Assembly: GCA_964502775.1 (NCBI GenBank)
Contig: CAZCYE010000003.1
Location: 1 to 43,178 of the forward strand
Reading direction: 5' to 3'
Length of the DNA stretch: 43,178 nucleotides
Source: an uncultured Bifidobacteriaceae bacterium
GTDB lineage: Bacteria; Actinomycetota; Acidimicrobiia; IMCC26256; PALSA-555
Below the pieces are notes generated by a model. The model made no database searches. It was not told where the DNA came from and saw nothing but the letters and a program-made list of their open reading frames with translations. A program made the translations under genes and the position numbers. Below are positions 1 through 43,178 of the stretch, in pieces (positions within the stretch are counted from its first letter, which is position 1; each line of letters opens with the position of its first letter).

Positions 1-1
1 G

Positions 2-922
2 CTGCGCGCGCTCGCCAAGCCCCCGGTGCGGCGCCTCGCGCTCGACCTCGGCGTGGATCTCGCCCAGATCTCGCCCGGATCGGGGCCCGGCGGCGCCATC
101 ACCCGGGGCGACGTGCAGCGCGCCGCCGGTGCCGCCCCGATCATTGCGGTCGCGCCCATCAGCCCGATCAGCCCCACGCTCGCCGCGCCCGAGGATCGTC
201 GCCAGCACCCGGTGAGTGGGGTGCAGCCCGGCGCCGAGATCCCGCTCCGCGGCATCCGGGCCCGGATCGCGGAGCGGGTGACCACCTCGAGGGCCACGAT
301 CCCGGACGCCGGGTGCGGGATCGAAGCCGATTGCTCGCGCCTGCTCGAAGTGCGCGACGAGCTCCGAGCCGCGGGCGGCGCGGCCGAGGCACTCACGCCG
401 TTCGTGCTCATCCTGCGGGCCACCGTGCTGGCACTGGCCTCTCGCCCCATCCTCAACTCGGTGCTCGACGTCGATGCCGGAGTGATTCGCGTGCACGAGC
501 ATGTGCACCTCGGCGTGGCTGCGGCTACCGACCGCGGGCTGATGGTCCCGGTGGTGCGCGATGCCGAGCGCCGCTCGGTGCTCGACCTCGCGGCCGAGAT
601 CCGCCGGCTCGCAGAGGGCGCTCGCCGCGACACGCTCACGCCGGCGGAGCTCGTGGGCTCCACCTTCTCCGTGTCGAACTTCGGCGTGTTCGGTCTCGAC
701 GACGGCCATCCCGTCATCAACCACCCCGAGGTGGCCATCCTCGGGGTCGGCGCCCTCCGCCCGCGGGCGGTGGTGGTCGATGGCCAGGTGTTGGCCCGGC
801 CCACGGTGCGGCTCATGTGCTCGTTCGACCACCGCGTCTGCGAAGGCTCCGACGCGGGTGCGTTCCTCGCCGAGCTGCGTGATCTCATCGAGGCGCCGGC
901 GCGACTCCTGGTCAACGGTTGA
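2..922 (+). CDS. 2-oxoacid dehydrogenase E2 (dihydrolipoyl acyltransferase), C-terminal part; the 5' end lies upstream of the window
   Basis: The frame is open from the window edge. It shows a peripheral-subunit-binding motif ([25 protein letters not shown]), a Pro/Ala linker and a catalytic domain ending [25 protein letters not shown] (DHRxxxG-type acyltransferase motif). Confidence 0.85.
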
Positions 923-974
923 AGCGAGGCTCGTCGCCGACCACACCGTGCGGGCACCGCCGGCGGGGCGAAGC

Positions 975-2936
975 GTGAACGAGCCGCTGTGGACACCATC
1001 GCCGACGCGTGTGCGCGAGTCGGCGCTCCGGGCGTTCGCTGCCGATGTGGGCAGCGAAGGTAAGGAGCACGGCCTCGCCGGAGGTGACTATGACGAGCTG
1101 CACCGTTGGTCGGTATCGCATCCCGAGGAGTTCTGGCGCCGGGTCTGGGACTTCTGCGGGGTGGTGGGCGACCCCGGCGACCGTGCGGTGGTGCGCGCCG
1201 ACGAGATGTGGCGGACGCGGTTCCTCCCCGACGCCATGCTCAACTACGCGGAGAACCTGCTGCGCCGCCATGACGAGACGCCGGCGCTGTGCTTCGCTCG
1301 GGAAGACGGTCGCCGCCGCACGCTGACCTGGGCCGAGCTGCACGACCTCGTTGGCCGGATCCAAGCTGCGTTGCGCGCGGCCGGCGTCGGGGCCGGCGAC
1401 CGGGTGGCGGGGTGGCTCCCGAACGCGCCCGAGGCCTACGCGCTGCTGCTGGCGTGCGCGGGGATCGGCGCGGTCTTCTCGTCGTGCTCTCCGGACTTCG
1501 GCGTCCGGGGTGTCGTGGACCGCTTCGGCCAGATCGAGCCCGTGGTGCTGGTGGCCGTCGACGCGTACATCTATGACGGCAAGGCCCAGGACTGCTTGGA
1601 GCGCATCGCCCAGGTGCGCGCCGCGCTGCTGACGGTGCGCACTGTGGTGGTGATCGAGTTCGTTGCCGATGATCCCGACGTGTCGTCGATCCCCGACGCG
1701 ATCGCGTGGCGCGAGTGGCTGGCGCCCCACGCGGGCTCGTCACCCGAGTTCGCCCGCCTGGGCTTCGACCAGCCGCTGTACGTGTTGTACTCGTCGGGCA
1801 CCACGGGCCTGCCCAAGTGCATCGTGCACCGGGCGGGCGGAATCCTGCTCCAGCACCTCGTGGAGCACCGGCTCCAATGCGATGTGAAGCCCGGCGACCG
1901 TGTCTTCTACTTCACCACCACGGGCTGGATGATGTGGAACTGGCTCGCGTCGGCGCTCGCCAGCGACGCCACGCTGGTGGTGTACGACGGTGCTCCGCTG
2001 CGCAACGAGGGAAGGGTGCTCTGGGACCTCGCCGACGAGCTCGGCATCACCCTGTTCGGCACCTCGGCGAAGTTCATCGACTCCTGCCGCAAGCTCGGGC
2101 TCGAGCCGGCGGCGAGCCACGACCTCTCGAGCCTGCGCACGATCACGTCCACGGGCTCCCCACTCGTGCCCGAGGGATTCGAGTACGTGTACGACAAGGT
2201 GAAGGCCGACGTGCACCTCGCGTCGATCTCGGGCGGCACGGATCTCTGCGGCTGCTTCGTGTCGGGCGACCCCACCGGGCCCGTGTACGCCGGCGAGATC
2301 CAGCGCCCCAGCCTCGGGATGGCCATCGACGTGCTCGGCGCCGACGGCTTCTCGCTCCCGCCGGGCGAAGCGGGTGAGCTCGTGTGCACCGAGCCGTTCC
2401 CCTCGATGCCGCTCGGGTTCTCGAACGACCCCGGCGACGAGCGCTACCGCGCCGCGTACTTCGAGCGCTTCCCCGGCGCGTGGCACCAGGGCGACTTCGC
2501 CCGCTGGGCCACGCACGGGGGCCTGGTCATCCACGGTCGCTCCGATGCCACCCTCAACCCCGGGGGCGTGCGGATCGGCACCGCCGAGATCTACCGCCAG
2601 GTCGAATTGCTGCCCGAGGTGACCGAGAGCCTGGTGATCGGCCAGGACTGGGACGGGGACACCCGCGTGGTGCTGTTCGTGGTGCTGCGCGCCGGCGCGG
2701 CGCTCACCGACGACCTCGTGGCCGAGATCAAACGTCGCATCGGCTCGGGCGCCTCACCTCGCCATGTGCCCGCACGCGTGATCGCGGTCGCCGATCTCCC
2801 GCGCACGCGCAGCGGCAAGCTCACTGAGCTCGCGGTGCGCGACGTGGTGCACGGGCGTCCGATCAAGAACGCCGAGGCGCTCGCCAACCCCGAGGCCCTC
2901 GAGCAGTTCCGGGATCTCGAGGAGCTGCGCCGGTGA
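975..2936 (+). CDS. acetoacetyl-CoA synthetase (acetoacetate-CoA ligase)
   Basis: Track ORF 561..2936 is trimmed to GTG 975, because the upstream part overlaps the E2 gene. The N-terminus [10 protein letters not shown] is typical of this family, the AMP-binding motif is [15 protein letters not shown], and the length is about 653 aa. Confidence 0.85.
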
Positions 2937-3027
2937 AGCATGTGGAGCTTGCTCGCCGCGAGCCTTGCTGCCATCGTGCCGGCGCCGTCGGCGAGTAAGA
3001 CTGGTTCCCGGCAACCGAGGAGCCACG

Positions 3028-3558
3028 ATGGGTCGGCGGGTCAGCACGATCGCGCGGGCAACCGCGTCCGTGTTCCTCGTGGTGGCCGTGACCGTGGCCG
3101 GCGAGGCCACGGTCGCCGCGGCCGGGAAGCCGAGCCCCAAGCCCTGCAAGCTCCTCCAGGTTTCGGAGCTCGCCGAGGCGTTCGGCGTCGAGATCGGAGC
3201 GCCGACCCGCCGCCGAACCGGCGCCTTGCGTGTGTGCAATTGGGTGGTCCCGGCCCTCGGTGAACGACCTCAGGGGGCACTCGTGGTCACGGTGGTGACG
3301 GCCAAGGCCAAGTACAACTTCCGCCGGGACAGCGGCCTCGCCGACGCCCAGCTCCTTCCGGAGCTGAGCGACGATGCCTTCTACTCCCCGATGCTCAGCG
3401 CGGTCTGGCTGCTCGACGGCGGCGTGCTGTTGACGGTCCAGGGGCTGTTCGTCCGCAGCGCCACCATCGATGAGGGCGATGAGGGCGATGAGATCGACCA
3501 GGTGCTCGTGAGGGACGAGCTCGTCGCGCTCACCGAGCTCGCCCGCGACCGGCTCTGA
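3028..3558 (+). CDS. hypothetical secreted protein
   Basis: ATG 3028 is preceded by GAGGAG with a 5-nt spacer. The N-terminal hydrophobic segment ARATASVFLVVAVTVAG looks like a signal peptide, and the mature part has two Cys. No family recognised. Contains a short 9-bp repeat encoding DEGDEGDE. Confidence 0.55.
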   Translation: MGRRVSTIARATASVFLVVAVTVAGEATVAAAGKPSPKPCKLLQVSELAEAFGVEIGAPTRRRTGALRVCNWVVPALGERPQGALVVTVVTAKAKYNFRRDSGLADAQLLPELSDDAFYSPMLSAVWLLDGGVLLTVQGLFVRSATIDEGDEGDEIDQVLVRDELVALTELARDRL

Positions 3559-3605
3559 GCGTTCGGCCGCGCGCGCCGGCCATGCGCCGTCGCGCCGCTG
3601 CGCCG

Positions 3606-4190
3606 CTATGCAACCTGGGCCCGGTGGCTCCGGAGGTTGGGGATGCGCCGAGTGATCGTCATGAGCAGCCTGGCGACCCAGGTTCCGGTCTGGACGTGGA
3701 TCACGAGGAACGCCCCCAGCACGATCAGGACGTCGCCGATCGAGTACACGTTGGCCAGCGGGAGCCACGACGGTACAGCGAAGATGTCGCCGAGGAATGC
3801 GACGCTCGCGTCGTTGAGTGCAGTGGAGTTCTCGAACCCGTGGCCCACCGAGATGCCCGCCGCGCTCAGGGCCGAGCGGGACGCCGGCATCACGCCGTCG
3901 TTGGCGGCGATCGCCACGAGGTTCAGCACCCCACCGGCGAGCATCGTGAACCGCCACGGAATGCCCGAGTTGGCGAGGAGCCAGCCCAGCACCAGCACGT
4001 AGGTCGTCATGTGCAGTCCACGGGCGATCGAGCTGTCGCCGGCCACGATCGAGATGATCACGACCTGCACCACGAGCGCGCCCAGGACCACGCCCGTGCC
4101 GCGGAGCCGGATCTCGCCCAGGCGCCGCAGCCGGCCCCCCGTGAGGGGGACGCTGGCCAGCGCGACGCCGACGAGCAGGACCATTAGCAT
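3606..4190 (-). CDS. DUF5317-family polytopic membrane protein
   Basis: The 194-aa product has about 5 hydrophobic helices. The motifs ANDGVMPAS..LSAAGIS, FLGDIF and VYSIGDVLIVLG match my recollection of the DUF5317 signature (NGGxMPV...LGD...SIGD). The SD GGGAG lies 5 nt upstream of ATG 4190. Confidence 0.72.
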   Translation of the reverse strand: MLMVLLVGVALASVPLTGGRLRRLGEIRLRGTGVVLGALVVQVVIISIVAGDSSIARGLHMTTYVLVLGWLLANSGIPWRFTMLAGGVLNLVAIAANDGVMPASRSALSAAGISVGHGFENSTALNDASVAFLGDIFAVPSWLPLANVYSIGDVLIVLGAFLVIHVQTGTWVARLLMTITRRIPNLRSHRAQVA

Positions 4191-4404
4191 CAGGGCTCCC
4201 GGGAGGAATGGTTCGTGGGCTCCTTGGACACCGTTGTCGGCAATCGCTTGCGGGCCCTTGAGCGTGCCGCCGTCCCGTGGGCGTTTCGCGCAGGATGTCC
4301 GATTTGCTCGAGCTCCCCGAATCCCCCTTCAGCGGGCTCGGCTCGGCGCCGATACCTCCGGTCTGCGCCCGAATGGGCGCACAGAGCACCAGAGGAGCAG
4401 TTGG

Positions 4405-4494
4405 ATGAGAGCTCGTCTTCTGCGCATCAGCGTTGCCGCCGCCACGCTCGTCTCTCTCGTCGCCGTTCTCGGCGCCGGGATCAAGTGGCGCTGA
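4405..4494 (+). CDS. candidate 29-aa membrane micro-protein (MRARLLRISVAAATLVSLVAVLGAGIKWR)
   Basis: Below the size cut-off of the ORF track. ATG 4405 is preceded by AGGAG with a 7-nt spacer. The peptide has a basic N-terminus, an 18-residue hydrophobic core, GAG and a basic C-terminus. It lies 110 nt upstream of the GGDEF-EAL gene and is collinear, with the same length, with a second ORF at 25623..25712. Confidence 0.35.
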   Translation: MRARLLRISVAAATLVSLVAVLGAGIKWR

Positions 4495-4603
4495 CGACCA
4501 TTCGTGAGGGGGCCGTTCCGGGGCGAGAGCCTCGGGGCGGCCTCCTTTCTTTTTCACGGTCGGCGTTCTCACCGCGGGCTCGTTCCCATGGGGGGCGGCA
4601 TCC

Positions 4604-6643
4604 ATGACGGCCGAGGCCGGGACCGGCCGGGCGAGGCTGCTGCACGGCTACCTGACAGCGGTCATCGTCGTCGGCTTGGCCGACATCGCGGTCGCGGTGA
4701 GGTTCGAGGGTCCGGTCGTCCCTGACAGCAACGTCGGCCGCTACGCGGTCTTCGCGGCCATCATCGTGATCGGCGAGCTGTTCCCGGTGACCTTCAAGTT
4801 CCGCAACGAGCACCACGACGTCACCACGTCCACATCGTTCGCGTTCGCGGTGCTCCTGATGTTCGGCCTTGCCCCCACGTTGCTGGCGCAGTCGATCGCC
4901 TCGATCGCCTCTGACGTGCGCCAACGCAAGACATGGTGGCGGGCGTTGTTCAACGTGTCCCAGTACGCCTTGGCCTGGACGGCATGCTGGGCAGTGCTGC
5001 GAGTGAGCGGGGTCACCCGCTTCGACACGGCCGAGTCGTTCACGAGCGACGGGGCCGTGGGGCTCGTGGCGGCGGCGGTGGTCTTCATGGTCGTGAACTA
5101 CGTCTTCGTTGCGATCGCCGTTGCCCTCGCCCAGCGCTACGTCGTCGCCAGGAATTTCGTCTCGAGTGCTCGGATCGATCTGGCCATCTCGGCGGTGTTG
5201 TTCGCCATGGCGCCGGTCGTGGTGATCATCGGGGAGCAGAATCTCGCGCTCGTCCCCTTGTTGCTCGCGCCGCTCGCCGCCGTCTACCAGAGCGCCCGTA
5301 CCTCGATGGAGAAGCTGCATCAGTCCATGCACGACTCGCTCACCAACCTCCCCAACCGTCTCTACTTCGAGGAGCGCGTGCGGCAGGCGATTGACGAGCG
5401 GCCGGATGCAAAGCTCGATGTGTTGATCGTGAATATCGACAGCTTCTCAGAGATCAACAACACGTTGGGCCATCACGTGGGTGACATTCTCATCGTCCAG
5501 GTCGCCGATCGTCTCCGGAGTGCAGTGCCCGGCGACGCCGTGGTCTCACGCCTGGGCAGCGATGAGTACGCGATCTCGTTGCCGGCCGGCTCCGGTCACG
5601 ACGCGCGTGGCCTTGCCGACCTCATCCAGCGCTCGCTCGAGGCGCCGTTCGTGCTCGACGAGGTCACCTTCGAGGTGGGTGCGAGCATCGGGTCCGCCTC
5701 GTACCCCCTTCACGGGAACGACGTGGACACGTTGATCCGGCGAGCGGATTCGGCCATGTACGAAGCCAAGGAACGCCGGAGCGGCTTCGAGTGGTTCCGC
5801 CCCGAGCGAGACCACCGCGACGCCCGGCGCCTGACCGTGCTCGCCGAGCTGCGCCAAGGCATCGACGAAGGCCAGCTCGTCCTGCACTTCCAGCCCAAGG
5901 CCGAGTTGCCGACCGGGCGTATCCTCGGGGCCGAGGCGCTCGTGCGCTGGAACCATCCCGCGCTCGGTCTCCTCGGCCCGGACTCCTTCGTGCCCCTTGC
6001 CGAGCCCACGGGTCTCATCAACTCCTTGACGTTGCACGTGCTGGAGCAGGCACTGGAACAGTGCCACCGGTGGTCCGACGAGAAGCGGGATCTGCGGGTG
6101 TCGGTGAACGTGTCCGTGCGCAACCTGTACGACGAGCGGTTCGTGTTCGACGTCGACAGGATCCTCGAGCGCACGGGTGTCGATCCCAGTCGCCTCACGC
6201 TCGAGATCACTGAGAGCACGATGATGGCCGATCCGACGCGCCCGATCGCGGCGCTGGCGCAACTCAGTCTCCGAGGAGTCCAGATCGCCGTCGACGACTT
6301 CGGCACCGGATACTCGTCGCTCGCATACCTGCGCCGGCTCCCGGTGACCGAGATCAAGATCGACAAGTCGTTCGTGCTCGGCATGCTGGATTCGCCCGAC
6401 GACGCCACGATCGTCCGCTCGACGATCGATCTCGTACGCAACCTTGGGCTCATCGCGGTGGCCGAAGGCGTGGAGCGCGAGGAGGTCTGGAACGCGCTGA
6501 TCGAGCTGGGCTGTCACCGCGCCCAGGGCCACTACCTCACTCGGCCGCTCGCCGCCGATGCGTTCACGCACTGGCTCGATCGCTACGACCCGCGGGCGCC
6601 CGGTCGGCAGGCGCCCGCGTCGCGGGGGCTGCGCGCGGTCTGA
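4604..6643 (+). CDS. membrane-bound GGDEF(degenerate)-EAL protein, probable c-di-GMP phosphodiesterase
   Basis: The N-terminal ~235 aa are polytopic. The GGDEF domain (DSLTNLPNR, GHHVGD) has GSDEY in place of GGDEF. The EAL domain carries EALVRW, NVS, EITE, DDFGTGYSSL, KIDKSF, AEGVE and AQG. Confidence 0.9.
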   Translation: MTAEAGTGRARLLHGYLTAVIVVGLADIAVAVRFEGPVVPDSNVGRYAVFAAIIVIGELFPVTFKFRNEHHDVTTSTSFAFAVLLMFGLAPTLLAQSIASIASDVRQRKTWWRALFNVSQYALAWTACWAVLRVSGVTRFDTAESFTSDGAVGLVAAAVVFMVVNYVFVAIAVALAQRYVVARNFVSSARIDLAISAVLFAMAPVVVIIGEQNLALVPLLLAPLAAVYQSARTSMEKLHQSMHDSLTNLPNRLYFEERVRQAIDERPDAKLDVLIVNIDSFSEINNTLGHHVGDILIVQVADRLRSAVPGDAVVSRLGSDEYAISLPAGSGHDARGLADLIQRSLEAPFVLDEVTFEVGASIGSASYPLHGNDVDTLIRRADSAMYEAKERRSGFEWFRPERDHRDARRLTVLAELRQGIDEGQLVLHFQPKAELPTGRILGAEALVRWNHPALGLLGPDSFVPLAEPTGLINSLTLHVLEQALEQCHRWSDEKRDLRVSVNVSVRNLYDERFVFDVDRILERTGVDPSRLTLEITESTMMADPTRPIAALAQLSLRGVQIAVDDFGTGYSSLAYLRRLPVTEIKIDKSFVLGMLDSPDDATIVRSTIDLVRNLGLIAVAEGVEREEVWNALIELGCHRAQGHYLTRPLAADAFTHWLDRYDPRAPGRQAPASRGLRAV

Positions 6644-6691
6644 GGTCTCAGCGCCTCTCAACGCGTGGCCGGCCGATGAAGTCAGTCACGG

Positions 6692-7156
6692 TCAATCGGC
6701 TCCGGAGATGTCGACCTGGTAGGCGTCGTAGACGAGCTCGGCGCCTTGGTGGCGGTGCACGAGGATCCTCCGCACGAGATCCAGGCACTGGTCACGCGCG
6801 GTCTCCACCCCCGCCTCGTCGTGGACGGCGCCGAGCGTTGCGGCCAGTGCCTCGCCGGCTGCCGTGAGCGCTTCGTGATCCTCGATGAGCATCTCGATCG
6901 CGTGCTGGAGCCGCGGGGCCTCCTCGGTCACCTGGGCGAACAGGCCACCGGAGCCCTCGGTCTCCGCCACGTGTGCGGAGAGGACCTCGCGAAGCTCCTC
7001 GACCGGCTCGGCGAGGAGCGCCGCCCAGCGCTCGGGAGCGTCGGCCGCGGGTGTGCTCAGCGCGCGCTCCACGTCGAGCACCGCTTCGTACAGGCGCTCG
7101 CGGCGGATCCGCACCGCGTCGAGCGCGTCCCGATTCCGCTCATGGATGTCGCTCAC
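6692..7156 (-). CDS. hypothetical acidic all-helical protein
   Basis: 154-aa ORF with a GTG start and strong third-position G+C, rich in A/E/L and divergent from cydA. No family recognised; a hemerythrin-like helical bundle is only a guess. Confidence 0.55.
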   Translation of the reverse strand: MSDIHERNRDALDAVRIRRERLYEAVLDVERALSTPAADAPERWAALLAEPVEELREVLSAHVAETEGSGGLFAQVTEEAPRLQHAIEMLIEDHEALTAAGEALAATLGAVHDEAGVETARDQCLDLVRRILVHRHQGAELVYDAYQVDISGAD

Positions 7157-7291
7157 CGGCTCATTTCAGCACGCTCACGGCCCGCGGCTCGCTCCGGTGA
7201 CCGGTGGGGCGAATCGCGCTTCGACCGCCCCGATCCCCTCGCCTCCGATCGGGTCGCCGCTAGCGTGACCGATCACCGTCGGGAGAGTGCC

Positions 7292-8710
7292 TTGCTGGCG
7301 ACCTATGCGATCCTGGCCGCGGAGCCTCCCCAGCTGTTGCCGGCGCGCACCCAGATGGCCTGGACCCTGGGCGTGCACATCGTGCTGGTGCCGATGGGGG
7401 TCGCGTTCACGTTCCTGACCCTGGTGGCCAACTGGCGAGGGCTGCGCCGCGACGATGCCGAGGCGCTGCGACTGGCGCAGCGCTGGTCCAAGGTGGCCGC
7501 AGTGCTGTTCGCCGTGGGGGCGGTCACGGGAACGGTGCTGTCGTTCGAGCTGGGCCTGCTGTGGCCCCGGCTGATGGGGCGATTCGGCGAAGCGTTCGGG
7601 CTTCCGTTCATGATCGAGGGTCTCTTCTTCTTCATCGAGGCCGTGTTCATCGCGATCTACATCTACGGATGGAAGCGCATGCGGCCGTGGACGCACTTCT
7701 GGGCCGGTGTTCCCATCGTGATCGCCGGGATCGGGGGGACGCTCTCGGTCGTGGCGGCCAACGCCTGGATGAACGACCCCGGTGGGTTCTCGGTCCGTGG
7801 TGGCAAGATCGTCGACGTCGACCCGGTCGACGTCATCTTCAACGGCGCGTTCTGGCACGAGTCGATCCACATGCTGCTGGCGGCCTATCTCGTTGCCGGA
7901 TTCCTCGTGGCTTCGGTGTACGCCTCCGCGATGCGGCGCGGCCGCACGAATCGCTATCACCGGTTGGGGTTCATGATCCCGTTCACGGTCGCGGCCATCG
8001 TCATGCCGCTCCAGTTCGTCTCGGGGGATCTCTCGGCGCGCTGGGTGCGCGACAACCAGCCGGTCAAGTTCGCCGCGATGGAGCTCGTCCCCGAGACCGC
8101 TCGCGACGTTCCCGAGATCATCGGTGGCTATTACGCCGACGGCAAGGTGAAGGGCCCGAGGATCTCGATCCCAGGCGTTGCGTCGCTGCTGTCGGGGTTC
8201 TCGATCGACACCGAGATCCAGGGGTTCAACTCGGTGCCGGAGGACGAGCGCCCACCGGTGAGCATCGTGCACCTCGCGTGGAATGTGATGATCGGGCTGG
8301 GCTCGGCCCTGTTGGGCCTCGCGGTGTGGTTCGCGGTGCTGCGCTGGCGACGCCGCGACGTGGCGGATGCTCGGTGGTTCCTGCGCGGCGCGTCGGTGGC
8401 CGGGATCGCGTCGGTCGTTGCCATGTGGGCCGGGTGGACGGTGACCGAGGTCGGCCGCCAACCGTGGGTCGTCCAGGGTCTCCTGCGCACCGAGGATGCC
8501 GTGACCCGCGCCGATGCCGACGGCCTGTGGGTCAGCCTCGGCCTGGTGGTGGTGCTGTACGTCGCCATCGCGACCGCCACCGTGCTCGTGCTCAGGGGCA
8601 TGGCCCGGCGCTGGCGGCGCGCCGACGAGGGTGAGATCGCCGAGGAGCTGGTGCCCTACGGTCCTGCTCGCACGATGCTCGTGGACGAGGCGGGGGACTC
8701 GGCGCCGTGA
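7292..8710 (+). CDS. cydA: cytochrome bd ubiquinol oxidase subunit I
   Basis: Track ORF 6746..8710 is trimmed to TTG 7292, which has GGGAGAG upstream; GTG 7265 is an alternative. The N-terminus LPARTQMAWTLGVHIVLVP is CydA-like, with a periplasmic Q-loop region and 9 TM segments, and it is followed by cydB with a GTGA overlap. Confidence 0.88.
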   Translation: MLATYAILAAEPPQLLPARTQMAWTLGVHIVLVPMGVAFTFLTLVANWRGLRRDDAEALRLAQRWSKVAAVLFAVGAVTGTVLSFELGLLWPRLMGRFGEAFGLPFMIEGLFFFIEAVFIAIYIYGWKRMRPWTHFWAGVPIVIAGIGGTLSVVAANAWMNDPGGFSVRGGKIVDVDPVDVIFNGAFWHESIHMLLAAYLVAGFLVASVYASAMRRGRTNRYHRLGFMIPFTVAAIVMPLQFVSGDLSARWVRDNQPVKFAAMELVPETARDVPEIIGGYYADGKVKGPRISIPGVASLLSGFSIDTEIQGFNSVPEDERPPVSIVHLAWNVMIGLGSALLGLAVWFAVLRWRRRDVADARWFLRGASVAGIASVVAMWAGWTVTEVGRQPWVVQGLLRTEDAVTRADADGLWVSLGLVVVLYVAIATATVLVLRGMARRWRRADEGEIAEELVPYGPARTMLVDEAGDSAP

Positions 8711-9720
8711 GCGATGCCGTCGCCGTCGTGCTGTGGATCGGCGTCGTCGCGTACGCCGTGTTCGGAGGCGCCGACTTTGGTGCGGGTTTCTGGGACCTCG
8801 TCGCGGGCGGAGCCCGCCGCGGGCGGCGTACACGCGCGCTGATCGACTCGTCGCTCGCGCCGGTGTGGGAGGCCAACCACGTCTGGCTCATCTTCTGCTT
8901 GGTGGTGCTGTGGACGGGGTTCCCGTCGGCGTTCGCGGCCATCGCTCAGGCGCTGTACGTGCCGCTGACCATCGCCGCGCTGGGAATCGTCGTGCGGGGA
9001 ACGGGATTCGCCTTCGGCAAGGTGGTGGCGCGCGTCCCCCACCAACGGGTGTACGGCGCTGCCTTCGCGGTGTCGTCGGTGATCACCCCGTTCTTCCTCG
9101 GCACCGTTGCGGGCGCGATCGCCTCGGGGCGCGTTCCGCCGCGCGGCACCGCCGGTTCCGACGCGGTGGATGCTGCCGACGTGTGGGTCAATCCCACGTC
9201 GATGCTCGGCGGCTGTCTCGCCGTCGCCGTCTGCGCGTACTTGGCTGCGGTGTTCCTCGTGGACGAGGCCCGTCGCCGGCACGCCGATGACCTGGTGCGC
9301 ATGTTCCGCCGTCGTGCCATCGGCGCGGGGATGGCCGCGGGGGTGGTGGCGCTCGTGGGCATCTGGGTCCTGCGCGACGATTCCCCTCGGCTCTTCGGTC
9401 ATCTCACCGATCGCGCGTTGCCCCTCGTGGTCCTGTCCGGCGTGTTCGGCCTGGCCGCGCTCGTCGTGCTGTTCCGAGGCTCACCTCGCGGGGCCCGAGC
9501 GCTCGCTGCGGGAGCGGTGGCGGCGGTGGTGGGTGGCTGGGGCGTCGCCCAGTACCCGAATCTCCTCGGGACTCGGGTGTCCCTGGAGGCAGCCGCCGCG
9601 CCCGATGCCACCCTGGGCGCGGTCCTCGGGGTTGCCGTCGCGGCCGCGCTCACCGTGGTGCCCGCGCTGGGGTATCTCTATGTCCTGAGTCAGCGCGGCG
9701 ACGTGGACGCGAGCGCATGA
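8707..9720 (+). CDS. cydB: cytochrome bd ubiquinol oxidase subunit II
   Basis: The N-terminus VVLWIGVVAYAVFGGADFGAGFWDL is the classic CydB signature. The protein is polytopic and its start overlaps the cydA stop. Confidence 0.9.
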   Translation: MSDAVAVVLWIGVVAYAVFGGADFGAGFWDLVAGGARRGRRTRALIDSSLAPVWEANHVWLIFCLVVLWTGFPSAFAAIAQALYVPLTIAALGIVVRGTGFAFGKVVARVPHQRVYGAAFAVSSVITPFFLGTVAGAIASGRVPPRGTAGSDAVDAADVWVNPTSMLGGCLAVAVCAYLAAVFLVDEARRRHADDLVRMFRRRAIGAGMAAGVVALVGIWVLRDDSPRLFGHLTDRALPLVVLSGVFGLAALVVLFRGSPRGARALAAGAVAAVVGGWGVAQYPNLLGTRVSLEAAAAPDATLGAVLGVAVAAALTVVPALGYLYVLSQRGDVDASA

Positions 9721-10652
9721 CGGACCGGGTGCCGGACCGGGTGCCGGACCGGGTGCGATGGGTGCGTCCCCGGTCGGCGTCATCCCCCGTAGTCTCGGAG
9801 GCATCCGAGCCTTCGGCGGCTCGACACCGCGGGGGTGAAGCATTGGGCGACACCACGAGCTCAGGGGTGGGCGTGGTCGCCACGTTCCCGATCGGTGAGC
9901 TCGTCGAGCGCACCGGGATCCCGGCGAGCACCATCCACCACTATCGCCAGCTCGGCCTGCTCCCGCCACCGGTGCGCGTTGCGCCCAACCGCTTCTTGTA
10001 CGGCGAGCGTCACGTCGAGGCACTTCGTCTCGTGCGCATGCTGCGAGAGCGGCGCCACCTCCCGCTGGAGGCGATCCGAGAGGTGGTTCCCGATCTCCTC
10101 GGAGGCGGCGAGGAAGGGCTGCCGGCCGAGACCTGGGACGAGATGGTCGATCCCGAGGCCGGCGGCGCCGATGTTCGTGCCGCCATCCTCGAGGCCGCGC
10201 GCGCCGCGTTCGCCAAGCATGGCTATGCCGCGGTCAGCGTCGGCGACGTCGCCGAGGCCACCGGCGTGGGCAAGGGGACGGTGTACCGACACTTCCGGTC
10301 CAAGGACGATCTCTTCCAGGCCGCGGCCGAGTCGTCGGGCGCCCGCACCATCGTCGCCTTCCGCGGCGTGCTCGCCGGTGGAGGCCACGGGGTGGGGGTG
10401 GAGCACGCGGCGGCGATCCTCGCCGATGCCCTGGCTCCCGAGGTCACGTTGCTGCTCGAGTTCGTGACCCGGGCGCTCCAGCGCCAGACCGGGCTCGCCG
10501 AGGAGGCCAGCGCCATCTTCGAGGCCTTGGCCGACCACGTCGGAGAGACGATGGGGGACCCTGACGTCGGGGAGCGGGTGGTTCACGCCGCGATGGCCCG
10601 GGCCGTGCTGATCGCTCTCGACGCCCAGACCGACGCCGCCTCCACTCCCTGA
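9717..10652 (+). CDS. transcriptional regulator with a MerR-type HTH followed by a TetR-type HTH and a TetR-like C-terminal domain
   Basis: The MerR signature is FPIGELVERTGIPASTIHHYRQLGLLPPP...RFLYGERHVEALRLVRMLRE. The TetR signature is ILEAARAAFAKHGYAAVSVGDVAEATGVGKGTVYRHFRSKDDLF. ATG 9717 overlaps the cydB stop (ATGA). Alternative starts GTG 9867/9873 would remove a 50-aa R/S/P-rich extension. Confidence 0.75.
   Translation: MTDRVPDRVPDRVRWVRPRSASSPVVSEASEPSAARHRGGEALGDTTSSGVGVVATFPIGELVERTGIPASTIHHYRQLGLLPPPVRVAPNRFLYGERHVEALRLVRMLRERRHLPLEAIREVVPDLLGGGEEGLPAETWDEMVDPEAGGADVRAAILEAARAAFAKHGYAAVSVGDVAEATGVGKGTVYRHFRSKDDLFQAAAESSGARTIVAFRGVLAGGGHGVGVEHAAAILADALAPEVTLLLEFVTRALQRQTGLAEEASAIFEALADHVGETMGDPDVGERVVHAAMARAVLIALDAQTDAASTP
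9721..9756. repeat. perfect 12-bp tandem repeat x3 (CGGACCGGGTGC)
   Basis: Read directly from the sequence. It encodes (DRVP) repeats if the regulator ORF starts at 9717. Confidence 0.95.
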
Positions 10653-10866
10653 GCACCTTCGGCGATCGCCGGTCGCTTGACCCCCCGGGGCTCACGCGTA
10701 CAACATGCTGACTACCTAGTCCGACTCTCGTAGGCGGGTTCGGGTGCTGTTACGGGCCTGGCGCACCGACGGCAGCGAGCCGGGGGCATGCAGACGCCGC
10801 CCGGAGCCGGCGCCGCGGAGCGGCCCGGGCTCCGAGAGTGGGCGTACCGAGAAATGTGGGGAACTC

Positions 10867-11733
10867 GTGGAGGATGTGGAGGGGACGCGTGCGGTCGCCG
10901 ATCGCGTCTCGGAGCGGGCCCCGAGCCGGGCCGGCCACGAGAACTTCCCGGTGGCGTTGCGCGTGCTCCCGGCCGCCGTCCGCCGGCACCTGCTGGCGAT
11001 CTACGGATTTGCGCGCTTGGTCGACGACCTCGGCGACGAGGCGCCGGGCGACCGGGGCGCGCTGCTCGACTGGCTCGACCACGAGCTCGACCTGGCGTTC
11101 ACCGGCACACCGACCAACCCGGTGATGCAGCGGCTCGCCGCGAGCATCCGCGAGTGCCCGTTGCCCGAGGAGCCGTTCCGGCGCCTCGTCGAGGCCAACC
11201 GGCGTGACCAGCGGGTCGATCGTTACCGCACGTGGGCCGATCTGCGCGAGTACTGCTCGTACTCGGCCGATCCCGTCGGGCGACTCGTGCTGGCCGTGTT
11301 CGGAGCGGGCACGCCCGAGCGCATCGCCTGGTCCGACGACGTGTGCACCGGCCTCCAGCTCGTGGAGCATCTCCAGGATGTGGCCGAGGATCTCGCCCGC
11401 GGCCGCGTGTACCTGCCGCTCGAGGATCTCGAGCGCTTCGGGTGCGACCAACGCGAGCTCTCGGCGGCCCACGCGGGGGCGGCGCTGGGCGCGGTGGTGC
11501 GGTTCGAGGTGGTCCGCGCGCGCGAGCTGTTGCGCTCCGGCGTGACCTTGGCCGCGAGCCTGCGCGGTCGTGCCCGCCTTGCGATCTCCGGGTTCACCGG
11601 CGGCGGTCTGGCTGCGCTCGACGCGATCGAGCGAGCCGGCTACGACGTGCTCGGTGTCACGTGCTCAGTCCGACGTTTCGGAGCGTTGCGCCGAATGGCC
11701 GGCGTCGTCGCGAGCGCCTCGAGGCGGCCATGA
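10867..11733 (+). CDS. hpnC: squalene synthase HpnC-type (hydroxysqualene synthase), SQS/PSY family
   Basis: Carries ENFPVALRVLPAAVRRHLLAIYGFARLVDDLGDE (first Asp-rich motif) and LQDVAEDLARGRVYLPLEDL. The start is uncertain (GTG 10867 or 10876; the track ORF begins at 10744). It is followed by hpnD with an ATGA overlap. Confidence 0.82.
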   Translation: MEDVEGTRAVADRVSERAPSRAGHENFPVALRVLPAAVRRHLLAIYGFARLVDDLGDEAPGDRGALLDWLDHELDLAFTGTPTNPVMQRLAASIRECPLPEEPFRRLVEANRRDQRVDRYRTWADLREYCSYSADPVGRLVLAVFGAGTPERIAWSDDVCTGLQLVEHLQDVAEDLARGRVYLPLEDLERFGCDQRELSAAHAGAALGAVVRFEVVRARELLRSGVTLAASLRGRARLAISGFTGGGLAALDAIERAGYDVLGVTCSVRRFGALRRMAGVVASASRRP

Positions 11734-12635
11734 GCGTGTCGGTGTCGGTGAGCACGGCGTACGCCCGGTGCGAGGAGATCACCCGTACCGAGGCCCGGAA
11801 CTTCGCGTACGGGATTCGGCTCCTGCCCCGGCCGAAGCGTCAGGCGATGTCAGCGGTCTACGCGCTCGCGCGTCGCATCGACGACATTGGCGATGGCCCC
11901 GAATCGGCCGAGGTCAAGCTCGAGCACCTCGCCACCGTACGCGCCGACGTGCACACCCTGGCCGGCCGAGGGTTTCCGGGCGACGACCCGGTGATGGTCG
12001 CGCTCGCTGATGCGACGACGCGCTTTGCGATTCCCCTGGATGCGTTCGAGGACCTCGTAGCGGGGTGCGAGCGCGATGCGACGGGTGGGCAGTACGCGAG
12101 CTTCGACGAGCTGGTCTCGTACTGCCGCTTGGTCGCGGGTTCGATCGGTCGACTCTCGTTGGGGGTCTTCGGTTCCACGGATCCGCCGCGGGCGTCTGAG
12201 TTGGCCGACGACCTCGGGGTGGCGCTGCAGCTCACCAACATCCTGCGCGACGTGGTCGAGGATCGCGAGATGGGGCGTGTGTACCTCCCGGCGGAGGATC
12301 TGCAGCGTTTCGGGTGCGCACCGGATCTGGGTGGTCCGGATCTGGGTGGTCCGGATCTGGGTGGTCCGGATCTGGGTGGTCCGGGGCACGCGCTCAGCGA
12401 CCTCGTGGCCTTCGAGGCCGAGCGGGCGCGGGCGTGGTTCGCGCGCGGGCTGGGGCTCCTGGATCTGCTCGACCGCCGCAGCCGTGCCTGTGTCGCGGCG
12501 ATGGCCGGGATCTACCGACGTGTCCTGGCCCGAATTGAAGCGGACCCCGCATCGGTGCTCGAGCGTCGAGTGTCGCTCCCCACCTGGGAGAAGGCCTGGG
12601 TCGCGGCCCGAAGCCTCGCGGGAGCACGAGCGTGA
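11730..12635 (+). CDS. hpnD: presqualene diphosphate synthase HpnD-type, SQS/PSY family
   Basis: ATG 11730 overlaps the hpnC stop. Carries ARNFAYGIRLLPRPKRQAMSAVYALARRIDDIGD and LRDVVEDREMGRVYLPAEDL. It contains an in-frame (PDLGG)x4 insertion. Confidence 0.85.
   Translation: MSVSVSVSTAYARCEEITRTEARNFAYGIRLLPRPKRQAMSAVYALARRIDDIGDGPESAEVKLEHLATVRADVHTLAGRGFPGDDPVMVALADATTRFAIPLDAFEDLVAGCERDATGGQYASFDELVSYCRLVAGSIGRLSLGVFGSTDPPRASELADDLGVALQLTNILRDVVEDREMGRVYLPAEDLQRFGCAPDLGGPDLGGPDLGGPDLGGPGHALSDLVAFEAERARAWFARGLGLLDLLDRRSRACVAAMAGIYRRVLARIEADPASVLERRVSLPTWEKAWVAARSLAGARA
12321..12380. repeat. perfect 15-bp tandem repeat x4 (CCGGATCTGGGTGGT) inside hpnD
   Basis: Read directly. There are four identical units plus a partial CCGG, in frame, encoding PDLGGPDLGGPDLGGPDLGG. 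Confidence 0.97.
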
Positions 12636-14035
12636 GCGTCCCGCCGACCCGCGTCGTGGTCATCGGTGGCGGACTGGCGGGCCTCGCCGCGGGGCTCGCC
12701 TGCGCCGATGCCGGAGCGCGGGTGACCGTGCTGGAGCGTCGGCCCCGTCTGGGCGGGGCCACCTGGTCGTTCAGTCGCAACGGCGCCTGGTTCGACAACG
12801 GACAGCACGTGTTCTTGCGTTGCTGCACGTCGTACCGAGCATTCCTCGAGCGCCTCGGTGTCGCCGATCGCGTGGTGCTCCAGCCCCGCCTCTCGGTCCC
12901 GGTCGTCTCACCCTCGGGACGGGTCGCGTGGCTACGGCGCGGGCACGGCCCCGCTCCGGTCCATCTCGCGCGGTCACTCGCGCGGTTCTGTCACCTGAGT
13001 CGGGGCGACCGGGTGCGGGTGGCGCGCGCCGCCTGGGCATTGCGCCGGTTGGACCTCGATGATCCCGCGCTCGACTCGCTCACGTTCGGGGAATGGCTGG
13101 CTCGTCAGCACCAGAGTGATGACGCGGTGGCGTCGTTCTGGGACCTGGTGGCGCTGCCCACGCTCAACGTAGAGGCGGCCGAGGCCTCACTGTCGCTGGC
13201 GGCGATGGTGTTCAAGACCGGGTTGCTCACCCGGGCCGACGCCGCCGACCTGGGCTGGTCGCGCGTGCCCCTCGGTCAGCTCCACGGTGATGCGGCGGCT
13301 CGCGCGCTTGAGCGGGCCGGAGCCAGCGTCCTGACCGCCACGGCGGTAGGGGGGATCGAAGTGGTCGACGGCGTCGTGACCGGAGTCAGGGCCGAGAGTG
13401 CGCACTTCGACGCCGACGCGGTCATCCTCGCGGTGGGCCATGACGCCGCGGCGGACTTGCTGCCCCGGGACGCGGTGGCCGATCCGGAGCGCCTCCACGA
13501 GTTGGGCACCTCTCCCATCGTGAACGTGCACTTGGTGTTCGACCGCAAGGTCATCAACCATCCCGTCGCCGCGGCCGTGGACTCCCCGGTCCAGTGGGTG
13601 TTCGACCGGACCGACTCGTCGGGGATCGACTCCGGCCAGTGCATCGCGATCTCGCTGTCGGCCGCCGACGAGGATCTCGCGCGCCCCAGCCCCGAGCTGG
13701 TACAGCGCTACTCGGCCGAGCTCGCGCGACTGTTCCCCGCCGTGCGCAGTGCGCGCCTCGTCGACAGCATCGTCACACGCGAGCGCGCGGCCACGTTTCG
13801 CGGTCGTCCCGGAACTCGGTGCCTGCGGCCCGGCCCGCAGACCGCCGTTGGCGGTCTGTACCTCGCCGGTGCGTGGACCGACACCGGCTGGCCGGCCACG
13901 ATGGAGGGCGCGGTCCGCAGCGGGCACGCGGCTGCGGCGGCCGCCGTCGCAACCAACTCCACCGATGGCTCAACCACCTCCGCCGCTGGTCGGGTGCCAC
14001 GACCCCGACGGCTCGATGCGGAGGTCGTGGCGTGA
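12632..14035 (+). CDS. hpnE: FAD-dependent hydroxysqualene dehydroxylase HpnE-type (amine oxidase family)
   Basis: Has the dinucleotide-binding motif VVVIGGGLAGLAAGLACADAGARVTVLERRPRLGG. It sits after hpnC and hpnD, and GTG 12632 overlaps the hpnD stop. Confidence 0.85.
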   Translation: MSVPPTRVVVIGGGLAGLAAGLACADAGARVTVLERRPRLGGATWSFSRNGAWFDNGQHVFLRCCTSYRAFLERLGVADRVVLQPRLSVPVVSPSGRVAWLRRGHGPAPVHLARSLARFCHLSRGDRVRVARAAWALRRLDLDDPALDSLTFGEWLARQHQSDDAVASFWDLVALPTLNVEAAEASLSLAAMVFKTGLLTRADAADLGWSRVPLGQLHGDAAARALERAGASVLTATAVGGIEVVDGVVTGVRAESAHFDADAVILAVGHDAAADLLPRDAVADPERLHELGTSPIVNVHLVFDRKVINHPVAAAVDSPVQWVFDRTDSSGIDSGQCIAISLSAADEDLARPSPELVQRYSAELARLFPAVRSARLVDSIVTRERAATFRGRPGTRCLRPGPQTAVGGLYLAGAWTDTGWPATMEGAVRSGHAAAAAAVATNSTDGSTTSAAGRVPRPRRLDAEVVA

Positions 14036-15045
14036 TCCGGTCCCTGCCCTCGTCGCTGGACCGCGCGCGTGACTACGCGGAGCCGGCGTTGCGTGACGCA
14101 GTGCGCCGGCTCAATCCCGAGATCGTCCCGGTCATCCAATACCACCTGGGCTGGGCCGACGCCGACGGCAACGAGATTCCCGGAGGGGGGGGAAAGGGGA
14201 TCCGGCCTGCGCTCGCGATTCTCTCGGCGGAAGCGACGGGCACCCTCGCCTCGGTCGGCGTGCCGGGAGCAGTCGCGGTGGAGCTCGTGCACAACTTCTC
14301 GCTGCTGCACGACGACGTGATCGATGGCGACCGGGAGCGCCGACACCGGCCCACCGTGTGGGCCCTCTACGGCGTTGGCGAGGCGATCATCGCGGGCGAC
14401 GCCCTGCTCACGCTCGCGGTTCGAGTGCTGCTCGAGTCGGGCACGATCGCGGCCACCCGCGCGGCCTCGTCGCTGGTGCGGGCCACCGACTCCATGATCG
14501 CCGGGCAGGCGGTCGACATGGCGCTCGAGTCACGGCTCGACGTCGACCTCGACGAGTGCCTCGACATGGCCGCGGGCAAGACCGGGGCCCTGCTGGCGTG
14601 CGCCGCCTCGATTGGCGCGTTGCTGGCGGATGCCGATCAGCGGGTGGTCGAGTCGCTGGCCGACTTCGGTCGCAACCTCGGGCTCGCGTTCCAGGCCGTC
14701 GACGATCTGCTGGGCATCTGGGGTCGCCCCGAGATCACGGGCAAGCCGGTGTGGAACGACCTCCGCCAACAGAAGAAGTCGCTCCCGGTGGTGTTCGCCC
14801 TCACGCGGGGCAACGGCAAGTCCGAGGAGCTGCGCGAGATCCTCACCAATGGCTCCATCGAGGAGCGCGACGTGGTGCGAGCGGCCCGCCTGGTCGAGCG
14901 GTGCGGAGGCCGGGAGCTCACGGAGTCGGTCGCCCAGCGGCATCTCGATCTGGCCCTGGCCGCGCTCGAGCGTGAGGCGCTCGAGCCCTCGGCGCACGAC
15001 GAGCTCGTCGAGATCGCCCGGTTCGTGACGACGCGGGAGCTCTGA
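14032..15045 (+). CDS. polyprenyl diphosphate synthase (FPP/GGPP synthase family)
   Basis: GTG 14032 overlaps the hpnE stop. Asp-rich motifs are LLHDDVIDGD and FQAVDDLLGIWG. Confidence 0.85.
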   Translation: MIRSLPSSLDRARDYAEPALRDAVRRLNPEIVPVIQYHLGWADADGNEIPGGGGKGIRPALAILSAEATGTLASVGVPGAVAVELVHNFSLLHDDVIDGDRERRHRPTVWALYGVGEAIIAGDALLTLAVRVLLESGTIAATRAASSLVRATDSMIAGQAVDMALESRLDVDLDECLDMAAGKTGALLACAASIGALLADADQRVVESLADFGRNLGLAFQAVDDLLGIWGRPEITGKPVWNDLRQQKKSLPVVFALTRGNGKSEELREILTNGSIEERDVVRAARLVERCGGRELTESVAQRHLDLALAALEREALEPSAHDELVEIARFVTTREL

Positions 15046-15046
15046 G

Positions 15047-16960
15047 ATGACGCAGTCACTCGATGCCAGCGTCATGACCGCGTGCGCCCGGGCGCGCGAT
15101 CACCTGCTGGGACTCCAGCACCCGAACGGCTGGTGGAAGGGCGAGCTCGAGACCAACGTCACGATGGACGCCGAGGATCTCCTGCTCCGGCACTTCCTGG
15201 GTGTCTCGACGCCCGACGTCGTCGAGGAGACCGCGACCTGGATCCGGTCCCAGCAGCGGTCCGACGGCACGTGGGCGATCTACTACGAGGGTCCGGGCGA
15301 GCTGTCGACCACGGTCGAGGCGTACACCGCATTGCGCCTCGCGGGCGACGCCGTCGATTCCGACCACATGGTCAAGGCCGCCGAGTTCGTTCGTGATGCC
15401 GGCGGTCTCGAGCGGGCCCGCGTCTTCACTCGCCTGTGGCTCGCCCTCGTGGGGCAGTGGTCGTGGGACGACCTCCCCGTGATCCCGCCCGAGCTCGTCC
15501 TGCTCCCGGCGTGGGCGCCGGTGAGCATCTACGACTTCGGCTGCTGGGCCCGCCAGACCGTCGTCGCCCTCACGGTCGTGTCCTCGTACCGGCCGGTGCG
15601 ACCCCTGCCCTTCGATCTCGACGAGCTGCGCACGCACGCCCCGCCCTCGCCCCGCGCCTCTCTTCGCGAACCCGAGGGCCGGTGGCAGGAGCTCGACCGG
15701 TGGCTGCATCGATACCAGCGCACGCCGTTGCGCCCGCTCCGCCGCGCCGCGCTCGCCGAGGCCGAGCGTTGGATCGTCGCCCGTCAGGAGGCGGACGGGT
15801 GCTGGGGCGGGATCCAGCCCGCATGGGTCTATTCGCTGTTGGCGCTGCACCTCCGCGGCTACCCGTTCGATCATCCGGTGATGCGATCCGGGCTCGAGGG
15901 CCTCGACAGCTTCACGATCCGTGACGAACGGGGACGCCGGCTCGAGGCCTGTCAATCGCCGGTCTGGGACACCGCGCTCGCGGTGATCGCGCTCGTTGAT
16001 GCCGGCCTCGACCCGACCGACCCGGCACTGGTGGGGGCCGCGGACTGGCTCCTCGACGAGGAGGTGCGGGTCCGCGGTGACTGGAGCGTGCGCCGCCCCG
16101 ATCTCGACCCGGGTGGGTGGGCGTTCGAGTTCGCGAACGTCAACTATCCCGACGTCGATGACACCGCCGAGGTTGCGCTCGCACTGCGCCTGGTTGGCCA
16201 TCCGGATCCCGGCCGGGTCGACGCCGCGCTGGCGAGGGGAGTGACGTGGGTGCGGGGCATGCGCTGCCGCGACGGCGCCTGGGGTGCCTTCGACGCCGAC
16301 AACACCGCGACGTGGCCGGCCAACCTGCCGTTCTGCGACTTCGGCGCGGTCGTCGACCCGCCGACGGCCGACGTCACCGCTCATGTCGTGGAGATGCTGG
16401 CCGAGTGCGGGGCCGTCGGCGACGACGGCACGGTACCGGCAGCGATCGAGTGGCTTCGTCGGGCCCAGGAGCCCGATGGATCGTGGTGGGGACGCTGGGG
16501 CGCGAACCACATCTACGGCACGGGTGCCGTCCTTCCTGCGCTGGTGTCAGCCGGCATGGCGCGCGACGCCCCCGAGATCCGTCGAGCAGTGAGTTGGCTC
16601 GTGGATCACCAGAATGCCGACGGGGGATGGGGCGAGGACCCACGGTCGTACCGCGAGGCCGATTGGGTCGCGCGCGGCGCGTCGACGGCATCCCAGACCG
16701 CGTGGGCGCTCCTGGCGATGATCGCCGCGGGCGAGCACGACCACCCCGCGACCGCCCGAGCCCTGCGATGGCTGGTGGAGCACCAACGGCCCGACGGCAC
16801 ATGGGACGAGCCGTGGTTCACCGGCACCGGATTTCCCGGCGACTTCTCGATCAACTACCACCTGTACCGCCTCACGTATCCACTGATGGCGCTCGGGCGG
16901 TATCTGCGGTGTCGCGCGGACGAATCCGGTGCGGCCCACCGAGCAGGGGGGACTCGATGA
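15047..16960 (+). CDS. shc: squalene-hopene cyclase
   Basis: The 637-aa product has repeated QW motifs (QxxDGxW/GGWG) and the catalytic DVDDTAEV motif. Confidence 0.95.
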   Translation: MTQSLDASVMTACARARDHLLGLQHPNGWWKGELETNVTMDAEDLLLRHFLGVSTPDVVEETATWIRSQQRSDGTWAIYYEGPGELSTTVEAYTALRLAGDAVDSDHMVKAAEFVRDAGGLERARVFTRLWLALVGQWSWDDLPVIPPELVLLPAWAPVSIYDFGCWARQTVVALTVVSSYRPVRPLPFDLDELRTHAPPSPRASLREPEGRWQELDRWLHRYQRTPLRPLRRAALAEAERWIVARQEADGCWGGIQPAWVYSLLALHLRGYPFDHPVMRSGLEGLDSFTIRDERGRRLEACQSPVWDTALAVIALVDAGLDPTDPALVGAADWLLDEEVRVRGDWSVRRPDLDPGGWAFEFANVNYPDVDDTAEVALALRLVGHPDPGRVDAALARGVTWVRGMRCRDGAWGAFDADNTATWPANLPFCDFGAVVDPPTADVTAHVVEMLAECGAVGDDGTVPAAIEWLRRAQEPDGSWWGRWGANHIYGTGAVLPALVSAGMARDAPEIRRAVSWLVDHQNADGGWGEDPRSYREADWVARGASTASQTAWALLAMIAAGEHDHPATARALRWLVEHQRPDGTWDEPWFTGTGFPGDFSINYHLYRLTYPLMALGRYLRCRADESGAAHRAGGTR

Positions 16961-18456
16961 CGCTGCTGGCGCTCACGCCGCTCCGGGTCGAGGCGCGCGC
17001 CGCGCGCCGCGGCACCTCGCGCGCGCGGGTGGAACGCACGGGGATGGGGCCACGTCGTGCGACGAGAGCCGCTACTCGGCTTGGCGGCGAGGCGGACTGG
17101 GTCCGTGGGGTCGCGATCCTGGGTGTCGGCGGCGCCGTCGATCCGGGCATCGCCGTTGGCGATCTCGTGGTGGCCGATGAGGTGCGCGGACCCGGAGGCT
17201 CGGTCGTCCAGCTCCGGGGCGCGGGCATCGTGGCTCGGGAGCTGCGCCGGGCCGGACTCGAGACCCATGTCGGTGCCGTGGGGTCGTTCGAGCGTGTGGT
17301 GCGTAACGGCGAGCGTGCGCGTCACCATGCCGACGGCCTCCTGGCCGTCGACACCGAGTCGGCGTGGCTCACCAACGTCACGACCTGCCGCCCGCTCGCG
17401 GTGGTCCGAGCGATCGTCGACACACCGACGCGGCCCCTCCTGTCGCCCCGCTCGGTGAGTGGCGGGGTCAGGGCACTGCGCAGCGTGCGGGCCGCCGCCG
17501 GCGCGTTGGAGCGGTGGGCCGCCGCCTGTGGGCCCCGCACCGTGCTCCTCGCTGGCCCGCGCTCGTTCTGTGCGGGCGTCGAGCGGGCGATCGATGTGGT
17601 GGACCGCGCGCTCGACCGCTTCGGAGGTCCGATCTTCGTGCGGCGCCAGATCGTGCACAACACGCATGTGGTCAGGGGACTCGAGGAGCGAGGCGCCCTC
17701 TTCGTCGAAGAGCTCGACGACGTGCCCGAGGGCGCGATCGTCGTGTTGGCCGCGCACGGTGTGGCACCGGAGGTCCACGCTCAGGCGGCGGATCGAGGGC
17801 TGCAGGTGATCGATGCGACCTGTCCCCTGGTCGCCAAGGTGCATACCGAGGCCCGCAGGTTCGCGGCCCAGGGCTACGAGATCGTCCTGATCGGCCACGA
17901 CGACCACGAGGAGGTCGAGGCCACCCGCGGTGAGGCACCGGGCCAGGTGCACGTCATCACCGAGCCGGACCAGGTCGGCCAGCTCGAGATTCGCGATCCT
18001 CAGCGGGTGGCGTACCTGACCCAGACCACCCTCGCCGTGGAGACCACCCAAGCGGTGATCGATGCGCTCCGGCTACGCTTCCCGACCATCGTCGGGCCCA
18101 AGGGCGACGACATCTGCTACGCCACCCAGAACCGTCAGGACGCGGTACGGACGGTCGCGCGGGAGGCTGACGTGGTGCTCGTGGTGGGATCCCCCAACTC
18201 TTCGAACGCCAATCGTCTCGCCGAGGTGGCGGAGCGGGAAGGTTGCCGCGCCTACCTTCTTGAGGACCACTCCGAGTTGGACCTGGGGTGGCTACGGTCG
18301 GCCGACGTGGTCGGCGTGACCGCAGGGGCATCAGCCCCCGAGGTCTTGGTGCACGAGCTGGTCGAAGTGCTGGGTGGCCTGGGCCCGGTGCGGGTGGAGG
18401 ATCGTATGGTGACGACCGAGAAGGTCCAGTTCGCCCTACCGGCGGAGGTGCGCTGA
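16957..18456 (+). CDS. ispH: fusion protein: HpnG-like phosphorylase (PNP/UDP family) N-domain + IspH (HMBPP reductase) C-domain
   Basis: ATG 16957 overlaps the shc stop. The N-terminal ~190 aa carry AVDTES and VVRAIVDTP, as in the hopanoid-associated phosphorylase. The same frame continues without a stop into VLLAGPRSFCAGVERAI, DATCPLVAKVH and DDICYATQNRQ, the three IspH Fe-S cysteines. Confidence 0.8.
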   Translation: MTLLALTPLRVEARAARRGTSRARVERTGMGPRRATRAATRLGGEADWVRGVAILGVGGAVDPGIAVGDLVVADEVRGPGGSVVQLRGAGIVARELRRAGLETHVGAVGSFERVVRNGERARHHADGLLAVDTESAWLTNVTTCRPLAVVRAIVDTPTRPLLSPRSVSGGVRALRSVRAAAGALERWAAACGPRTVLLAGPRSFCAGVERAIDVVDRALDRFGGPIFVRRQIVHNTHVVRGLEERGALFVEELDDVPEGAIVVLAAHGVAPEVHAQAADRGLQVIDATCPLVAKVHTEARRFAAQGYEIVLIGHDDHEEVEATRGEAPGQVHVITEPDQVGQLEIRDPQRVAYLTQTTLAVETTQAVIDALRLRFPTIVGPKGDDICYATQNRQDAVRTVAREADVVLVVGSPNSSNANRLAEVAEREGCRAYLLEDHSELDLGWLRSADVVGVTAGASAPEVLVHELVEVLGGLGPVRVEDRMVTTEKVQFALPAEVR

Positions 18457-19464
18457 ATGTCCGTGTCCATGCGCCAGCAGATGCGGGTGGGCTCGTATCT
18501 GGTGCGCCAACGGCTGAAGGGCACCAAGCGATTCCCGCTGATCGTGGAGCTCGAGCCGCTGTTCGCGTGCAACCTCGAGTGTGCGGGTTGCGGCAAGATC
18601 CAGTACCCGACGGACATTCTGCGCCAACGGGTGAGCGTGGAAGATGCGGTGGGCGCCATCGAGGAGTCCGGGGCACCGATGGTGTCGATCGCCGGTGGCG
18701 AGCCCCTGCTGCACCCCGACATCGAGCGCATGGTGGACGAGCTCATCAAGCGCAAGCGCTTCGTCTACCTGTGCACCAACGGCGTGCTGATGCGACGCAA
18801 GCTCGATCGTTTCACGCCCTCGCCGTACTTCGCCTGGGCTGTGCACGTGGACGGGATGCGGGAGCGCCACGACGAGTCGGTATGCCGCGATGGCGTCTTC
18901 GACGAGGCGGTGGAAGCGATCAAGGAGGCGATGGCGCGTGGTTTCCGCGTCACCACCAACACGACGTTCTTCTCCAACGATTCACCGCAGACCGTGAGGG
19001 ACGTGCTCGACTTCCTCAACGACGAGCTCCATGTCGACGCGATGATGATCTCCCCCGGCTACGCCTACGAGAAGGCGCCGGACCAGGAGCACTTCCTCCC
19101 CGTCGAGGAGACCCAGAAGATGTTCCGAGACGCGTTCGGCGAAGGCCGGCGCAAGCGGTGGCGTCTCAACCACACGCCGTTGTTCCTCGACTTCCTGGAA
19201 GGCAAGGTCGACTACGAGTGCACGGCATGGGGAATCCCCAGCTACTCCGTGTTCGGATGGCAGCGGCCGTGCTACCTGATGTCGGACGGCTACGCGTCGA
19301 CGTACCGGGAGCTCGTGGACACGACGGACTGGAGCCGATACGGGCGGGGTCGGGATCCGCGATGCGCCAACTGCATGGCGCACTGCGGCTACGAGCCCAC
19401 GGCCGTCCTCGCCACCACACGGTCGCTCAAGGAGTCGATCCGCGCCACGATCTCCACGCGCTGA
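18457..19464 (+). CDS. hpnH: radical SAM adenosyl-hopene transferase
   Basis: Has the CxxxCxxC motif LFACNLECAGCGKIQYP, is 335 aa long, and sits in hopanoid-cluster context. Confidence 0.88.
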   Translation: MSVSMRQQMRVGSYLVRQRLKGTKRFPLIVELEPLFACNLECAGCGKIQYPTDILRQRVSVEDAVGAIEESGAPMVSIAGGEPLLHPDIERMVDELIKRKRFVYLCTNGVLMRRKLDRFTPSPYFAWAVHVDGMRERHDESVCRDGVFDEAVEAIKEAMARGFRVTTNTTFFSNDSPQTVRDVLDFLNDELHVDAMMISPGYAYEKAPDQEHFLPVEETQKMFRDAFGEGRRKRWRLNHTPLFLDFLEGKVDYECTAWGIPSYSVFGWQRPCYLMSDGYASTYRELVDTTDWSRYGRGRDPRCANCMAHCGYEPTAVLATTRSLKESIRATISTR

Positions 19465-19486
19465 GCGGAACCCCCAGCCGTCCGTC

Positions 19487-20530
19487 GTGCTCGAGACGGC
19501 ATCGTCGGAGCGGGTCCGGCGGTTCTCGGTCGGCCGCGTGCTGCTGCTCACCATCACTGGCGTCTGTCTGTACCTGCTGGCGCCCAGCATCGTGGAGGTC
19601 TTCGCCGCCTGGGACCGCCTCGGTGAGTTCCACCCTGTGGTCGTCCTCGGGATCATCGCCTGTGAGGCGCTGAGCTTCCTGTGCGTGTGGATCCTCCAGC
19701 GCATCGCGCTGAGGACCAAGGATTGGTTCCGGGTGGTGACCACGCAGCTCGCGGGCAACGCGTTCAGCCGCGTGACGCCCGGTGGTGGGGCCACCGGCAC
19801 GGCGATCCAGGCGCGGATGCTGGCCGACGGAGGCTTCGGGCTCACGACCGCGGCGTACGGGCTCACGGTGCAATCGATGATGATCACGGGGGCGGTGGTG
19901 GCCCTCCCCGTGTTCTCCATCCCGGCGATCGCTGCCGGTCTGGACGTGCCGGGTGGCTTGCGCGAGGCGGCCTGGATCGGTCTTGCGGTGTTCGTGGTGA
20001 TGGCCGGGGTGGGGGCGCTCATGCTCGTGAGCCGCCGGCCCGTCGAGGCGCTCGCCCGCGTGATCACCTGGGTGGGCCGGCACCTCAGACCGAGTGCGCC
20101 ACCCATCGAGGGGCTGGGCGCCCGGCTGCTCGCCGAGCGGGACGAGATCCGCGCCACGATGGGATCGCGCTGGCCGACCGCCGTTGGCGCCGCGATCGGG
20201 CGGTGGGGGTTCGAGTACGTGGCGCTGCTGCTGGCGTTGTATGCGATCGACGCGAGGCCCGATCCCGCGCTCGTCCTGTTGGCGTTCGCGGCCGGGTCGG
20301 CGCTCAGCCTGATCCCGTTCACCCCCGGCGGCCTCGGGTTCGTGGAGGCCGGTCTCGCGGGGTCGCTCGGACTCGCGGGCATCGACATCGGCGACGCGGT
20401 GCTGGTCACGCTGGTGTTCCGCCTCGTCTCGTTCTGGCTTCCGATGCCGATCGGTCTCGGCGCGGCGCTCGTGTACCGGCGCCGTTACCCCCGTCGCCCC
20501 ACCGCGCCGAAGGGGCGGGTGCCGAGCTGA
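19487..20530 (+). CDS. UPF0104 / lysyl-PG-synthase-TM-like flippase-type membrane protein, candidate HpnL
   Basis: Polytopic protein with the motif GNAFSRVTPGGGATGTAIQARML, typical of the UPF0104 family. It lies directly after hpnH. The HpnL assignment is an inference from context. Confidence 0.65.
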   Translation: MLETASSERVRRFSVGRVLLLTITGVCLYLLAPSIVEVFAAWDRLGEFHPVVVLGIIACEALSFLCVWILQRIALRTKDWFRVVTTQLAGNAFSRVTPGGGATGTAIQARMLADGGFGLTTAAYGLTVQSMMITGAVVALPVFSIPAIAAGLDVPGGLREAAWIGLAVFVVMAGVGALMLVSRRPVEALARVITWVGRHLRPSAPPIEGLGARLLAERDEIRATMGSRWPTAVGAAIGRWGFEYVALLLALYAIDARPDPALVLLAFAAGSALSLIPFTPGGLGFVEAGLAGSLGLAGIDIGDAVLVTLVFRLVSFWLPMPIGLGAALVYRRRYPRRPTAPKGRVPS

Positions 20531-20540
20531 GGCGCACGAG

Positions 20541-20580
20541 CCGTCATCAGCCGTCGTCAGCGGTCGTCAGCCGTCATCGC
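20541..20580. repeat. imperfect 10-bp periodic repeat x4 (CCGTCATCAG / CCGTCGTCAG / CGGTCGTCAG / CCGTCATCGC)
   Basis: Read directly, in the 85-bp gap between two convergent genes. Confidence 0.7.
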
Positions 20581-20592
20581 TGAGGACGGCTG
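20568..20592. terminator. candidate bidirectional hairpin (CAGCCGTC - 9 nt loop - GACGGCTG)
   Basis: A perfect 8-bp stem lies between convergent genes. There is no U-tract, so intrinsic-terminator function is uncertain. Confidence 0.3.
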
Positions 20593-20615
20593 CGGTGGCG
20601 CCCCGCGGGGCGTGG

Positions 20616-21356
20616 TCAGGAGCGCAACGCGTCGAGCAGCGCCGCCGTGACTTCGGGGCGGCAGATCACGATGTCGGGGAGCCATGGATCGGTCTGGTTG
20701 TACTCGAGCGGGGAGCCGTCGAGACGCGAGACGTGCAGGCCTGCCGCGGCGGCCACCGCGCTGGGGGCGGCGGAGTCCCACTCGTACTGGCCGCCCGCGT
20801 GCACGTAGGCGTCGACGGCACCTTCGACCACGGCCATCGCCTTGGCTCCCGCCGAGCCCATGGGCACCAGGTCGGCCCCGAGCGCCTGGGCGGCTCGCTC
20901 GGCTGCGGGCGGCGGACGGGTCCGGCTCACGACCAGGCGCAAGGCCCCGTCGTCGCGAGGCGCGACCACCGGTGCGGGACGGGTGCAGAACACTCGGCCC
21001 TGGGCCGGGAGGGCGACGGCGCCGGCGCACATCCCCACGTCCCGGCGCCAGAGGGCGACGTGCACCGCCCAGTCGGTGCGGTCGAGGTCGGTGAACTCTC
21101 GGGTCCCGTCGAGTGGGTCGATGATCCACACCCGGTCGGCGTCCAGACGACGGCGGTCGTCGGTCCATTCCTCCGACAGCACGATGTCGCCGGGATGGTC
21201 ATGCGCCAGCAGCCCGAGCAGGCACTCGTTGGCGCCATGATCGCCGGCGTCCCCCAGGGGCGGCACCCCCTGGGCGCGAGATCGTGCCCGGAGCTCGAGG
21301 AGGACCTGGGCCGCGGCGGTGGCGTACCGGGCTGCGTCGGCATGATCGTCACTCAT
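20616..21356 (-). CDS. inositol monophosphatase family protein, CysQ-like 3'(2'),5'-bisphosphate nucleotidase
   Basis: Track ORF trimmed to ATG 21356 (MSDDHADAA). Motifs are VLSEEW, WIIDPLDGTREF and YEWDSAAPSAVAAAAG. Confidence 0.8.
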   Translation of the reverse strand: MSDDHADAARYATAAAQVLLELRARSRAQGVPPLGDAGDHGANECLLGLLAHDHPGDIVLSEEWTDDRRRLDADRVWIIDPLDGTREFTDLDRTDWAVHVALWRRDVGMCAGAVALPAQGRVFCTRPAPVVAPRDDGALRLVVSRTRPPPAAERAAQALGADLVPMGSAGAKAMAVVEGAVDAYVHAGGQYEWDSAAPSAVAAAAGLHVSRLDGSPLEYNQTDPWLPDIVICRPEVTAALLDALRS

Positions 21357-21472
21357 CGCACGGCATTCTGGTCGCGATGCACGCGGACGCCCCGTCACCG
21401 TGGAGCACGGGATCCCACTCGGCGCCCGCGATCCGCTACGGTCCGGGGGGCCGAGACGAGGTGGTGGCTCCG

Positions 21473-22066
21473 ATGACCTTTGCTGGCGACGACCGCACGA
21501 TTCCAAGCCGGGGCGGGATGGGTGACGAGACGCTGCCCGTTCGTCCGGGTGGAGGCACGCCCGGTGGCGGTGGGCCCGGCGGCGGCCGAGGTGGTGGCGA
21601 CGAGGAGCGGCGCAAGCTGCCGTGGATCATCGCCGGCGTCTTGGCGCTCGGGTTGCTGATCGGCGCGATCGTCGCCGTGGTCGCGAGCGGTGACGACAAG
21701 GGCAAGGACCGCCCGCGCCGCACGACCACCACGAGCTCGTCCACGTCGACGAGCACGTCGGCGCCAACCACGACGACGAGCCCAGCGAATCCCCAGATCA
21801 CCCAGTTCGGCTACAACCCTGCGTCCCCGGACTGCCCATCCAACATTCAGGTGTCGTGGTCGACGCAGAACGCCACCAAGGTGTCGATCAGCATCGATGG
21901 ACCCGGGCCCTACGAGACCGATCTTCCGCCCAACGGCTCGCTGCAGGTCCCGTTCGCCGAGAACAACATGGATCCGCCGGAGTGCTCGCACACCTACCTG
22001 CTCACCGCCTTCGGGGCGAACAACCAGCAGGACACCCAGCAGATCGAGGTGAGTGAGTCGACCTGA
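21473..22066 (+). CDS. hypothetical membrane-anchored protein with a Gly/Pro-rich N-terminus, one TM, a Ser/Thr-rich linker and a small Cys-containing beta-domain
   Basis: The TM segment is LPWIIAGVLALGLLIGAIVAVVA, the linker is TTTTSSSTSTSTSAPTTTTS, and the C-terminal part is IQVSWSTQNATKVSISIDG. The start is uncertain (ATG 21473 or the later ATG of MGDETL). Confidence 0.55.
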   Translation: MTFAGDDRTIPSRGGMGDETLPVRPGGGTPGGGGPGGGRGGGDEERRKLPWIIAGVLALGLLIGAIVAVVASGDDKGKDRPRRTTTTSSSTSTSTSAPTTTTSPANPQITQFGYNPASPDCPSNIQVSWSTQNATKVSISIDGPGPYETDLPPNGSLQVPFAENNMDPPECSHTYLLTAFGANNQQDTQQIEVSEST

Positions 22067-22169
22067 GCGGCCCCGGACCGTCAGCGAGAGTTGGGTCGCC
22101 CCCTCGCACGCCCCAGGCCGAGTCGACGCCATCGGTCGGCGGGAAGTCGTGCCGTAGTCGTGGCCGGTC

Positions 22170-23177
22170 CTACCGGCTCGACTTCAGGGGCATCACGTAG
22201 CGGTCGGTGTGGTCGAAGTTTCGTGACCAGAGCTCCTGCACCCGGTCGCGCTCCTCATCGGTGATGGGGAGGTCCGACGCACCGGCGTACTCGCGTACCT
22301 CATCGATCGTCACGCATGTGGGCAGCACGGTCGCGAACGCCGGGTTGGCGAGGATGCCGGCGATCGCCGCCTGCCCGATCGTGGGCGGCGCGTCCTTCCA
22401 CAGGAACTCGATGGTTGCGGCCTTCTCGAAGTTGTCGAGCATGTTCTCGCGGTTCCGGTGCGAACGGTGGTCGTCGGCAGGGAACTCGGTATCGGGAGTG
22501 ACCTTCCCCGACAGCACATCGGAGGCGTGCGGCACCCGCGCGATGAGGCTCACCTTGCCGTCGGCGACGTTGGGCTCGCGGGCGAACGTGAGGCCCGGCT
22601 CCTGCTCGAGGAGGTTGAAGACGGTCTGGAGGGTCACGATCGGCCTATCTCGGATGGCACTCAACCCCTCGTCCACCCAACCGATCGCCGGTCCGAGGGC
22701 CACACCGACCTCGAGGATCAGGCCACGCTCCTTGCATCGTGCGAGCTCCGCCCAGAGGTCGTCGTCAAGGATCGCCTCGAGGCGCGCGTTGTGGAGCTGG
22801 TACAGGTCGATGCGGTCGGTTCCGAGGCGGCGCAAGGATGCCTCGAGCTGGGCCCCGATCGCCTCGGGCCTCCAGTCCTGCGGACGCTCCGACTGGCCCG
22901 GATGCTCACGGGGAGCATCGATGTCGTAGCCGCACTTCGTCGTGAGCACGATGTCGTCGCGGTGGGTCTTCAGGACGTCGGCCAGGAGCGACTCTCCATG
23001 CCCGTCGGCGCCGTAGACGGGCGCGGTGTCGATGAAGTTGACCCCGGCGTCGAGCGCCGCGCGCAGCATTCCCTGGGGGTCGTCGACCTGGCCCCACCAG
23101 TTGCTGGCCAGCGTCCACGTGCCGAACCCGACCTCCGACACCACGAGGTCCGATGTGCCGAGCGAGCGAAAGCGCAC
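22170..23177 (-). CDS. aldo/keto reductase
   Basis: The N-terminus is LGTSDLVVSEVGFGTWTL, with FIDTAPVYG and the AKR fold pattern across 335 aa. Confidence 0.88.
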   Translation of the reverse strand: MRFRSLGTSDLVVSEVGFGTWTLASNWWGQVDDPQGMLRAALDAGVNFIDTAPVYGADGHGESLLADVLKTHRDDIVLTTKCGYDIDAPREHPGQSERPQDWRPEAIGAQLEASLRRLGTDRIDLYQLHNARLEAILDDDLWAELARCKERGLILEVGVALGPAIGWVDEGLSAIRDRPIVTLQTVFNLLEQEPGLTFAREPNVADGKVSLIARVPHASDVLSGKVTPDTEFPADDHRSHRNRENMLDNFEKAATIEFLWKDAPPTIGQAAIAGILANPAFATVLPTCVTIDEVREYAGASDLPITDEERDRVQELWSRNFDHTDRYVMPLKSSR

Positions 23178-23249
23178 GTCCCTGCTCTCCTTGCGCCGTG
23201 GAGTGTGCGCTCCAACGCTAGAGCCTTCCCGCGATCGAGAGCGAGTCGA

Positions 23250-23492
23250 CTACGTGGATCCTCGGGCGCGGTCTTCGCGCTCGGCGGCGCGCAATCCGTA
23301 GCCCAACACGATCGGGACCGGGAGCACCACGATGGCGGTGACGAGGGCGACGATGGTCAGCGCGACTGACCAGCTCGAGAAGTCGGTGGCGACGCCGGCT
23401 GCGAATCCGAGGATCGAGAGCAACAACATCGCGTATCCCAGCCGCTTGGCGGTCGCGACGAGCTGCCGGATTCGCTGCCGACGTTGCACCAT
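23250..23492 (-). CDS. small 2-TM membrane protein, hypothetical
   Basis: Two hydrophobic helices (AMLLLSILGFAAGVA and VALTIVALVTAIVVLPVPIVLGY), at the end of the GT4 operon. ATG 23492 is preferred over TTG 23525, which would overlap the upstream gene. Confidence 0.45.
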   Translation of the reverse strand: MVQRRQRIRQLVATAKRLGYAMLLLSILGFAAGVATDFSSWSVALTIVALVTAIVVLPVPIVLGYGLRAAEREDRARGST

Positions 23493-23509
23493 GGGGTCAG
23501 GTGCCCGGC

Positions 23510-24592
23510 TCACCACGTCGTCCAACCTATCGCCGAGAACACTGAGTCGATTCGTCTCGGCAGGTCGTCGAGTGACAGCTCGGCACGGATGACGGCCAGG
23601 CTCTGCTCGCGCGCTCGGAGATCAGGTTGCTCGAGCTCCGCCACCACACGCGGGGGGTCATCGAGCGGGAGGACGCAGAGACCGAGGGCGATGAGCTCGT
23701 CCAGGGCTGGATACTCTCCCGTGACCACTGGACGCTCGGCGAGGATGCCCTCGATCACGGCGTTGCCGAATCCTTCCCAACTCGACGGCATCACCACGAG
23801 ATCCGACGCCGCGTAGGCGTCCTCGCTCCGATCGAACCGTCCCTGGATCACGGGGATCCGCGCGTTCGACACCAGACGGCGAAGCTCGCTCTCGTACCCA
23901 TCTTCCGCCGGCCCAGTGATCCAGTAGTGCACGTTCCGTTCCGGGACCAGCGCGGCGATCTGCTCGGCGAACGCGATACCGCCGCCCACGTTCTTGCGCG
24001 GGATCGCCCTGGTCGGCTGAACCAGGAGCAGGTCAGCGGGCTCCAGCCCGAGAGCCCGCCTCGTCTCGTCTCGGGCGCCGGCGGGTGCGCCGATCTCGAA
24101 GGCGTTCCGGATCGTGAATGCGGAGTACCCGCGATCCTCGAGCGCGCGCCGAGCATTGTCGTTGATCGTCACGTGGAGCGAGTCGGCTCGGTGCGGTGGG
24201 TACCCGTCCAGATGTGCGAGTTGAGGTCGTTCCCACGGAAGATCGTGGTGGTGGAACAGCACCCTGCCTTGGTGCGTTCCGAGCACCGTTGACGTCGTTC
24301 GTGCCGCCGCGAGGTTGAGCGGCAAGGAGCACAGGTTCTCGACCACTACGAGCTCTGTGCCTGAGAGGGCGGCTGCCAGCGCGTCCGGTTCCGGCACCAC
24401 GCCGCCCACGGGTTCCACTGCGAGGAAGGGCAGCCAGACGTCGTCAGGACGAAGACCCTCGAACTCTCCCGCGACTCGCCGCACCGAGAATCCGAGCTCT
24501 CGTAGCGCCCACTCCCACTTGGTCGCTTCGACTGATACCCCGTCGGTGCCGCCGAGCCGGTACGACACGAAGGTCGCGATGGGTGAACTCAT
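23510..24592 (-). CDS. GT4-family (GT-B fold) glycosyltransferase
   Basis: The 360-aa product has the C-terminal E-x7-E region PSSWEGFGNAVIEGILAERP. The acceptor is unknown. Confidence 0.82.
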   Translation of the reverse strand: MSSPIATFVSYRLGGTDGVSVEATKWEWALRELGFSVRRVAGEFEGLRPDDVWLPFLAVEPVGGVVPEPDALAAALSGTELVVVENLCSLPLNLAAARTTSTVLGTHQGRVLFHHHDLPWERPQLAHLDGYPPHRADSLHVTINDNARRALEDRGYSAFTIRNAFEIGAPAGARDETRRALGLEPADLLLVQPTRAIPRKNVGGGIAFAEQIAALVPERNVHYWITGPAEDGYESELRRLVSNARIPVIQGRFDRSEDAYAASDLVVMPSSWEGFGNAVIEGILAERPVVTGEYPALDELIALGLCVLPLDDPPRVVAELEQPDLRAREQSLAVIRAELSLDDLPRRIDSVFSAIGWTTW

Positions 24593-24611
24593 CGCCCGTG
24601 TGCTGGGCGAG

Positions 24612-25292
24612 TCAGCGCGGCTTGCGTTCCGTGAGGAAGGCGAGACGGCGGTTGGTCGCGTCCAGCACGGCGCGAGCAGCTGCGGTCTCGGGTGACTGGA
24701 GCACGAGTGCGGAGCCGACGAGGCGCTGCTCCATCGGCGGATCGATCCACACGAGGGAGACGATCACGACATCTTGGCTGCCGATTCGGACAAGTTCGAC
24801 GGCCTCGAGGTCAAATCCAACTGCAGCCGATTCGAGTTGGCACAACGCGTCGAGCGCAGCCGAGGCGACGAGCCGGGGCCGAGCGCCAGAGGCAGCCGAG
24901 CCTTCGGCAAAGCCGGTGACCTCGTGCTCGCCGAGCGCGAGTGATACACGCATCGCGACCCGGGTTCCCTGAGCATGGGATTGCACCGAAGAGATGGCGG
25001 GCCGGGCCACGGCACTCGGCGCCTCACTCGCGGGGTCCGACCCGTTGTTCGCGAGTTGGACGACAGAGACGATGCGACGATCGAACTCGAGGCCGAACGA
25101 CGCCAGCGCGACCGATTGGATGTCACGCACGACCTGCTTGGGGTGTTTTCCCATGCGCGCCAGCACGTGCACTTCCACGGGGCGGGACAGCGAGTCGGCG
25201 ACGATGCGGCAGGCGACGATCTCGGGGAGGCGGCAGATCTCAGCTTCAACGGACGGCAGATCGAACGCCGCTTCGATTTCCGGGTCGGGCAT
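24612..25292 (-). CDS. hypothetical protein, apparently two tandem alpha/beta domains
   Basis: A strong SD (AGGAGGA, 8-nt spacer) precedes ATG 25292, third-position G+C is high, and it is the first gene of the GT4 operon. No family recognised. Confidence 0.6.
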   Translation of the reverse strand: MPDPEIEAAFDLPSVEAEICRLPEIVACRIVADSLSRPVEVHVLARMGKHPKQVVRDIQSVALASFGLEFDRRIVSVVQLANNGSDPASEAPSAVARPAISSVQSHAQGTRVAMRVSLALGEHEVTGFAEGSAASGARPRLVASAALDALCQLESAAVGFDLEAVELVRIGSQDVVIVSLVWIDPPMEQRLVGSALVLQSPETAAARAVLDATNRRLAFLTERKPR

Positions 25293-25622
25293 CCCGAAGA
25301 TCCTCCTGCGCTAATGGGCGCCATCGGGGCAATTGGAGGATACGGAACCCTGCCGCCCGTGACGAGGATACCTTCGCGCGGACAGTGGTGCCGTGGCTAC
25401 ATTCGGGCTTGCGAACTCGCCCGGTATCCACGAGACTTGCGTGGCTGAAGTGACGGTAGCGAAGCCAACGTGACCAATGTTGCCAGGGAGGTGAGCGAAG
25501 GAAGAGGACGGATCGGGCAGGGCCTCGGATGAATTGGGGCTGAAGAGCCTTGAAGCGGAGCGTCACCTCTCCGGCCTCTAGCGGAGCCGGCGGGAGTTCC
25601 TCACGATTGGGGGGGATTCACT

Positions 25623-25712
25623 GTGAAGAAGGTGATTGCCCGTCTCGCGCTTATCGGGTCAAGCATCGCTGCGATCGTTCTCGCCGGTGGTGCTGGCAAG
25701 GGACTGCGCTAG
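25623..25712 (+). CDS. candidate 29-aa membrane micro-protein (MKKVIARLALIGSSIAAIVLAGGAGKGLR)
   Basis: Below the track cut-off. GTG 25623 is preceded by GGGGGGA with a 6-nt spacer. It has the same length and architecture as ORF 4405..4494 and lies 66 nt upstream of the HD-GYP-like gene. Confidence 0.35.
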   Translation: MKKVIARLALIGSSIAAIVLAGGAGKGLR

Positions 25713-25777
25713 TAGTTCACATCCTGACGAAATGCTCTGAGGTCCTGCCCGCTCCGTCCTCTACTTCCCGAGATGTG

Positions 25778-27097
25778 ATGTTGGGCCTGTCTCGCTTCCG
25801 GGCGTATTGCTTCACCATCGGTACTGCCGCGTGTGCTCTGGGCACGTGCCTCGGAGTGTTCGGGCCCATGCCTGTGCTCGAGCCGATTCTTGTACTAGGC
25901 GTGCTCTTCGCAGTCGCCGAGAACAGCAGCGTCGAGCTACCGAATCGTTCAAGTCTCAGCGCAAGTCTCATGCTGGGCATGGCAGCGGTAGTTGTTTTCA
26001 GCGATGAAGCAGCAGTTCTCGGTCCGCTGTTCGTCGGAATGTTTGGGTGTGCCTATCTACCTCAGATCCGGAATCGGCAGTGGGCCAAGGTCTTCTTCAA
26101 CCTTGGAAACTTCGGCCTCTCAACCGCTGCGGCGGCACTTGTCTTTGCCGGAGTGCCTGTTCAGGTCGACGATTCGATCGGACTGCAGTTGCTCGCATCG
26201 ATTGCGGCAGCGTTAACCTTTGCAACGGTCAACTCTCTCCTTCTCGTTCCTGCCGTTTCGATCCTGACAGGCAAGGGGAAGCGCGCCGTCCTTCAAGAGA
26301 TGTGGGTGAGCGACGCGCAGATTCTGCCCTTCGCGTTCTTGGGAGCCGTACTCGGTCGTCTCTACGTCGACATTGGTGCGCTCATCGTTCCGCTCATCGT
26401 CGTTCCGATCTTCATCGCGCGTCAGGCGTTCGCCTCGTACCTCGAATTGCGTGCCGCGCACGAAGCCACGCTCTCGACGCTCGTGCTCGCACTCGAGTCG
26501 AAGGACCGTTACACGGCCGGGCACGTCGAGCGCGTCGCCAACTTCTCCCACCAAATCGGCCTCGAGTTGGGACTGCGGCCCGGTCGACTCGAGCGGCTCC
26601 GCCAGGCGGCCCTGATGCACGACATCGGCAAGCTCATCGTGCCCAACCAACTGCTCAACAAGCCCGGTCGGCTCACACCGTCGGAGTACGAGCGCATCCG
26701 AGCGCACGAGCACGTCTCGGTGGAGCTGATGCGCCGCATCGACTTCCTCGCTCCGCTTGCGCCGAGCATCGCGGCCGAGCAGGACCATGAGCCGGAGACC
26801 CCGCTCGAGAGTCGGATCATCCACGTCGCCGATGCGTTCGACGCCATGACGTCCACTCGGTCGTACCGTCGGGCGCTCACGCAGGAGGTCGCGATAGCGG
26901 AGCTCCGCGCGAAGTCCGGTACCCAGTTCGACCTCGAGTGTGCCGAGGCGCTGATCCGGGTGATCGAGCGCTCGGGTGTCCGCTATGGCGATGGCCATGA
27001 GGAGTCCCGGGCCGACTTCTCGGTGCCGCCGCCGGTCGTGGGTACCGGCTCGGCCGGATTGGGCGACCTGGAGGGGCAAGACGAGGTCCGGTCGTGA
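25778..27097 (+). CDS. polytopic membrane protein with a C-terminal HD-GYP-family domain lacking the GYP loop
   Basis: Track ORF 25550..27097 is trimmed to ATG 25778, which lies downstream of the small ORF. The HD domain shows TAGHVERVA, LMHDIGKL, RAHEHV and IIHVADAFDAMTSTRSYR. The HHExxDGxGYP segment is replaced by the shorter QDHEPETPLESR. Confidence 0.8.
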   Translation: MLGLSRFRAYCFTIGTAACALGTCLGVFGPMPVLEPILVLGVLFAVAENSSVELPNRSSLSASLMLGMAAVVVFSDEAAVLGPLFVGMFGCAYLPQIRNRQWAKVFFNLGNFGLSTAAAALVFAGVPVQVDDSIGLQLLASIAAALTFATVNSLLLVPAVSILTGKGKRAVLQEMWVSDAQILPFAFLGAVLGRLYVDIGALIVPLIVVPIFIARQAFASYLELRAAHEATLSTLVLALESKDRYTAGHVERVANFSHQIGLELGLRPGRLERLRQAALMHDIGKLIVPNQLLNKPGRLTPSEYERIRAHEHVSVELMRRIDFLAPLAPSIAAEQDHEPETPLESRIIHVADAFDAMTSTRSYRRALTQEVAIAELRAKSGTQFDLECAEALIRVIERSGVRYGDGHEESRADFSVPPPVVGTGSAGLGDLEGQDEVRS

Positions 27098-28269
27098 ACC
27101 GCCCGATGCGCTTCCTGGCAATCTTCGGCGTGGCGCTCGGCGCCGCAGCCGTCGCCGCGCTCGCGGATGCCCCCGCGCATGCGGTCGATCTGGTGGTGTT
27201 GGGCGGCGCGCTCGTGGCATCGGAGCAGCTGGAGCTGCGACCGACCGGCCGAGCGGCGCTCCCGTTGTCCTTCGCTTTGGTGGTGGTGCTGGTGCGGGCG
27301 GCTACTCCCGGCGAGTTCGTCGTGATCGTGGGTGTCGGCCTGGCCGTGGCAATGCTGCTCCGACCAGGCTCGTACAGTGAGCGAGGACTGCTGTGGTGCG
27401 AGCGCCTGGCCGAGGGGCTGGGTGCAGGCGCGGTGTACCGACTGATCGCCGAGTCGTTCGGTAGCCAGCACTCGGAGGCCAGGGTGCTGGCCGCGCTCGC
27501 CGGCGCCGCGGTCACCCAGATCGTGGTGGCGGACCTCGTGGTGCTCGCGCGGGAGCACCGGTTGGCTCCCGTCCGAGCCCGGGGCGCCGATCTCGCCCTG
27601 GTCACGAGCGGCATGTTGATGGCCGTGGGCTACGGGGGCATCGGTGGCAGTGGCCGCCTCGGGCTCTGGGGGCCCTTGCTGTTCTCGATCCCGCTGCTCG
27701 CGGCGTGGTACTCGTTCGAGTTGCTCGAGCGCACGCGCCGAAGCTTCCGCCAGACGGTGCGCGCGTTGGGCGTCGCACCAGAGCTCGGTGGATTGGTGCG
27801 GCCGGGACACGTCGAGCGCGTGGCTCAACTCGCCGTCGACATGGGTCAGCACGTCGGTCTGTCGTTCGTCCAGCTCACCGATCTCGAGACCGCGGCCTGG
27901 TTGCATCACCTCGGTGCGGTGTGCCTTGACGAGCCCGCCGAGGGAGAGCAGCACGACCCGCGGGAGGTCGCCCGAGCGGGAGCATCCATGCTCCGTGCCA
28001 GTGAGGCACTCGCAGCGGCAGGGGAGGTGGTTGCCGCCGAACCGCTGTTGCACCGGATGGCACCCGGGATCGGGCCGTCGTCGTCAGCTGCACTTGCCGG
28101 GCAGATCCTCAAGGTCGCAAGCGCGTACGACGAGCTGACCGAAGGCGATCACGCCCATGCCGCGTGGGCCGTGGAGGCGCTGTACACCGGCCCCGGCTAC
28201 GTCTACGACGGGCGCGTGCTGGGCGCACTCGAGCGCGCACTCACCGCGCGCGGTTGGCTCACTGACTGA
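27094..28269 (+). CDS. paralogous polytopic membrane protein with a degenerate HD-type domain (HD replaced by HH)
   Basis: GTG 27094 overlaps the upstream stop. It has the same N-terminal membrane architecture. PGHVERVAQLAVDMG is retained, but MHDIGK is replaced by LHHLGA and there is no GYP. Confidence 0.7.
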   Translation: MNRPMRFLAIFGVALGAAAVAALADAPAHAVDLVVLGGALVASEQLELRPTGRAALPLSFALVVVLVRAATPGEFVVIVGVGLAVAMLLRPGSYSERGLLWCERLAEGLGAGAVYRLIAESFGSQHSEARVLAALAGAAVTQIVVADLVVLAREHRLAPVRARGADLALVTSGMLMAVGYGGIGGSGRLGLWGPLLFSIPLLAAWYSFELLERTRRSFRQTVRALGVAPELGGLVRPGHVERVAQLAVDMGQHVGLSFVQLTDLETAAWLHHLGAVCLDEPAEGEQHDPREVARAGASMLRASEALAAAGEVVAAEPLLHRMAPGIGPSSSAALAGQILKVASAYDELTEGDHAHAAWAVEALYTGPGYVYDGRVLGALERALTARGWLTD

Positions 28270-28813
28270 CCGCGCGCCGACTCTTGGTGCGCCGGCTCTG
28301 GAAGTACGCGAGCTCGCACACGCCGACGCCCAGGACCAGGTCGCCGAACGAGATCAACATGTCGAAGGGCTCCGGTAGGAGGATCTTGTCGCCGAGGATG
28401 CCGAGCAGGTCCTCCTCGCTCGCCTGACGGTGCTTGACCGTCTGCTCCACCGGCTTGCGGATCCGGTTGCCCTGCGCGTCGTTGCCGATCGGCTTGGTGG
28501 GCATTCCCTGGTTGAGCCCGATCACCAGCGCGTTCATCGCGATTCCGATGGCGATGATCCCGAAGCCTCGTGCGAAGACGTTGGCCAGGCAGAAGGCGAG
28601 GATCAGGGCGTACGACGCCATCAGCGCGGCAAAGCCGATGGTCTCGATCTGATCTTTGGGGATGTCGACGTATTCGAGGGCGATCTGGATGCCAAAGCCG
28701 ACGAGGAGCATCCAAGGTGCCATCACCCGCACGCGAGCCAGTCGGGCGAAGCTTCCACGCGTCAGGATCACGACGAGAGCGGCCGCCGCGATCGTGAAGA
28801 CGAACAGCCACAC
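28259..28813 (-). CDS. DUF5317-family polytopic membrane protein (second copy)
   Basis: GTG start. The N-terminus WLFVFTIAAAALVVILTRGSFARLARVRV parallels that of the 3606..4190 product. Motifs are LNQGMPTKP, ILGDKIL and ISFGDLVLGVG. Its 3' end overlaps the convergent gene by 11 nt. Confidence 0.68.
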   Translation of the reverse strand: MWLFVFTIAAAALVVILTRGSFARLARVRVMAPWMLLVGFGIQIALEYVDIPKDQIETIGFAALMASYALILAFCLANVFARGFGIIAIGIAMNALVIGLNQGMPTKPIGNDAQGNRIRKPVEQTVKHRQASEEDLLGILGDKILLPEPFDMLISFGDLVLGVGVCELAYFQSRRTKSRRAVSQ

Positions 28814-29018
28814 GCCATGACGCTAGCGATCGGCGGCCTCGGCGGGATGGACTGATCGTCCTGCTCGGTCCGCGAGCTCCGGCCGAGACTCTTCGCGGCC
28901 GTCTTCGTGACGTGTTTCGTGGTGGCTATTTCTTCCCGATCCCCGTAGACAGGATCGAACCGCGTGGTTATGTTCGCCGGGCCGGGGATCCCGGGCGGGA
29001 AGTCGGAGAGGCGGGACC

Positions 29019-29735
29019 ATGGGGATGCCGAGCAGTACCCCGAATCATGACCGCGACGAGTTCGCGCTCTTGATTGCTCACTATCGAGACGATGCCTACC
29101 GGTTGGCTCGGCGCCTGGTGAGAAGCGACGCCGAGGCCGAGGATCTCACCCAGACCGCGGTGTTGAACACCTTGCGGCGCGCTGAGCACATTCAGAGCGC
29201 GGGTCACGTGAAGGCGTACCTGCTCACGACCGTTCGCAACCTCTGGCGGAACCACCTGCGCGCCCAGAGTCGCCGCCGGTTCGTGAGTTCGGACACGGTC
29301 GAGCAGTTCCCGTCGGGCGACATTGGACCGGAGGAGCAGGCACTCACTGCCCTCGATGCGGCGCTGGCGGGCATTGCGTTTCGATCTCTCTCGGACACCA
29401 GTCGCGAGGTGATTCGGCTCCGCTACCTCGAGGGCTTGGGGTTCTCGGAGCTTGCTGACCAACTCGGGATCTCGCCGGTCGCGGCCCGTCAGCGGGCCCA
29501 TCGCGCCCGCGAGGAGCTCGTGGGCGCATGCATCGATTTCGCCGCCCGGGAGGGAAGCGGTGCGTGTGCGTGGGTGCGCGAGCGCTTCGGGCGGTACTTC
29601 CGTGGCCGGCTGACCCAGCCGACTCGAGCCCGCGTCGAGGGGCACTTGACGCGCTGTGCAGAGTGTCGCAACGGATACGACGACCTTGTGGATCTCTACG
29701 GCCGCCGCTTCTCGCGACTCAAGGGTGAAGCGTGA
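29019..29735 (+). CDS. ECF sigma-70 factor with a C-terminally fused zinc-binding anti-sigma (ZAS, HxxxCxxC) segment
   Basis: Region 2 is DLTQTAVLNTLR..VKAYLLTTVRNLWRNHLR. Region 4 is REVIRLRYLEGLGFSELADQLGISPVAARQRAHRAREEL. The same frame then reads GACAWVRERF...VEGHLTRCAECRNGY. Confidence 0.85.
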   Translation: MGMPSSTPNHDRDEFALLIAHYRDDAYRLARRLVRSDAEAEDLTQTAVLNTLRRAEHIQSAGHVKAYLLTTVRNLWRNHLRAQSRRRFVSSDTVEQFPSGDIGPEEQALTALDAALAGIAFRSLSDTSREVIRLRYLEGLGFSELADQLGISPVAARQRAHRAREELVGACIDFAAREGSGACAWVRERFGRYFRGRLTQPTRARVEGHLTRCAECRNGYDDLVDLYGRRFSRLKGEA

Positions 29736-31279
29736 AGGATTGCACGCTCCCAGTTGGAGTCATTTCGGTGATGCCGACTCGGGCAGAGCCCCGCAAGCTC
29801 CGGATCACTTCACTGGTCCTGGCTGCCTTCCTGATCTTGGCCCCGGTGCTCATGGCACTCGCTGGAACGCCAGTGGAGCTCAATTGGACGGCAGGAGTCC
29901 TTCTGTTTCTCTCTTTCGTCGCTGCCCAGAAGGACGCCGTCTTCAGCGACGAGACAGCTATTAGCGAGAGCATCCTTGTTGCACACGCGGCCGTTGGCGT
30001 TGCGGTGGGAACTGGTCAGTTGCTTATCGCGTTCTCATGTGGATTGCTCGGCGGTGTGCACTTGTCACATATCCGCGAACGGTCCCTGACGAAGATCGTG
30101 ATCAATGCTGGTGCGATCGGCCTATCTGCATTGGCGGCTGGAGCGATCGCTTACGGATTGGGAGGTGCTAGTCCAAATAGCCTCCGTATGCTCTACTCGG
30201 GTGCTGTAGCGACATGTGTGTTCTGGGTTCTCAACAATTCGATTATTGGTTTCGCCATCTCTGCTGCGCAAGGTAGGGGTGCCCCGAGAACAATCGCAGG
30301 GCTCATCAGGTCAGAAGCAGAGATGCTCGTGTTCGCGTTCCTGGGCTTCCTGACCGGATACCTGTTCGTCGAGGTGGGGACCTGGGCCGGGACCATCGGT
30401 CTGGTCGCCCTCCTCGTGCTGGTCGATGTCGCGGTCATCCGTCGACCGCCTCACATTCCGAAGCGACGGTTCTTCGCGAGTGTGGCGCAGGTCGCGCTGG
30501 CGGGCGTGGTGGTCGTCGCTGCCATCGTGAGTGCGGTGGTCGAGACGTTCCCCGATCGGTGGGGCTTCGTGGCCTTGCTCGGTGCCATGGCGACCGCCGC
30601 GGTGGTGATGTCCCGCCTGCCGGTGGTGCCCGGCGCGCTGCCTTCGACGCTCGCGATCGTGTTGGCCGGTGCCGTGTTCGGCGCCGAAGCGCCGATCGCT
30701 GCTCCACTCACCGCTGGCGTGACGATGGGAATCGTCGCGTGTGTGCTCGGCCGGCGGCGGTCGATACTCGCCGCGAGCTCCGAGTTGGCCGCTGCCGGCT
30801 GCGGCGGGCTCGCTGCTGGGATCGTGTTCCTGGAGCTTCCGCTGCGGGAGACGAGTTCCCTCCCCACGTTCATTGGCGTCGTGCTCGCAGCGGGCGTGGC
30901 AGTCGTCGGCGCGCGCCACCTCTTCCTCGGCGCGATGTTGACGGCTCGTCTCGGGAGGGAGGCACGTCGCGTCGCACTCGAGTTGAGCGCCGCGGACATC
31001 CCGAGCATCGCGGTGACGGCCGTGGGTGGAGTCCTCGCCTGGTGGGCGGTTCGCGATGGCATCGAGGGGTCGCTCCTGGTGGTGCTCGCCGTCGCTGCGG
31101 TCGCGTTCGGGGTCTACCGACTCGGTCGTACCCGTTGGGACCCACGAACGGGCATCCTGATCGAGGACGACCCCGTGGATCCCGAAGAGCTGTTGACGGC
31201 ACTGCGGAGCACGGTGCTGGATTGTCGTCCGGTTCGAGTGCGTGAGCCGACGCTGGAGTTGCCGACTCGTACACAGTGA
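29732..31279 (+). CDS. large polytopic membrane protein with two copies of the shared sensor-like membrane module and no recognisable soluble output domain
   Basis: GTG 29732 overlaps the sigma stop (GTGA). Alternative starts are GTG 29768 and ATG 29771, after GGAG. There are 12 or more hydrophobic helices, and module signatures occur near AAQKDAVFSDETAISESIL and FLELPLRETSSLPTFIGVVL. Confidence 0.7.
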   Translation: MKDCTLPVGVISVMPTRAEPRKLRITSLVLAAFLILAPVLMALAGTPVELNWTAGVLLFLSFVAAQKDAVFSDETAISESILVAHAAVGVAVGTGQLLIAFSCGLLGGVHLSHIRERSLTKIVINAGAIGLSALAAGAIAYGLGGASPNSLRMLYSGAVATCVFWVLNNSIIGFAISAAQGRGAPRTIAGLIRSEAEMLVFAFLGFLTGYLFVEVGTWAGTIGLVALLVLVDVAVIRRPPHIPKRRFFASVAQVALAGVVVVAAIVSAVVETFPDRWGFVALLGAMATAAVVMSRLPVVPGALPSTLAIVLAGAVFGAEAPIAAPLTAGVTMGIVACVLGRRRSILAASSELAAAGCGGLAAGIVFLELPLRETSSLPTFIGVVLAAGVAVVGARHLFLGAMLTARLGREARRVALELSAADIPSIAVTAVGGVLAWWAVRDGIEGSLLVVLAVAAVAFGVYRLGRTRWDPRTGILIEDDPVDPEELLTALRSTVLDCRPVRVREPTLELPTRTQ

Positions 31280-31294
31280 GTACGCTCGGCGGCC

Positions 31295-31513
31295 GTGTTC
31301 GAGCTCCGTGCGATGGTGACGGCGAGCGTGCGCGAGATCATCGTCGATGAGGGTCAACTCGTCGCCGAAGGTGACGAGATCGCGATCCTGGAGGCGGCGA
31401 CCGGCGAGGTCGTGGTCGTCACCGAGATCCCCGGCGTCGTCCGAGAGCTGCATGTCGAACCGGGTGACATGGTCGATCCGGGCACCCTGATTGCCCTGAT
31501 CGACGAGGCGTGA
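31295..31513 (+). CDS. small biotinyl/lipoyl-domain (BCCP-like) protein lacking the modifiable lysine
   Basis: The 72-aa product is ASVREIIVDEGQLVAEGDEIAILEAATGEVVVVTEIPGVVRELHVEPGDMVDPGTLIALI. This follows the biotinyl-domain pattern, but EAMKME is replaced by EAATGE. Confidence 0.7.
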   Translation: MFELRAMVTASVREIIVDEGQLVAEGDEIAILEAATGEVVVVTEIPGVVRELHVEPGDMVDPGTLIALIDEA

Positions 31514-31523
31514 ACTCCTCCGC

Positions 31524-32447
31524 TCAGTAGTTCGCCGGCAGGATGCGTTCCAGGAAGAAGTAGAACAACGCCAGCGAGACCGCGAACGGGATCGCGCCGA
31601 GGATCCATGTTGTCCACCGCGGGTGCCGGTGGAAGCCGAGCCACCACAGCGCGCCGAGGAGTGCGGCGACCAGGCCCGAGTACAGGGTCGGCATCGTCGA
31701 ACCGCCCTTGCCCGAGAGATCACCCTCGTTGAACGAGGGATTCCCACCCCGACCGCCGGGGAGCGGCGTCTCGCCCTCCGGTAAGTGCGCTTTCACGACC
31801 AGGCGCTGCGCCGTCGAGAACTTGGGGTTGCAGGTCGTCAGTGTGAGGATCGCCTCGAAGCGCGTGTCTACGAGCACTTCGACGTCATCTGGGTTTACCA
31901 CCTGCTTGTCGAACACTTCATAGGTGTAGGTGCCGGTCACGGTGCGCACGATGATCTCGTCGCCGTTCTCGAGGAGGTCCAGATCACCGAACGGCGCCCC
32001 GTACGTCACCCGGTGACCGGCGATCGCGGCGTTGCCGGCCTGGCCCGGTAGCGGGGTCTCGGGGTAATGGCCGGGGCCCTTGCGCAAGTCGACGCGGCCG
32101 ACGCCTTCGACGACGATGGTGTCGAGCCCGAGACGCGGGATCCGCAGGACCGCGAGCGCCTCACTGTCAGGCGGCGGTTCCGGGATGGGCAGCGTCGTGG
32201 TCGTGGTCGATGGAGAGGAAGTCGGCGAAGGGGTCGTGGTGGTCATCGATCCGCGGGGAGTCGAGGTGGTCGTCGGCACCTCGATCGGGTCGGTAGTCCG
32301 GATGAGAGCCGAGAGGTCGTCTCGTAGCCGGTCCTGCTCACGCGAGGTGTAGAGCCCAGTACCCCACAGTTGATACGCGACGAAGAGCAGCGTGAGGATC
32401 CCGAGCGTGATCAATGTCCGCCCAATGGCCGCGACCACCCTCCGCAC
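31524..32447 (-). CDS. sortase (class E-like) with an extra C-terminal membrane segment pair
   Basis: Has an N-terminal TM anchor, the catalytic His in AIAGHRVTYGAPF and the active-site motif LTLTTCNP. The C-terminal ~60 aa contain two hydrophobic helices. Confidence 0.85.
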   Translation of the reverse strand: MRRVVAAIGRTLITLGILTLLFVAYQLWGTGLYTSREQDRLRDDLSALIRTTDPIEVPTTTSTPRGSMTTTTPSPTSSPSTTTTTLPIPEPPPDSEALAVLRIPRLGLDTIVVEGVGRVDLRKGPGHYPETPLPGQAGNAAIAGHRVTYGAPFGDLDLLENGDEIIVRTVTGTYTYEVFDKQVVNPDDVEVLVDTRFEAILTLTTCNPKFSTAQRLVVKAHLPEGETPLPGGRGGNPSFNEGDLSGKGGSTMPTLYSGLVAALLGALWWLGFHRHPRWTTWILGAIPFAVSLALFYFFLERILPANY

Positions 32448-32556
32448 AGCCTGATCCTATGGGCGGACGGCGGGTAGGTCGCGGCTCCGGGCGCCTGCAT
32501 TCGCTCGGCCGCGCGGGCGGTCCGTATGCTCTGCGCATCGCTTCCACGGAGGCGCT

Positions 32557-33234
32557 GTGCCGCCCGTAGTCCGTCTCCGTTCTGCCGTGTGCCTCATCGG
32601 TCGTTTTCCCGCACTCGCGGGCGTCGATCTCGACGTGAATGAGGGTGAGGTGCTGTTGATCTCGGGCGCGAACGGTGTGGGCAAGACCACCCTGCTCCGT
32701 CTCTTGGCGGGGCTCCTCCCTCTCCATTCGGGGACTGCCGAAGTGCTCGGTTCCGATCTGAGCCGCGATCGGCGCCGTCACCGTCGGGAGCTCTCGTTCA
32801 TGGGGCACGAGACCTTCTGTTACGACGACCTCACCGTGAGGGAAAATCTTCGTTTCGCGGAACGCGCCTCGGAGGCGCCGCCGGGAGCGGGGGACCGGGC
32901 GATCGACCAGGTTGGCCTCGACCGGCTTGCCGACGTCGTGTACCAGCGCCTCTCGGCCGGACAACAGCGACGCGTGGCGCTGGCCGTTGCCCTCTCGCGT
33001 GCGCCGCACCTTCTTCTCCTGGACGAGCCCCACGCCGGCTTGGATGCCCAGGGCCGCGACCGCCTTGATGCGGTGCTCTCAGCGGCGCCCGGGGCCGGGG
33101 TCACGATCCTCATCGCCTCGCACGAGCTCGAACGGGCGCGGCCCCTCGTGTCGCGCGAAGTGATGATGACCGCAGGGCAGGCCGCTGGTTCGTTGGCGGT
33201 CGCCGAGCCCGCGATCCCGGTGGCGCAGTCGTGA
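32557..33234 (+). CDS. ccmA: heme exporter ABC ATPase CcmA
   Basis: Walker A is GANGVGKTTLLRLL, the signature is LSAGQQRRVALA and Walker B is LLLLDEP. It is followed by ccmB and ccmC. Confidence 0.85.
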   Translation: MPPVVRLRSAVCLIGRFPALAGVDLDVNEGEVLLISGANGVGKTTLLRLLAGLLPLHSGTAEVLGSDLSRDRRRHRRELSFMGHETFCYDDLTVRENLRFAERASEAPPGAGDRAIDQVGLDRLADVVYQRLSAGQQRRVALAVALSRAPHLLLLDEPHAGLDAQGRDRLDAVLSAAPGAGVTILIASHELERARPLVSREVMMTAGQAAGSLAVAEPAIPVAQS

Positions 33235-33905
33235 CGCTCTGGCGTGAGGTCGCGCTCGTCGCCGGCAAGGATCTGCGAATCGAGGCGCGATCACGCGTCG
33301 TGCTCCAACAGATTCTTCCCTTCGGTCTCATCGTGTTGCTGCTCTTCGCGTTCGCGCTCGATCCCGATCGCGGGGTGTTGCAACGAGTCGCTCCGGGCCT
33401 CTTCTGGGTGACGGTCCTGCTGGCCGTGCTCTTGGCCGTGGGCCGCTCGTTCCAGCTCGAGACCGAGAACGGCGCTCGTGAGGGACTCCGGCTGTCCTCC
33501 ATGGATGGAAGTGCCCTCTTCCTCGGCAAGGCCGCCGCGGTCGCCGCGCAGCTGCTGGTGCTGGAAGCGCTGCTGACGGTCGGCGTGGTCGTGCTGTTCG
33601 AGGTCGAGCTCGCGTCGATCGGGCCGCTGGTGGCAAGTGCCGCGGCCGCGACTGTCGGTCTGGCTGCGGCCGGTACGGTCTACGGCGTCCTCGCGGTCGG
33701 GTTGAGAGTTCGGGAGACCCTCTTGCCGGTGTTGATCCTTCCGGTCACGGCACCGGTACTGCTCGGTGCGACCCGCGCGTGGGAGGCATCGTTCGACGGT
33801 ATGCCATCCGATGCCTGGCCCTGGGTCGGTCTCCTCGCCATCTTTGCCGTGCTGTTCACCGGGATCGGGATGCTCGCGTTCGGCCCCTTGTTGGAGGAAT
33901 CGTGA
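33231..33905 (+). CDS. ccmB: heme exporter membrane protein CcmB
   Basis: A six-helix membrane protein located between ccmA and ccmC, with GTGA overlaps on both sides. Confidence 0.8.
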   Translation: MTLWREVALVAGKDLRIEARSRVVLQQILPFGLIVLLLFAFALDPDRGVLQRVAPGLFWVTVLLAVLLAVGRSFQLETENGAREGLRLSSMDGSALFLGKAAAVAAQLLVLEALLTVGVVVLFEVELASIGPLVASAAAATVGLAAAGTVYGVLAVGLRVRETLLPVLILPVTAPVLLGATRAWEASFDGMPSDAWPWVGLLAIFAVLFTGIGMLAFGPLLEES

Positions 33906-34663
33906 GGCTCTTGAGCCCGCGAGCGGGGCGGCTGGTCAGTTGGTCGGCCGCGGCATCGCTGGTGGTGCTCGCCATCTTCGGGCTGTGGGTCGCGCCTCCC
34001 GACGCGGTGCAGAGCGATGCCCAACGCCTCATGTACTTGCACGTACCGGCAGCGTGGATCGCATACCTCGCCTTCGGCGTCACCGCGCTGTCGTCCGCGC
34101 TGTACCTCTGGCGGAGAACTCGCTCGCCGGTCTGGGACCGGTTGGCCGGCGCGTCCGCGGAGCTGGGAGTGGTGTTCACGGGGTTGACGCTGGTTCTTGG
34201 TTCGTTGTGGGGCCGCCCGATCTGGGGCGTGTGGTGGGCTTGGGATGCTCGCCTCGTGACGACTGCCGTCCTCTTCTTCTTGTACCTCGGCTATCTCGCG
34301 CTGCGCCGGGTTCCCGGTCTTCCGGAGGCCAATGCCAAGCGGTCGGCGATCGCCGCGCTCGTGGCGTTTGTCGACGTTCCCATCGTCCACTTCTCGGTGA
34401 CGTGGTGGCGCACGTTGCACCAAGACGCGACGGTGTTCAACCCCGAGCTCAAGGCCAACATCCACGGTGTCATGGCCTTCACCCTCTGGTGGGGCGTGCT
34501 CGCGTTCACGTTGGGCTACGTCGCCCTGATGGATCGGCGGTACCGGCTCGCGGTGCTGGAGGAGGGCCGCCAGGATCGTGAGCTGGCCCGTGCGATCGAG
34601 GAGCGCGTGCGGGGGGCGGGCACGACCGTGGCTCCCGAGCGGGTCGAGGTGGGAGCGCCCTGA
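33902..34663 (+). CDS. ccmC: heme exporter / heme lyase-family protein CcmC
   Basis: Trimmed to GTG 33902. Has the Trp-rich motif WGRPIWGVWWAWDARL and conserved His residues in flanking loops. Confidence 0.88.
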   Translation: MRLLSPRAGRLVSWSAAASLVVLAIFGLWVAPPDAVQSDAQRLMYLHVPAAWIAYLAFGVTALSSALYLWRRTRSPVWDRLAGASAELGVVFTGLTLVLGSLWGRPIWGVWWAWDARLVTTAVLFFLYLGYLALRRVPGLPEANAKRSAIAALVAFVDVPIVHFSVTWWRTLHQDATVFNPELKANIHGVMAFTLWWGVLAFTLGYVALMDRRYRLAVLEEGRQDRELARAIEERVRGAGTTVAPERVEVGAP

Positions 34664-34782
34664 TGCGGTATGCCGAGTACGTCGTCACAGGCTGGGTGCT
34701 CACCGGCGCGGTGCTGGTCACCTATTCCGTCCGGCTCCGCCAGCGGCTCCGTCGGGCGGAGCGCCTCGACGAACGGGCATGA
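34663..34782 (+). CDS. ccmD: heme exporter protein CcmD (39 aa, not in the ORF track)
   Basis: ATG 34663 shares one base with the ccmC stop (TGATG), and its stop overlaps the ccmE ATG (ATGA). The product MRYAEYVVTGWVLTGAVLVTYSVRLRQRLRRAERLDERA has one TM followed by a basic tail, as in CcmD. Confidence 0.6.
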   Translation: MRYAEYVVTGWVLTGAVLVTYSVRLRQRLRRAERLDERA

Positions 34783-35189
34783 CCCGGTCGCCGCGCGCTC
34801 TCTTCGCGGTCGGGCTCTGCGCGGCGGCGATCGCAGCCATCGTCGTGCTGGCGGTCGTGCTGTCGGAGAACGTGGTCTACTTCCGGACCGTCTCCGAGGC
34901 GGTCGCGGAGCGAGATGACCCCGGGCGGTTCCGCATTGCCGGTGAAGTGGTTCCGGGCACCATCGTGGCGACCCGCAACGGGGTGCGCTTCGAGATCACT
35001 GACGGCGATGCCACGGCCGAGATCGACCATCGAGGTGATCCTCCCGATCTCTTCGAGCCCGGGGCGCCGGTGGTGTGCGAGGGGCGCTGGTCGCGTTCGG
35101 GTGCCTTCTCATCGGACCGGATCCTCATCAAGCACGGCAGCGAGTACACGCCTCCCGAAGTGAAGGCGTCGGGGGCCCGCGCATCGTGA
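34779..35189 (+). CDS. ccmE: heme chaperone CcmE
   Basis: Has an N-terminal anchor and an OB-fold region. The heme-binding motif KHGSEYTPPEV matches KHDENYTPPEV of E. coli. Confidence 0.9.
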   Translation: MTRSPRALFAVGLCAAAIAAIVVLAVVLSENVVYFRTVSEAVAERDDPGRFRIAGEVVPGTIVATRNGVRFEITDGDATAEIDHRGDPPDLFEPGAPVVCEGRWSRSGAFSSDRILIKHGSEYTPPEVKASGARAS

Positions 35190-37222
35190 AGGCGTCGCTG
35201 GGCATGTTCGGCGTCGCGCTCGGGGCCGCGTCCTCGGTCCTGGGGATCTCGTTCCTTGCTCAGGGCCTCGTCACGGGGGACGGGCGCTGGCTCGTGCTCG
35301 GTCGCCGCCTCGTGTTCGTCGTGGCCGCCGGCGCCGTGATCGCGGTGATCGCGATGGAGTGGGCGCTGATCACCCATGACTTCTCGCTCGAGTACGTGGC
35401 CAACAACAACGCTCGCGGGACCCCGTTGCTGTACACCATCGCCGGGTTGTGGGCCGCGCTCGAGGGTTCGATCCTGTTGTGGACGCTCGTGCTCGCGGGA
35501 TTCCTGGTGTTCGTGGTCCGTCGGTTCCGGTCCCGGGCCACCGATCCGCTCGTCGGGTGGGCGACGCTCGTGATGCTGGTCGTGGCGCTGTTCTTCTTCG
35601 CGCTCATGCTCACGCACGACGCGAATCCGTTCAAGACGCTCGCCGTCGTGCCCGCCGACGGACGGGGACCCAACCCTCTGCTCCAGAACCACCCCCTCAT
35701 GGCGTTCCATCCGCCGATGCTCTATCTCGGCTACGTGGGATTCACCGTGCCGTTCGCGTTCGCGATCGCGGCGCTGATCACCGGGCGTTTCGGTGAGGGC
35801 TGGCTGGCTGACACGCGTCGCGCGACCCTCGTGGCTTGGGGCTTCCTCTCGGTCGGGATCGTCCTCGGCGCGTGGTGGAGCTACGAGGTGCTCGGTTGGG
35901 GCGGCTACTGGGCGTGGGACCCGGTCGAGAACGCGTCGCTGTTGCCGTGGCTCACGGGCACGGCGTTCATCCACTCGGTGATCGTCCAGGAGCGCCGCGG
36001 GATGCTGCGAGTCTGGAACCTCTCGCTCGTCATCGCCACGTTCTGTCTCACGATCTTGGGGACGTTCCTCACCCGCAGCGGGGTGCTCAACTCGGTCCAC
36101 TCGTTCACCGAATCCGACGTCGGGCCCTGGCTCCTCGGCTTCCTCGCGTTCGTCGCTGCCGTTGGCATCGGCCTGATCGCATGGCGCGGCGACCGACTGC
36201 GCGGACCCGGGCGAATCGACTCGCCGGTGTCGCGCGAGACGGCATTCCTCGCCAACAACCTGGCATTCGCCGGACTCGCGTTCGTGGTGCTCCTCGGCAC
36301 CGTGTACCCGCTCCTGGCCGAGGTGCTCCAGGGGCGACAGGTCTCCGTAGGGGAGCCGTACTTCAACCGCATGGCTACCCCCATCGGGCTCGTGCTGCTG
36401 TTCCTGATGGCGGCGGCGCCGGCGCTTCCCTGGCGGACCACGAGCGCCGACGCGCTCCGTCGTCGCTTGATCGTGCCGGCCTGGGCCGGTGCGATCACGA
36501 TGGTGCTCACGTTGGCCGCCGGAACCGAGGACGTGGCCGCGGTCATCACCTTCGGGCTGGCGGCGTTCGCGCTCGCAGGGATCGCTCGCCAGTTCGCCGT
36601 GGGGATTCGGACTCGGGGACAGGCCCAAGGAGAATCGCTCGGCGCGGCAGCGCTGCGAACCGTCACCGGCAACCCGCGCCTGTACGGAGGGCTCGTGGTG
36701 CACGTCGGGGTCGTGCTGATCGCGGTCGCGCTGGCGTCGTCCGGTGCGTTCTCGACCGCCCGTGAGGTCCGCCTCGACCGAGGAGAGTCCGCGACGGTCA
36801 GGGGCTACACGGTGACCTACCTGGGCTCCGACGTGACCACATCGTCCCAGAAGCGCACGATCACCGCGCGGGTGGGTATCGAGCGCGGGGGCAGCGATCT
36901 CGGCGTGTACGCACCCGCAGTGTCGATCTTTCCCAATGCGACCACATCGATCGGCACGCCGTCGGTGCGCACCGGACTGTTGCGCGACATCTACCTGACG
37001 ATCATCTCGTCGCCGGCCGAAGGCGGGCAAGTGACGTTGCGTGTGGCCGTCAACCCGATGGTGCTCTGGCTCTGGGTGGGCGGTGGGGTCCTCGCGCTGG
37101 GAACGCTGGTGGCGTTGGCCCCCAGCCTCCGACGTCGCGGCCGAGCGCCGGCTTCCCTCGATGCCGGGCCGGGCGATTTGGTTCCACCCCAGGTCGAGCA
37201 GTCCGAGGCGGTGCCTGTATGA
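35186..37222 (+). CDS. ccmF: cytochrome c heme lyase subunit CcmF
   Basis: Trimmed to GTG 35186. Has the Trp-rich motif WGGYWAWDPVENASLLPWL and is about 678 aa and polytopic. Confidence 0.9.
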   Translation: MKASLGMFGVALGAASSVLGISFLAQGLVTGDGRWLVLGRRLVFVVAAGAVIAVIAMEWALITHDFSLEYVANNNARGTPLLYTIAGLWAALEGSILLWTLVLAGFLVFVVRRFRSRATDPLVGWATLVMLVVALFFFALMLTHDANPFKTLAVVPADGRGPNPLLQNHPLMAFHPPMLYLGYVGFTVPFAFAIAALITGRFGEGWLADTRRATLVAWGFLSVGIVLGAWWSYEVLGWGGYWAWDPVENASLLPWLTGTAFIHSVIVQERRGMLRVWNLSLVIATFCLTILGTFLTRSGVLNSVHSFTESDVGPWLLGFLAFVAAVGIGLIAWRGDRLRGPGRIDSPVSRETAFLANNLAFAGLAFVVLLGTVYPLLAEVLQGRQVSVGEPYFNRMATPIGLVLLFLMAAAPALPWRTTSADALRRRLIVPAWAGAITMVLTLAAGTEDVAAVITFGLAAFALAGIARQFAVGIRTRGQAQGESLGAAALRTVTGNPRLYGGLVVHVGVVLIAVALASSGAFSTAREVRLDRGESATVRGYTVTYLGSDVTTSSQKRTITARVGIERGGSDLGVYAPAVSIFPNATTSIGTPSVRTGLLRDIYLTIISSPAEGGQVTLRVAVNPMVLWLWVGGGVLALGTLVALAPSLRRRGRAPASLDAGPGDLVPPQVEQSEAVPV

Positions 37223-37761
37223 GGCATCCCACCCGTTGGGCCGGTGCGGGCATCGGAGCGGTGGTGGCCGCGGTGAGCATCGTGCTGGCCGTGCAAGTGG
37301 GCAGCGACTCGCAGCGGGAGTCGTCGACCAACCAGCTCGTGGGACGCGATGCGCCCGCGATTGCATTGCGATCCTTCGACGGCGAGCCCATCACGGACGA
37401 TGAGCTGTCGGGCCGCGCCGTCATCGTCAACTTCTGGAACTCCTGGTGCATCCCGTGCCGCGACGAGCTCCCGGCCCTGAAAGCGTTCTTCGCACGCCAC
37501 GGTGACGATCCCGACTTCGTGCTCCTCGGAATCGTGCGGGACGACTCGGCCAGTGCTGCCGAGCGGTATGCGGTCGCGGAGCAGATGGACTGGCTGCTGG
37601 CCGTCGATCCGGATTCACGCGCCGCGCTCGACTTCGGCACCCGAGGCCAACCCGAGACGTTTGCCATCTCACCCCGTGGTCAGATCGTGGGGTTCCATCT
37701 CGGGCCCGCCAGCCTCGCCGCGCTGGAGGAGTTGTTGCTCGCAGCTCGAAGCGGGCGATGA
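37219..37761 (+). CDS. ccmG: thiol:disulfide oxidoreductase CcmG/DsbE (TlpA-like thioredoxin)
   Basis: Has an N-terminal anchor and the motif VNFWNSWCIPCRDELP (CxxC). Confidence 0.85.
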   Translation: MRHPTRWAGAGIGAVVAAVSIVLAVQVGSDSQRESSTNQLVGRDAPAIALRSFDGEPITDDELSGRAVIVNFWNSWCIPCRDELPALKAFFARHGDDPDFVLLGIVRDDSASAAERYAVAEQMDWLLAVDPDSRAALDFGTRGQPETFAISPRGQIVGFHLGPASLAALEELLLAARSGR

Positions 37762-38219
37762 GGACGATGAGCGCACGACTGGTCTCGTGGGCCGCGCTGG
37801 GTGTGATCGTGGTGGGTGCGCTCGTCTGGGCCGCATGGCCGGACGGGGGCGCGTCGGCTCCGGCGCGGGCGAGGGCGCTCGCCGCCGAGTTGCGCTGTCC
37901 GGATTGTGAGGGCCTGTCGGTGGCCGACTCGTTCACCACCTCCGGGCGCGCGATCCGGCGCGACATCGCGCGCCGCATCGAGGCCGGGCAGTCTGACGCC
38001 CGGATCCGGCGTGCCTACGTCGAGCGCTACGGCGAATCCATCTTGCTCAATCCCCAAGGCGGCGGCCTGGGTGTCCTCGTCTGGGGGCTGCCCGCGATCG
38101 TGCTGATCCTCGGTGGCGCGGGCGTGGCCTGGTCGGTGCTGCGTTGGCGCCACCAGGCCGCGGCGCCCGTCACCGATGCCGACGAGGCGCTCGTCGCACG
38201 AGCCCGGGAGCGAGGGTGA
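37758..38219 (+). CDS. ccmH: cytochrome c maturation protein CcmH
   Basis: Has the motif LRCPDCEGLSVADS (LRCxxC) and a C-terminal TM. Confidence 0.85.
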   Translation: MRTMSARLVSWAALGVIVVGALVWAAWPDGGASAPARARALAAELRCPDCEGLSVADSFTTSGRAIRRDIARRIEAGQSDARIRRAYVERYGESILLNPQGGGLGVLVWGLPAIVLILGGAGVAWSVLRWRHQAAAPVTDADEALVARARERG

Positions 38220-39049
38220 GCGGCGAGGAGGAGCGAGTGCGGCTCGAGGCCGAACGCGACTTCCTGCTCGCGTCGCTCGACGATCTCGATGTAGAGCGGG
38301 CCGCAGGCGAGATCGACGAGGAGAGTCATGCCCGGCTGCACGCCGACTACACCGCGCGTGCCGCGGCCGCGATCCGGGCGTTGCGCGACGGTGTGGATAC
38401 GCAGCCGGCCAGGCCTCGCGTCGTGTGGCGTCGTCGGGTCGCGATCGGGATCGCGGTGGTGGTGTTCGCGGGGGGCGCCGGGTTCGGGCTTGCCGCCGCA
38501 CTCGGCGCCCGACTGCCGGGCGAGACCTCGTCGGGGAACACCGCGACGCGCCCCGAGCCGCAGTCCATCGGCCAACGCCGTCGAACGTTGGAGCGGGCGC
38601 TGGCGGTGGACCCTTCCGATGTTCCGACCCGACTGCTGCTCGCCCAGCTGCTCGAGGCCGACGGCGACCTCGCGGATGCGCTCGCGCACTACGACGAGGT
38701 CGTGCGCCTGGACCCGACGAACGCGGTGGCTCACGCGCAAGCAGGGCGCATCCTCTACCTGAGTGCCCAGGCGGTGGTCGCCTCCGCACCCGCAGAGGCA
38801 GCCGATCTCGTCGACGCCTCGATCACTCGCCTCGACCGAGCTGTTGATCTCGATCCCCAGTACGCCGATGCCCGCTTCTTTCGTGCCATCGTTCGGGCCA
38901 ACGAGTACGGCGACTTTGCCGGTGCCCAGTCCGATCTCCAGCGTTATCTCCTGCTCGCTCCCCAGGGCACGTTCGTGGAGCAGGCGCGCGATCTCCTCGC
39001 CGACGTCACTAACGCCCTCGAACCCACTACCCCAACGACCAGGAAATGA
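38216..39049 (+). CDS. TPR-repeat protein, CcmI/CycH-like
   Basis: GTG 38216 overlaps the ccmH stop. The product has a coiled N-terminus, one TM (VAIGIAVVVFAGGAGFGLAAAL) and TPR-like repeats. The assignment rests mainly on position. Confidence 0.6.
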   Translation: MSGEEERVRLEAERDFLLASLDDLDVERAAGEIDEESHARLHADYTARAAAAIRALRDGVDTQPARPRVVWRRRVAIGIAVVVFAGGAGFGLAAALGARLPGETSSGNTATRPEPQSIGQRRRTLERALAVDPSDVPTRLLLAQLLEADGDLADALAHYDEVVRLDPTNAVAHAQAGRILYLSAQAVVASAPAEAADLVDASITRLDRAVDLDPQYADARFFRAIVRANEYGDFAGAQSDLQRYLLLAPQGTFVEQARDLLADVTNALEPTTPTTRK

Positions 39050-39053
39050 GGCC

Positions 39054-39530
39054 ATGACCGCACCCCCCGAGCACCAGATCGACAACGCCAAGATGTACCG
39101 AGCGACGATCACCACCGATCGGGGCGCGATCGTCATGGACCTTGACCCGCAGCTCGCGCCGATGACCGTCAACAACTTCGTGGCGCTCGCCCGTCAGGGC
39201 TACTACGACGGCTTGACCTTTCACCGGGTCGTGCCCGAGTTCGTGGTCCAGGCCGGCTGTCCCGAAGGCACCGGGCGGGGAGGGCCCGGGTACCGGTTCG
39301 CCGACGAGCCCGTACGGGGCGAGTACGCCCTGGGCGCGGTGGCGATGGCCAACGCTGGTCCCGGCACCAACGGCTCGCAGTTCTTCGTGTGCATCGACGA
39401 CTGCACCACGAAGCTGGCCAAGTCGTACAACCTCTTCGGTCACGTCTCCGAGGGCGTGGACGTGGCCCGAGCGATCGAAGTGGGCGACGTCATGCGGTCG
39501 GTGGCGGTCGAGGAGCGCGACCGGCAATGA
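39054..39530 (+). CDS. peptidyl-prolyl cis-trans isomerase, cyclophilin type
   Basis: Trimmed to ATG 39054. Motifs are YYDGLTFHRVVPEFVVQAG and MANAGPGTNGSQFFV. Confidence 0.9.
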   Translation: MTAPPEHQIDNAKMYRATITTDRGAIVMDLDPQLAPMTVNNFVALARQGYYDGLTFHRVVPEFVVQAGCPEGTGRGGPGYRFADEPVRGEYALGAVAMANAGPGTNGSQFFVCIDDCTTKLAKSYNLFGHVSEGVDVARAIEVGDVMRSVAVEERDRQ

Positions 39531-40315
39531 CCGTCGATCTCGGATGGTTCGGGCCCGACAGCGTCGCCTGGCGGATCCACTCCGATCCGGCGATGCTCGC
39601 CGGGGGACTGCGCGCGCTGCTGGTACAGGCGCTCGAGCCCCGAGCCATGGCCGGTGTCGATCAGCACAGCGCGTATCGCAGCGATCCGTGGGGGCGCCTG
39701 CAGCGGACCACCGAGTTCGTGCTCCTCACGACCTTCGCCGAGAGCGCGGACGCCGAGGAGGCGTGCGCCAATGTCCGCCGTGTGCACGAGCACGTGCGAG
39801 GTGTCGATCCGGTGACCGGTCGTCACTACGCGGCCAGCGATCCCGATCTCTTGCTGTGGATCCACGCGGTCGAGGTCGACTCGTTCGTCGTGGCCTATCG
39901 GGCGTATGCGGGCCGGCTCTCCGGGGAGGATGCCGACCGCTACGTGACGGAGATGGTGCGCGTGGCCGAGGCGGTCGAGCTCCCTACGGGGATGGCGCCC
40001 CGCACGATGGGCGAGTTGCGTGAGTACCTCGACTCGGTTCCGCTCGAGATGTCACCCGCGGCGCGCGAGGGCATGCGCACCATCCTCTGGCCGCCGATGC
40101 CGCTGGCGCTGCGCCCGCTGTGGTTGATCCCGGCGGCGGCGGCGGTCGCGATCCTGCCCCGCGACGCACGTCAGATGTACGGGTTGCCCTGGCCCGCGCC
40201 GGCCACCCTTCCCCTGCGCGCCCAGGTGTATGCGCTCACGCGCCTCATGAAGCTGATGCTCCCGCGCGCGCCCATCATCCGCGCGGCCCACACTCGCGCC
40301 GAGCACGCCGCGTGA
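39527..40315 (+). CDS. MpaB/DUF2236-family oxygenase-like protein
   Basis: ATG 39527 overlaps the PPIase stop. The N-terminus is FGPDSVAWRIHSDPAMLAGGLRALLVQALEPRAMAGV, and the motif RRVHEHVRG fits the family as I recall it. Confidence 0.7.
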   Translation: MTVDLGWFGPDSVAWRIHSDPAMLAGGLRALLVQALEPRAMAGVDQHSAYRSDPWGRLQRTTEFVLLTTFAESADAEEACANVRRVHEHVRGVDPVTGRHYAASDPDLLLWIHAVEVDSFVVAYRAYAGRLSGEDADRYVTEMVRVAEAVELPTGMAPRTMGELREYLDSVPLEMSPAAREGMRTILWPPMPLALRPLWLIPAAAAVAILPRDARQMYGLPWPAPATLPLRAQVYALTRLMKLMLPRAPIIRAAHTRAEHAA

Positions 40316-40383
40316 CGAGCTCCTGAGGACGCCAGGGGTAGCCTCGAACGACACCGCCGCCGTGTTCCCGGAGAGTGCGTCCC

Positions 40384-42684
40384 ATGCCCGACGAGCAGCC
40401 CGACGAGCAGGAAGCCCCGACCACCCCGGTGGGGCTCGTCGAAGCGCTGTACCAGCGCCTTCCTGATCGTGTGGCGCTCGCCCGCGAACGCCTCGGTCGA
40501 GGTCTCACCTTCGCCGAGAAGGTGCTGATCGGGCACGCGGACGACCCAGCCACCGTCGGTCTCGATCGGGGCGTGGATTACGCCGACTACCGCCCCGACC
40601 GGGTCGCGATGCAGGATGCCACCGCGCAGATGGCGCTGCTCCAGTTCATGACCGCGGGCCTGCCCCGCGTCGCCGTGCCCACCACGGTGCACTGCGACCA
40701 CCTCATCCAGGCTCGTGTGGGCGCCGAGCACGATCTCGCCGACGCGCTCGACGAGAACTCCGAGGTCTACGACTTCCTCCGCACCGTGTCGGCCAAGTAC
40801 GGCATCGGGTTCTGGAAGCCGGGCTCGGGGATCATCCACCAGGTCGTGCTCGAGCAGTACGCGTTCCCCGGAGCCATGATGATCGGCACCGACAGCCACA
40901 CGCCCAACGCCGGCGGTCTCGGCGTGGTCGCGATCGGCGTGGGCGGCGCCGACGCGGTCGATGTGATGGCGGGCTGGCCCTTCAACACCAGGGTGCCTCG
41001 ACTCATCGGCGTGCGGCTGACGGGTCACTTGTCGGGATGGGCCGCGGCCAAGGACGTGATTCTTCGCGTCGCGGGAATCCTCACCGTGAAGGGTGGGACC
41101 GGAGCCATCGTGGAGTACTTCGGGCCCGGCACCGAATCGATCTCGGCCACCGGCAAGGCGACCATCTGCAACATGGGAGCCGAGATCGGCGCGACGTGCT
41201 CGGTGTTCCCCCATGACGAGCGGGGGACGCTCTACCTGAAGGCCACGGGACGCGAGGCCGTGGCCGGGCTCGCCGATCAGCACGCGGAGTTCCTGCGGGC
41301 CGACGCCGATGTCGACGACGACCCCGAGCGATACTTCGACCGGGTCATCGAGATCGACCTCGACGACCTCGAGCCCCACGTCGTGGGTCCTCATACGCCT
41401 GACCTGGACCGACCGATTCACGAGTTGACGCGCGTTGCCGCGTCAGAGGGATACCCCCTCGACATCTCGGCTGCCCTCGTCGGGTCGTGTACGAACTCGT
41501 CGTACGAGGACATCGGGCGCGCCGCCCACGTCGCGCGTCAGGCGCGGGCGGCGGGTCTGAGCGTCAGGACGCCGCTGCTCGTCACGCCCGGTTCGGAGCA
41601 GGTTCGGGCAACGATCGAGCGCGACGGATTGTTGGACGATCTCGAGGCTATTGGCGCGACGGTGCTGGCCAACGCGTGTGGTCCTTGCATCGGGCAGTGG
41701 AAGCGTGACGACATCGTCAAGGGTGAGCGCAACACCATCGTCTCGTCGTTCAACCGGAACTTCCCGGCCCGCAATGACGGCAACACCGCGACGCTCTCGT
41801 TCATCGCTTCCCCCGAGACCGTGGTTGCGATGGCCCTCACCGGCCGCCTCGATCACGACTTCGTCCGCGAGCCGATCGAGCGTCCTGACGGCTCGAGCAC
41901 GTTGCTGGAGCCCCCGACGGCCGACGAGCTCCCGGCCCAGGGCTTCGACCCGGGCGAGCTGGGGTTCCTCGAGCCCGCCGCGGACGGCTCGAACGTGGAG
42001 GTGATCGTGCAGCCCGGCTCCGAGCGGCTCGAGCTGCTCGAGCCGTTCCCGGCGTGGGACGGCGAGGACTACCTCGGGCTCCGGGTGCTGATGAAGGCCG
42101 TCGGCAAGTGCACGACCGACCACATCTCACCGGCCGGCAGTTGGCTCCGCTACCGCGGGCACCTCACGAACATCTCCAAGAACCTGTTCACCGGCGTGAA
42201 CAACGCGTTCGCGCTGGACGAGCCCGGGATCGGTGTGGATGCTCGCGACGGGAGCATTGTGGGTTTACCGGACCTCGCCCGGGCGTACAAGGAGTCGGGG
42301 ATCGCCTGGGTGGCCGTAGGCGACGAGAACTACGGCGAGGGCTCGTCGCGCGAGCATGCCGCGATGGAGCCTCGGGCCATGGGCGGTCGGGCGATCATCG
42401 TGCGGTCGTTCGCGCGCATCCACGAGGCCAACCTCAAGAAGCAGGGCATCCTGGCCCTCACGTTCGCCAACTCCGCCGACTACGAGCGCATCCTCGTGGA
42501 CGACACCATCGACATCGTCGGTCTGCGCGAGCTGGCGCCGGGACGGCCGGTGTCCGTGCGCATCCACCACGCCAACGGCCGGACCGACGAGATCGAGACC
42601 ACGCACACCATGTCGCCGGAGCACATCGAGTGGTTCCGGGCCGGATCGGCCCTCAACGTGCTGCGAGCGCAGCACCGGGGGTGA
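40384..42684 (+). CDS. aconitate hydratase, short mitochondrial-type (about 766 aa)
   Basis: RPDRVAMQDATAQMALLQFMTAGLPRVAVPTTVHCDHLIQA is nearly identical in pattern to eukaryotic mitochondrial aconitase. The Fe-S ligand cysteines appear in GSCTNSS and NACGPCIGQW. GTG 40375 is an alternative start. Confidence 0.9.
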   Translation: MPDEQPDEQEAPTTPVGLVEALYQRLPDRVALARERLGRGLTFAEKVLIGHADDPATVGLDRGVDYADYRPDRVAMQDATAQMALLQFMTAGLPRVAVPTTVHCDHLIQARVGAEHDLADALDENSEVYDFLRTVSAKYGIGFWKPGSGIIHQVVLEQYAFPGAMMIGTDSHTPNAGGLGVVAIGVGGADAVDVMAGWPFNTRVPRLIGVRLTGHLSGWAAAKDVILRVAGILTVKGGTGAIVEYFGPGTESISATGKATICNMGAEIGATCSVFPHDERGTLYLKATGREAVAGLADQHAEFLRADADVDDDPERYFDRVIEIDLDDLEPHVVGPHTPDLDRPIHELTRVAASEGYPLDISAALVGSCTNSSYEDIGRAAHVARQARAAGLSVRTPLLVTPGSEQVRATIERDGLLDDLEAIGATVLANACGPCIGQWKRDDIVKGERNTIVSSFNRNFPARNDGNTATLSFIASPETVVAMALTGRLDHDFVREPIERPDGSSTLLEPPTADELPAQGFDPGELGFLEPAADGSNVEVIVQPGSERLELLEPFPAWDGEDYLGLRVLMKAVGKCTTDHISPAGSWLRYRGHLTNISKNLFTGVNNAFALDEPGIGVDARDGSIVGLPDLARAYKESGIAWVAVGDENYGEGSSREHAAMEPRAMGGRAIIVRSFARIHEANLKKQGILALTFANSADYERILVDDTIDIVGLRELAPGRPVSVRIHHANGRTDEIETTHTMSPEHIEWFRAGSALNVLRAQHRG

Positions 42685-42688
42685 GTGA

Positions 42689-43159
42689 GTGCACCTCGGC
42701 CGGCGTGGGCGTGCCGGAGTTGCCGCGCTCGTGGTCGTGGGCGTGGTGGCGGCGCTCGTGGTGCTGTTGGACGGCGACGATCGCAAGGGCACCCGAGCCG
42801 TGTCCACGCCGGGATCCGTCACCTCCACGACGGGCCCGTCCGACGACGTGGTGGTCACGATCATCTGCATCACGCCCCGGGAGGCCGCCGAGAACCTCGT
42901 CGAATCCTGGCGCGGTGGATCTCGTGCCGCCGCGGGACGGTGCGCGACGAGCGCGGCGGTGTCGCAGCTCTTCGAGGCCGGCGGCGGCGGCGACGGAGGC
43001 GACGACGACGGTGCCACCTGGACGTTCCAGGGCTGTCAGGACGGCCCCGCGCCCGTGACGTGCTCGTACTCCCACCACGGCGGTACGGCGACCCTCACGG
43101 TGACCGGCAGTGAGGATGCCGGATTCGTGGTCGAGGAGCTGGTGCTCGTATCCGGTTGA
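42689..43159 (+). CDS. hypothetical membrane-anchored/secreted protein
   Basis: Has a GTG start, an N-terminal TM (VAALVVVGVVAALVVLL), a small Cys-containing domain and a Gly/Asp-rich loop. No family recognised. Confidence 0.5.
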   Translation: MHLGRRGRAGVAALVVVGVVAALVVLLDGDDRKGTRAVSTPGSVTSTTGPSDDVVVTIICITPREAAENLVESWRGGSRAAAGRCATSAAVSQLFEAGGGGDGGDDDGATWTFQGCQDGPAPVTCSYSHHGGTATLTVTGSEDAGFVVEELVLVSG

Positions 43160-43178
43160 TCAGCCCCGGGTGATCAGC

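Follow-up and report, generated by a model that had tools for sequence, protein, structure and literature searches.

Does the close placement of a DUF5317 gene, a 29-codon open reading frame (ORF) and a GGDEF-EAL sensor gene reflect a functional unit, and does its apparent repetition within one stretch of DNA (the window, 43,178 nucleotides in full) carry meaning? The first copy of the arrangement comprises the following features:

3606 to 4190, minus strand: DUF5317_A, a five-helix membrane protein of 194 aa (PF17248, E = 1.9e-21).
4392 to 4397, plus strand: Shine-Dalgarno-like GAGGAG, read from the sequence, 7 nt 5′ of the peptide ATG.
4405 to 4494, plus strand: micropeptide A, 29 aa, MRARLLRISVAAATLVSLVAVLGAGIKWR, ending in the conserved G-A-G-x-K-W.
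4506 to 4556, plus strand: terminator-like GC-rich hairpin, then UUUCUUUUU, between the peptide ORF and the sensor gene.
4604 to 6643, plus strand: GGDEF-EAL protein, polytopic, 679 aa.
4604 to 5308, plus strand: MASE9-like polytopic sensor domain of that protein (aa 1-235), with an E58 ... T74-S-T-S signature and conserved N117 and N165.
5327 to 5779, plus strand: GGDEF domain (PF00990, E = 2.8e-36; motif GSDEY).
5846 to 6547, plus strand: EAL domain (PF00563, E = 1.9e-72, 243.9 bits).

The DUF5317 gene is divergent from the spacer ahead of the GGDEF-EAL gene, as had been noted from the sequence, though the spacer measures 413 bp (4191-4603) and not the 414 bp first given. An RNA element in this spacer was considered and rejected: the window has no Rfam match, a sigma-70-like promoter was sought in the spacer and not found, and the sole palindrome returned by the repeat search is weak.

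The third gene was correctly described as joining a degenerate GGDEF domain to an EAL domain. The GGDEF domain is called degenerate because its motif reads GSDEY (RLGSDEY in the translation); the intact GG[D/E]EF active-site motif is absent from the window protein, while GGDEF is kept by 55 of 70 orthologues. The motifs by which EAL phosphodiesterases are recognized (EAL.R, N, E.TE, DDFGTG, K, EGVE and Q) can all be read in the translation, as EALVR, N, EITE, DDFGTGYSS, KIDKSF, EGVE and QG, and the domain is predicted from these to be an active c-di-GMP phosphodiesterase.

The sequence-only reading held that the polytopic N-terminus of this enzyme shares a signature with the proteins starting at 25778, 27094 and 29732, which are found among the features of the second copy:

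25623 to 25712, plus strand: micropeptide B, 29 aa, MKKVIARLALIGSSIAAIVLAGGAGKGLR, upstream of the 25778 gene.
25778 to 27097, plus strand: MASE9-HD/HD_5 protein, 439 aa from ATG (MASE9 25.6 bits, HD_5 E = 2.4e-22).
27094 to 28269, plus strand: paralogue of the 25778 product with a membrane N-terminus and a degenerate HD-type domain (HD_5 weak, E = 6.6e-4); synteny conserved.
28259 to 28813, minus strand: DUF5317_B (PF17248, E = 1.7e-20), convergent with the 27094 gene.
29019 to 29735, plus strand: fusion of an ECF sigma factor with a zf-HC2 anti-sigma segment, running divergently from DUF5317_B; synteny conserved.
29732 to 31279, plus strand: polytopic protein, 515 aa, with residues 59-225 MASE9-like (phmmer against the 25778 product).

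The signature is shared with the 25778 product, which the GGDEF-EAL N-terminus matches by BLASTP (E = 2e-6) and which a profile of 69 GGDEF-EAL orthologues reaches at E = 1e-10; in that profile match the signature's Glu and Ser/Thr stretch line up. The 25778 product in turn matches aa 59-225 of the 29732 product (phmmer, E = 2e-15) and the whole length of the 27094 product (phmmer, E = 9e-8). Compared directly, the GGDEF-EAL N-terminus has no BLASTP match to the 29732 product, and the GGDEF-EAL protein reaches the 27094 product at E = 0.12 (about 2e-4 in a five-sequence search). By sequence comparison, these two proteins appear to be joined to the GGDEF-EAL N-terminus through the 25778 product only. 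In an alignment of nine sequences, the 25778 and 29732 products among them, N117 and N165 are both invariant.

These N-terminal domains appear to belong to one family and not to unrelated ones. The sensor module itself is not new: it is best assigned to the named domain MASE9 (PF20972). At a gathering cut-off of 24.3 bits, the window GGDEF-EAL protein falls just short (22.9 bits) whereas the 25778 product passes (25.6 bits). Orthologues of the GGDEF-EAL protein lie on both sides (L042, 29.6; L001, 20.2; L015, 17.5 bits), histidine-kinase versions score 28-29 bits, and precomputed MASE9 matches exist for three GGDEF-EAL relatives. Neither the 27094 nor the 29732 product has a Pfam match to the domain. 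MASE9 was described by Galperin and Chou (bioRxiv 10.1101/2021.11.05.467447), and in the parts of that description drawn on here it is a widespread sensor domain with some eight membrane helices, of which two are short, and with conservation at Asn/Ser and aromatic positions, without a known signal and with almost no experimental handle, for which ligand binding within the membrane is argued. The same parts present the MASE9 proteins Thermotoga maritima TM1467 and Streptomyces venezuelae HdgA, which have the same polytopic N-terminal sensor with HD-type or GGDEF-EAL outputs; the window domain likewise has conserved Asn residues and, by its model, short helices. Our AF2 model of this domain shows eight helices, among them the short H77-85 and H89-106, at medium confidence (pLDDT 69). 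When the MASE9 domain was the sole query, a homology search subject to word-index limits on hydrophobic sequence gave 6 matches; the alignment behind the model was therefore shallow and its confidence medium. The outputs that we found on MASE9 were GGDEF-EAL, HD/HD_5, HisKA-HATPase and GAF-HisKA-HATPase, of which histidine-kinase output is not listed in those parts of the description.

The second copy is real, with a DUF5317 gene and a 29-codon ORF of its own. DUF5317_B shares 26% identity with DUF5317_A (E = 1e-7), and its orthologues retain the same neighbours. The start of the 27094 gene overlaps the stop of the 25778 gene, and the 29732 product has no Pfam match and no recognizable output domain. 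For the 25778 product, a TTG start at 25550 was rejected in favour of 25778, as orthologues are 437-443 aa long and the micropeptide B ORF fills the upstream stretch. An HD-GYP label for this protein is not supported by its sequence. Its HD and HD_5 matches are above the cut-offs and an RSYR motif is present, but HD-GYP proteins carry an HHE..DG.GYP motif besides HD, and no GYP motif was readable in the translation, where the aligned region is RAHEHVSVELMRR. Micropeptide B orthologues at four loci, one of them called as a gene, end in ...LAGGASRIWR/K; in the window's B-type peptide the Trp is lost (GAGKGLR).

The small ORF behind the Shine-Dalgarno-like sequence is a conserved coding gene under purifying selection. 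Differences among orthologues are distributed 561/283/1084 over the three codon positions, 761 changes are synonymous and 339 non-synonymous, and GC3 is 0.83. The encoded peptides begin with a K/R-rich stretch, continue with some 18 hydrophobic residues and carry G-A-[G/P]-x-K-[W/F/L] at the C-terminal end, and a single membrane crossing is predicted for micropeptide A. Among 69 unique peptide sequences, G and A are invariant and K is found in 64; in every case the stop codon follows the invariant G-A and the near-invariant K-W within 0-6 residues. No Pfam or NCBIfam model matches the micropeptide, and in public genome records its orthologues are annotated as 'hypothetical protein'.

Assignment of both larger neighbours to DUF5317 is secure at a cut-off of 25 bits (77.1 bits for the 3606-4190 product and 74.0 bits for the 28259-28813 product). 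The family comprises 5,904 sequence clusters without an assigned function, and 'DUF5317' is mentioned in no paper of the searchable literature. In the family alignment, the invariant or conserved residues of DUF5317_A (N97, M101-P102, D135 and D153) fall in and around a loop at aa 97-150, which is probably extracytoplasmic, and the loop on the N-terminal side and the C-terminal tail are Arg-rich. The AF2 model (pLDDT 88.8) and the alignment leave the protein almost no cytoplasmic mass. No solved structure resembling DUF5317 was returned by Foldseek against the PDB (best E = 4.6) or by a PDB profile search, and Foldseek and PDB sequence searches detected no similarity to any characterised family. 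All ten long family members tested are fusions to MFS transporters with the DUF5317 part N-terminal.

To place the trio in context, we turned to 80 loci chosen solely by DUF5317 similarity, namely the best matches to DUF5317_A, all from Actinomycetota except one metagenome-assembled genome labelled as a delta proteobacterium. In 70 of these 80 a MASE9 gene directly adjoins DUF5317 (divergently in 36, in the same direction with stop and start codons abutting in 33, downstream in 1), and the peptide was found by HMM search just upstream of the MASE9 gene in 67 of 80. At three more loci, what stands at the contig edge is a truncated piece of an EAL or GGDEF-EAL gene, with no MASE9 part on the contig, and an adjacent MASE9 gene is absent in six. 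Other GGDEF, EAL or HD genes numbered only about 7 in approximately 1 Mb of flanking sequence. The neighbours of DUF5317 are thus not random, and the suspicion that two copies within 43 kb were more than coincidence is vindicated by these counts. Independent gene calls give the same picture, in the order 32-aa gene, GGDEF-EAL gene and DUF5317, with an overlap of 4 nt, and two relatives picked via MASE9 carry DUF5317 and a 29-aa gene as well. Solirubrobacter pauli and S. phytolaccae are among the culturable carriers. The trio stays together despite rearrangement, either in the divergent layout or as a three-gene operon whose stop and start codons overlap, and through changes of MASE9 output between GGDEF-EAL, HD-type and histidine kinase; in three loci the peptide and DUF5317 stand beside MASE9-HisKA-HATPase proteins. 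The proposed co-occurrence of DUF5317 with GGDEF, EAL and HD-GYP genes accordingly held as adjacency, but because histidine-kinase and HD-type versions exist, the association is with MASE9 and not with one output or with c-di-GMP enzymes as such.

With a probability of roughly 55%, we infer that the trio forms a three-part membrane sensory module made up of the MASE9 sensor, the five-helix DUF5317 protein and the single-pass micropeptide of about 30 residues. The peptide would be inserted with its K/R-rich N-terminus in the cytoplasm and its G-A-[G/P]-x-K-W end at the outer membrane face, the same face on which the Asn/Asp-rich loop of DUF5317 (N97, D135, D153) would lie. By binding to the helices of MASE9, peptide and DUF5317 may set its signalling state or pass it on. 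In the window protein, with its degenerate GGDEF domain, that state would act on the EAL phosphodiesterase and so on c-di-GMP breakdown. DUF5317 is repeatedly found fused to MFS_3 transporters or next to them, which points to a small molecule, either exported or associated with the membrane, as the candidate cue.

Sensors regulated by small or accessory membrane proteins are well known from MgrB-PhoQ, SafA-PhoQ, LiaF-LiaS and YycH/YycI-WalK. In these cases, too, the gene for a membrane sensor is accompanied by genes for small or polytopic membrane proteins whose presumed point of action is the sensor's transmembrane region; unlike those pairs, to which it has no sequence relationship, the trio mostly involves a c-di-GMP enzyme and has two putative accessory proteins. 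The trio is probably a variation on such accessory-protein-assisted membrane sensing, and appears to add a case in which a c-di-GMP enzyme depends on a dedicated micropeptide. The best Foldseek matches of the MASE9 model are S components of ECF transporters (CbiM, RibU, ThiT, FolT and BioY), a lead only at E = 0.08-1 and a target-normalised TM-score of at most 0.60 from a model of pLDDT 69. CbiM requires the small membrane protein CbiN; the T and A components of ECF transporters are not encoded near the trio. In the portions of the MASE9 description used here (bioRxiv 10.1101/2021.11.05.467447), partner genes are not mentioned, whereas here the domain is accompanied by the micropeptide and DUF5317. 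The trio would thus supply the first concrete partners for MASE9 and a testable context for domain, DUF5317 and micropeptide alike, with G-A-x-x-K-W of the peptide, N97, D135 and D153 of DUF5317, and E58, N117 and N165 of MASE9 as candidate residues of interest.

That c-di-GMP enzymes can signal locally to targets under their control is an established concept, and DUF5317, alone or with its MFS_3 partner, might be such a target of the MASE9 enzyme instead of an input partner. The MFS_3 transporters fused to it or adjoining it would fit this role. We nevertheless consider it unlikely, as MASE9 is the conserved partner whatever the output, the histidine-kinase and HD-type versions would be unexpected for a c-di-GMP-specific target, and the near absence of cytoplasmic mass leaves little with which to bind nucleotide.

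It is also conceivable, though improbable, that DUF5317 is an unrecognised membrane hydrolase using its Asp pair, cutting the peptide at G-A-[G/P] so that the product or the trimmed helix becomes the MASE9 ligand in an autocrine loop, with MFS_3 as an optional exporter. The consistent nearness of G-A and K-W to the stop codon and the invariance of D135 and D153, together with N97, at the predicted outer face of DUF5317 are consistent with cleavage, and the fusions to exporters recall peptidase-containing exporters; peptidase domains coupled to exporters are known for double-glycine peptides. If true, the trio would be a self-contained peptide signalling loop over c-di-GMP enzymes and histidine kinases in Actinomycetota, with MFS exporter coupling in some lineages, much as peptidases are coupled to exporters for double-glycine peptides. 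Against this, no similarity to a peptidase was found. An LspA-like aspartyl peptidase was considered on account of motif resemblance (N..G..MP, FLGD and P.ANVFS.GD..IVLG in DUF5317 versus VVDF and WP.FN.AD..I.vG in LspA), but the likeness is superficial: hhalign, with an LspA query checked against 5DIR and 6RYO, gave a probability of 2.1%, Foldseek against the PDB and the PDB profile search yielded no such match, and the micropeptide lacks the lipobox Cys. A signal made of just 3-6 released residues that include a conserved K-W would moreover be odd, and a helix cap with an interfacial Lys-Trp anchor accounts for the motif without cleavage.

The hairpin at 4506-4556 is strong (-44.7 kcal/mol, z = -5.8), and in the window it stands with its U-run between the small ORF and the GGDEF-EAL gene, as would be expected if the ORF were only a regulatory leader (a uORF or attenuator) for the sensor gene with a functionless product. 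This is very doubtful. A comparable element occurs at only 8 of 77 orthologous peptide genes, which led us to reject the hairpin as a conserved attenuator, and the amino acid sequence is conserved with synonymous change in excess. The ORF also persists beside DUF5317 in four loci without an adjacent MASE9 gene, and tandem duplicates of it occur among related loci.

Since the 80 loci are the best matches to DUF5317_A and come from related classes of one phylum, part of the adjacency signal is inherited synteny; that gene order was merely inherited, with no functional coupling at all, is hardly credible, as the adjacency outlasts changes of orientation, operon fusion with overlapping codons, the swapping of output domains and the paralogous duplication into A and B copies, while the surrounding genes differ.

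The A module (peptide A, the GGDEF-EAL gene and DUF5317_A), one of two paralogous copies in the window (G+C of 69%), is laid out as follows:

3606-4190, minus strand: DUF5317_A, 194 aa (Pfam DUF5317 77 bits, cut-off 25)
4191-4603: 413-bp spacer between DUF5317_A and the next large gene
4405-4494, plus strand: 29-codon ORF (peptide A), MRARLLRISVAAATLVSLVAVLGAGIKWR, inside the spacer
4506-4547, plus strand: terminator-like hairpin, then UUUCUUUUU (whole element 4506-4556), between the peptide A ORF and the GGDEF-EAL gene
4604-6643, plus strand: sensor enzyme (GGDEF-EAL), 679 aa

The sequence-only reading had described this layout of DUF5317, SD-preceded 29-codon ORF and GGDEF-EAL gene accurately, and each element was located in the sequence, including a GAGGAG read 7 nt 5′ of the peptide A ATG. 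The GGDEF-EAL protein is polytopic over residues 1-235, followed by a GGDEF and then an EAL domain. Since its GGDEF motif is GSDEY and the EAL catalytic motifs are all intact, the enzyme is predicted to act as a phosphodiesterase only. The hairpin, very stable at -44.7 kcal/mol (z = -5.8), could allow higher expression of peptide A than of the enzyme; of 77 orthologous peptide genes, only 8 are accompanied by a comparable element.

For the comparison across genomes, a DUF5317 alignment was scanned against one genome per species, yielding 80 loci, almost all from Thermoleophilia/Solirubrobacterales, Acidimicrobiia and other Actinomycetota; their six-frame ORFs were searched with the domains of the window and the layouts then classified. 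In this set of nearest DUF5317 matches, drawn from essentially one phylum, a gene with the membrane sensor domain MASE9 (Pfam PF20972) directly adjoins DUF5317 (PF17248) in 70 of 80 loci, being divergent as in the window in 36, co-directional and upstream with its stop abutting the DUF5317 start in 33, and downstream in one. Three further loci hold a truncated EAL or GGDEF-EAL fragment at a contig edge with the MASE9 part off the contig, one was too short to judge, and six are without an adjacent MASE9 gene. Elsewhere in the flanks, further GGDEF, EAL or HD genes number only about seven. An iterated HMM detected the peptide gene in 67 of these 80 loci; it invariably shares its strand with the MASE9 gene and usually lies 20-180 bp upstream of it. 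The neighbours of DUF5317 are thus non-random, bearing out the earlier suspicion that the triad is more than coincidence. In independent gene calls, the operon form runs from a 32-aa gene through GGDEF-EAL to DUF5317 with a 4-nt overlap, and the stop/start overlap is consistent with translational coupling. DUF5317 and a 29-aa gene were also found in two relatives picked via the MASE9 domain.

According to Galperin and Chou (bioRxiv 10.1101/2021.11.05.467447), who defined MASE9, it is a membrane sensor of eight segments that includes a hairpin within the membrane, known on HD-GYP and GGDEF-EAL proteins, for which a ligand site inside the membrane is proposed. Against the Pfam cut-off of 24.3 bits, the 25778 product (proteins are named by window start) scores above at 25.6 and the window GGDEF-EAL protein below at 22.9; among three GGDEF-EAL orthologues scanned, one passes (L042, 29.6 bits) and two fall below (L001, 20.2; L015, 17.5). 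Precomputed MASE9 matches are on record for three close relatives of the window protein. A profile of 69 orthologous GGDEF-EAL N-termini matched the 25778 product at E 1e-10, with the Glu and Ser/Thr stretch of the previously proposed signature aligned. The 25778 product itself aligns with residues 59-225 of the 29732 protein (E 2e-15) and with the entire 27094 product (E 9e-8), so that all four N-termini are, by sequence comparison, MASE9-like, partly by transitivity. The signature claimed to be shared by all four held between GGDEF-EAL and 25778, while 27094 and 29732 are tied in only via 25778, direct comparison of the GGDEF-EAL N-terminus with these two being non-significant. An AF2 model (m3efc3b311e9b, window 4604-5323) has eight helices, two of them short, at medium confidence (pLDDT 69); its best Foldseek matches, non-significant at E 0.08-1 for a model of this pLDDT, were vitamin- and metal-binding S components of ECF transporters (CbiM, RibU, ThiT, FolT, BioY).

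The B module and its neighbours comprise:

25623-25712, plus strand: peptide B
25778-27097, plus strand: MASE9-HD protein (HD/HD_5 matches, RSYR motif)
27094-28269, plus strand: paralogue of the 25778 product, even more degenerate than it
28259-28813, convergent with the 27094 gene: DUF5317_B
29019-29735, plus strand, divergent from DUF5317_B: ECF sigma factor fused to a zf-HC2 anti-sigma segment
29732-31279, plus strand: MASE9-like polytopic protein, 515 aa (residues 59-225 MASE9-like), without output domain

The 25778 product had been taken for an HD-GYP protein, but no GYP motif is readable beside the HD/HD_5 and RSYR matches, and c-di-GMP activity of the 25778 and 27094 products is uncertain. 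The module is conserved in Acidimicrobiia in both its layout and its B peptide (...LAGGASRIWR/K), and there the sigma fusion, whose stop overlaps the 29732 start, and the 29732-type gene are syntenic with DUF5317_B (L082-L085). Between the peptide B stop and the HD gene start, about 18 nt, GAGGTCCTGCCCnnTCCG (about 25733-25755, plus strand), are conserved in four genomes (shared with L081, L082 and L084), the flanking intergenic DNA having diverged. Three of the loci (L044, L052, L058) have the triad's peptide and DUF5317 on either side of a MASE9-HisKA-HATPase protein, in one case with a GAF domain; these three proteins score 28-29 bits for MASE9. The three-way linkage thus persists through rearrangement, duplication and output-domain exchange, and peptide and DUF5317 are linked to MASE9 rather than to c-di-GMP itself. 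We propose that peptide, DUF5317 and MASE9 protein would form a membrane complex in which the first two modulate MASE9 or deliver its signal, which in this window would gate the EAL phosphodiesterase. DUF5317, with or without an MFS transporter, could instead be the controlled target, though the kinase and HD variants do not fit this well.

DUF5317 is a family of 5,904 representative clusters (E ≤ 1e-3) with invariant Q42, Y64, N74, N90, N97, M101-P102, G134-D135, S150 and G152-D153. AF2 models it as five long helices (pLDDT 88.8), with a partly beta-stranded loop (residues 97-150) between helices 4 and 5. All 10 long family members tested carry an MFS_3/MFS_1 transporter fused to the DUF5317 C-terminus. 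Among the loci, MFS_3 is fused to DUF5317 in two (L033:858-2870, L039:5971-7911), and in 14 from Solirubrobacterales an MFS_3 gene directly adjoins the stop of DUF5317 (L003, L009, L018, L019, L024, L037, L042, L050, L059, L070, L071, L074, L078, L079); both window copies are without an adjacent MFS gene. An N-out, C-in topology is suggested by the richness in Arg of the first loop and the C-terminal tail, and by the N-terminal position of DUF5317 in MFS fusions; the conserved loop would then face the cell exterior, as would the C-terminal motif of the peptide. Neither structure nor sequence comparison matched DUF5317 to anything solved; an LspA-like identity, prompted by its motifs, was rejected on testing. 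Processing of the peptide by DUF5317 could also be envisaged, but finds no support from peptidase similarity.

Returning to the proposed complex, the peptide opens with a K/R-rich stretch (often MKARLYR), continues with about 18 hydrophobic residues and closes with G-A-[G/P]-x-K-[W/F/L] plus 0-6 more residues; the G and A are invariant, and 64 of 69 unique sequences have the K. Related copies differ at codon positions 1/2/3 in 561/283/1084 cases, single-base codon changes are 761 synonymous versus 339 non-synonymous, and GC3 is 0.83; as judged from these substitution patterns, the small ORF is a gene under purifying selection. That it could be a mere leader is contradicted by this conservation and by stand-alone pairs in which the peptide still lies beside DUF5317 without an adjacent MASE9 gene (L007, L032, L036, L053). 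Nine loci carry two micropeptide gene copies (L020, L022, L034, L041, L051, L054, L058, L062, L076), most in tandem upstream of the MASE9 gene, one copy having a longer C-terminal tail in L051 and L062. The peptide has no match among Pfam or NCBIfam models and is annotated 'hypothetical protein' by public pipelines (e.g. in Solirubrobacter pauli). MASE9, GGDEF-EAL proteins and the DUF5317 family are already catalogued; for the peptide family and the triad, no description was found in the searchable literature. Sensors aided by small membrane proteins are a known kind.

Elsewhere in the window, a 154-aa ORF of high GC3 (6692-7156, minus strand), convergent with the GGDEF-EAL gene, has no match in Pfam or NCBIfam. 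A 311-aa ORF (9717-10652, plus strand) combines MerR-type and TetR-type HTH domains. It follows closely on cytochrome bd genes (about 7300-9720) and precedes a cluster for hopanoid biosynthesis (10744-20530), which encodes squalene/phytoene synthase, amine oxidase, polyprenyl synthetase, squalene-hopene cyclase, a LytB fusion and a radical SAM protein with DUF3463.

Follow-up and report, generated by a model that had tools for sequence, protein, structure and literature searches.

MASE9 is a membrane-associated sensor domain (Pfam PF20972) exemplified by T. maritima TM1467 and S. venezuelae HdgA (Galperin & Chou, bioRxiv 10.1101/2021.11.05.467447). The MASE9 passages of that paper predict eight transmembrane segments, of which two short ones make a hairpin within the membrane; report HD-GYP and GGDEF-EAL as outputs; and note polar and charged residues in the membrane helices, with the proposal that a putative ligand binds within the membrane. 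ECF sigma factors fused to a zinc-binding anti-sigma (ZAS) motif are also known already, as groups ECF48, ECF52, and ECF53 and as SCO4117; their chains continue into one or two transmembrane helices and an outer domain, and their activation is thought to be proteolytic (PMC8999054).

Here we compare with these systems two loci in a 43,178-nucleotide stretch of DNA from an uncultured Bifidobacteriaceae bacterium (GCA_964502775.1 CAZCYE010000003.1:1-43178), the whole of which we call the window. An earlier note on this DNA had described a ~6-kb signalling island of seven genes built around a recurring membrane module and lacking characterised counterparts, together with a second triad of peptide, module, and DUF5317 genes at 3.6–6.6 kb. 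All seven genes, the second triad, and the overlaps were found in place (Table 1; the second triad is locus A, the main locus is locus B). The interpretation fared unevenly: homology among the N-terminal membrane regions, conservation of the triad, and adjacency to a sigma factor gene were upheld, but the novelty of the module, the unity of the island, and its role in c-di-GMP turnover were not. Neither of the two outcomes that the note had named as refuting it, a lack of co-localisation in other genomes and a lack of profile similarity among the N-terminal domains, came about.

Table 1. Features of the two loci, numbered from the first letter of the window
Feature	Position	Strand	Evidence
DUF5317 protein, second paralog	3606-4190	-	Pfam 77.1 bits
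29-aa micropeptide, second copy, MRARLLRISVAAATLVSLVAVLGAGIKWR	4405-4494	+	Peptide HMM E 1.3e-9; GAGGAG ribosome-binding site
MASE9-GGDEF-EAL protein	4604-6643	+	EAL 243.9, GGDEF 125.2, MASE9 22.9 bits (Pfam)
5' leader of micropeptide gene	25482-25622	+	Nucleotide-level conservation in >20 orthologous loci
29-aa micropeptide, MKKVIARLALIGSSIAAIVLAGGAGKGLR	25623-25712	+	29 codons; GTG start; G-rich ribosome-binding site
MASE9 + HD-GYP-family protein	25778-27097	+	HD_5 80.5, MASE9 26.0 bits (Pfam)
Degenerate-HD paralog, divergent MASE9-like N-terminus	27094-28269	+	HD_5 19.9 bits, below cutoff
DUF5317 membrane protein (PF17248)	28259-28813	-	Pfam 74.0 bits; gathering cutoff 25
ECF sigma factor with C-terminal ZAS zinc motif	29019-29735	+	Sigma70_r2 55.8, Sigma70_r4_2 42.7, zf-HC2 36.8 bits
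515-aa polytopic double-MASE9 protein, conserved cytoplasmic C-terminal helix	29732-31279	+	GTGA-coupled to sigma gene
72-aa biotinyl/lipoyl-domain (BCCP-like) protein	31295-31513	+	Biotin_lipoyl 39.6 bits

The membrane module

As judged from sequence profiles, the module that recurs in these membrane proteins is MASE9, a domain named earlier; the claim that it had no characterised counterpart fails, since MASE9-HD-GYP and MASE9-GGDEF-EAL architectures are published. A Pfam search matched MASE9 in the HD-GYP-like protein above the gathering cutoff of 24.3 bits and in the EAL protein slightly below it, and gave no MASE9 match in the 515-aa protein or the degenerate-HD paralog. Profile–profile comparison with hhalign, using the MASE9 profile of the HD-GYP-like protein as reference, linked all the N-terminal membrane regions: it gave probabilities of 100% (E 8e-54) for the N half of the 515-aa protein, 97.5% for the N-terminus of the EAL protein, 96.0% for the C half of the 515-aa protein (92% against its own N half), and 90.2% (E 1.5e-6) for the N-terminus of the degenerate-HD paralog, far higher than the ≤5.4% reached by the controls (reversed profiles and DUF5317). 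The last two regions each matched well just one or two other MASE9 profiles. At the profile level we take MASE9 as confirmed in three places, the HD-GYP-like and GGDEF-EAL proteins and the N half of the 515-aa protein; the other half of this last protein and the N-terminal part of the degenerate-HD paralog are probable copies that have diverged further. In the AF2 model of the 515-aa protein, the helix-length pattern of one half recurs in the other, with short predicted helices of 16 and 11 residues (N half) and 14 and 17 residues (C half) at the place expected for the hairpin. MASE9 gave no fold match hinting at an activity.

Neighbouring genes of the two loci

HD-GYP phosphodiesterases bind metal through the HD motif, have a second metal site in HHE, and contact c-di-GMP through the tyrosine of GYP. 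The HD-GYP-family domain at locus B retains H, HD (as MHDIGK), H, and D, has EQD/DHE in place of HHE, and in alignment with V-cGAP3 (5Z7C) shows an 11-residue deletion that takes out the GYP loop. The deletion and the absence of HHE are common to all Acidimicrobiia orthologs; HHE is present in L057 and L069. Because HHE and GYP are both missing, c-di-GMP phosphodiesterase activity is doubtful at the main locus. The part of the c-di-GMP proposal that stands concerns locus A, where the EAL protein looks catalytically intact and, from its sequence, is likely a c-di-GMP phosphodiesterase; its GGDEF domain is degenerate (GSDEY). The second HD gene of locus B, in which HD has become HH, is translationally coupled to the first by a GTGA overlap, and its product is 26% identical to the upstream protein over 205 aa (BLASTP, E 2e-7). 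The orthologous pair is conserved.

Convergent with this paralog, and overlapping it by 11 nt, lies a DUF5317 gene, whose product shares 26% identity (BLASTP, E 1.2e-7) with that of locus A. Five transmembrane helices are predicted (AF2 pLDDT 85, pTM 0.77), and the model suggests that a conserved β-rich loop, residues 102–155, is probably extracytoplasmic. Invariant residues include N101, M104, P105, D142, S155, G157, and D158. Neither AgrB nor any other family besides DUF5317 came up in a Pfam search with the DUF5317 proteins, and Foldseek found no PDB match at E≤1e-3 (best E 3.4, TM-score 0.15). The reading of DUF5317 as an intramembrane aspartyl protease of the presenilin, FlaK, or prepilin peptidase type, which calls for a similar fold and a GxGD-type catalytic motif, was rejected: S-x-G-D and L-x-D are invariant, but the Foldseek search of the PDB gave no fold match.

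The last gene of the presumed island appears not to belong to it. Its product has EAATGE where ESMKME is expected, so that the biotinyl lysine of the (A/S)MKM motif is missing, and scores 54.9 bits against NF004547 (cutoff 75). Because most relatives retain ESMKME, with its lysine, and an adjacent Carboxyl_trans gene, this BCCP-like gene is probably what is left of an operon for an acyl-CoA carboxylase rather than a signalling component.

Distribution of the cassette

A gene-neighbourhood survey found the triad of micropeptide, MASE9, and DUF5317 genes kept together in other genomes and phyla, as the earlier note had anticipated. DUF5317 lies beside a MASE9-like HD-GYP pair in ~30 Acidimicrobiia loci, beside a MASE9-GGDEF-EAL gene in L070–L075 (where the whole trio of locus A recurs), beside MASE9-HisKA_3 kinase genes in L055 and L060, and beside a MASE9-GAF-PAS kinase gene in L067; in a Desulfitobacterium (L069), a canonical MASE9-HD-GYP gene overlaps DUF5317 on the same strand. 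The micropeptide is present in every one of these locus types, whether the output is HD-GYP, GGDEF-EAL, or kinase, and counterparts of MRARLLRISVAAATLVSLVAVLGAGIKWR occur in L070, L071, and L074. It also keeps its place next to DUF5317 in three loci that have lost the MASE9 genes (L009, L026, L031). DUF5317 and a 24–35-aa micropeptide thus accompany MASE9 whatever its output, in Actinomycetota and a Desulfitobacterium, an association that appears to be undescribed; its core appears to be peptide plus DUF5317, with the MASE9 protein as a variable third member.

The partnership is not obligatory, because ~18 Acidimicrobiia genomes of one clade have DUF5317 alone, with a long cytoplasmic tail and with neither a peptide gene nor a MASE9 gene in the surrounding 7 kb, and because several Actinoplanes DUF5317 loci are without a signalling neighbour. 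The sample of loci is biased to relatives of the window, as the search patterns came from the b-type (main-locus) protein, and most positive loci represent one syntenic lineage.

The reading to which we give slightly better than even credence is that a conserved three-part cassette occurs twice in the window, as paralogous copies, with DUF5317 and the micropeptide as accessories or co-sensors of MASE9 proteins that drive varied outputs. Homologies, gene order, and conservation across lineages are observed; it is the gene neighbourhoods that suggest the co-sensor role.

The sigma factor and its membrane partner

The zinc motif of the sigma factor reads C-x25-H-x3-C-x2-C. The chain has no transmembrane segment and ends at residue 238, 21 residues past the CxxC; its NCBIfam matches are to generic ECF families only. 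The 4-nt overlap that leads into the double-MASE9 gene is shared by homologous loci (the public gene call begins at Met14 and yields 502 aa), and ~90 representatives of the 515-aa protein family were found. Sigma-ZAS in one ORF, followed by an overlapping membrane-protein ORF, was seen at 21 genome loci, nine of ten metagenome loci, and L005 and L006. This translational coupling of ECF sigma-ZAS to a double-MASE9 protein, in ~30 loci, appears to be undescribed, and the 515-aa protein probably supplies the membrane-bound half of an anti-sigma factor split over two chains. Of the earlier idea that one module serves both c-di-GMP and an ECF sigma factor, the sigma side gains from this recurrent adjacency of MASE9 to the sigma/anti-sigma pair; the c-di-GMP side is weakened by the state of the HD-GYP domain at the main locus.

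The ~6 kb does not hold as one unit, since most relatives carry an enoyl-CoA hydratase gene between DUF5317 and the sigma gene. The same intervening gene speaks for a possible, though in our view doubtful, alternative in which sigma-ZAS and double-MASE9 form a self-contained module with its own signal (e.g., thiol or redox state via the ZAS zinc), independent of DUF5317 and the peptide. This alternative would also accommodate the conserved sigma70-like promoter that the sigma gene has to itself (TAGACA-N17-TATGTT, 28946–28974) and the finding of the sigma pair, and of its adjacency to the DUF5317 cassette, in the sampled Acidimicrobiia only, because of which that adjacency could be inherited synteny. 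Moreover, ZAS domains such as those of RsrA and related proteins can sense redox changes alone. However, the membrane partner and the sensors next to it are built from one and the same module, MASE9, DUF5317 lies one or two genes upstream of the sigma pair in every locus with sufficient flank, and elsewhere DUF5317 and the peptide accompany MASE9 regardless of output, all of which speaks against this alternative.

The micropeptides

The main-locus peptide MKKVIARLALIGSSIAAIVLAGGAGKGLR consists of a basic N-terminus, a single transmembrane helix, G-G-A, and a five-residue tail. Its family, which has no Pfam or NCBIfam match, comprises single-pass peptides of 24–35 residues ending in G-(G/A)-(A/G/P) plus 3–6 residues, the tails often being aromatic or basic (SRIWR, IKWR, FKWW, RWKA, CYRI). 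The ORF is conserved in 26 other genomes (peptide HMM). Pairwise differences average 8.45 at the first codon position, 3.42 at the second, and 14.21 at the third, which is a coding pattern. The best-conserved part among Acidimicrobiia orthologs is the transmembrane core (GSS...LAGGA), suggesting helix packing. As a candidate cis-regulatory RNA, the leader upstream could hide the G-rich ribosome-binding site in a 3' hairpin; it is unmatched in an Rfam search. Its RNAalifold structure has 81.9% of cells pairing versus 40–49% in slid controls, and is not established because double-sided changes are no commoner than in those controls.

An n-, an h-, and a c-region can be told apart in the peptides, the short tail coming directly after small residues (G-G-A, G-A-G, G-A-P), and in Actinoplanes two to four tandem copies follow DUF5317, a layout typical of pheromone and bacteriocin precursors. 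These features would suit an Agr-like circuit, in which the micropeptide is a precursor resembling a signal peptide with a very small C-terminal cargo, DUF5317 processes or exports it by means of the conserved, probably extracytoplasmic loop, and a released 3–6-residue peptide or cleaved helix is the ligand of MASE9; so would the match to Agr in size and kind of parts (a ~185-aa membrane protein, a peptide, a polytopic receptor, sometimes a histidine kinase) and the invariant Asp, Asn, and Ser of DUF5317 in or beside its predicted outer loop. We nevertheless think such a circuit unlikely: DUF5317 is unlike AgrB or any peptidase or exporter in the PDB, by sequence or by fold, no Cys is conserved among the peptides, the peptide core is more conserved than the tail in Acidimicrobiia, opposite to what a mere export signal would show, and the basic tails lie on the presumed outer side. 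Very improbable is the notion that the short reading frames encode leader peptides acting in cis, or arose by chance in a regulatory leader, with DUF5317 an unrelated membrane housekeeping protein kept by synteny, for which one could cite the place of the b-type ORF at the end of a leader that is strongly conserved and possibly structured, the many positive loci from one syntenic lineage, and the free-standing DUF5317 clade; against it, the amino-acid pattern is conserved between phyla although DNA and leaders differ, third codon positions are the most variable, the ORF is on the strand opposite the kinases in L055 and L060, it is tandemly repeated downstream of DUF5317 in Actinoplanes, and it persists alongside DUF5317 in loci that no longer have a MASE9 gene downstream.

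Discussion

If the window indeed holds two cassettes in which DUF5317 and the micropeptide act as co-sensors, these two proteins would interact physically in a membrane accessory or co-sensor complex of the predicted topology. The adjacent MASE9 domain would take its signalling state from this complex, and the signal would then flow from MASE9 to any fused or coupled output. At locus A, this output would be the EAL phosphodiesterase; at locus B, the HD-GYP-derived pair would probably be a heterodimeric regulator or a hydrolase of another substrate, not a c-di-GMP phosphodiesterase. The third output would be a split anti-sigma factor: its ZAS domain would auto-inhibit in cis the ECF sigma factor to which it is fused, while release would be under the control of the double-MASE9 protein, translationally coupled to this fusion and perhaps reading the same signal.

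As in published MASE9 proteins, a polytopic module at the N-terminus here precedes HD-GYP or GGDEF-EAL domains in the same chain. In contrast, MASE9 comes in these loci with DUF5317 and a micropeptide, whereas the MASE9 passages of the cited paper mention no accessory genes; it is further found in histidine kinases, in a free-standing double form coupled to sigma-ZAS, and in a triple form (P0122), and neither HHE nor GYP survives in the local HD-GYP domain. With ECF48, ECF52, and ECF53, the sigma factor has in common that it is an actinobacterial ECF sigma with a C-terminal ZAS extension, suggesting inhibition in cis; here, however, the membrane part is not in the same chain but is a separate, translationally coupled double-MASE9 protein.

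Two analogies of arrangement may also be drawn. MgrB and SafA are single-pass proteins of ~30–50 aa that modulate the sensor PhoQ. Shared with them is a small single-pass protein whose gene lies close to that of a membrane sensor or belongs to the sensor's regulon, with possible helix–helix contact; the sequences are unrelated, DUF5317 is a third partner here, and the sensor is MASE9 rather than a PhoQ-type kinase. The Agr system (AgrB/AgrD/AgrC) likewise places side by side a ~190-aa polytopic protein, a small multipliable peptide gene, and a polytopic receptor. The present cassette differs from it in having no AgrB homology or fold match and no conserved Cys for a thiolactone, and in receptor outputs that are mostly c-di-GMP-type domains or an anti-sigma factor.

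Gene content of the two loci

The 43-kb contig has a G+C content of ~69%, and its nearest relatives are Acidimicrobiia MAGs; pieces identical to it are present in two public runs. Every element listed in the earlier note, including the gene overlaps and a second triad of micropeptide, membrane-module protein and DUF5317 (PF17248) protein, was found where that note had placed it. The main cluster is referred to as locus B and the second triad as locus A.

Features of locus A and locus B
Feature	Position	Strand	Remarks
DUF5317, locus A	3606-4190	-	
Second micropeptide ORF, locus A	4405-4494	+	29 codons
MASE9-GGDEF-EAL protein, locus A	4604-6643	+	679 aa
Micropeptide ORF, locus B	25623-25712	+	29 codons; G-rich ribosome-binding site
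HD-GYP-like protein	25778-27097	+	439 aa; HD_5 80.5 bits, MASE9 26.0 bits
Degenerate-HD paralog	27094-28269	+	391 aa; GTGA overlap with upstream gene
DUF5317, locus B	28259-28813	-	convergent overlap of 11 nt
ECF sigma-ZAS (anti-sigma zinc motif)	29019-29735	+	Sigma70_r2, r4, zf-HC2
Double-MASE9 protein	29732-31279	+	515 aa; GTGA overlap with sigma gene
BCCP-like protein	31295-31513	+	72 aa

The public gene call starts the 515-aa protein at Met14, giving 502 aa. Homologues on other contigs also start with a 4-nt overlap onto the sigma gene, which makes the longer form read by the earlier note plausible. Divergent from the micropeptide leader lies a gene for a 226-aa protein without a Pfam family (24612-25292, minus strand); its counterpart in relatives is syntenic (225-231 aa), adjoins a glycosyltransferase gene and, where the HD genes are lost, comes near DUF5317 (at L009, for instance, ~0.7 kb separates the two and includes the peptide gene; L-numbers denote loci in other genomes from the DUF5317 neighbourhood or homologue scans).

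The recurring membrane module

The N-terminus of the HD-GYP-like protein matched MASE9 (PF20972) above the Pfam cutoff of 24.3 bits, and that of the locus A protein fell slightly below it (22.9 bits). MASE9 was described as a polytopic sensor domain associated with HD-GYP or GGDEF-EAL; as far as that description goes, its ligand is unknown and is proposed to bind inside the membrane (Galperin & Chou, 10.1101/2021.11.05.467447). The membrane module, which had been taken to have no characterised counterpart, is therefore already known, and two of its architectures are published.

In BLASTP, the N-terminus of the HD-GYP-like protein aligned over 157 aa with the N half of the 515-aa protein (29% identical, E 9e-14). 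Module profiles built from orthologs and family members were compared by hhalign in local mode. Against MASE9 of the HD-GYP-like protein, the N half of the 515-aa protein scored 100%, the N-terminus of the EAL protein 97.5%, the C half of the 515-aa protein 96.0% (E 4e-9) and the N-terminus of the degenerate-HD paralog 90.2% (E 1.5e-6); the two halves of the 515-aa protein scored 92.1% against each other, and controls (reversed profiles, DUF5317) reached at most 5.4%. AF2 modelling of the 515-aa protein (pLDDT 80, pTM 0.67) gave a series of helix lengths that is near-identical between halves, and in one metagenomic homologue a MASE9 query matched the second half directly. The proposal that this protein carries two copies of the module is thus probably right, and the N-terminus of the degenerate-HD paralog is probably a divergent MASE9, both with weaker support than the other modules. 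A fold search with the AF2 model gave no usable match (best E 0.3, TM-scores ≤0.19). A conserved cytoplasmic helix (484-497) follows the second module.

A word-indexed search with the 515-aa protein returned only itself; exhaustive HMMER searching revealed a family of ~90 representatives of ~500 or ~390 aa. One member of this family (P0122, 823 aa) is built of three MASE9-like modules in a row and lacks a recognisable output domain; proteins of several free-standing MASE9 modules are therefore not limited to the window's double form.

DUF5317 and its gene neighbourhoods

Scanning a DUF5317 alignment against one genome per species gave 63 loci, which were mapped by phmmer or by HMMs from the window's domains and, for distant cases, by Pfam; the sample is skewed to the window's relatives, and counts are not family-wide frequencies. 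The survey bore out the recurrence of the peptide, module and DUF5317 triad that the earlier note had pointed to: the three co-occur across genomes, as far as Desulfitobacterium (L069), where a canonical MASE9-HD-GYP gene overlaps DUF5317 on the same strand, though not in every locus. About 30 Acidimicrobiia genomes keep the peptide, the HD-GYP-like gene, the degenerate-HD gene and the convergent DUF5317, the first HD gene being lost in some. DUF5317 genes related to the locus A paralog always adjoin one for a GGDEF-EAL protein of ~690 aa whose N-terminus matches the MASE9 HMM built here, the genes being divergent, or on the same strand with overlap. Elsewhere, more distant DUF5317 genes lie near MASE9-HisKA_3 kinases (L055, L060), a MASE9-GAF-PAS kinase (L067; MASE9 35.3 bits) or GGDEF or GGDEF-EAL proteins (L059, L063).

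Counter-examples come from a clade of ~18 genomes in which DUF5317 stands alone and has a long cytoplasmic tail, and from several Actinoplanes loci lacking a signalling neighbour. In the former (L032-L047, L052, L056) no peptide or MASE9 gene neighbours DUF5317, which is flanked instead by genes for an enoyl-CoA hydratase and a glycosyltransferase; its C-terminal extension of ~90 aa (e.g., L039, 4711-5508) has the conserved motif DDTLGVELDQVYARLA.

The AF2 model of DUF5317 (pLDDT 85, pTM 0.77) has five long helices and, ahead of the last, a beta-rich segment (104-155) in which the family-invariant residues N101, M104, P105, D142, P147, P149, S155, G157 and D158 cluster. By the positive-inside rule, we infer that this loop and the C-terminal tail of the micropeptide both face outward. 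The invariant L-x-D and S-x-G-D motifs raised the idea of an intramembrane aspartyl protease; it found no support, since Foldseek against the PDB returned no relative of this confident model.

The micropeptide

An HMM of the peptide found an ORF at the expected place in 26 other genomes. Pairwise comparison of 16 distinct orthologs gave mean differences of 8.45 at the first codon position, 3.42 at the second and 14.21 at the third, a pattern that marks an ORF as translated. The design (a basic N-terminus, a single hydrophobic helix, G-(G/A)-(A/G/P), then 3-6 residues, often aromatic or basic) is present in all locus types (L055, L060, L067, L069, L070, L071, L074), with the ORF on the strand opposite the kinases in L055 and L060. 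The peptide still adjoins DUF5317 at three loci without MASE9 genes (L009, L026, L031), overlapping the DUF5317 stop in L026, and in Actinoplanes 2-4 tandem paralogs of 28-36 aa, ending ...LALLLYTVGAPHxSxG, directly follow DUF5317. Because of this shared design and this persistence beside DUF5317, DUF5317 and the peptide look like the conserved core, usually joined by a MASE9 protein whose output varies. No Pfam or NCBIfam family matched the micropeptides.

The tandem ORFs of Actinoplanes and Paractinoplanes follow the pattern MTRTLSWQRLVLAAxTLATLALLLYTVGAPH(L/I)STG, even without an adjacent signalling gene. Such ORFs occur at L059 (7580-7994) and just downstream of DUF5317 at L061-L066 and L068 (e.g., L062, 7648-7889; L064, 2913-3215).

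A leader of ~140 nt upstream of the locus B ORF (25482-25622, plus strand) is conserved at the nucleotide level in >20 orthologous loci, with the core GGACGGAGCGGGCAGGGCCUCGG ... UGAAGA hairpin ... AAGCGRAGCGUCACCUC ... GCCGGCGGGAGUUCC ... GGGGGGAUUC; towards the 3' end, a predicted hairpin would overlie the ribosome-binding site. Rfam matched neither the leader nor any part of the window. RNAalifold on the MAFFT alignment of the leader was almost structureless; a subset of sequences gave a plausible structure, yet covariation was not above slid controls.

The HD-GYP-like and GGDEF-EAL outputs

In an alignment with solved HD-GYP proteins, the 25778 product has retained the H, HD, H and D residues; the HHE motif is absent and an 11-residue deletion takes out the GYP loop. 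These losses are common to all its Acidimicrobiia orthologs, and L069 and L057 retain both motifs. The paralog encoded at 27094-28269 is 26% identical to it (E 2e-7), with HH replacing HD. Judged by sequence, neither product has the motif set that defines an HD-GYP phosphodiesterase, and annotating these local proteins as c-di-GMP phosphodiesterases calls for caution. The conserved, translationally coupled pair may be a heterodimeric regulator, or may act on another substrate. In the locus A protein, as read from its sequence, GGDEF is degenerate (GSDEY) and the EAL motif set is intact. The suggested link from the module to c-di-GMP turnover is likely for the locus A protein and doubtful for the HD pair.

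The ECF sigma module

The sigma factor has Sigma70_r2 and r4 regions and a zf-HC2 domain with the full C-x25-H-x3-C-x2-C motif; the chain ends 21 residues past CxxC, without a transmembrane segment. A single ORF encodes both sigma and ZAS, and a MASE9-type ORF follows it with overlap, at 21 genome loci, at L005 and L006, and at nine of ten metagenome loci found with an alignment narrower than that of the broad family. In three exceptions, two of them from the same MAG, ZAS lies in another frame and overlaps the sigma ORF. These are on long-read MAG contigs (L003/L008, 6328-6651; L012, 5224-5898, with several fragmented genes) and probably reflect assembly frameshifts rather than real gene splits. 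That relatives have a canonical ZAS-MASE9 anti-sigma factor, as L003 had suggested, was rejected in view of the 21 loci with a single ORF.

An ECF-type autoregulatory promoter was sought upstream of the sigma gene and not found. A sigma70-like TAGACA-N17-TATGTT element (28946-28974, plus strand), 45 nt upstream of the sigma start, is conserved in orthologs, which suggests that the housekeeping sigma, and not its own product alone, transcribes the gene. The element being sigma70-like and not ECF-type, no regulon link can be drawn from it.

DUF5317 lies upstream of the sigma module in all loci with sufficient flank, and the module shares MASE9 with the triad; within one lineage their proximity is persistent. 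In most relatives, however, an enoyl-CoA hydratase gene intervenes between DUF5317 and the sigma gene, so that we can only infer functional coupling. The idea that the membrane module also feeds the sigma factor keeps the shared module and the lasting proximity in its favour, with the intervening gene against it; that the sigma module is independent of the triad is conceivable, if somewhat doubtful.

In most relatives the BCCP-like gene still encodes ESMKME, the motif for biotinylation, and has a carboxyltransferase gene beside it. Loss of the biotinyl Lys is confined to the window and to five further genomes (L026, L048, L050, L051, L054); in these the gene adjoins the cluster, at ~60-550 nt. 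Its best interpretation is as what remains of a carboxylase operon. Apart from the Lys, the domain is conserved, a hint that the protein may have a role independent of biotin.

Discussion

We lean, by a modest degree, towards DUF5317 and the micropeptide as membrane co-sensors. They would set the state of MASE9 within the membrane, and MASE9 would in turn control the EAL phosphodiesterase and the HD-derived pair, a split anti-sigma factor in the window, and kinases at other loci. That the three instead form an Agr-like pheromone circuit seems unlikely. Rather unlikely, too, is a reading in which DUF5317 matures or exports the micropeptide and MASE9 is its intramembrane receptor, with c-di-GMP enzymes, histidine kinases or a split ECF anti-sigma factor as outputs, in a hitherto unrecognised peptide-based cell-cell or envelope signalling system widespread in Gram-positive lineages; if true, it would name a ligand class for a MASE-type domain. 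Given the codon-position signature, it is very improbable that the small ORFs are non-functional or cis-acting.

Many c-di-GMP enzymes and kinases carry MASE-type membrane sensors, whose inputs are largely unknown. DUF5317 and the ~30-aa micropeptide, as conserved accessory genes adjoining MASE9, offer specific candidates for this input that can be put to the test. DUF5317 is assigned a first genomic context, and a family of conserved bacterial micropeptides, mostly missed by routine annotation, is added.

The MASE9 module is already known, as is the idea of a sigma–anti-sigma fusion. In the literature searched, DUF5317 and PF17248 are not mentioned, nor did we find there the conserved DUF5317-micropeptide partnership, its cross-phylum spread or MASE9 in an anti-sigma role. 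Sigma-ZAS fusions are known from ECF48, ECF52 and ECF53, in which the chain runs on into the membrane and activation is thought to occur by proteolysis (PMC8999054). Here, in contrast, ZAS is fused to sigma and the membrane part is a separately encoded MASE9-based protein, a new layout of ECF sigma control that is a variant of the fused kind.

What the first reader, a model, noticed from the sequence alone, without database searches (positions are those of the whole stretch)
25623..25712. Second 29-codon ORF, collinear without gaps with the one at 4405
GGGGGGA, a 6-nt spacer and GTG precede MKKVIARLALIGSSIAAIVLAGGAGKGLR. Aligned residue by residue with the 4405 peptide, which has the same length, positions 1 (M), 7 (R), 19 (V), 23-25 (GAG) and 29 (R) are identical, and most other positions are conservative hydrophobic swaps. 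Both ORFs sit 66-110 nt upstream of a protein carrying the shared membrane module. Matching length, architecture and position at two loci argues for a real small-gene family.
Basis: seen in the sequence. Interest (0 to 1): 0.65.

Follow-up and report, generated by a model that had tools for sequence, protein, structure and literature searches.

The report
Conserved 29-residue membrane peptide gene
The 29-codon ORF is a real, unannotated gene for a tiny single-helix membrane peptide that recurs in many genomes beside one type of membrane-embedded c-di-GMP signalling enzyme and sits inside a conserved folded mRNA leader, so it probably acts as a dedicated partner or regulator of that sensor.

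Summary
It is not chance. I found 23 ORFs of the same build. All are on the gene's strand: most lie just upstream of orthologous MASE9-domain c-di-GMP enzymes, one lies beyond the neighbouring DUF5317 gene, and one is a second tandem copy. They come from Acidimicrobiia and other Actinomycetota, plus one Clostridiaceae MAG. All have a Shine-Dalgarno sequence and are 25-30 codons long. Third codon positions vary most, and dN/dS is about 0.1-0.4 among close relatives.

A profile built without the window scores this ORF at 45 bits and the 4405 ORF at 14.7 bits; no other window ORF exceeds 7 bits. The 4405 ORF represents a divergent subfamily upstream of MASE9-GGDEF-EAL orthologues.

- A DUF5317 membrane protein co-occurs with the peptide gene.
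- A covarying long-range RNA helix, 23 consensus pairs (27-nt arms 25503-25529 / 25736-25762 in the window), encloses the ORF.
- A leader motif AGCGRAGCG, invariant where present, lies 66-74 nt before the start, followed by a covarying hairpin. It has no Rfam match.

Best reading: a trans-acting single-pass membrane peptide that works with MASE9 and DUF5317, with synthesis gated at the RNA level. No experiment exists, so the mechanism is inferred.

The parts
25609..25616 (+). Shine-Dalgarno sequence GGGGGGGA of sORF-B, 6 nt before the GTG start
   Evidence: Read directly. An equivalent G-rich SD lies 5-10 nt before the start in all 20 family members examined.
25623..25712 (+). sORF-B: 29-codon gene for a predicted single-pass membrane peptide, MKKVIARLALIGSSIAAIVLAGGAGKGLR
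   Evidence: It scores 45.1 bits against a profile built from other genomes. Codon-position differences are 0.24/0.10/0.42, and dN/dS is 0.11-0.31 against its five closest orthologues. This exact sequence is absent from the protein collection.
25503..25529 (+). 5' arm of the long-range RNA helix that encloses the leader and sORF-B
   Evidence: 27-nt arms, 89% complementary, 206 nt apart. Across 14 loci: 23 consensus pairs, 88.5% of cells paired against 40-51% in slid registers, 17 pairs with compensatory changes, and 0 of 500 shuffles as good.
25736..25762 (+). 3' arm of the long-range helix; it starts 24 nt after the sORF stop and ends about 15 nt before the MASE9 gene start
   Evidence: GU/UG cells 25 against AC/CA 10 (p = 0.008) place the helix on the + strand transcript.
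25554..25562 (+). Leader motif AGCGGAGCG, 69 nt upstream of the start codon
   Evidence: AGCG[AG]AGCG lies at -66 to -74 in 17 sORF loci, including a Clostridiaceae MAG, plus the variant L037 locus. Only about 26 other occurrences were found in 1.96 Mb. No Rfam family matches.
25567..25596 (+). Hairpin P2 (CTCTCCGGC / GCCGGCGGGAG) with the loop CUCUAGCGGA
   Evidence: A hairpin at the same place, with different stem sequences but a YAGCGR-containing loop, appears in most of the 19 leaders.
25778..27097 (+). Downstream gene: MASE9 membrane domain plus an HD_5 (HD-GYP-type) domain, 439 aa
   Evidence: Pfam MASE9 26.0 bits, HD_5 80.5 bits.
27094..28269 (+). Second gene of the operon: membrane domain plus a degenerate HD domain (HH in place of HD), 391 aa, start overlapping the previous stop
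   Evidence: A 380-394-aa gene sits in the same position in L161, L163 and L165.
28259..28813 (-). DUF5317 membrane protein, convergent with the operon
   Evidence: Pfam PF17248, 74 bits. DUF5317 is present in 17 of 21 sORF-positive loci and in 2 of about 148 sORF-negative loci.
4405..4494 (+). sORF-A: paralogous 29-codon peptide gene, MRARLLRISVAAATLVSLVAVLGAGIKWR
   Evidence: 14.7 bits. Subfamily members lie next to MASE9-GGDEF-EAL orthologues in L166, L167 and L168. It is present in the collection under an NCBI source on a 43,178-nt contig.
4506..4547 (+). Intrinsic-terminator-like hairpin (19 pairs) followed by TCTTTTT, directly after sORF-A
   Evidence: Analogous hairpins follow the sORF in L166, L167, L007, L009 and L084a.
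4604..6643 (+). MASE9-like membrane domain plus GGDEF plus EAL protein, 679 aa
   Evidence: Pfam GGDEF 125 bits, EAL 244 bits, MASE9 22.9 bits, just below the cut-off. Several orthologues carry a precomputed PF20972 hit.
3606..4190 (-). DUF5317 membrane protein, divergent from sORF-A
   Evidence: Pfam PF17248, 77 bits. The same divergent arrangement occurs in L166-L168.

Best explanation
sORF-B is a translated gene. Its product is a 29-residue single-pass membrane peptide, probably N-terminus in and C-terminus out. The N-terminus is basic (K2, K3, R7). The helix runs from about residue 8 to 25 and ends in a small-residue packing motif (A-G-G-A-G). A short interfacial tail follows.

It belongs to a previously unnamed family that forms a conserved gene module with MASE9-domain c-di-GMP enzymes and a DUF5317 membrane protein. 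The window holds two diverged copies of the whole module: 3606-6643 and 25623-28813.

The most likely mechanism is that the peptide acts in trans within the membrane. It would bind the MASE9 sensor domain and/or DUF5317 as an accessory or regulatory subunit and so tune c-di-GMP turnover.

In the HD-type module its synthesis appears to be gated at the RNA level. A structured leader (the AGCGRAGCG motif and hairpin P2) precedes the Shine-Dalgarno sequence. A long-range helix (23 consensus pairs) closes the leader plus sORF into a loop of about 200 nt, and its 3' arm ends 8-29 nt before the MASE9 gene start. The helix probably sets the relative expression of peptide and enzyme, either by occluding the enzyme's initiation region or by serving as a double-strand processing site.

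Shown: the ORF, its conservation, its coding-type evolution, the gene linkage and the RNA covariation. Inferred: translation, topology, the physical partner and what the RNA senses.
For: The gene is real:
- A Shine-Dalgarno sequence is present in every member.
- Length is held at 25-30 codons.
- Codon-position differences are 0.24/0.10/0.42, and dN/dS is about 0.1-0.4 within the close group.
- Public gene-calling pipelines call orthologues as genes.

It is specific:
- 21 hits of at least 23 bits among 21,162 small ORFs, all co-oriented with and upstream of the MASE9 gene; the next best scores 12 bits.
- A pattern scan found 13 matches on the + strand and 0 on the - strand.

It is linked to the membrane domain, not to the output domain. 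The same peptide type precedes MASE9-HD and MASE9-GGDEF-EAL genes. It is absent from Streptomyces and Acidobacteria loci that share mainly the HD domain. DUF5317 co-occurs in 17 of 21 positive loci against 2 of about 148 negative ones. The peptide, MASE9 and DUF5317 subfamilies split in parallel.

It acts in trans:
- Terminator-like hairpins separate the sORF from the enzyme gene at 4506-4547 and in L167, L007 and L009.
- In L166 a DUF5317 gene on the opposite strand lies between the sORF and the enzyme gene.
- L084 has an extra stand-alone copy with its own terminator.

Independent literature: MASE9 was proposed to bind its ligand within the membrane (bioRxiv 10.1101/2021.11.05.467447).

RNA gating. 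An equivalent 25-bp enclosing helix of unrelated sequence is present in the Clostridiaceae locus L013.
Against: - No expression, proteomic or interaction data exist; nearly all loci are metagenome-assembled.
- No natural fusion of the peptide to MASE9 was found among the 120 listed homologues or in the representative library, so there is no Rosetta-stone support.
- In the Jiangellales locus L037 the RNA leader and the arms are kept, but the ORF encodes a hydrophilic 21-residue peptide. There, the RNA or the act of translation may matter more than a membrane helix.
- Several MASE9-like homologues lack the sORF altogether: Acidobacteria, Actinocorallia, Trebonia and Sphaerisporangium.
- A complex could not be modelled with the tools at hand.
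Confidence: 0.55

Rival explanations
1. Cis-acting upstream ORF. Only the act of translating the short ORF matters. A ribosome terminating 7-30 nt before the 3' arm loosens the long-range helix and so couples translation of the downstream MASE9 gene to the state of the leader. The peptide itself has no function.
For: - The 3' arm begins +7 to +30 nt after the stop and ends 8-29 nt before the MASE9 start.
- The leader motifs sit at a fixed distance from the start codon.
- L037 keeps the RNA but not the hydrophobic peptide.
Against: - The amino-acid sequence is under purifying selection, and its build is kept across phyla, including a low-GC Clostridiaceae locus.
- The sORF-A subfamily, L007, L009 and L084a have the peptide without the enclosing helix, and most are followed by terminator-like hairpins.
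- In L166 the sORF is not adjacent to the enzyme gene.
Confidence: 0.15
2. Exported pro-peptide. The ORF is essentially a signal peptide (basic n-region, hydrophobic core, small-residue c-region AGGA|G). Cleavage releases a 4-6-residue C-terminal peptide outside the cell, and that peptide is the ligand of the MASE9 sensor. DUF5317, with its two invariant aspartates, might be the processing enzyme.
For: - The n-h-c layout and the (near-)invariant G-A just before a variable, subfamily-specific tail.
- DUF5317 has invariant N94, N101, D142 and S155-x-G157-D158 and co-occurs with the peptide.
Against: - None of the 23 peptides has a cysteine, so there is no lipobox.
- The tail is rich in Trp/Leu/Phe plus Arg/Lys/His, which is typical of interfacial anchoring rather than of a diffusible signal.
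- DUF5317 shows no sequence or fold similarity to any solved protease, signal peptidase II included.
- I know of no precedent for a 4-5-residue mature part directly after a signal peptide (from memory).
Confidence: 0.08
3. Type I toxin-like module. The ORF encodes a small hydrophobic membrane-damaging peptide, and its mRNA is kept inactive by a 5'-3' fold-back, as in hok or aapA1.
For: A 29-residue hydrophobic peptide, plus an mRNA whose flanks pair over 21-38 bp around the ORF. The resemblance to the hok fbi element and the AapA1 long-distance interaction is recalled from memory.
Against: - Synteny with MASE9 and DUF5317 is strict and co-oriented across phyla, and the module duplicated in parallel.
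- The sORF-A subfamily lacks the fold-back.
- No antisense RNA gene was sought or seen.
- There is no PADLOC, Pfam or NCBIfam hit.
Confidence: 0.05
4. Not a gene. The open frame is a by-product of a conserved structured non-coding RNA, or of chance in GC-rich DNA.
For: - The surrounding RNA is clearly structured and conserved.
- GC-rich DNA carries many spurious ORFs (1087 small ORF variants in the window).
Against: - Variation has three-base periodicity with the third position most variable, and dN/dS is below 1.
- The stop position, the SD and the start are conserved.
- The frame is kept in a 42% GC Clostridiaceae leader (GC).
- The peptide is conserved where the RNA structure is absent.
Confidence: 0.03

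Closest known systems
Small single-pass membrane proteins that regulate membrane sensors (e.g. MgrB with PhoQ, SafA with PhoQ; recalled from memory)
   Same: Under 50 residues, one transmembrane helix with a short extracytoplasmic tail, and a proposed action by binding a membrane-embedded sensor protein.
   Different: - No sequence relationship (no Pfam or NCBIfam hit).
- The partner here is a MASE9 c-di-GMP enzyme, not a histidine kinase.
- The gene is physically tied to the sensor gene and to DUF5317 across phyla.
- Expression involves a structured leader and an enclosing helix.
Tiny hydrophobic subunits of membrane complexes encoded at the head of their operon (e.g. KdpF, CydX; recalled from memory)
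   Same: A peptide of about 29-37 residues with one helix, encoded immediately upstream of or within the operon of its multi-spanning partner.
   Different: The partner is a signalling enzyme rather than a transporter or oxidase. In several loci a terminator or an enclosing helix lies between the peptide gene and the partner gene.
Type I toxin mRNAs with 5'-3' long-distance pairing (hok/sok, aapA1/isoA1; recalled from memory)
   Same: A small hydrophobic peptide ORF enclosed by pairing between the 5' and 3' flanks of its mRNA.
   Different: Conserved synteny with a sensor gene, no antitoxin RNA identified, and the pairing is absent in the paralogous subfamily.
MASE9 membrane-associated sensor domain (Pfam PF20972; Galperin and Chou, bioRxiv 10.1101/2021.11.05.467447)
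   Same: The downstream proteins carry this domain fused to an HD_5 or a GGDEF-EAL output, the architectures described in the paper.
   Different: The paper mentions neither an associated small ORF nor DUF5317, and it leaves the ligand unknown, suggesting only intramembrane binding.
Riboswitch-type leaders that precede very short ORFs (e.g. the glutamine-II / Downstream-peptide motif; recalled from memory)
   Same: A conserved structured leader with invariant unpaired nucleotides at a fixed distance from the start codon of a tiny ORF.
   Different: No Rfam family matches at the gathering threshold, and the best weak match has E = 1.3. No ligand is known, and the additional 21-38-bp helix encloses the whole ORF.

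Membership tests
New sORF family (defined here): about 29-residue peptide next to MASE9 genes | Basic N-terminus (M-K/R-K/R...R7), a hydrophobic stretch of about 15 residues, a [ASLV]-G-[GSA]-A core, a 3-6-residue tail, and a total of 25-30 residues | tested here: met
   sORF-B scores 45.1 bits against a profile built without the window sequences. Alignment A3 shows R7 and G23 near-invariant and A24 invariant.
New sORF family (defined here) | Located on the same strand as, and within about 1 kb upstream of, a MASE9-domain gene, with DUF5317 nearby | tested here: met
   sORF-B ends 65 nt upstream of the MASE9-HD_5 gene, and DUF5317 lies at 28259-28813. The same layout recurs in L001-L009, L082-L085 and L161-L168.
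New sORF family (defined here) | Evolves as a coding sequence | tested here: met
   Codon-position differences 0.24/0.10/0.42; dN/dS 0.11-0.31 for sORF-B against its five closest orthologues.
MASE9 (PF20972), for the downstream proteins | Score at or above the Pfam gathering cut-off of 24.3 bits | tested here: met
   The HD_5 protein scores 26.0 bits. The GGDEF-EAL protein scores 22.9 bits, just below, but several of its orthologues carry precomputed PF20972 hits.
HD-GYP c-di-GMP phosphodiesterase, for the 25778-27097 protein | HD metal-binding residues plus the HHExxDGxGYP motif | tested here: inconclusive
   HD_5 scores 80.5 bits and H..HD..H residues are present, but the window protein and its Acidimicrobiia orthologues read ...AAEQDHEPETPLES... 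where L013 and L037 have HHERxDGxGYP. Activity is therefore uncertain.
Bacterial lipoprotein signal peptide | Lipobox with an invariant Cys at +1 | tested here: not met
   L-A-G-G resembles a lipobox, but none of the 23 peptides contains a cysteine.
Type I toxin-antitoxin | Small hydrophobic peptide with long-distance 5'-3' mRNA pairing | tested here: met
   Met for sORF-B only; not met for sORF-A.
Type I toxin-antitoxin | Antisense or overlapping antitoxin RNA, and toxicity on overexpression | not testable with these tools
   No transcriptome or expression data are available.
Type I toxin-antitoxin | Independent, often mobile or variable genomic context | tested here: not met
   Strict linkage to MASE9 and DUF5317 in 21 loci across two phyla.
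Any described RNA family (Rfam 15) | Covariance-model score at or above the family gathering threshold | tested here: not met
   No match in the whole window at gathering thresholds. The best permissive match in 25440-25800 is drz-agam-1 at 15.8 bits against 37, E = 1.3.
MgrB-like and other named small membrane regulators | Sequence membership in a named family | tested here: not met
   No Pfam, NCBIfam or PADLOC family matches either peptide. Public sources name orthologues only 'hypothetical protein'.
MgrB-like and other named small membrane regulators | Physical binding to, and modulation of, the sensor | not testable with these tools
   Needs two-hybrid, co-purification or multimer structure prediction.

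The most novel reading that the evidence does not exclude
The unit at 25503-25762 is a new class of ligand- or protein-responsive RNA switch. The aptamer-like core would be the AGCGRAGCG motif plus the P2 loop YAGCGGA, closed by a long-range helix. It would control synthesis of a dedicated membrane peptide, and that peptide would be the long-sought intramembrane ligand of the MASE9 sensor domain. RNA, peptide, MASE9 enzyme and DUF5317 would then form a self-contained feedback circuit on c-di-GMP, possibly sensing c-di-GMP or its breakdown product.
Probability: 0.15. Interest if true: 0.85.

Novelty: new variant of a known kind. Interest (0 to 1): 0.68.

Why it matters
MASE9 is a widespread membrane sensor domain of c-di-GMP enzymes. 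Its signal is unknown, and the paper that defined it could only suggest that ligand binding happens inside the membrane.

A conserved 29-residue membrane peptide encoded next to MASE9 genes, and duplicated along with them and with DUF5317, is a concrete candidate partner. That makes the question directly testable by tagging, two-hybrid assays, deletions and c-di-GMP read-outs.

The analysis also adds three things:
- an unnamed small-protein family;
- a functional context for DUF5317;
- an apparently undescribed structured RNA leader with nucleotides that are invariant from Actinomycetota to a Clostridiaceae genome.

It also shows that this exact peptide sequence is missing from the public protein collection searched, so the gene is probably unannotated in its source record.

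Tried and rejected
- **Protein searches with the peptide.** They are impossible in the large word-indexed database, which needs at least 40 residues. The exhaustive representative library gave only 3 hits at E <= 0.001: one 29-mer and two over-extended ORF calls. There was no fusion to MASE9.
- **Natural fusions.** The longer N-termini of P0030, P0040, P0090 and others do not contain the peptide.
- **DUF5317 as a signal-peptidase-II-like or GxGD-type protease.** The idea came from the two invariant Asp residues and the lipobox-like LAGG. It found no support: no PDB sequence match, and the AlphaFold model (pLDDT 80) has no Foldseek match in the PDB with E below 2.7.
- **Known RNA families.** None match.
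- **Defence-system models and NCBIfam for the neighbours.** Nothing meaningful.
- **RNAduplex-type energy scan of the flanks.** It produced unrealistic full-length duplexes. I replaced it with an ungapped arm scan with shuffles.
- **RNAalifold on the leader alignment.** It gave no consensus because the P2 registers differ by 1 nt between sequences. P2 was therefore documented sequence by sequence.
- **The motif AGCGGAGCG in the Acidobacteria locus L045.** It lies inside a sigma-54 activator gene, so it is a chance hit.
- **A sigma-70-type promoter near either sORF.** None was found.
- **Literature.** No paper links a small protein to MASE9, and no paper mentions DUF5317.

Full report
**1. The observation**

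The window is GC-rich (69%). Its closest protein relatives come from Acidimicrobiia MAGs. At 25609-25625 the sequence reads GGGGGGGA-TTCACT-GTG. The frame then runs for 29 codons to TAG at 25710-25712 and encodes MKKVIARLALIGSSIAAIVLAGGAGKGLR. The ORF at 4405-4494 also has 29 codons, MRARLLRISVAAATLVSLVAVLGAGIKWR.

Downstream lie a 439-residue protein with MASE9 and HD_5 domains (25778-27097) and a 679-residue protein with a MASE9-like module plus GGDEF and EAL domains (4604-6643). The two membrane modules are only weakly similar to each other: 23% identity over 96 residues, E = 6e-4.

**2. Is it more than chance?**

- Seven identities between two hydrophobic 29-mers are not significant (p = 0.12). 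The position-wise BLOSUM62 score is significant (32 against -6.8 +/- 11.9 for shuffles, p = 0.0015).
- Only these two of 811 small ORFs in the window fit the architecture.
- The decisive test uses other genomes. I fetched 160 loci encoding relatives of the HD protein, plus the contigs of several close homologues. An ORF of the same build lies upstream of the gene in L001-L009, L013, L082-L085, L161 and L163-L165.
- A pattern scan found 13 matches on the gene's strand and none on the other strand.
- A profile built without the window sequences scores sORF-B at 45.1 bits and sORF-A at 14.7 bits. The next distinct ORF among 1087 in the window scores 7.0 bits. The best of 5000 shuffles of sORF-A scores 13.0.
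- Over all loci (21,162 small ORFs, 936 kb), 21 ORFs score at least 23 bits. All are co-oriented with and upstream of the MASE9 gene. The next best scores 12.3 bits.

**3. Is it coding?**

- Every member has a G-rich Shine-Dalgarno sequence 5-10 nt before an ATG, GTG or TTG start.
- Length is held at 25-30 codons.
- In the close group, differences per codon position are 0.24, 0.10 and 0.42. NG86 dN/dS is 0.11-0.31 between sORF-B and its five closest orthologues. The core GCN-GGN-GGN-GCN varies almost only at third positions.
- The frame is also kept in a low-GC Clostridiaceae locus (L013, MKKVLKALGAIIAMVLSAGAQFFWL).
- Public pipelines call the orthologues as 29-30-residue hypothetical proteins.
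- sORF-A is present in the protein collection under an NCBI source on a 43,178-nt contig. The exact sORF-B sequence is not in the collection.

**4. The 4405 ORF**

Orthologues of the MASE9-GGDEF-EAL protein carry a related subfamily:

- MRARLFRLASAAATIVALAASLGAGVKWR directly upstream in L167;
- MKARLYRLAGGIAGLAATVALLGAPRKW in L168;
- MKARLVRLSIALTSLIALVAALGAGRKWH in L166.

In L166 a DUF5317 gene on the opposite strand lies between the sORF and the enzyme gene. A Sphaerisporangium orthologue has none. The two window ORFs are therefore paralogues of one family, and each has stayed with its own type of MASE9 enzyme.

**5. A third conserved gene**

DUF5317 (PF17248) membrane proteins lie at 3606-4190 (-) and 28259-28813 (-). 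A DUF5317 gene is present in 17 of 21 sORF-positive loci. Two of the four exceptions are truncated contigs. It is present in only 2 of about 148 sORF-negative loci. One of those two is truncated upstream, and the other is L037, discussed in section 7.

The DUF5317 proteins split into the same two subfamilies as the peptides and enzymes, so the whole module was duplicated. DUF5317 has invariant N94, N101, M104, P105, D142, S155, G157 and D158. The AlphaFold model (pLDDT 80) shows five helices and a small sheet. It has no sequence or fold relative in the PDB. I could not assign it a function. A signal-peptidase-like role is not supported.

**6. RNA structure around sORF-B**

Aligning the flanks of 14 loci revealed a long-range inverted repeat. 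In the window the arms are 25503-25529 and 25736-25762, 27 nt, 89% complementary, 206 nt apart.

- On the alignment, 23 pairs are 88.5% paired, against 40-51% in slid registers.
- 17 pairs show changes on both sides.
- None of 500 shuffles reaches the observed values.
- G-U/U-G cells outnumber A-C/C-A cells 25 to 10 (p = 0.008), as expected for a helix on the + strand RNA rather than a DNA palindrome.
- An ungapped arm scan gives z = 5-17 in all 14 loci, with loops of 186-226 nt.
- The scan also finds a 25-bp helix of unrelated sequence around the Clostridiaceae sORF (z = 9.5) and a 15-bp one in L006.
- The helix is absent around sORF-A, L166-L168, L007, L009 and L084a. Most of these instead have terminator-like hairpins just after the ORF: 4506-4547 plus a T-run in the window.

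**7. The leader inside the loop**

- AGCG[AG]AGCG lies 66-74 nt before the start codon in 17 sORF loci, including L013, L006 and L007. Elsewhere the motif occurs about 26 times in 1.96 Mb.
- It is followed by a hairpin (P2; window 25567-25596). The stem sequence differs between lineages, while the loop keeps YAGCGGA.
- In many loci a C-rich tract just 5' of the motif can pair with the Shine-Dalgarno sequence. I did not test this pairing statistically.
- A covariance model of the leader finds it once in the window, and also in L037, a Jiangellales MAG. In L037 the arms and the leader are present, but the ORF encodes a hydrophilic 21-mer, MKKASSAIENFLRTGANWRWQ.
- No Rfam family matches.

**8. 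Interpretation**

The protein-level conservation, the co-duplication with MASE9 and DUF5317, and the loci where the sORF is transcriptionally separated from the enzyme gene all argue that the peptide is a trans-acting product. Its features fit a single-pass membrane helix that packs against other helices:

- a positive N-terminus;
- a helix of about 18 residues ending in small residues;
- a Trp/Leu/Phe plus basic tail.

The authors who defined MASE9 suggested that it binds its ligand within the membrane. I therefore rank 'intramembrane accessory or regulatory subunit of the MASE9/DUF5317 module' first, at 0.55. That it is a real gene I put at about 0.9.

The RNA features suggest that, in the HD-type module, peptide synthesis and the peptide-to-enzyme ratio are controlled post-transcriptionally. 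The 3' arm ends 8-29 nt before the enzyme's start codon, so the helix could occlude initiation or act as a double-strand cleavage site. This last step is inference only.

The rivals are a pure cis-acting uORF, an exported pro-peptide, a type I toxin and a non-coding by-product. They are weighed in their own section of this report.

**9. Comparison with known systems and novelty**

The peptide works most like the small membrane regulators and subunits (MgrB, KdpF, CydX type; recalled from memory), but it belongs to none of them. Its mRNA architecture recalls type I toxin mRNAs, but the context test for that family fails. No paper in the library links a small protein to MASE9 or mentions DUF5317. 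I rate it a new variant of a known kind: a new small-protein family with an unusual, apparently undescribed RNA setting.

**10. Limits**

- There are 23 peptides from 22 loci, nearly all from MAGs.
- The collection scans were capped at 80 loci each.
- The peptide is too short for the large protein searches, so the true distribution is unknown.
- Nothing here demonstrates translation, membrane insertion or binding.

Noticed in passing
window 25503-25529 and 25736-25762: A long-range RNA helix (27-nt arms here, 23 consensus pairs) encloses the leader and sORF-B. It covaries across 14 loci and is replaced by an unrelated 25-bp helix in a Clostridiaceae locus.
   Followed up: yes
window 25554-25562 and 25567-25596: Leader motif AGCGGAGCG at a fixed distance (-66 to -74) from the sORF start in 17 sORF loci plus the variant L037 locus, followed by a covarying hairpin with a YAGCGGA loop. 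It has no Rfam match and may be an undescribed regulatory RNA.
   Followed up: partly
window 3606-4190 (-) and 28259-28813 (-): Two DUF5317 membrane-protein genes, one beside each sORF/MASE9 module. The family has invariant Asn, Asp and S-x-G-D residues and no sequence or fold relative in the PDB.
   Followed up: yes
window 27094-28269 (+): The second gene of the operon encodes a membrane domain plus an HD-like domain that reads HH where HD is expected. Its start overlaps the stop of the previous gene. A gene of the same size and position is conserved in L161, L163 and L165.
   Followed up: no
window 25778-27097 (+): The 'HD-GYP' protein and its Acidimicrobiia orthologues lack the HHExxDGxGYP motif (...AAEQDHEPETPLES...), whereas the L013 and L037 orthologues have it. 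Its phosphodiesterase activity is therefore uncertain.
   Followed up: partly
window 4506-4547 (+): A strong intrinsic-terminator-like hairpin (19 pairs, then TCTTTTT) lies between sORF-A and the MASE9-GGDEF-EAL gene. This implies a separate short transcript or attenuation.
   Followed up: partly
L037 2143-2370: A Jiangellales locus keeps the leader motif and the long-range arms, but its ORF (2261-2326) encodes a hydrophilic 21-mer, MKKASSAIENFLRTGANWRWQ. DUF5317 is present.
   Followed up: partly
L084 1357-1449 and 1799-1891: Two tandem family members lie upstream of one MASE9 gene. The first lacks the leader and is followed by a perfect 14-bp hairpin (1471-1503).
   Followed up: partly
window 25432-25446: A block GAGACTTGCGTGGCT, conserved in the closest orthologous loci, lies about 60 nt 5' of the 5' arm. 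It may be a promoter or another RNA element. No sigma-70-type promoter was found by the scan.
   Followed up: no
window 29019-29735 (+): An ORF with ECF sigma-factor regions 2 and 4 followed by a zf-HC2 anti-sigma motif lies downstream of the module. A sigma/zf-HC2 gene occupies the same position in L161, L163 and L165.
   Followed up: no
L168 1-2131 (-): Here DUF5317 is fused to an MFS-type transporter domain in a 776-residue protein that is divergent from the sORF-A-type gene.
   Followed up: no

Follow-up and report, generated by a model that had tools for sequence, protein, structure and literature searches.

The window, the whole stretch of 43,178 nucleotides analysed here, carries a forward-strand gene (29732..31279) for a 515-aa protein with 16 predicted transmembrane (TM) helices, which is very probably a tandem of MASE9-like modules with no output domain. 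It sits directly behind the gene (29019..29735, forward strand) for a soluble ECF sigma factor of 238 aa, in which sigma2 and sigma4 are fused to a three-helix ZAS (Pfam Sigma70_r2, Sigma70_r4 and zf-HC2). We call the two products the membrane protein and sigma-ZAS. Upstream of them lie a gene of the MASE9-HD-GYP family (25778..27097, forward; Pfam HD_5, HD and MASE9, the last at 26 bits versus a cut-off of 24.3), a gene for a degenerate HD protein (27094..28269, forward) and, on the reverse strand, a gene for a DUF5317 membrane protein (28259..28813; Pfam 74 bits), which is syntenic with the cluster. The HD-GYP protein and a GGDEF-EAL protein encoded at 4604-6643 both pass the threshold of the Pfam MASE9 model (PF20972), and the window holds three MASE9-family genes.

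The ORF at 29732-31279, as placed by the first-pass annotation, was confirmed; it overlaps the sigma-ZAS gene, its GTG start sharing the sequence GTGA with the sigma-ZAS stop codon. A public gene call uses an alternative start, the ATG at 29771, which gives a protein of 502 aa. A search of 1.84 billion sequences returned about 90 cluster representatives of the membrane protein family, and the AF2 model of the 515-aa protein had a pLDDT of 84 and a pTM of 0.74. Because the family is conserved and the model is confident, we ruled out a pseudogene or chance ORF.

The sigma-ZAS chain ends before the membrane

In sigma-ZAS, a Sigma70_r2 and Sigma70_r4_2 core precedes a zf-HC2 domain at residues 183-217 (Pfam). 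The ligands C183, H209, C213 and C216 are invariant in the orthologue alignments, and their spacing, C-x25-H-x3-C-x2-C, is complete. The protein thus follows the C/H-x25-H-x3-C-x2-C pattern of the class I ZAS anti-sigma factors RsrA, ChrR and RsiW (PMC7406223), and it also shares with them the three-helix bundle, the expected binder of sigma4. Unlike in these proteins, the ZAS is fused to its own sigma factor, and the fourth helix, with which class I anti-sigma domains normally block sigma2 (PMC7406223), is missing, the AF2 model having three ZAS helices only. Note that the pTM of the sigma-ZAS model was 0.49 and its domain arrangement is therefore unreliable; Foldseek recovered ECF sigma chains only, and nothing on ZAS packing. 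Regulation of the sigma factor might lie with the fused ZAS alone, acting as a redox switch, a possibility that counts against a partner role for the membrane protein.

The described actinobacterial sigma-ZAS fusions, ECF48, ECF52 and ECF53, extend into one or two TM helices (PMC8999054), so that a protein such as SCO4117 carries the C-terminal ZAS and the 1-2 TM helices in one chain (PMC8999054, PMC5826349). Our system resembles them in the placing of a zinc-finger anti-sigma motif (zf-HC2) behind the sigma2-sigma4 core within one polypeptide, in its actinobacterial lineage, and in a membrane part that comes C-terminal to the ZAS. However, no TM helices follow the ZAS in the same polypeptide: the chain stops after ZAS helix 3, about 20 residues after the CxxC, or about 22 as counted in all 29 orthologues, and neither a TM helix nor a hydrophobic segment was found in the sigma-ZAS protein. 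Moreover, the membrane part is here a separate gene encoding a 16-TM MASE9-type tandem, and not one or two helices with an extracytoplasmic domain. A relative from another family does continue into a TM helix. Since the ZAS has its full ligand set and three helices but no TM segment, and since both ECF48/52/53 and this relative reach the membrane, a split at the ZAS/membrane boundary would be reasonable.

Upstream of the sigma-ZAS gene lies a sigma70-type promoter-like site, TAGACA-17-TATGTT (28946..28974, forward strand), the sole match in 28700-31700; of 15 related loci that we aligned, most have kept this block. A conserved housekeeping-type promoter-like site would fit constitutive expression and post-translational control.

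The membrane protein is very probably a tandem of MASE9-type domains

The AF2 model of the membrane protein has 16 TM helices and a cytoplasmic tail of 49 residues, 467-515. The predicted topology is N-in/C-in, with 23 K+R inside and 1 outside; only 20 residues precede TM1, and no outside loop exceeds 8 residues. Neither Pfam nor NCBIfam gave a domain match. In particular, there was no zf-HC2 or RskA-type match, so that, unlike the class I ZAS anti-sigma factors, the 16-TM protein has no anti-sigma domain at its N-terminus or elsewhere. Nor is there an output domain of any kind, enzymatic, DNA-binding or other; after the modules comes just the 49-residue tail. These results agree with its earlier description as polytopic and output-less, lacking a ZAS or soluble domain. 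A remnant of an HD-GYP enzyme was ruled out as well, because the C-terminal half is transmembrane rather than an HD fold.

MASE9 (PF20972) is a membrane-associated sensor domain of HD-GYP and GGDEF-EAL proteins, described as having eight predicted TM segments, two of them too short to span, and short periplasmic loops (Galperin and Chou, bioRxiv 10.1101/2021.11.05.467447). Each half of the AF2 model repeats this plan: eight helices, two of them short (residues 52-66 and 80-94 in copy 1, with equivalents in copy 2), and very short outside loops. The membrane protein also shares with MASE9 conserved polar residues that lie within the membrane or close to it. Copy 1 (residues ~20-243; 29789..30460, forward strand) aligned over 199 columns with the N-domain of the window's HD-GYP protein, the closest relative of the modules, at an hhalign probability of 99.8% and E 1.4e-29. 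BLASTP of the N-terminal half against this domain gave E 1.9e-15, which upholds the similarity noted in the first pass. In support of this, an HMM built from HD-GYP orthologues only matched residues 20-220 of the membrane protein (iE 1.9e-22). With the Pfam-MASE9 N-domain of the GGDEF-EAL protein, the N-terminal half has a more remote relationship.

The conserved columns of the family alignment place in copy 1 the motifs AEHRD-LFGDET, C103, W-H-R-R, VNAS, FW-VNN and RSET-LPFA-G. The motifs PH-R-R-W-K--N, (Y/W)--VN and E/D---PFA--G are common to MASE9 and the membrane protein, whereas AEHRD-LFGDET, C103 and RSET are its own, and it falls below the Pfam threshold. Thus, neither the whole protein nor either half matched PF20972 (gathering score 24.3 bits), even at E up to 10, and the model matched 10 of 66 family members at E ≤1 (3 of the 10 being HD proteins; best 2.9e-7). 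From the profile comparisons with a bona fide domain, copy 1 is a divergent MASE9-type domain, well conserved in the family. Unlike the known MASE9 proteins, the membrane protein has two copies in tandem, does not carry them at the N-terminus of an HD-GYP or GGDEF/EAL output, and is associated with a sigma factor, not with c-di-GMP enzymes.

Copy 2 (residues ~244-470; 30461..31141, forward strand) was delimited from profile comparisons and AF2 helices. Comparison of the profiles of the N- and C-terminal halves gave scores of 60-63 over 202-205 collinear columns (E 5e-9 to 1.5e-8). Reversed profiles scored 12-16, and 30 block shuffles gave a mean of 23.5 (sd 4.8, maximum 34.9), placing the true score about 8 sd above the shuffled controls. 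The duplicated sensor module of the first-pass annotation was therefore confirmed at domain level, with scores of 60-63 against 35 or less in the controls. Copy 2 also aligned with the HD-GYP N-domain (hhalign 96.2%, E 2.2e-9, 169 columns), the HMM built from HD-GYP orthologues only matched residues 253-440 (iE 8.1e-5), and the N-domain profile of a third group found the C-terminal half at 95.8% (E 7e-9). Conversely, other genomes searched with an HMM of the C-terminal half gave matches in their HD-GYP MASE9 domains (iE down to 2e-19).

Another possibility could be that the apparent repeat arises from hydrophobic composition and similarly spaced helices, and that the C-terminal half is an unrelated TM region. 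The direct pairwise signal between the halves is weak (BLASTP E 5, Smith-Waterman z 3.1), the Pfam MASE9 model matches neither half, and in the alignment almost all copy-1 motifs are lost from the C-terminal half. However, an artefact of this kind is hard to credit in view of the shuffled and reversed controls, of the HD-GYP and third-group profiles, which hit the C-terminal half in the same register over ~170-207 columns, and of DUF5317, an unrelated TM family that scored only 12-16 in the profile comparison. Moreover, the HMM matches down to 2e-19 were obtained with the HMMER composition correction applied, and BLASTP of the C-terminal half against the HD-GYP N-domain found the same register independently. 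Because three independent profiles find copy 2 collinearly while the controls stay at background, and because the confident AF2 model has the same helix-length pattern in both halves, we accept the duplication: judged from these profiles, it is real, and copy 2 is a degenerate second MASE9 copy. The architecture is thus very probably that of a 16-TM tandem MASE9-type protein without an output domain.

Two details of the first-pass annotation need correcting. The segment that it took as the first copy of the module signature (residues 64-88; 29921..29995, forward strand) runs in copy 1 from the last part of short helix 2 through the FSDET loop and short helix 3, and aligns with VAENSSVELPNRSSLSASLMLGMAAV of the HD-GYP protein. 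In the hhalign registers its true counterpart in copy 2 is MSRLPVVPGALPSTLAIVLAGAV, residues 293-315 (30608..30676, forward). The segment previously named as the second copy (residues 366-388; 30827..30895, forward) is instead the outside loop that joins helices 13 and 14 and aligns with the TM5-TM6 loop of copy 1 (residues 142-164); the first segment lies inside or is re-entrant. Likewise, the N-domain of the 27094 product, which had been counted as a comparable module, is not detectably MASE9: against all module profiles its hhalign probability was below 1%, with scores of ~18, the same as the DUF5317 control. Since its weak alignments are all in register, this domain may be a very diverged MASE9.

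A conserved C-terminal helix and a conserved pairing

The cytoplasmic tail contains an amphipathic helix, EELLTALRSTVLDCRP (31184..31231, forward strand; residues 484-497 in the AF2 model), a candidate docking element whose family consensus is DDELLDVVRSALLDLPASRLP. S493, A494 and P499 are conserved at 90% or more, and within the last 270 residues of the membrane protein the tail is the best-conserved part. It is present in both main partner classes. The divergent partners of the g8 type have no such tail, which counts against a partner role, and their C-terminal region has no detectable relation to MASE9.

Wherever downstream sequence was readable among the loci L002-L012 and L013-L040, a MASE9-like gene directly follows sigma-ZAS, with a single exception: L035, an inverted locus where sigma-ZAS has no adjoining membrane gene. 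The position immediately behind the ECF sigma gene, to which the first pass had drawn attention, is therefore conserved with this one exception. The 4-nt overlap of the two genes is explicit in at least 10 loci. The pairing also holds in the divergent group L036-L040, where the sigma factors are 39-44% identical and the wider gene context is different. Full-length sigma-ZAS orthologues occur in 10 of 11 sampled genomes of one Acidimicrobiia family, and about 190 other genomes of the class yielded essentially none. The pair is all but restricted to this family. Note that the membrane protein is far less conserved (~30-40% identity) than the sigma factor (~55-60%), which counts against a partner role, and that no natural single-chain fusion of sigma-ZAS with MASE9, of the Rosetta-stone kind, was seen in the loci examined.

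In most loci the HD-GYP, degenerate HD, DUF5317, sigma-ZAS and tandem MASE9 genes are syntenic. This synteny, the three MASE9-family genes of the window and a common domain family that would permit TM-TM contacts could suggest that the membrane protein is a scaffold that hetero-oligomerises with the MASE9 c-di-GMP enzymes (the HD-GYP protein at 25778 and the GGDEF-EAL protein at 4604), modulating them or linking c-di-GMP turnover to sigma. We consider this improbable. The region is syntenic across the family including its unrelated flanks (glycosyltransferase, sortase, ccm); therefore the synteny may reflect general genome collinearity, and a conserved neighbourhood among such close kin is weak evidence. 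In L036-L040, moreover, no HD-GYP, HD2 or DUF5317 gene was present among the ORFs of up to 7 kb of upstream flank, and no c-di-GMP-binding motif was identified. The sigma/MASE9 adjacency alone survives the change of context.

A putative membrane partner for sigma-ZAS

Because the tandem MASE9 gene sits directly behind the sigma-ZAS gene in the family, its product is a candidate sensor for sigma-ZAS. Gene order and the conserved cytoplasmic C-terminal helix point to the membrane protein as a putative membrane sensor or partner that forms one signalling unit with sigma-ZAS, a proposal for which we judge the chances to be even. The suggestion of a split anti-sigma system, of which it would be the membrane half, is plausible by analogy, because ECF48/52/53 carry sigma, ZAS and TM helices in one chain.

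As an alternative, the membrane protein could be co-transcribed cargo, a regulon member of, for example, a small-molecule-binding or transport-related kind, exerting no control on sigma, with the fused ZAS working by itself as a thiol/zinc switch. Target genes are often found downstream in ECF operons, no ligand of the ZAS is missing or varies, a feature of redox-sensing ZAS proteins too, and L035 has a sigma-ZAS without the neighbour. Foldseek of the full AF2 model against the PDB gave no significant full-length match; the sole hits were local and sub-threshold, part of the model resembling the ECF-transporter substrate-binding S component RibU (TM-score 0.58-0.60, 164-182 columns, probability 0.85-0.96), but with E-values above 1, which are not significant. 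Moreover, MASE9 is elsewhere known solely as the input part of signalling proteins (bioRxiv 10.1101/2021.11.05.467447), the near-universal adjacency and the 4-nt overlaps persist under changed context, and a role in transport is not obvious for the conserved cytoplasmic tail. We thus regard the cargo explanation as rather unlikely.

If the partner proposal is right, the two proteins would form one unit equivalent to the single-chain sigma-ZAS-TM proteins of ECF48/52/53, cut at the ZAS/membrane junction, with the MASE9 tandem as input and tether subunit. A cue might be sensed within the membrane or at its cytoplasmic face via the conserved polar residues of copy 1. The cytoplasmic face, the C-terminal helix or both could then hold sigma-ZAS inactive at the membrane, or release it, and the zinc/thiol site of the ZAS could add a redox input. 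More specifically, and tentatively, we propose a split ECF device in which a MASE-type intramembrane sensor, the MASE9 tandem, replaces the single-pass anchor and controls the soluble sigma-ZAS in trans, for example by docking of the C-terminal helix on sigma2, where it would stand in for the absent fourth helix. Proteolysis of a single-pass anchor, as a mode of activation, is unlikely to apply as such to a 16-TM system. Multi-protein control of an ECF sigma factor has a precedent in Bacillus subtilis SigY with YxlC and YxlD, where, in the account cited in PMC7826278, a same-operon membrane protein is likewise present besides the carrier of the anti-sigma domain and is needed. The proteins are unrelated to ours, and in that account the SigY system involves no MASE-type domain.

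Should the split device exist, it would be the first MASE domain wired to a sigma factor and not to a c-di-GMP enzyme or kinase. It would also add an architecture absent from the ECF reviews that we consulted, a soluble sigma-ZAS fusion with a separate polytopic sensor, and suggests a route of interconversion between single-chain sigma-ZAS-TM fusions and two-gene systems. Should the membrane protein turn out to be cargo and nothing more, a clean annotation would remain, which would define a new subfamily of output-less tandem MASE9 proteins restricted to one Acidimicrobiia family. MASE domains belong, to our knowledge, to the most poorly understood sensors of bacteria, and we know of no ligand or mechanism for MASE9. 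An enzyme-free, duplicated MASE9 tied to a sigma factor would offer a simple genetic read-out of MASE9 sensing, namely sigma-dependent transcription.

A membrane gene that likely starts on the stop codon of sigma-ZAS

The membrane gene (29732-31279, + strand) lies in a window with a G+C content of 65-73%; the source is a metagenome-assembled genome of a member of the Acidimicrobiia, 1.68 Mb in size and about 92% complete. Read from the GTG at 29732, which shares the sequence GTGA with the TGA stop of the upstream sigma gene, it encodes 515 aa; the public gene call uses an alternative start, the ATG at 29771, giving a 502-aa protein. Since 4-nt overlaps between the first start codon of the membrane gene and the stop codon of the sigma gene recur in at least 10 related loci, this comparison indicates that the stop-overlapping GTG is likely the true start. 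With either start, the two genes are spaced by 35 nt or less. No Pfam or NCBIfam match was found in the membrane protein. HMMER, run exhaustively against 1.84 billion cluster representatives, returned 90 relatives, and the AlphaFold2 (AF2) model, obtained from a 66-sequence alignment, has a mean pLDDT of 84 and a pTM of 0.74. The membrane protein is real, folded and conserved.

The first-pass annotation had described this product as polytopic and output-less, and the model bears this out: it contains 16 membrane helices, two short cytoplasmic helices and a C-terminal helix (residues 484-497), with no soluble domain and only a 49-residue tail. With the loops assigned alternately, 23 Lys and Arg residues are placed inside and 1 outside, and both termini are cytoplasmic. 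The outside loops are all 8 residues or shorter.

The membrane protein carries a divergent MASE9-like module

MASE9, as defined by Galperin and Chou (bioRxiv 10.1101/2021.11.05.467447), is a sensor with 8 TM helices, two of which are short; its periplasmic loops are short as well, and polar residues lie within the membrane. In the window, the N-terminal membrane domain of the HD-GYP-family protein (25778-27097, + strand) scores above the Pfam MASE9 (PF20972) threshold. By sequence, residues ~20-243 of the membrane protein (copy 1) are clearly homologous to this domain, as seen by BLASTP (E 1.9e-15), in a genome search (E 8.4e-13) and in profile-profile alignment (99.8%, E 1.4e-29, 199 columns). 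The Pfam MASE9 model itself does not match the membrane protein, which therefore represents a divergent subfamily. This subfamily has motifs of its own (AEHRD-LFGDET, an invariant Cys103, W-H-R-R, VNAS, FW-VNN and RSET-LPFA-G), and others are common to the membrane protein and the HD-GYP domain (PH-R-R-W-K--N, (Y/W)--VN and E/D---PFA--G). The N-domain of the GGDEF-EAL protein (4604-6643) also exceeds the MASE9 threshold (25.2-25.6 bits), and therefore the window contains three MASE9-family genes and four modules in total.

A Foldseek search with the AF2 model of the membrane protein showed a local resemblance to RibU, the riboflavin S component of ECF transporters (target-normalised TM-score 0.58-0.60, probability up to 0.96, but E >1). 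This is a hint, at the level of the model, that MASE9 and RibU may have a small-molecule-binding helical-bundle fold in common.

The module is duplicated within the membrane protein

Profile comparisons indicate that the second MASE9-like copy (~244-470) is real, although it lies elsewhere than the first-pass annotation had placed it. Profiles of the N- and C-halves, built from 17 full-length relatives, aligned collinearly over 202-205 columns with scores of 60-63 (E 5e-9 to 1.5e-8), whereas 30 block shuffles of the C-half gave a mean of 23.5 (sd 4.8) and a maximum of 34.9. Reversing one partner gave scores of 12-16, and so did the unrelated DUF5317 membrane family of the window against every module. 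Moreover, an HMM made from HD-GYP orthologues only matched the membrane protein twice, at residues 20-220 (iE 1.9e-22) and 253-440 (iE 8.1e-5), and also matched the second half of at least 10 other long-class relatives. With the C-half HMM, MASE9 domains were recovered from HD-GYP proteins of other genomes (iE as low as 2e-19), and the C-half aligned with the N-domain profile of the third, divergent partner group (95.8%, E 7e-9). When the C-half was compared with the HD-GYP N-domain by plain BLASTP, the alignment (E 0.014) took the register of the profile alignments, and the helix-length pattern of the two halves repeats in the AF2 model. With these results, we regard an artefactual duplication as very improbable.

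The duplication stands, then, and the position proposed for the second signature does not. Residues 366-388 (FLELPLRETSSLPTFIGVVLAAG) had been taken as the counterpart of 64-88, and every alignment pairs them with the TM5-TM6 loop (residues 142-164 in copy 1, and its equivalent in the HD-GYP domain); the two segments lie on opposite membrane faces. The true copy-2 counterpart of the first signature is residues 293-315, MSRLPVVPGALPSTLAIVLAGAV. Likewise, a comparable module had been read in the degenerate HD protein (27094-28269, + strand), for which the relation is undetectable (profile probability <1%). The weak alignments of its membrane N-domain (27094-27738) with the modules all share one register, and for this reason it may be an extremely diverged MASE9 copy. 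The C-terminal domain of this protein is a paralogue of that of the HD-GYP protein.

Judging from P0002, an 823-aa relative from the cluster-representative search with three near-identical tandem MASE9-like modules of about 260 aa each, tandem multiplication is recurrent in the family. Three partner classes are found behind sigma-ZAS. Long-class proteins (about 500 aa), which include that of the window, have two MASE9 copies and a cytoplasmic, predicted helical tail with the consensus DDELLDVVRSALLDLPASRLP, the best-conserved element of the last 270 residues. The short class (about 390 aa) has one MASE9, a region matching the latter half of copy 2 (60% in hhalign, E 9e-5) and a related tail, DDDLLLAAVTEAxxDGLP. 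The divergent class (410-460 aa) combines MASE9 with an unrelated TM region and has no tail.

Sigma-ZAS ends where related fusions enter the membrane

The product of the sigma-ZAS gene (29019-29735, + strand), an ECF sigma factor of 238 aa, contains sigma2 and sigma4 and continues in frame into a zf-HC2 motif whose ligands, C183, H209, C213 and C216 (C-x25-H-x3-C-x2-C), are invariant among 29 orthologues. After sigma4 the AF2 model has three helices (pLDDT about 90) and then the chain ends; no hydrophobic segment is present in it. The anti-sigma domains of class I are built from four helices: helices 1-3 bind sigma4, and helix 4 blocks sigma2 (PMC7406223). In the actinobacterial ECF48/52/53 fusions, the ZAS is followed by one or two TM helices, and release is thought to be proteolytic (PMC8999054). 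In contrast, the chain of the window lineage stops where these fusions enter the membrane, and the next gene, which encodes the polytopic membrane protein, begins on the sigma stop codon.

The nearest match to sigma-ZAS outside the window's order is a 498-aa single-chain sigma-ZAS-1TM-Pro/Thr-rich protein with an ECF52/53-like architecture, from a genome of another family of the class (L053:1815-3311, - strand, genome G195).

The pairing is conserved in related genomes

We compared 11 loci from relatives and 28 from named Acidimicrobiia MAGs. A MASE9-like gene lies directly 3' of sigma-ZAS in all loci with readable downstream sequence except L035, and the pairing is kept in a divergent group (L036-L040) whose sigma factors are 39-44% identical. 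Alternatively, the membrane protein could be co-transcribed cargo and the sigma factor, with its invariant Zn ligands, could regulate itself by redox, a reading that we find less likely than a partner role given how widely the pair is kept. In L035 (717-4600), a local inversion brings crotonase-like and BCCP-like genes beside sigma-ZAS instead; the biotinyl motif ESMKMEIPV is retained in the BCCP-like orthologue of this locus and reads EAATGEVVV in the window copy (31295-31513).

MASE9 outputs have so far been HD-GYP or GGDEF-EAL fusions only (bioRxiv 10.1101/2021.11.05.467447), and the membrane protein could be a MASE9 scaffold for c-di-GMP enzymes. We consider this improbable: in L036-L040 the HD-GYP, HD2 (degenerate HD protein) and DUF5317 (28259-28813, - strand) genes were not seen among the ORFs of the examined upstream flank. 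In this group the pair has sortase and ccm genes on its other side. Within the window's family, gene order is shared over the whole region, from the glycosyltransferase as far as ccm, and the association with these three genes may therefore reflect inherited gene order only. Of 201 genomes sampled from the class, 11 belong to this family, and 10 of these have full-length sigma-ZAS orthologues, which are essentially absent from the other genomes searched.

Some relatives (L014, L018, L028 and others) carry an additional gene between DUF5317 and sigma-ZAS (~6000-6950; window counterpart 28813-29019), with a C-terminus (..EGVAAFAEKRxPxW) resembling enoyl-CoA hydratase, and 1.5-3 kb of additional genes between the membrane and BCCP-like genes. 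Both are lacking in the window, in keeping with the small size of its genome (1.68 Mb, versus 2.5-4.2 Mb).

A proposed two-protein sigma/anti-sigma system

Both MASE9 (bioRxiv 10.1101/2021.11.05.467447) and sigma-ZAS fusions, the latter as ECF48/52/53 (PMC8999054), are known. In the literature searched, a limited full-text collection, we found no description of an output-less, tandem MASE9 protein, of an anchor-less soluble sigma-ZAS fusion or of an obligate pairing of the two.

Beyond the architecture, topology, homology, duplication, conserved adjacency with overlap and truncated, anchor-less ZAS documented here, we propose by analogy, with about even confidence, that the membrane protein is the partner of sigma-ZAS and that the pair corresponds to a sigma-ZAS-TM fusion divided over two proteins. 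A cue inside the membrane, or on its inner face, would be sensed by the MASE9 tandem. Acidic and polar residues are conserved in copy 1, and the protein exposes nothing on the outer side. The membrane protein would then hold or release sigma-ZAS via its cytoplasmic face, its tail or both, and the Zn/thiol site of sigma-ZAS could add a redox input.

Upstream of the sigma-ZAS gene, a promoter-like site, TAGACA-17-TATGTT (28946-28974), is the only sigma70-type match in 3 kb and is kept in most of 15 aligned related loci. It is preceded (~28879-28908) by another conserved element, GAC...N~19...GTGAC. In some loci this element is a palindrome, and it could act either as an operator or as the terminator for the gene upstream. 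Because of this conserved site, itself a consensus match only, constitutive transcription with post-translational control would fit.

Follow-up and report, generated by a model that had tools for sequence, protein, structure and literature searches.

A gene for an ECF sigma factor that bears a ZAS domain at its C-terminal end and the gene for a multi-pass membrane protein directly downstream of it form a conserved pair in Acidimicrobiia. The sigma-ZAS fusion is a real, conserved gene of this class. The membrane gene is its conserved partner, and comparison of the protein sequences indicates that the N-terminal half of the partner is homologous to MASE9. Our best model, to which we give an even chance, is that the two genes constitute a conserved module, a split sigma/ZAS/membrane sensor with a design related to that of the ECF48, ECF52 and ECF53 groups. 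In contrast to the first-pass annotation of this DNA, we conclude that the locus is probably not a remodelled SigH/RsrA redox switch. The features discussed lie at the following positions of the window, the whole stretch of 43,178 nucleotides that was analyzed.

25550 to 27097, plus strand: gene for a MASE9 + HD-GYP (HD_5/HD) protein, a paralogous sensor (Pfam MASE9 at 25.6 bits with a cutoff of 24.3; HD_5 at 79.9)
28946 to 28974, plus strand: promoter of the sigmaA type for the sigma-ZAS gene, TAGACA-17 nt-TATGTT, with the ATG 44 nt further on
29019 to 29735, plus strand: gene for the ECF sigma factor with C-terminally fused ZAS (zf-HC2), a single ORF of 238 aa (Pfam/NCBIfam)
29070 to 29276, plus strand: sigma2 domain, residues 18-86 (Pfam Sigma70_r2, E 4e-15)
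29328 to 29543, plus strand: sigma4 domain, residues ~104-175, with the last helix ending in the invariant Cys171 (Pfam and AF2)
29559 to 29702, plus strand: ZAS domain, residues ~181-228, predicted as three helices without helix IV (Pfam zf-HC2 and AF2)
29703 to 29732, plus strand: C-terminal tail, residues 229-238, variable, charged and predicted to be disordered (AF2 and comparison of relatives)
29732 to 31279, plus strand: gene for the multi-pass membrane partner, of 515 aa if read from GTG 29732 and of 502 aa if read from ATG 29771
31295 to 31513, downstream of the membrane ORF: gene of 72 aa with a biotin/lipoyl domain (BCCP-like)

The 238-aa protein belongs to the ECF (group 4) sigma-70 family, as the Pfam r2, r4_2 and Sigma70_ECF matches were all above their cutoffs. 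Residues 122-167 matched Sigma70_r4_2 (E 4e-11), the NCBIfam sigma70-ECF model TIGR02937 scored 93.7 bits against a cutoff of 42.9, and the Foldseek and phmmer matches of the protein were ECF sigma factors. The ZAS begins 8-12 residues past sigma4 in the same chain. Its zf-HC2 match at residues 183-217 (36.8 bits, cutoff 22.2, E 4e-9) covered the Pfam profile in full, from position 1 to position 35 of 35. The segment CAWVRERFGRYFRGRLTQPTRARVEGHLTRCAEC (residues 183-216) has the arrangement C183-x25-H209-x3-C213-x2-C216, which conforms to the zf-HC2 motif H/C-x(23-26)-H-x3-C-x2-C, and C183, H209, C213 and C216 are the predicted Zn ligands. Exactly 22 residues remain after the CxxC. Thus, the single reading frame, the ligand spacing and the short remainder of about 22 residues given by the first-pass annotation were all confirmed. 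Cys residues occur only at positions 171, 183, 213 and 216, and the linker between sigma2 and sigma4 (residues 87-103) contains none.

In the AF2 model, sigma2 was predicted as helices within residues 8-86 (pLDDT 85-95) and sigma4 as helices 104-123, 126-137, 142-149 and 153-175. The ZAS was predicted as helices 181-187/190-195, 200-212 and 214-228 (pLDDT 83-96) with nothing ordered beyond them, and tail residues 230-238 had pLDDT below 50. The pTM of the whole model was only 0.53. Neither the chain length nor the AF2 model gave a helix IV, the sigma2-binding helix of the four-helix anti-sigma domain (ASD). No transmembrane or hydrophobic segment was found within the sigma-ZAS chain, which ends at residue 238. 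A fold search with the model returned only sigma chains among its matches, and the docking of the ZAS was not visible from them. On this model, the ZAS is a truncated class I anti-sigma domain, a three-helix bundle with predicted zinc binding that lacks helix IV and a TM segment. This agrees with the earlier description of the domain as minimal.

The same fusion of ~238 aa was present as one continuous ORF in 26 of the 29 Acidimicrobiia loci compared. The ORF and its motif were also found in nearly all of at least 120 database protein clusters of 224-275 aa, with identities across the fusion clusters of 39-65%. The residues C171, C183, H209, C213 and C216 are invariant in the family, in the near and the distant clades alike; the conservation of the Cys/His ligands, on which the first-pass annotation had depended, was thus borne out. 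The C-terminal tail differs in length and sequence between relatives. An apparent distant fused relative from Myxococcaceae (L040) proved to be an ordinary ECF of 219 aa.

The first-pass annotation had asked for a check of positions 29500-29540. Third-position GC stays between 0.69 and 0.90 along the entire ORF, this stretch included, with no frame break. Since the same ORF and motif occur in the relatives and third-position GC is steady across the junction, a frameshift or missed stop is excluded. That an assembly error or frameshift had made one ORF of distinct sigma and anti-sigma genes was possible a priori, and two loci from long-read MAGs (L023 and L030) carry broken versions of the sigma-ZAS gene. 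However, assemblies made independently, in many projects and on many sequencing platforms, carry the intact fusion, and the codon-position GC is uniform across the junction. The probability of such an artefact is negligible.

The membrane partner was found directly downstream of the sigma-ZAS gene in every locus that extends far enough, with a gap of -11 to +2 nt. In the window, the 4-nt overlap with the sigma stop codon holds in the GTG 29732 reading; the database gene call starts at ATG 29771. Because the second gene usually overlaps the stop of the first, the two are probably co-translated. The adjacency holds also in the distant clade, which has a sortase gene instead of DUF5317 in its upstream context. 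The membrane gene is thus not an insertion into a SigH-type locus, as had been proposed. None of the 26 intact relatives has the sigma-ZAS fused to the membrane ORF.

The partner has an N-terminal MASE9-like module (approximately residues 50-240) and a cytoplasmic C-terminal motif, EELLTALRSTVLD. Against the MASE9 part of the HD-GYP protein encoded upstream, the partner gave an E-value of 7e-14 by BLASTP and, by hhalign, a probability of 99.9% (E 6.8e-33 over 199 columns). No match to Pfam PF20972 (MASE9) above the gathering score was obtained with the partner in the window, and its orthologue in locus L008 reached E 0.011 and 16.1 bits, below the cutoff of 24.3. The C-terminal motif, D[DE]xLLxxVxxAxLD, is conserved and amphipathic; the distant clade lacks it. 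Conservation of the N-terminus among relatives is poor. The AF2 model of the partner had a pLDDT of 82.5, and a PDB fold search with it gave no significant match (best E 0.13, TM below 0.2). The model weakly and partially resembles the ECF-transporter S component RibU. An internal duplication within the 515-aa protein was undetectable by BLASTP.

A word-indexed search for homologues of the membrane protein found the protein itself alone. By exhaustive HMMER search, its family comprises 90 representative clusters, almost all of them stand-alone; nearly all align from their own N-terminus and are 385-505 aa long. One of the 90 matches is a triple tandem repeat, and a few weak ones at the bottom of the list have HD-GYP-like C-termini. 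No Pfam domain of any kind, output domains such as HD-GYP or GGDEF-EAL included, was found in the partner or its relatives. The length of the partner varies with helix I of the ZAS: the motif RY[LF]RG[RQ]L pairs with partners of ~500 aa and R[YF]HRG[LM]L with partners of ~390 aa, a split that may reflect shared phylogeny only. The MASE9-HD-GYP gene, ~2 kb upstream of the pair, belongs to the conserved upstream context. Its product probably does not belong to the sigma module proper.

The first-pass annotation had likened the neighbourhood to sigH-rshA-TB7.3 of M. tuberculosis. This comparison holds in part. TB7.3 (Rv3221c) adjoins rshA (Rv3221A) in mycobacteria (PMC11126594), and in relatives the 72-aa gene has orthologues that satisfy the NCBIfam equivalog PRK05889. 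However, variable genes (carboxyltransferase, MFS) stand between the sigma/membrane pair and the BCCP-like gene in relatives, where an enoyl-CoA hydratase gene comes after it, and the copy in the window is degenerate, having lost the biotinyl-lysine. Genes for a thiol-disulfide oxidoreductase and for cytochrome c maturation are located downstream of the locus. No Rfam families or tRNAs were found within the window.

Between positions 28700 and 31700, where 0.2 sigma70-like sites were expected, a single one was found, the sigmaA-type promoter of the sigma-ZAS gene. The form T-x-G-[AC]-[CA]-A / N17 / TA-x-x-T-T, with a spacer of exactly 17 nt, was present in 19 of 20 near-clade loci. The upstream regions of the sigma gene and of its neighbours contained no ECF-type promoter ([GTC][GT]AAC-N15-18-[CG]GT[CT]). 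The conserved sigmaA-type promoter, together with the lack of an ECF-type promoter nearby, fits post-translational control. Upstream of the promoter, 13 of the 20 near-clade loci carry a direct repeat, G[CT]GAC-N17-GTGAC, which could be an operator.

In the two-gene model that we favor, the sigma-ZAS gene would be transcribed constitutively from the sigmaA-type promoter, and its product would be made in an auto-inhibited or membrane-sequestered form. Helices I-III of an ASD contact sigma4 and helix IV contacts sigma2 (PMC7406223). By analogy with these complexes, the cis ZAS bundle would pack on sigma4. Without helix IV, sigma2 would stay free, and the inhibition could be weak. The MASE9-like partner would bring in the signal and may also make the second contact that is missing, for which its conserved cytoplasmic amphipathic motif is a candidate. 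A signal perceived at the membrane would then release or unmask the sigma factor. Oxidation of the zinc-thiolate, involving the additional invariant Cys171, may be an alternative or additional input. In this scheme we infer the cis-inhibition, the binding of the partner and the nature of the signal.

A more specific form of this model is that a MASE9-type intramembrane sensor controls transcription by docking the ECF sigma factor via its cis-fused ZAS, which lacks helix IV. The anti-sigma function would then be divided, with helices I-III in the sigma chain and the rest in the multi-pass membrane protein, for example in its conserved C-terminal amphipathic helix. We propose this form tentatively, with clearly less than an even chance. 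If it is true, the neighbouring MASE9-HD-GYP paralogue would let one membrane signal set both the c-di-GMP level and a sigma regulon. As for the N-terminus of the partner, the lengths weakly suggest that it might supply helix IV, since 22 residues and ~24 residues lie between the CxxC and TM1; however, this N-terminus is not obviously helical.

The first-pass annotation had read the fused domain as an RsrA/RshA-type redox motif on a SigH/SigR-type sigma factor. In such an autonomous cytoplasmic thiol switch of the SigR-RsrA/SigH-RshA type, the oxidised fused ZAS would lose zinc and form a disulfide, the sigma factor would be freed, and the membrane protein would be incidental. The C-H-C-C ligands are indeed spaced as in the C11/H37/C41/C44 arrangement of RsrA, and this part of the annotation stands; however, C-x25-H-x3-C-x2-C is the generic spacing of the zf-HC2/ZAS model (profile positions 1-35) and is not specific to RsrA. 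With the ZAS profile of the family, RslA, ChrR, DdvA and RsiW were retrieved from the PDB, RslA and ChrR with weak E-values (0.007-0.011), and no RsrA chain was found at E<=10, the RsrA entries 5FRF/5FRH being assumed present in the PDB set. The redox determinants of RsrA are E39, E40, L45 and E46 in K33FEHHFEECSPCLEK47 (PMC3177212). Their counterparts here are T211, R212, R217 and N218, which are variable in the family. The redox assignment of the motif was not supported. The sigma domain likewise did not support a SigH/SigR-type factor. The phmmer matches in the PDB were Mtb SigE (2e-11), SigL (1.6e-9), SigH (1.8e-6) and sigma2 of SigR (0.009), the best actinobacterial NCBIfam model was the SigE family (81 bits), and no SigH model was among the best 25 NCBIfam models. 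By these comparisons, SigH and SigR are not nearer to the sigma domain than other ECFs are, and SigE and SigL are nearer. Several observations remain in favor of the thiol switch. The additional invariant Cys171, 12 residues before C183, is a possible disulfide partner; Zn motifs are overrepresented among soluble ASDs, which would fit redox sensing (PMC7406223); the locus has a TB7.3-type gene close by, like that of rshA in mycobacteria; and the genes for the thiol-disulfide oxidoreductase and for cytochrome c maturation follow downstream. Against these, the promoter is of the sigmaA type and not autoregulated as for SigR/SigH, the membrane partner is strictly conserved, and the BCCP-like gene is neither adjacent in relatives nor intact in the window. 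We consider this thiol switch unlikely.

The zinc finger may also be purely structural, with the sigma factor controlled by proteolysis of the C-terminal extension or at transcription via the upstream repeat. The membrane protein would then be a co-expressed target and not a regulator; as a gene, it could simply be a co-transcribed member of the regulon. A Zn motif occurs in ~48% of membrane-bound ASDs and is often structural, as in RsiW (PMC7406223), and proteolytic activation has been proposed for the fused extensions of ECF115 and ECF52 (PMC8999054). The disordered and variable tail and the direct repeat in 13 of 20 near-clade loci are in agreement with this explanation. However, no conserved protease gene was found in the neighbourhood of the relatives, and the tight stop/start coupling and the correspondence between helix-I motif and partner class suggest a stoichiometric partnership. 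A structural finger with such control seems slightly less probable still than the thiol switch. If the sigma factor instead sensed metal as CorE does (ECF238, possibly ECF287), metal bound to the Cys-rich extension would activate DNA binding and not lift an inhibition. The last ~70 residues hold five to six conserved Cys/His, and ECF287 has been described as actinobacterial with a Cys-rich C-terminal extension (PMC7826278). Nevertheless, the extension here is a bona fide zf-HC2/ZAS with a helix-I YxxGxL that aligns with RslA/ChrR and not a CRD of ~20 aa, the sigma2-sigma4 linker has no CxC, and no metal efflux or homeostasis genes were found in the conserved neighbourhood. We regard metal sensing of this kind as improbable.

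ECF sigma factors with fused regulatory extensions have been catalogued, and characterised examples are few; ECF48/52/53, the groups with a fused ZAS, presumably require membrane proteolysis. The family described here offers a minimal soluble sigma-ZAS of 238 aa, an invariant set of five Cys/His residues and a separable membrane partner of the MASE9 family. If the anti-sigma function is split as proposed, it would be a tractable system for what the three-helix ZAS bundle alone does to a sigma factor. It would also represent an intermediate stage in evolution, with separate sigma/anti-sigma pairs on one side and full fusions on the other. We know of no ligand of MASE9 and of no signalling partner outside c-di-GMP enzymes, and the pair would then provide the first transcriptional output for a MASE9 sensor. 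If the proposal is false, the locus represents another uncharacterised ECF group from an uncultured actinobacterial class.

Compared with RsrA/RshA, the anti-sigma factors of SigR/SigH (ECF12), the domain here shares the identically spaced CHCC ligands and a cytoplasmic, soluble state. RsrA is a separate four-helix protein of ~105 aa, whereas here a three-helix ZAS is fused to the sigma factor, the redox-determinant residues are absent, no sequence similarity past the motif was detectable, and the sigma factor showed no particular likeness to SigH/SigR by PDB phmmer and NCBIfam. The best anti-sigma matches to the ZAS profile were RslA, the anti-sigma factor of Mtb SigL, and ChrR, with a match that spans the region of helices I-III and includes YxxGxL...HLxxCxxC. 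Both are stand-alone anti-sigma factors with helix IV and a TM helix (RslA) or a cupin (ChrR). The N-terminal module of the partner has its homologues in the MASE9-HD-GYP and MASE9-GGDEF-EAL sensors. MASE9 has been described as a promiscuous intramembrane sensor, and the known MASE9 domains are covalently joined to c-di-GMP output domains (bioRxiv 10.1101/2021.11.05.467447). The partner here, in contrast, has no such output domain, and its gene lies beside one for a sigma-ZAS.

Among sigma factors, ECF287 and those members of ECF270 with a fused extension carry a ZAS or a Cys-rich segment with the sigma factor and are catalogued as uncharacterised (PMC7826278, PMC8999054). Compared by their descriptions, no MASE9-like partner is given for these groups in the main text of the two reports. 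In architecture, the fusion resembles ECF48, ECF52 and ECF53 (for example, SCO4117), in which an ECF core is followed by a pfam13490 ZAS in one chain; these groups occur only in Actinobacteria, and their extension presumably acts as an auto-inhibitor (PMC5826349, PMC8999054). Their chains go on through one to two or more TM helices to a long sensor outside the cytoplasm (proline-rich region, carbohydrate-binding module), the extensions reaching up to ~400 aa. The first-pass annotation had correctly stated that the known fused-ZAS sigma factors keep the TM region in the same chain, with the ZAS and one to two TM helices in cis (PMC8999054). In the family described here, the sigma core and zf-HC2 are likewise in one polypeptide. 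However, this chain has no TM or extracytoplasmic region and stops 22 residues past the CxxC, and the membrane part, without an obvious extracytoplasmic domain, is a separate multi-pass MASE9-like protein.

The sigma-ZAS gene encodes an ECF sigma factor that continues in frame into a C-terminal zf-HC2 domain, a zinc-binding anti-sigma (ZAS) domain. The features of the gene and its surroundings are as follows.

29019..29735, + strand: sigma-ZAS ORF, 238 residues
Residues 18-86: Sigma70_r2 (Pfam)
Residues 122-167: Sigma70_r4_2 (Pfam)
Residues 183-217: zf-HC2 (Pfam; 36.8 bits against a gathering score of 22.2, E 4e-9; full 35-position model covered)
28946-28974: sigma70-like site TAGACA-17-TATGTT, the only one in 28700-31700
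31295-31513: biotin/lipoyl-domain protein, 72 aa

The protein scored 93.7 bits with the general ECF model of NCBIfam (cutoff, 42.9) and carries the motif C183-x25-H209-x3-C213-x2-C216, followed by 22 residues to the C-terminus. Because third-position GC stays at 0.69-0.90 throughout the ORF, there was no hint of a frame change near 29500-29540. Among 5.8 billion proteins searched, 282 relatives were found. The best 120 of the 282 share 55-68% identity with the window protein, are nearly all 224-258 aa long (extremes, 206 and 275 aa), and almost all possess PF13490 plus the sigma domains. C183, H209, C213, and C216 were invariant in alignments of 30 and 120 sequences, and C171 was invariant or nearly so; position 219, Gly in the window, is Cys in at least 90% of the aligned relatives. 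When one genome per GTDB species was scanned, 29 sigma-ZAS loci emerged, labelled Acidimicrobiia or Actinomycetes/Actinomycetota and, in a few cases, Bifidobacteriaceae/Bifidobacterium. An unbroken ORF with the motif and 20-35 residues beyond the CxxC was present in 26 of the 29 (one of these being cut by a contig end); two loci in long-read MAGs were broken and one ran off the contig end. The distant clade (L025-L032, 39-44% identity) retains C171 and all four ligands. Since the ORF and the Cys/His residues are conserved, the continuous fusion reported in the first-pass annotation is not an artefact, and both doubts raised there, an assembly error at 29500-29540 and unconserved Cys/His residues, are settled in favour of the observation. 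The gene is interrupted at L023 7001-7700 and L030 6983-7700, both loci in Microflora Danica (MFD) MAGs, which we take to be long-read assemblies. These interruptions are probably homopolymer frameshifts, not pseudogenes.

The locus had been interpreted as a remodelled SigH/SigR-type system. Against PDB sequences, the best matches of the protein were, in order, Mtb SigE (2e-11), an unnamed ECF (2.6e-10), SigL (1.6e-9), SigK, and E. coli sigmaE, whereas SigH (1.8e-6) and the SigR sigma2 domain (0.009) matched more weakly. Among actinobacterial NCBIfam subfamilies, the SigE family came first with 81 bits, a score below its cutoff, and no SigH model was among the top 25 NCBIfam matches. Judging from these matches, the sigma domain does not appear specifically SigH/SigR-like. 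The RsrA-type identity had been read from the spacing C-x25-H-x3-C-x2-C; however, the generic zf-HC2 model has this same spacing. In RsrA, Jung et al. traced redox sensitivity to E39, E40, L45, and E46, which flank the cysteines in K33FEHHFEECSPCLEK47 (PMC3177212). The sigma-ZAS equivalents are T211, R212, R217, and N218, and these are variable across the family. When the C-terminal 69 residues alone were compared with PDB sequences, the sole match was RslA (E 0.33). A profile of 25 family ZAS segments matched RslA (0.007), ChrR (0.011), DdvA (0.25), and RsiW (0.35), and no RsrA chain was detected at E<=10; the stretch aligned to the PDB matches has the common ZAS helix-I signature YxxGxL, then HLxxCxxC. 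Thus, neither the redox-determinant residues nor the profile search placed the domain with RsrA/RshA.

In the AlphaFold2 model of the protein (120-sequence alignment, pLDDT 80, pTM 0.53), the recognition helix of sigma4 extends to residue 175, with C171 inside, and is followed by a short loop. The ZAS helices span 181-187/190-195, 200-212, and 214-228 (pLDDT 83-96), and the tail is disordered. A class I anti-sigma domain (ASD) consists of four helices, of which I-III bind sigma4 and IV binds sigma2 regions 2.1/2.2 (PMC7406223). As modelled, the sigma-ZAS domain has just the first three of these helices; it ends right after helix III, and helix IV is missing. A complete ECF sigma factor is covalently joined to this three-helix zinc-finger anti-sigma module, and an extra invariant Cys lies at the end of sigma4.

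The multi-pass membrane protein encoded directly downstream (the partner) is obligate: its gene was present in the loci of both clades that reach far enough downstream (tblastn match in 23 loci). In the relatives, the distance between the sigma stop and the partner start ranges from -11 to +2 nt, a 4-nt overlap being most common, and the ORFs were fused in none of the loci examined. Thus, contrary to what had been suggested, the membrane protein is not an insertion. In the window, a GTG start at 29732 gives the same 4-nt overlap (GTGA) as in most relatives. Translational coupling is probable but not certain, because the database gene call (502 aa) picks ATG 29771, ahead of which GGAG lies at 29756-29759.

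Residues 62-238 of the partner share 28% identity (E 7e-14) with the MASE9 region of the HD-GYP protein at 25550..27097, which passes Pfam MASE9. In a profile-profile comparison, the partner family matched the MASE9 regions of the HD-GYP orthologues with a probability of 99.9% (E 6.8e-33, 199 columns). By its published definition, MASE9 is a promiscuous 8-TM sensor, probably of an intramembrane ligand, with HD-GYP or GGDEF-EAL as its fused outputs (bioRxiv 10.1101/2021.11.05.467447). Across 1.84 billion representatives, an exhaustive HMMER search gave just 90 partner clusters, nearly all aligned from their own N-terminus and 385-505 aa long. No Pfam output domain was found in the proteins of this size that were scanned; a few weak matches at the bottom of the list have HD-GYP-like C-termini. 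One of the 90, the metagenomic protein P0122 (823 aa), is built from the partner's ~260-aa MASE9-like module repeated three times in tandem, which shows the module to be an independent unit. The AlphaFold2 model of the partner was confident (pLDDT 82.5) and had no significant PDB neighbour. Near-clade partners carry a cytoplasmic C-terminal motif, D[DE]xLLxxVxxAxLD (EELLTALRSTVLD in the window), past the last TM and an Arg cluster; it was not seen in the distant clade. The ZAS helix-I motif splits exactly by partner size, RY[LF]RG[RQ]L with ~500 aa and R[YF]HRG[LM]L with ~390 aa, which is compatible with both co-evolution and simple shared descent.

The promoter upstream of the sigma-ZAS gene is of the housekeeping type. 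The same hexamer pattern with the exact 17-nt spacer was present in 19 of the 20 near-clade loci, conserved at the classic positions T1, G3, A6 / T1, A2, T6. Because this promoter is conserved and no ECF-type promoter was found upstream, the gene looks constitutively transcribed, which would fit post-translational control. A direct repeat, G[CT]GAC-N17-GTGAC (22-nt period), lies at 28885-28912, ~25-30 nt upstream of the -35 element, with its upstream half degenerate in the window; in L004-L023 it lies ~150 nt upstream of the sigma start. It occupies the same place in 13 of the 20 near-clade loci and occurs just three times elsewhere in all loci (16 observed against ~3 in shuffles). The repeat might serve as an operator or as a second, ECF-like promoter (GnGAC-N16-CGTGAC). 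A conserved ACGCTAGCG is found at 28814-28829 (minus strand), immediately upstream of the DUF5317 start. On the DUF5317 coding strand, TAGCGT, a hexamer resembling a -10 element, ends 6 nt before GTG, a position that would suit a leaderless mRNA; in relatives, a comparable TACGAT lies ~8-11 nt ahead of the GTG start of the enoyl-CoA hydratase gene.

The conserved gene order is MASE9-HD-GYP, a second HD-like membrane protein, DUF5317 (minus strand), enoyl-CoA hydratase (most relatives), sigma-ZAS, the MASE9-like partner, a carboxyltransferase or MFS transporter, the 72-aa biotin/lipoyl protein, and an enoyl-CoA hydratase, followed by a sortase (minus strand) and Ccm system I genes with a thiol-disulfide oxidoreductase. 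The window is without the carboxyltransferase/MFS and enoyl-CoA hydratase genes that flank the 72-aa gene in relatives. Since EAATGE replaces the ESMKME found in the orthologues of 11 relatives, the biotinyl-lysine is lost in the window protein; the L016 copy also has no such lysine. With the NCBIfam equivalog PRK05889 (cutoff, 75 bits), two orthologues scanned gave 97-101 bits and the window copy 54.9. An echo of the mycobacterial sigH-rshA-TB7.3 neighbourhood had been noted, and TB7.3 (Rv3221c) does adjoin rshA (Rv3221A) in mycobacteria (PMC11126594), so the echo is genuine. However, the 72-aa gene is not adjacent to sigma-ZAS in the relatives, and the echo argues at best weakly for a neighbourhood shared since ancient times.

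Two overlapping genes occupy 25550-28269, and most relatives keep the pair upstream of DUF5317. The first gene encodes MASE9 plus HD-GYP (HD_5, 79.9 bits); since alignment with relatives begins only at residue ~67-87, its true start probably lies downstream of the TTG at 25550. The product of the second is a membrane protein that matches HD_5 only weakly (E 6.6e-4) and may be a degenerate HD-GYP. In 31524-37761, the sortase gene (minus strand) is followed by those for CcmB, CcmC-like, and CcmF (cytochrome c maturation system I) and for a thioredoxin-fold AhpC/TSA/Redoxin protein. The distant clade instead has the sortase directly upstream of the sigma-ZAS gene. At 18457-19464, a radical SAM protein with DUF3463 precedes a gene with a lysyl-phosphatidylglycerol-synthase-like TM domain, unrelated to sigma-ZAS.

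By analogy with ASD helices I-III, the ZAS bundle would fold back on sigma4 and prevent the sigma factor from engaging promoters and/or core RNA polymerase. The partner may tether the complex to the membrane or give a second, sigma2-side contact, and an intramembrane signal relayed by it would release the sigma factor. Oxidation of the Zn-thiolate, perhaps resolved by C171, might be an alternative or additional input. We give about even chances to this composite reading. An autonomous RsrA-like thiol switch could draw on the same invariant cysteines, but is unlikely with the RsrA redox residues replaced. That the zinc site is structural, with control by proteolysis or transcription, appears rather improbable. 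CorE-like metal sensing is very improbable.

Thus, the fusion and its motif stood as first annotated, and the interpretation did so only in part: the membrane gene is no insertion, and an RsrA/SigH identity is not supported. The fusion in itself will not surprise specialists. Some ECF270 members and the Cys-rich ECF287 group are analogues that have been catalogued but not characterised, and the sigma-ZAS family may already be inside an ECF Hub group, unnoticed; in the portion of the ECF-group literature text that was covered, a MASE9-like partner is mentioned for no group. Among known designs, the nearest is that of the actinobacterial ECF48/52/53 set, where a single chain comprises the sigma factor, ZAS, 1-2 TM helices, and an extracytoplasmic domain (PMC8999054, PMC5826349). 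In contrast, the sigma-ZAS chain stops right after helix III, has no TM segment, and has its multi-pass MASE9-like partner as a separate protein. What is new, and open to concrete tests, is the arrangement of a truncated ASD with a conserved partner of the MASE9-like type.
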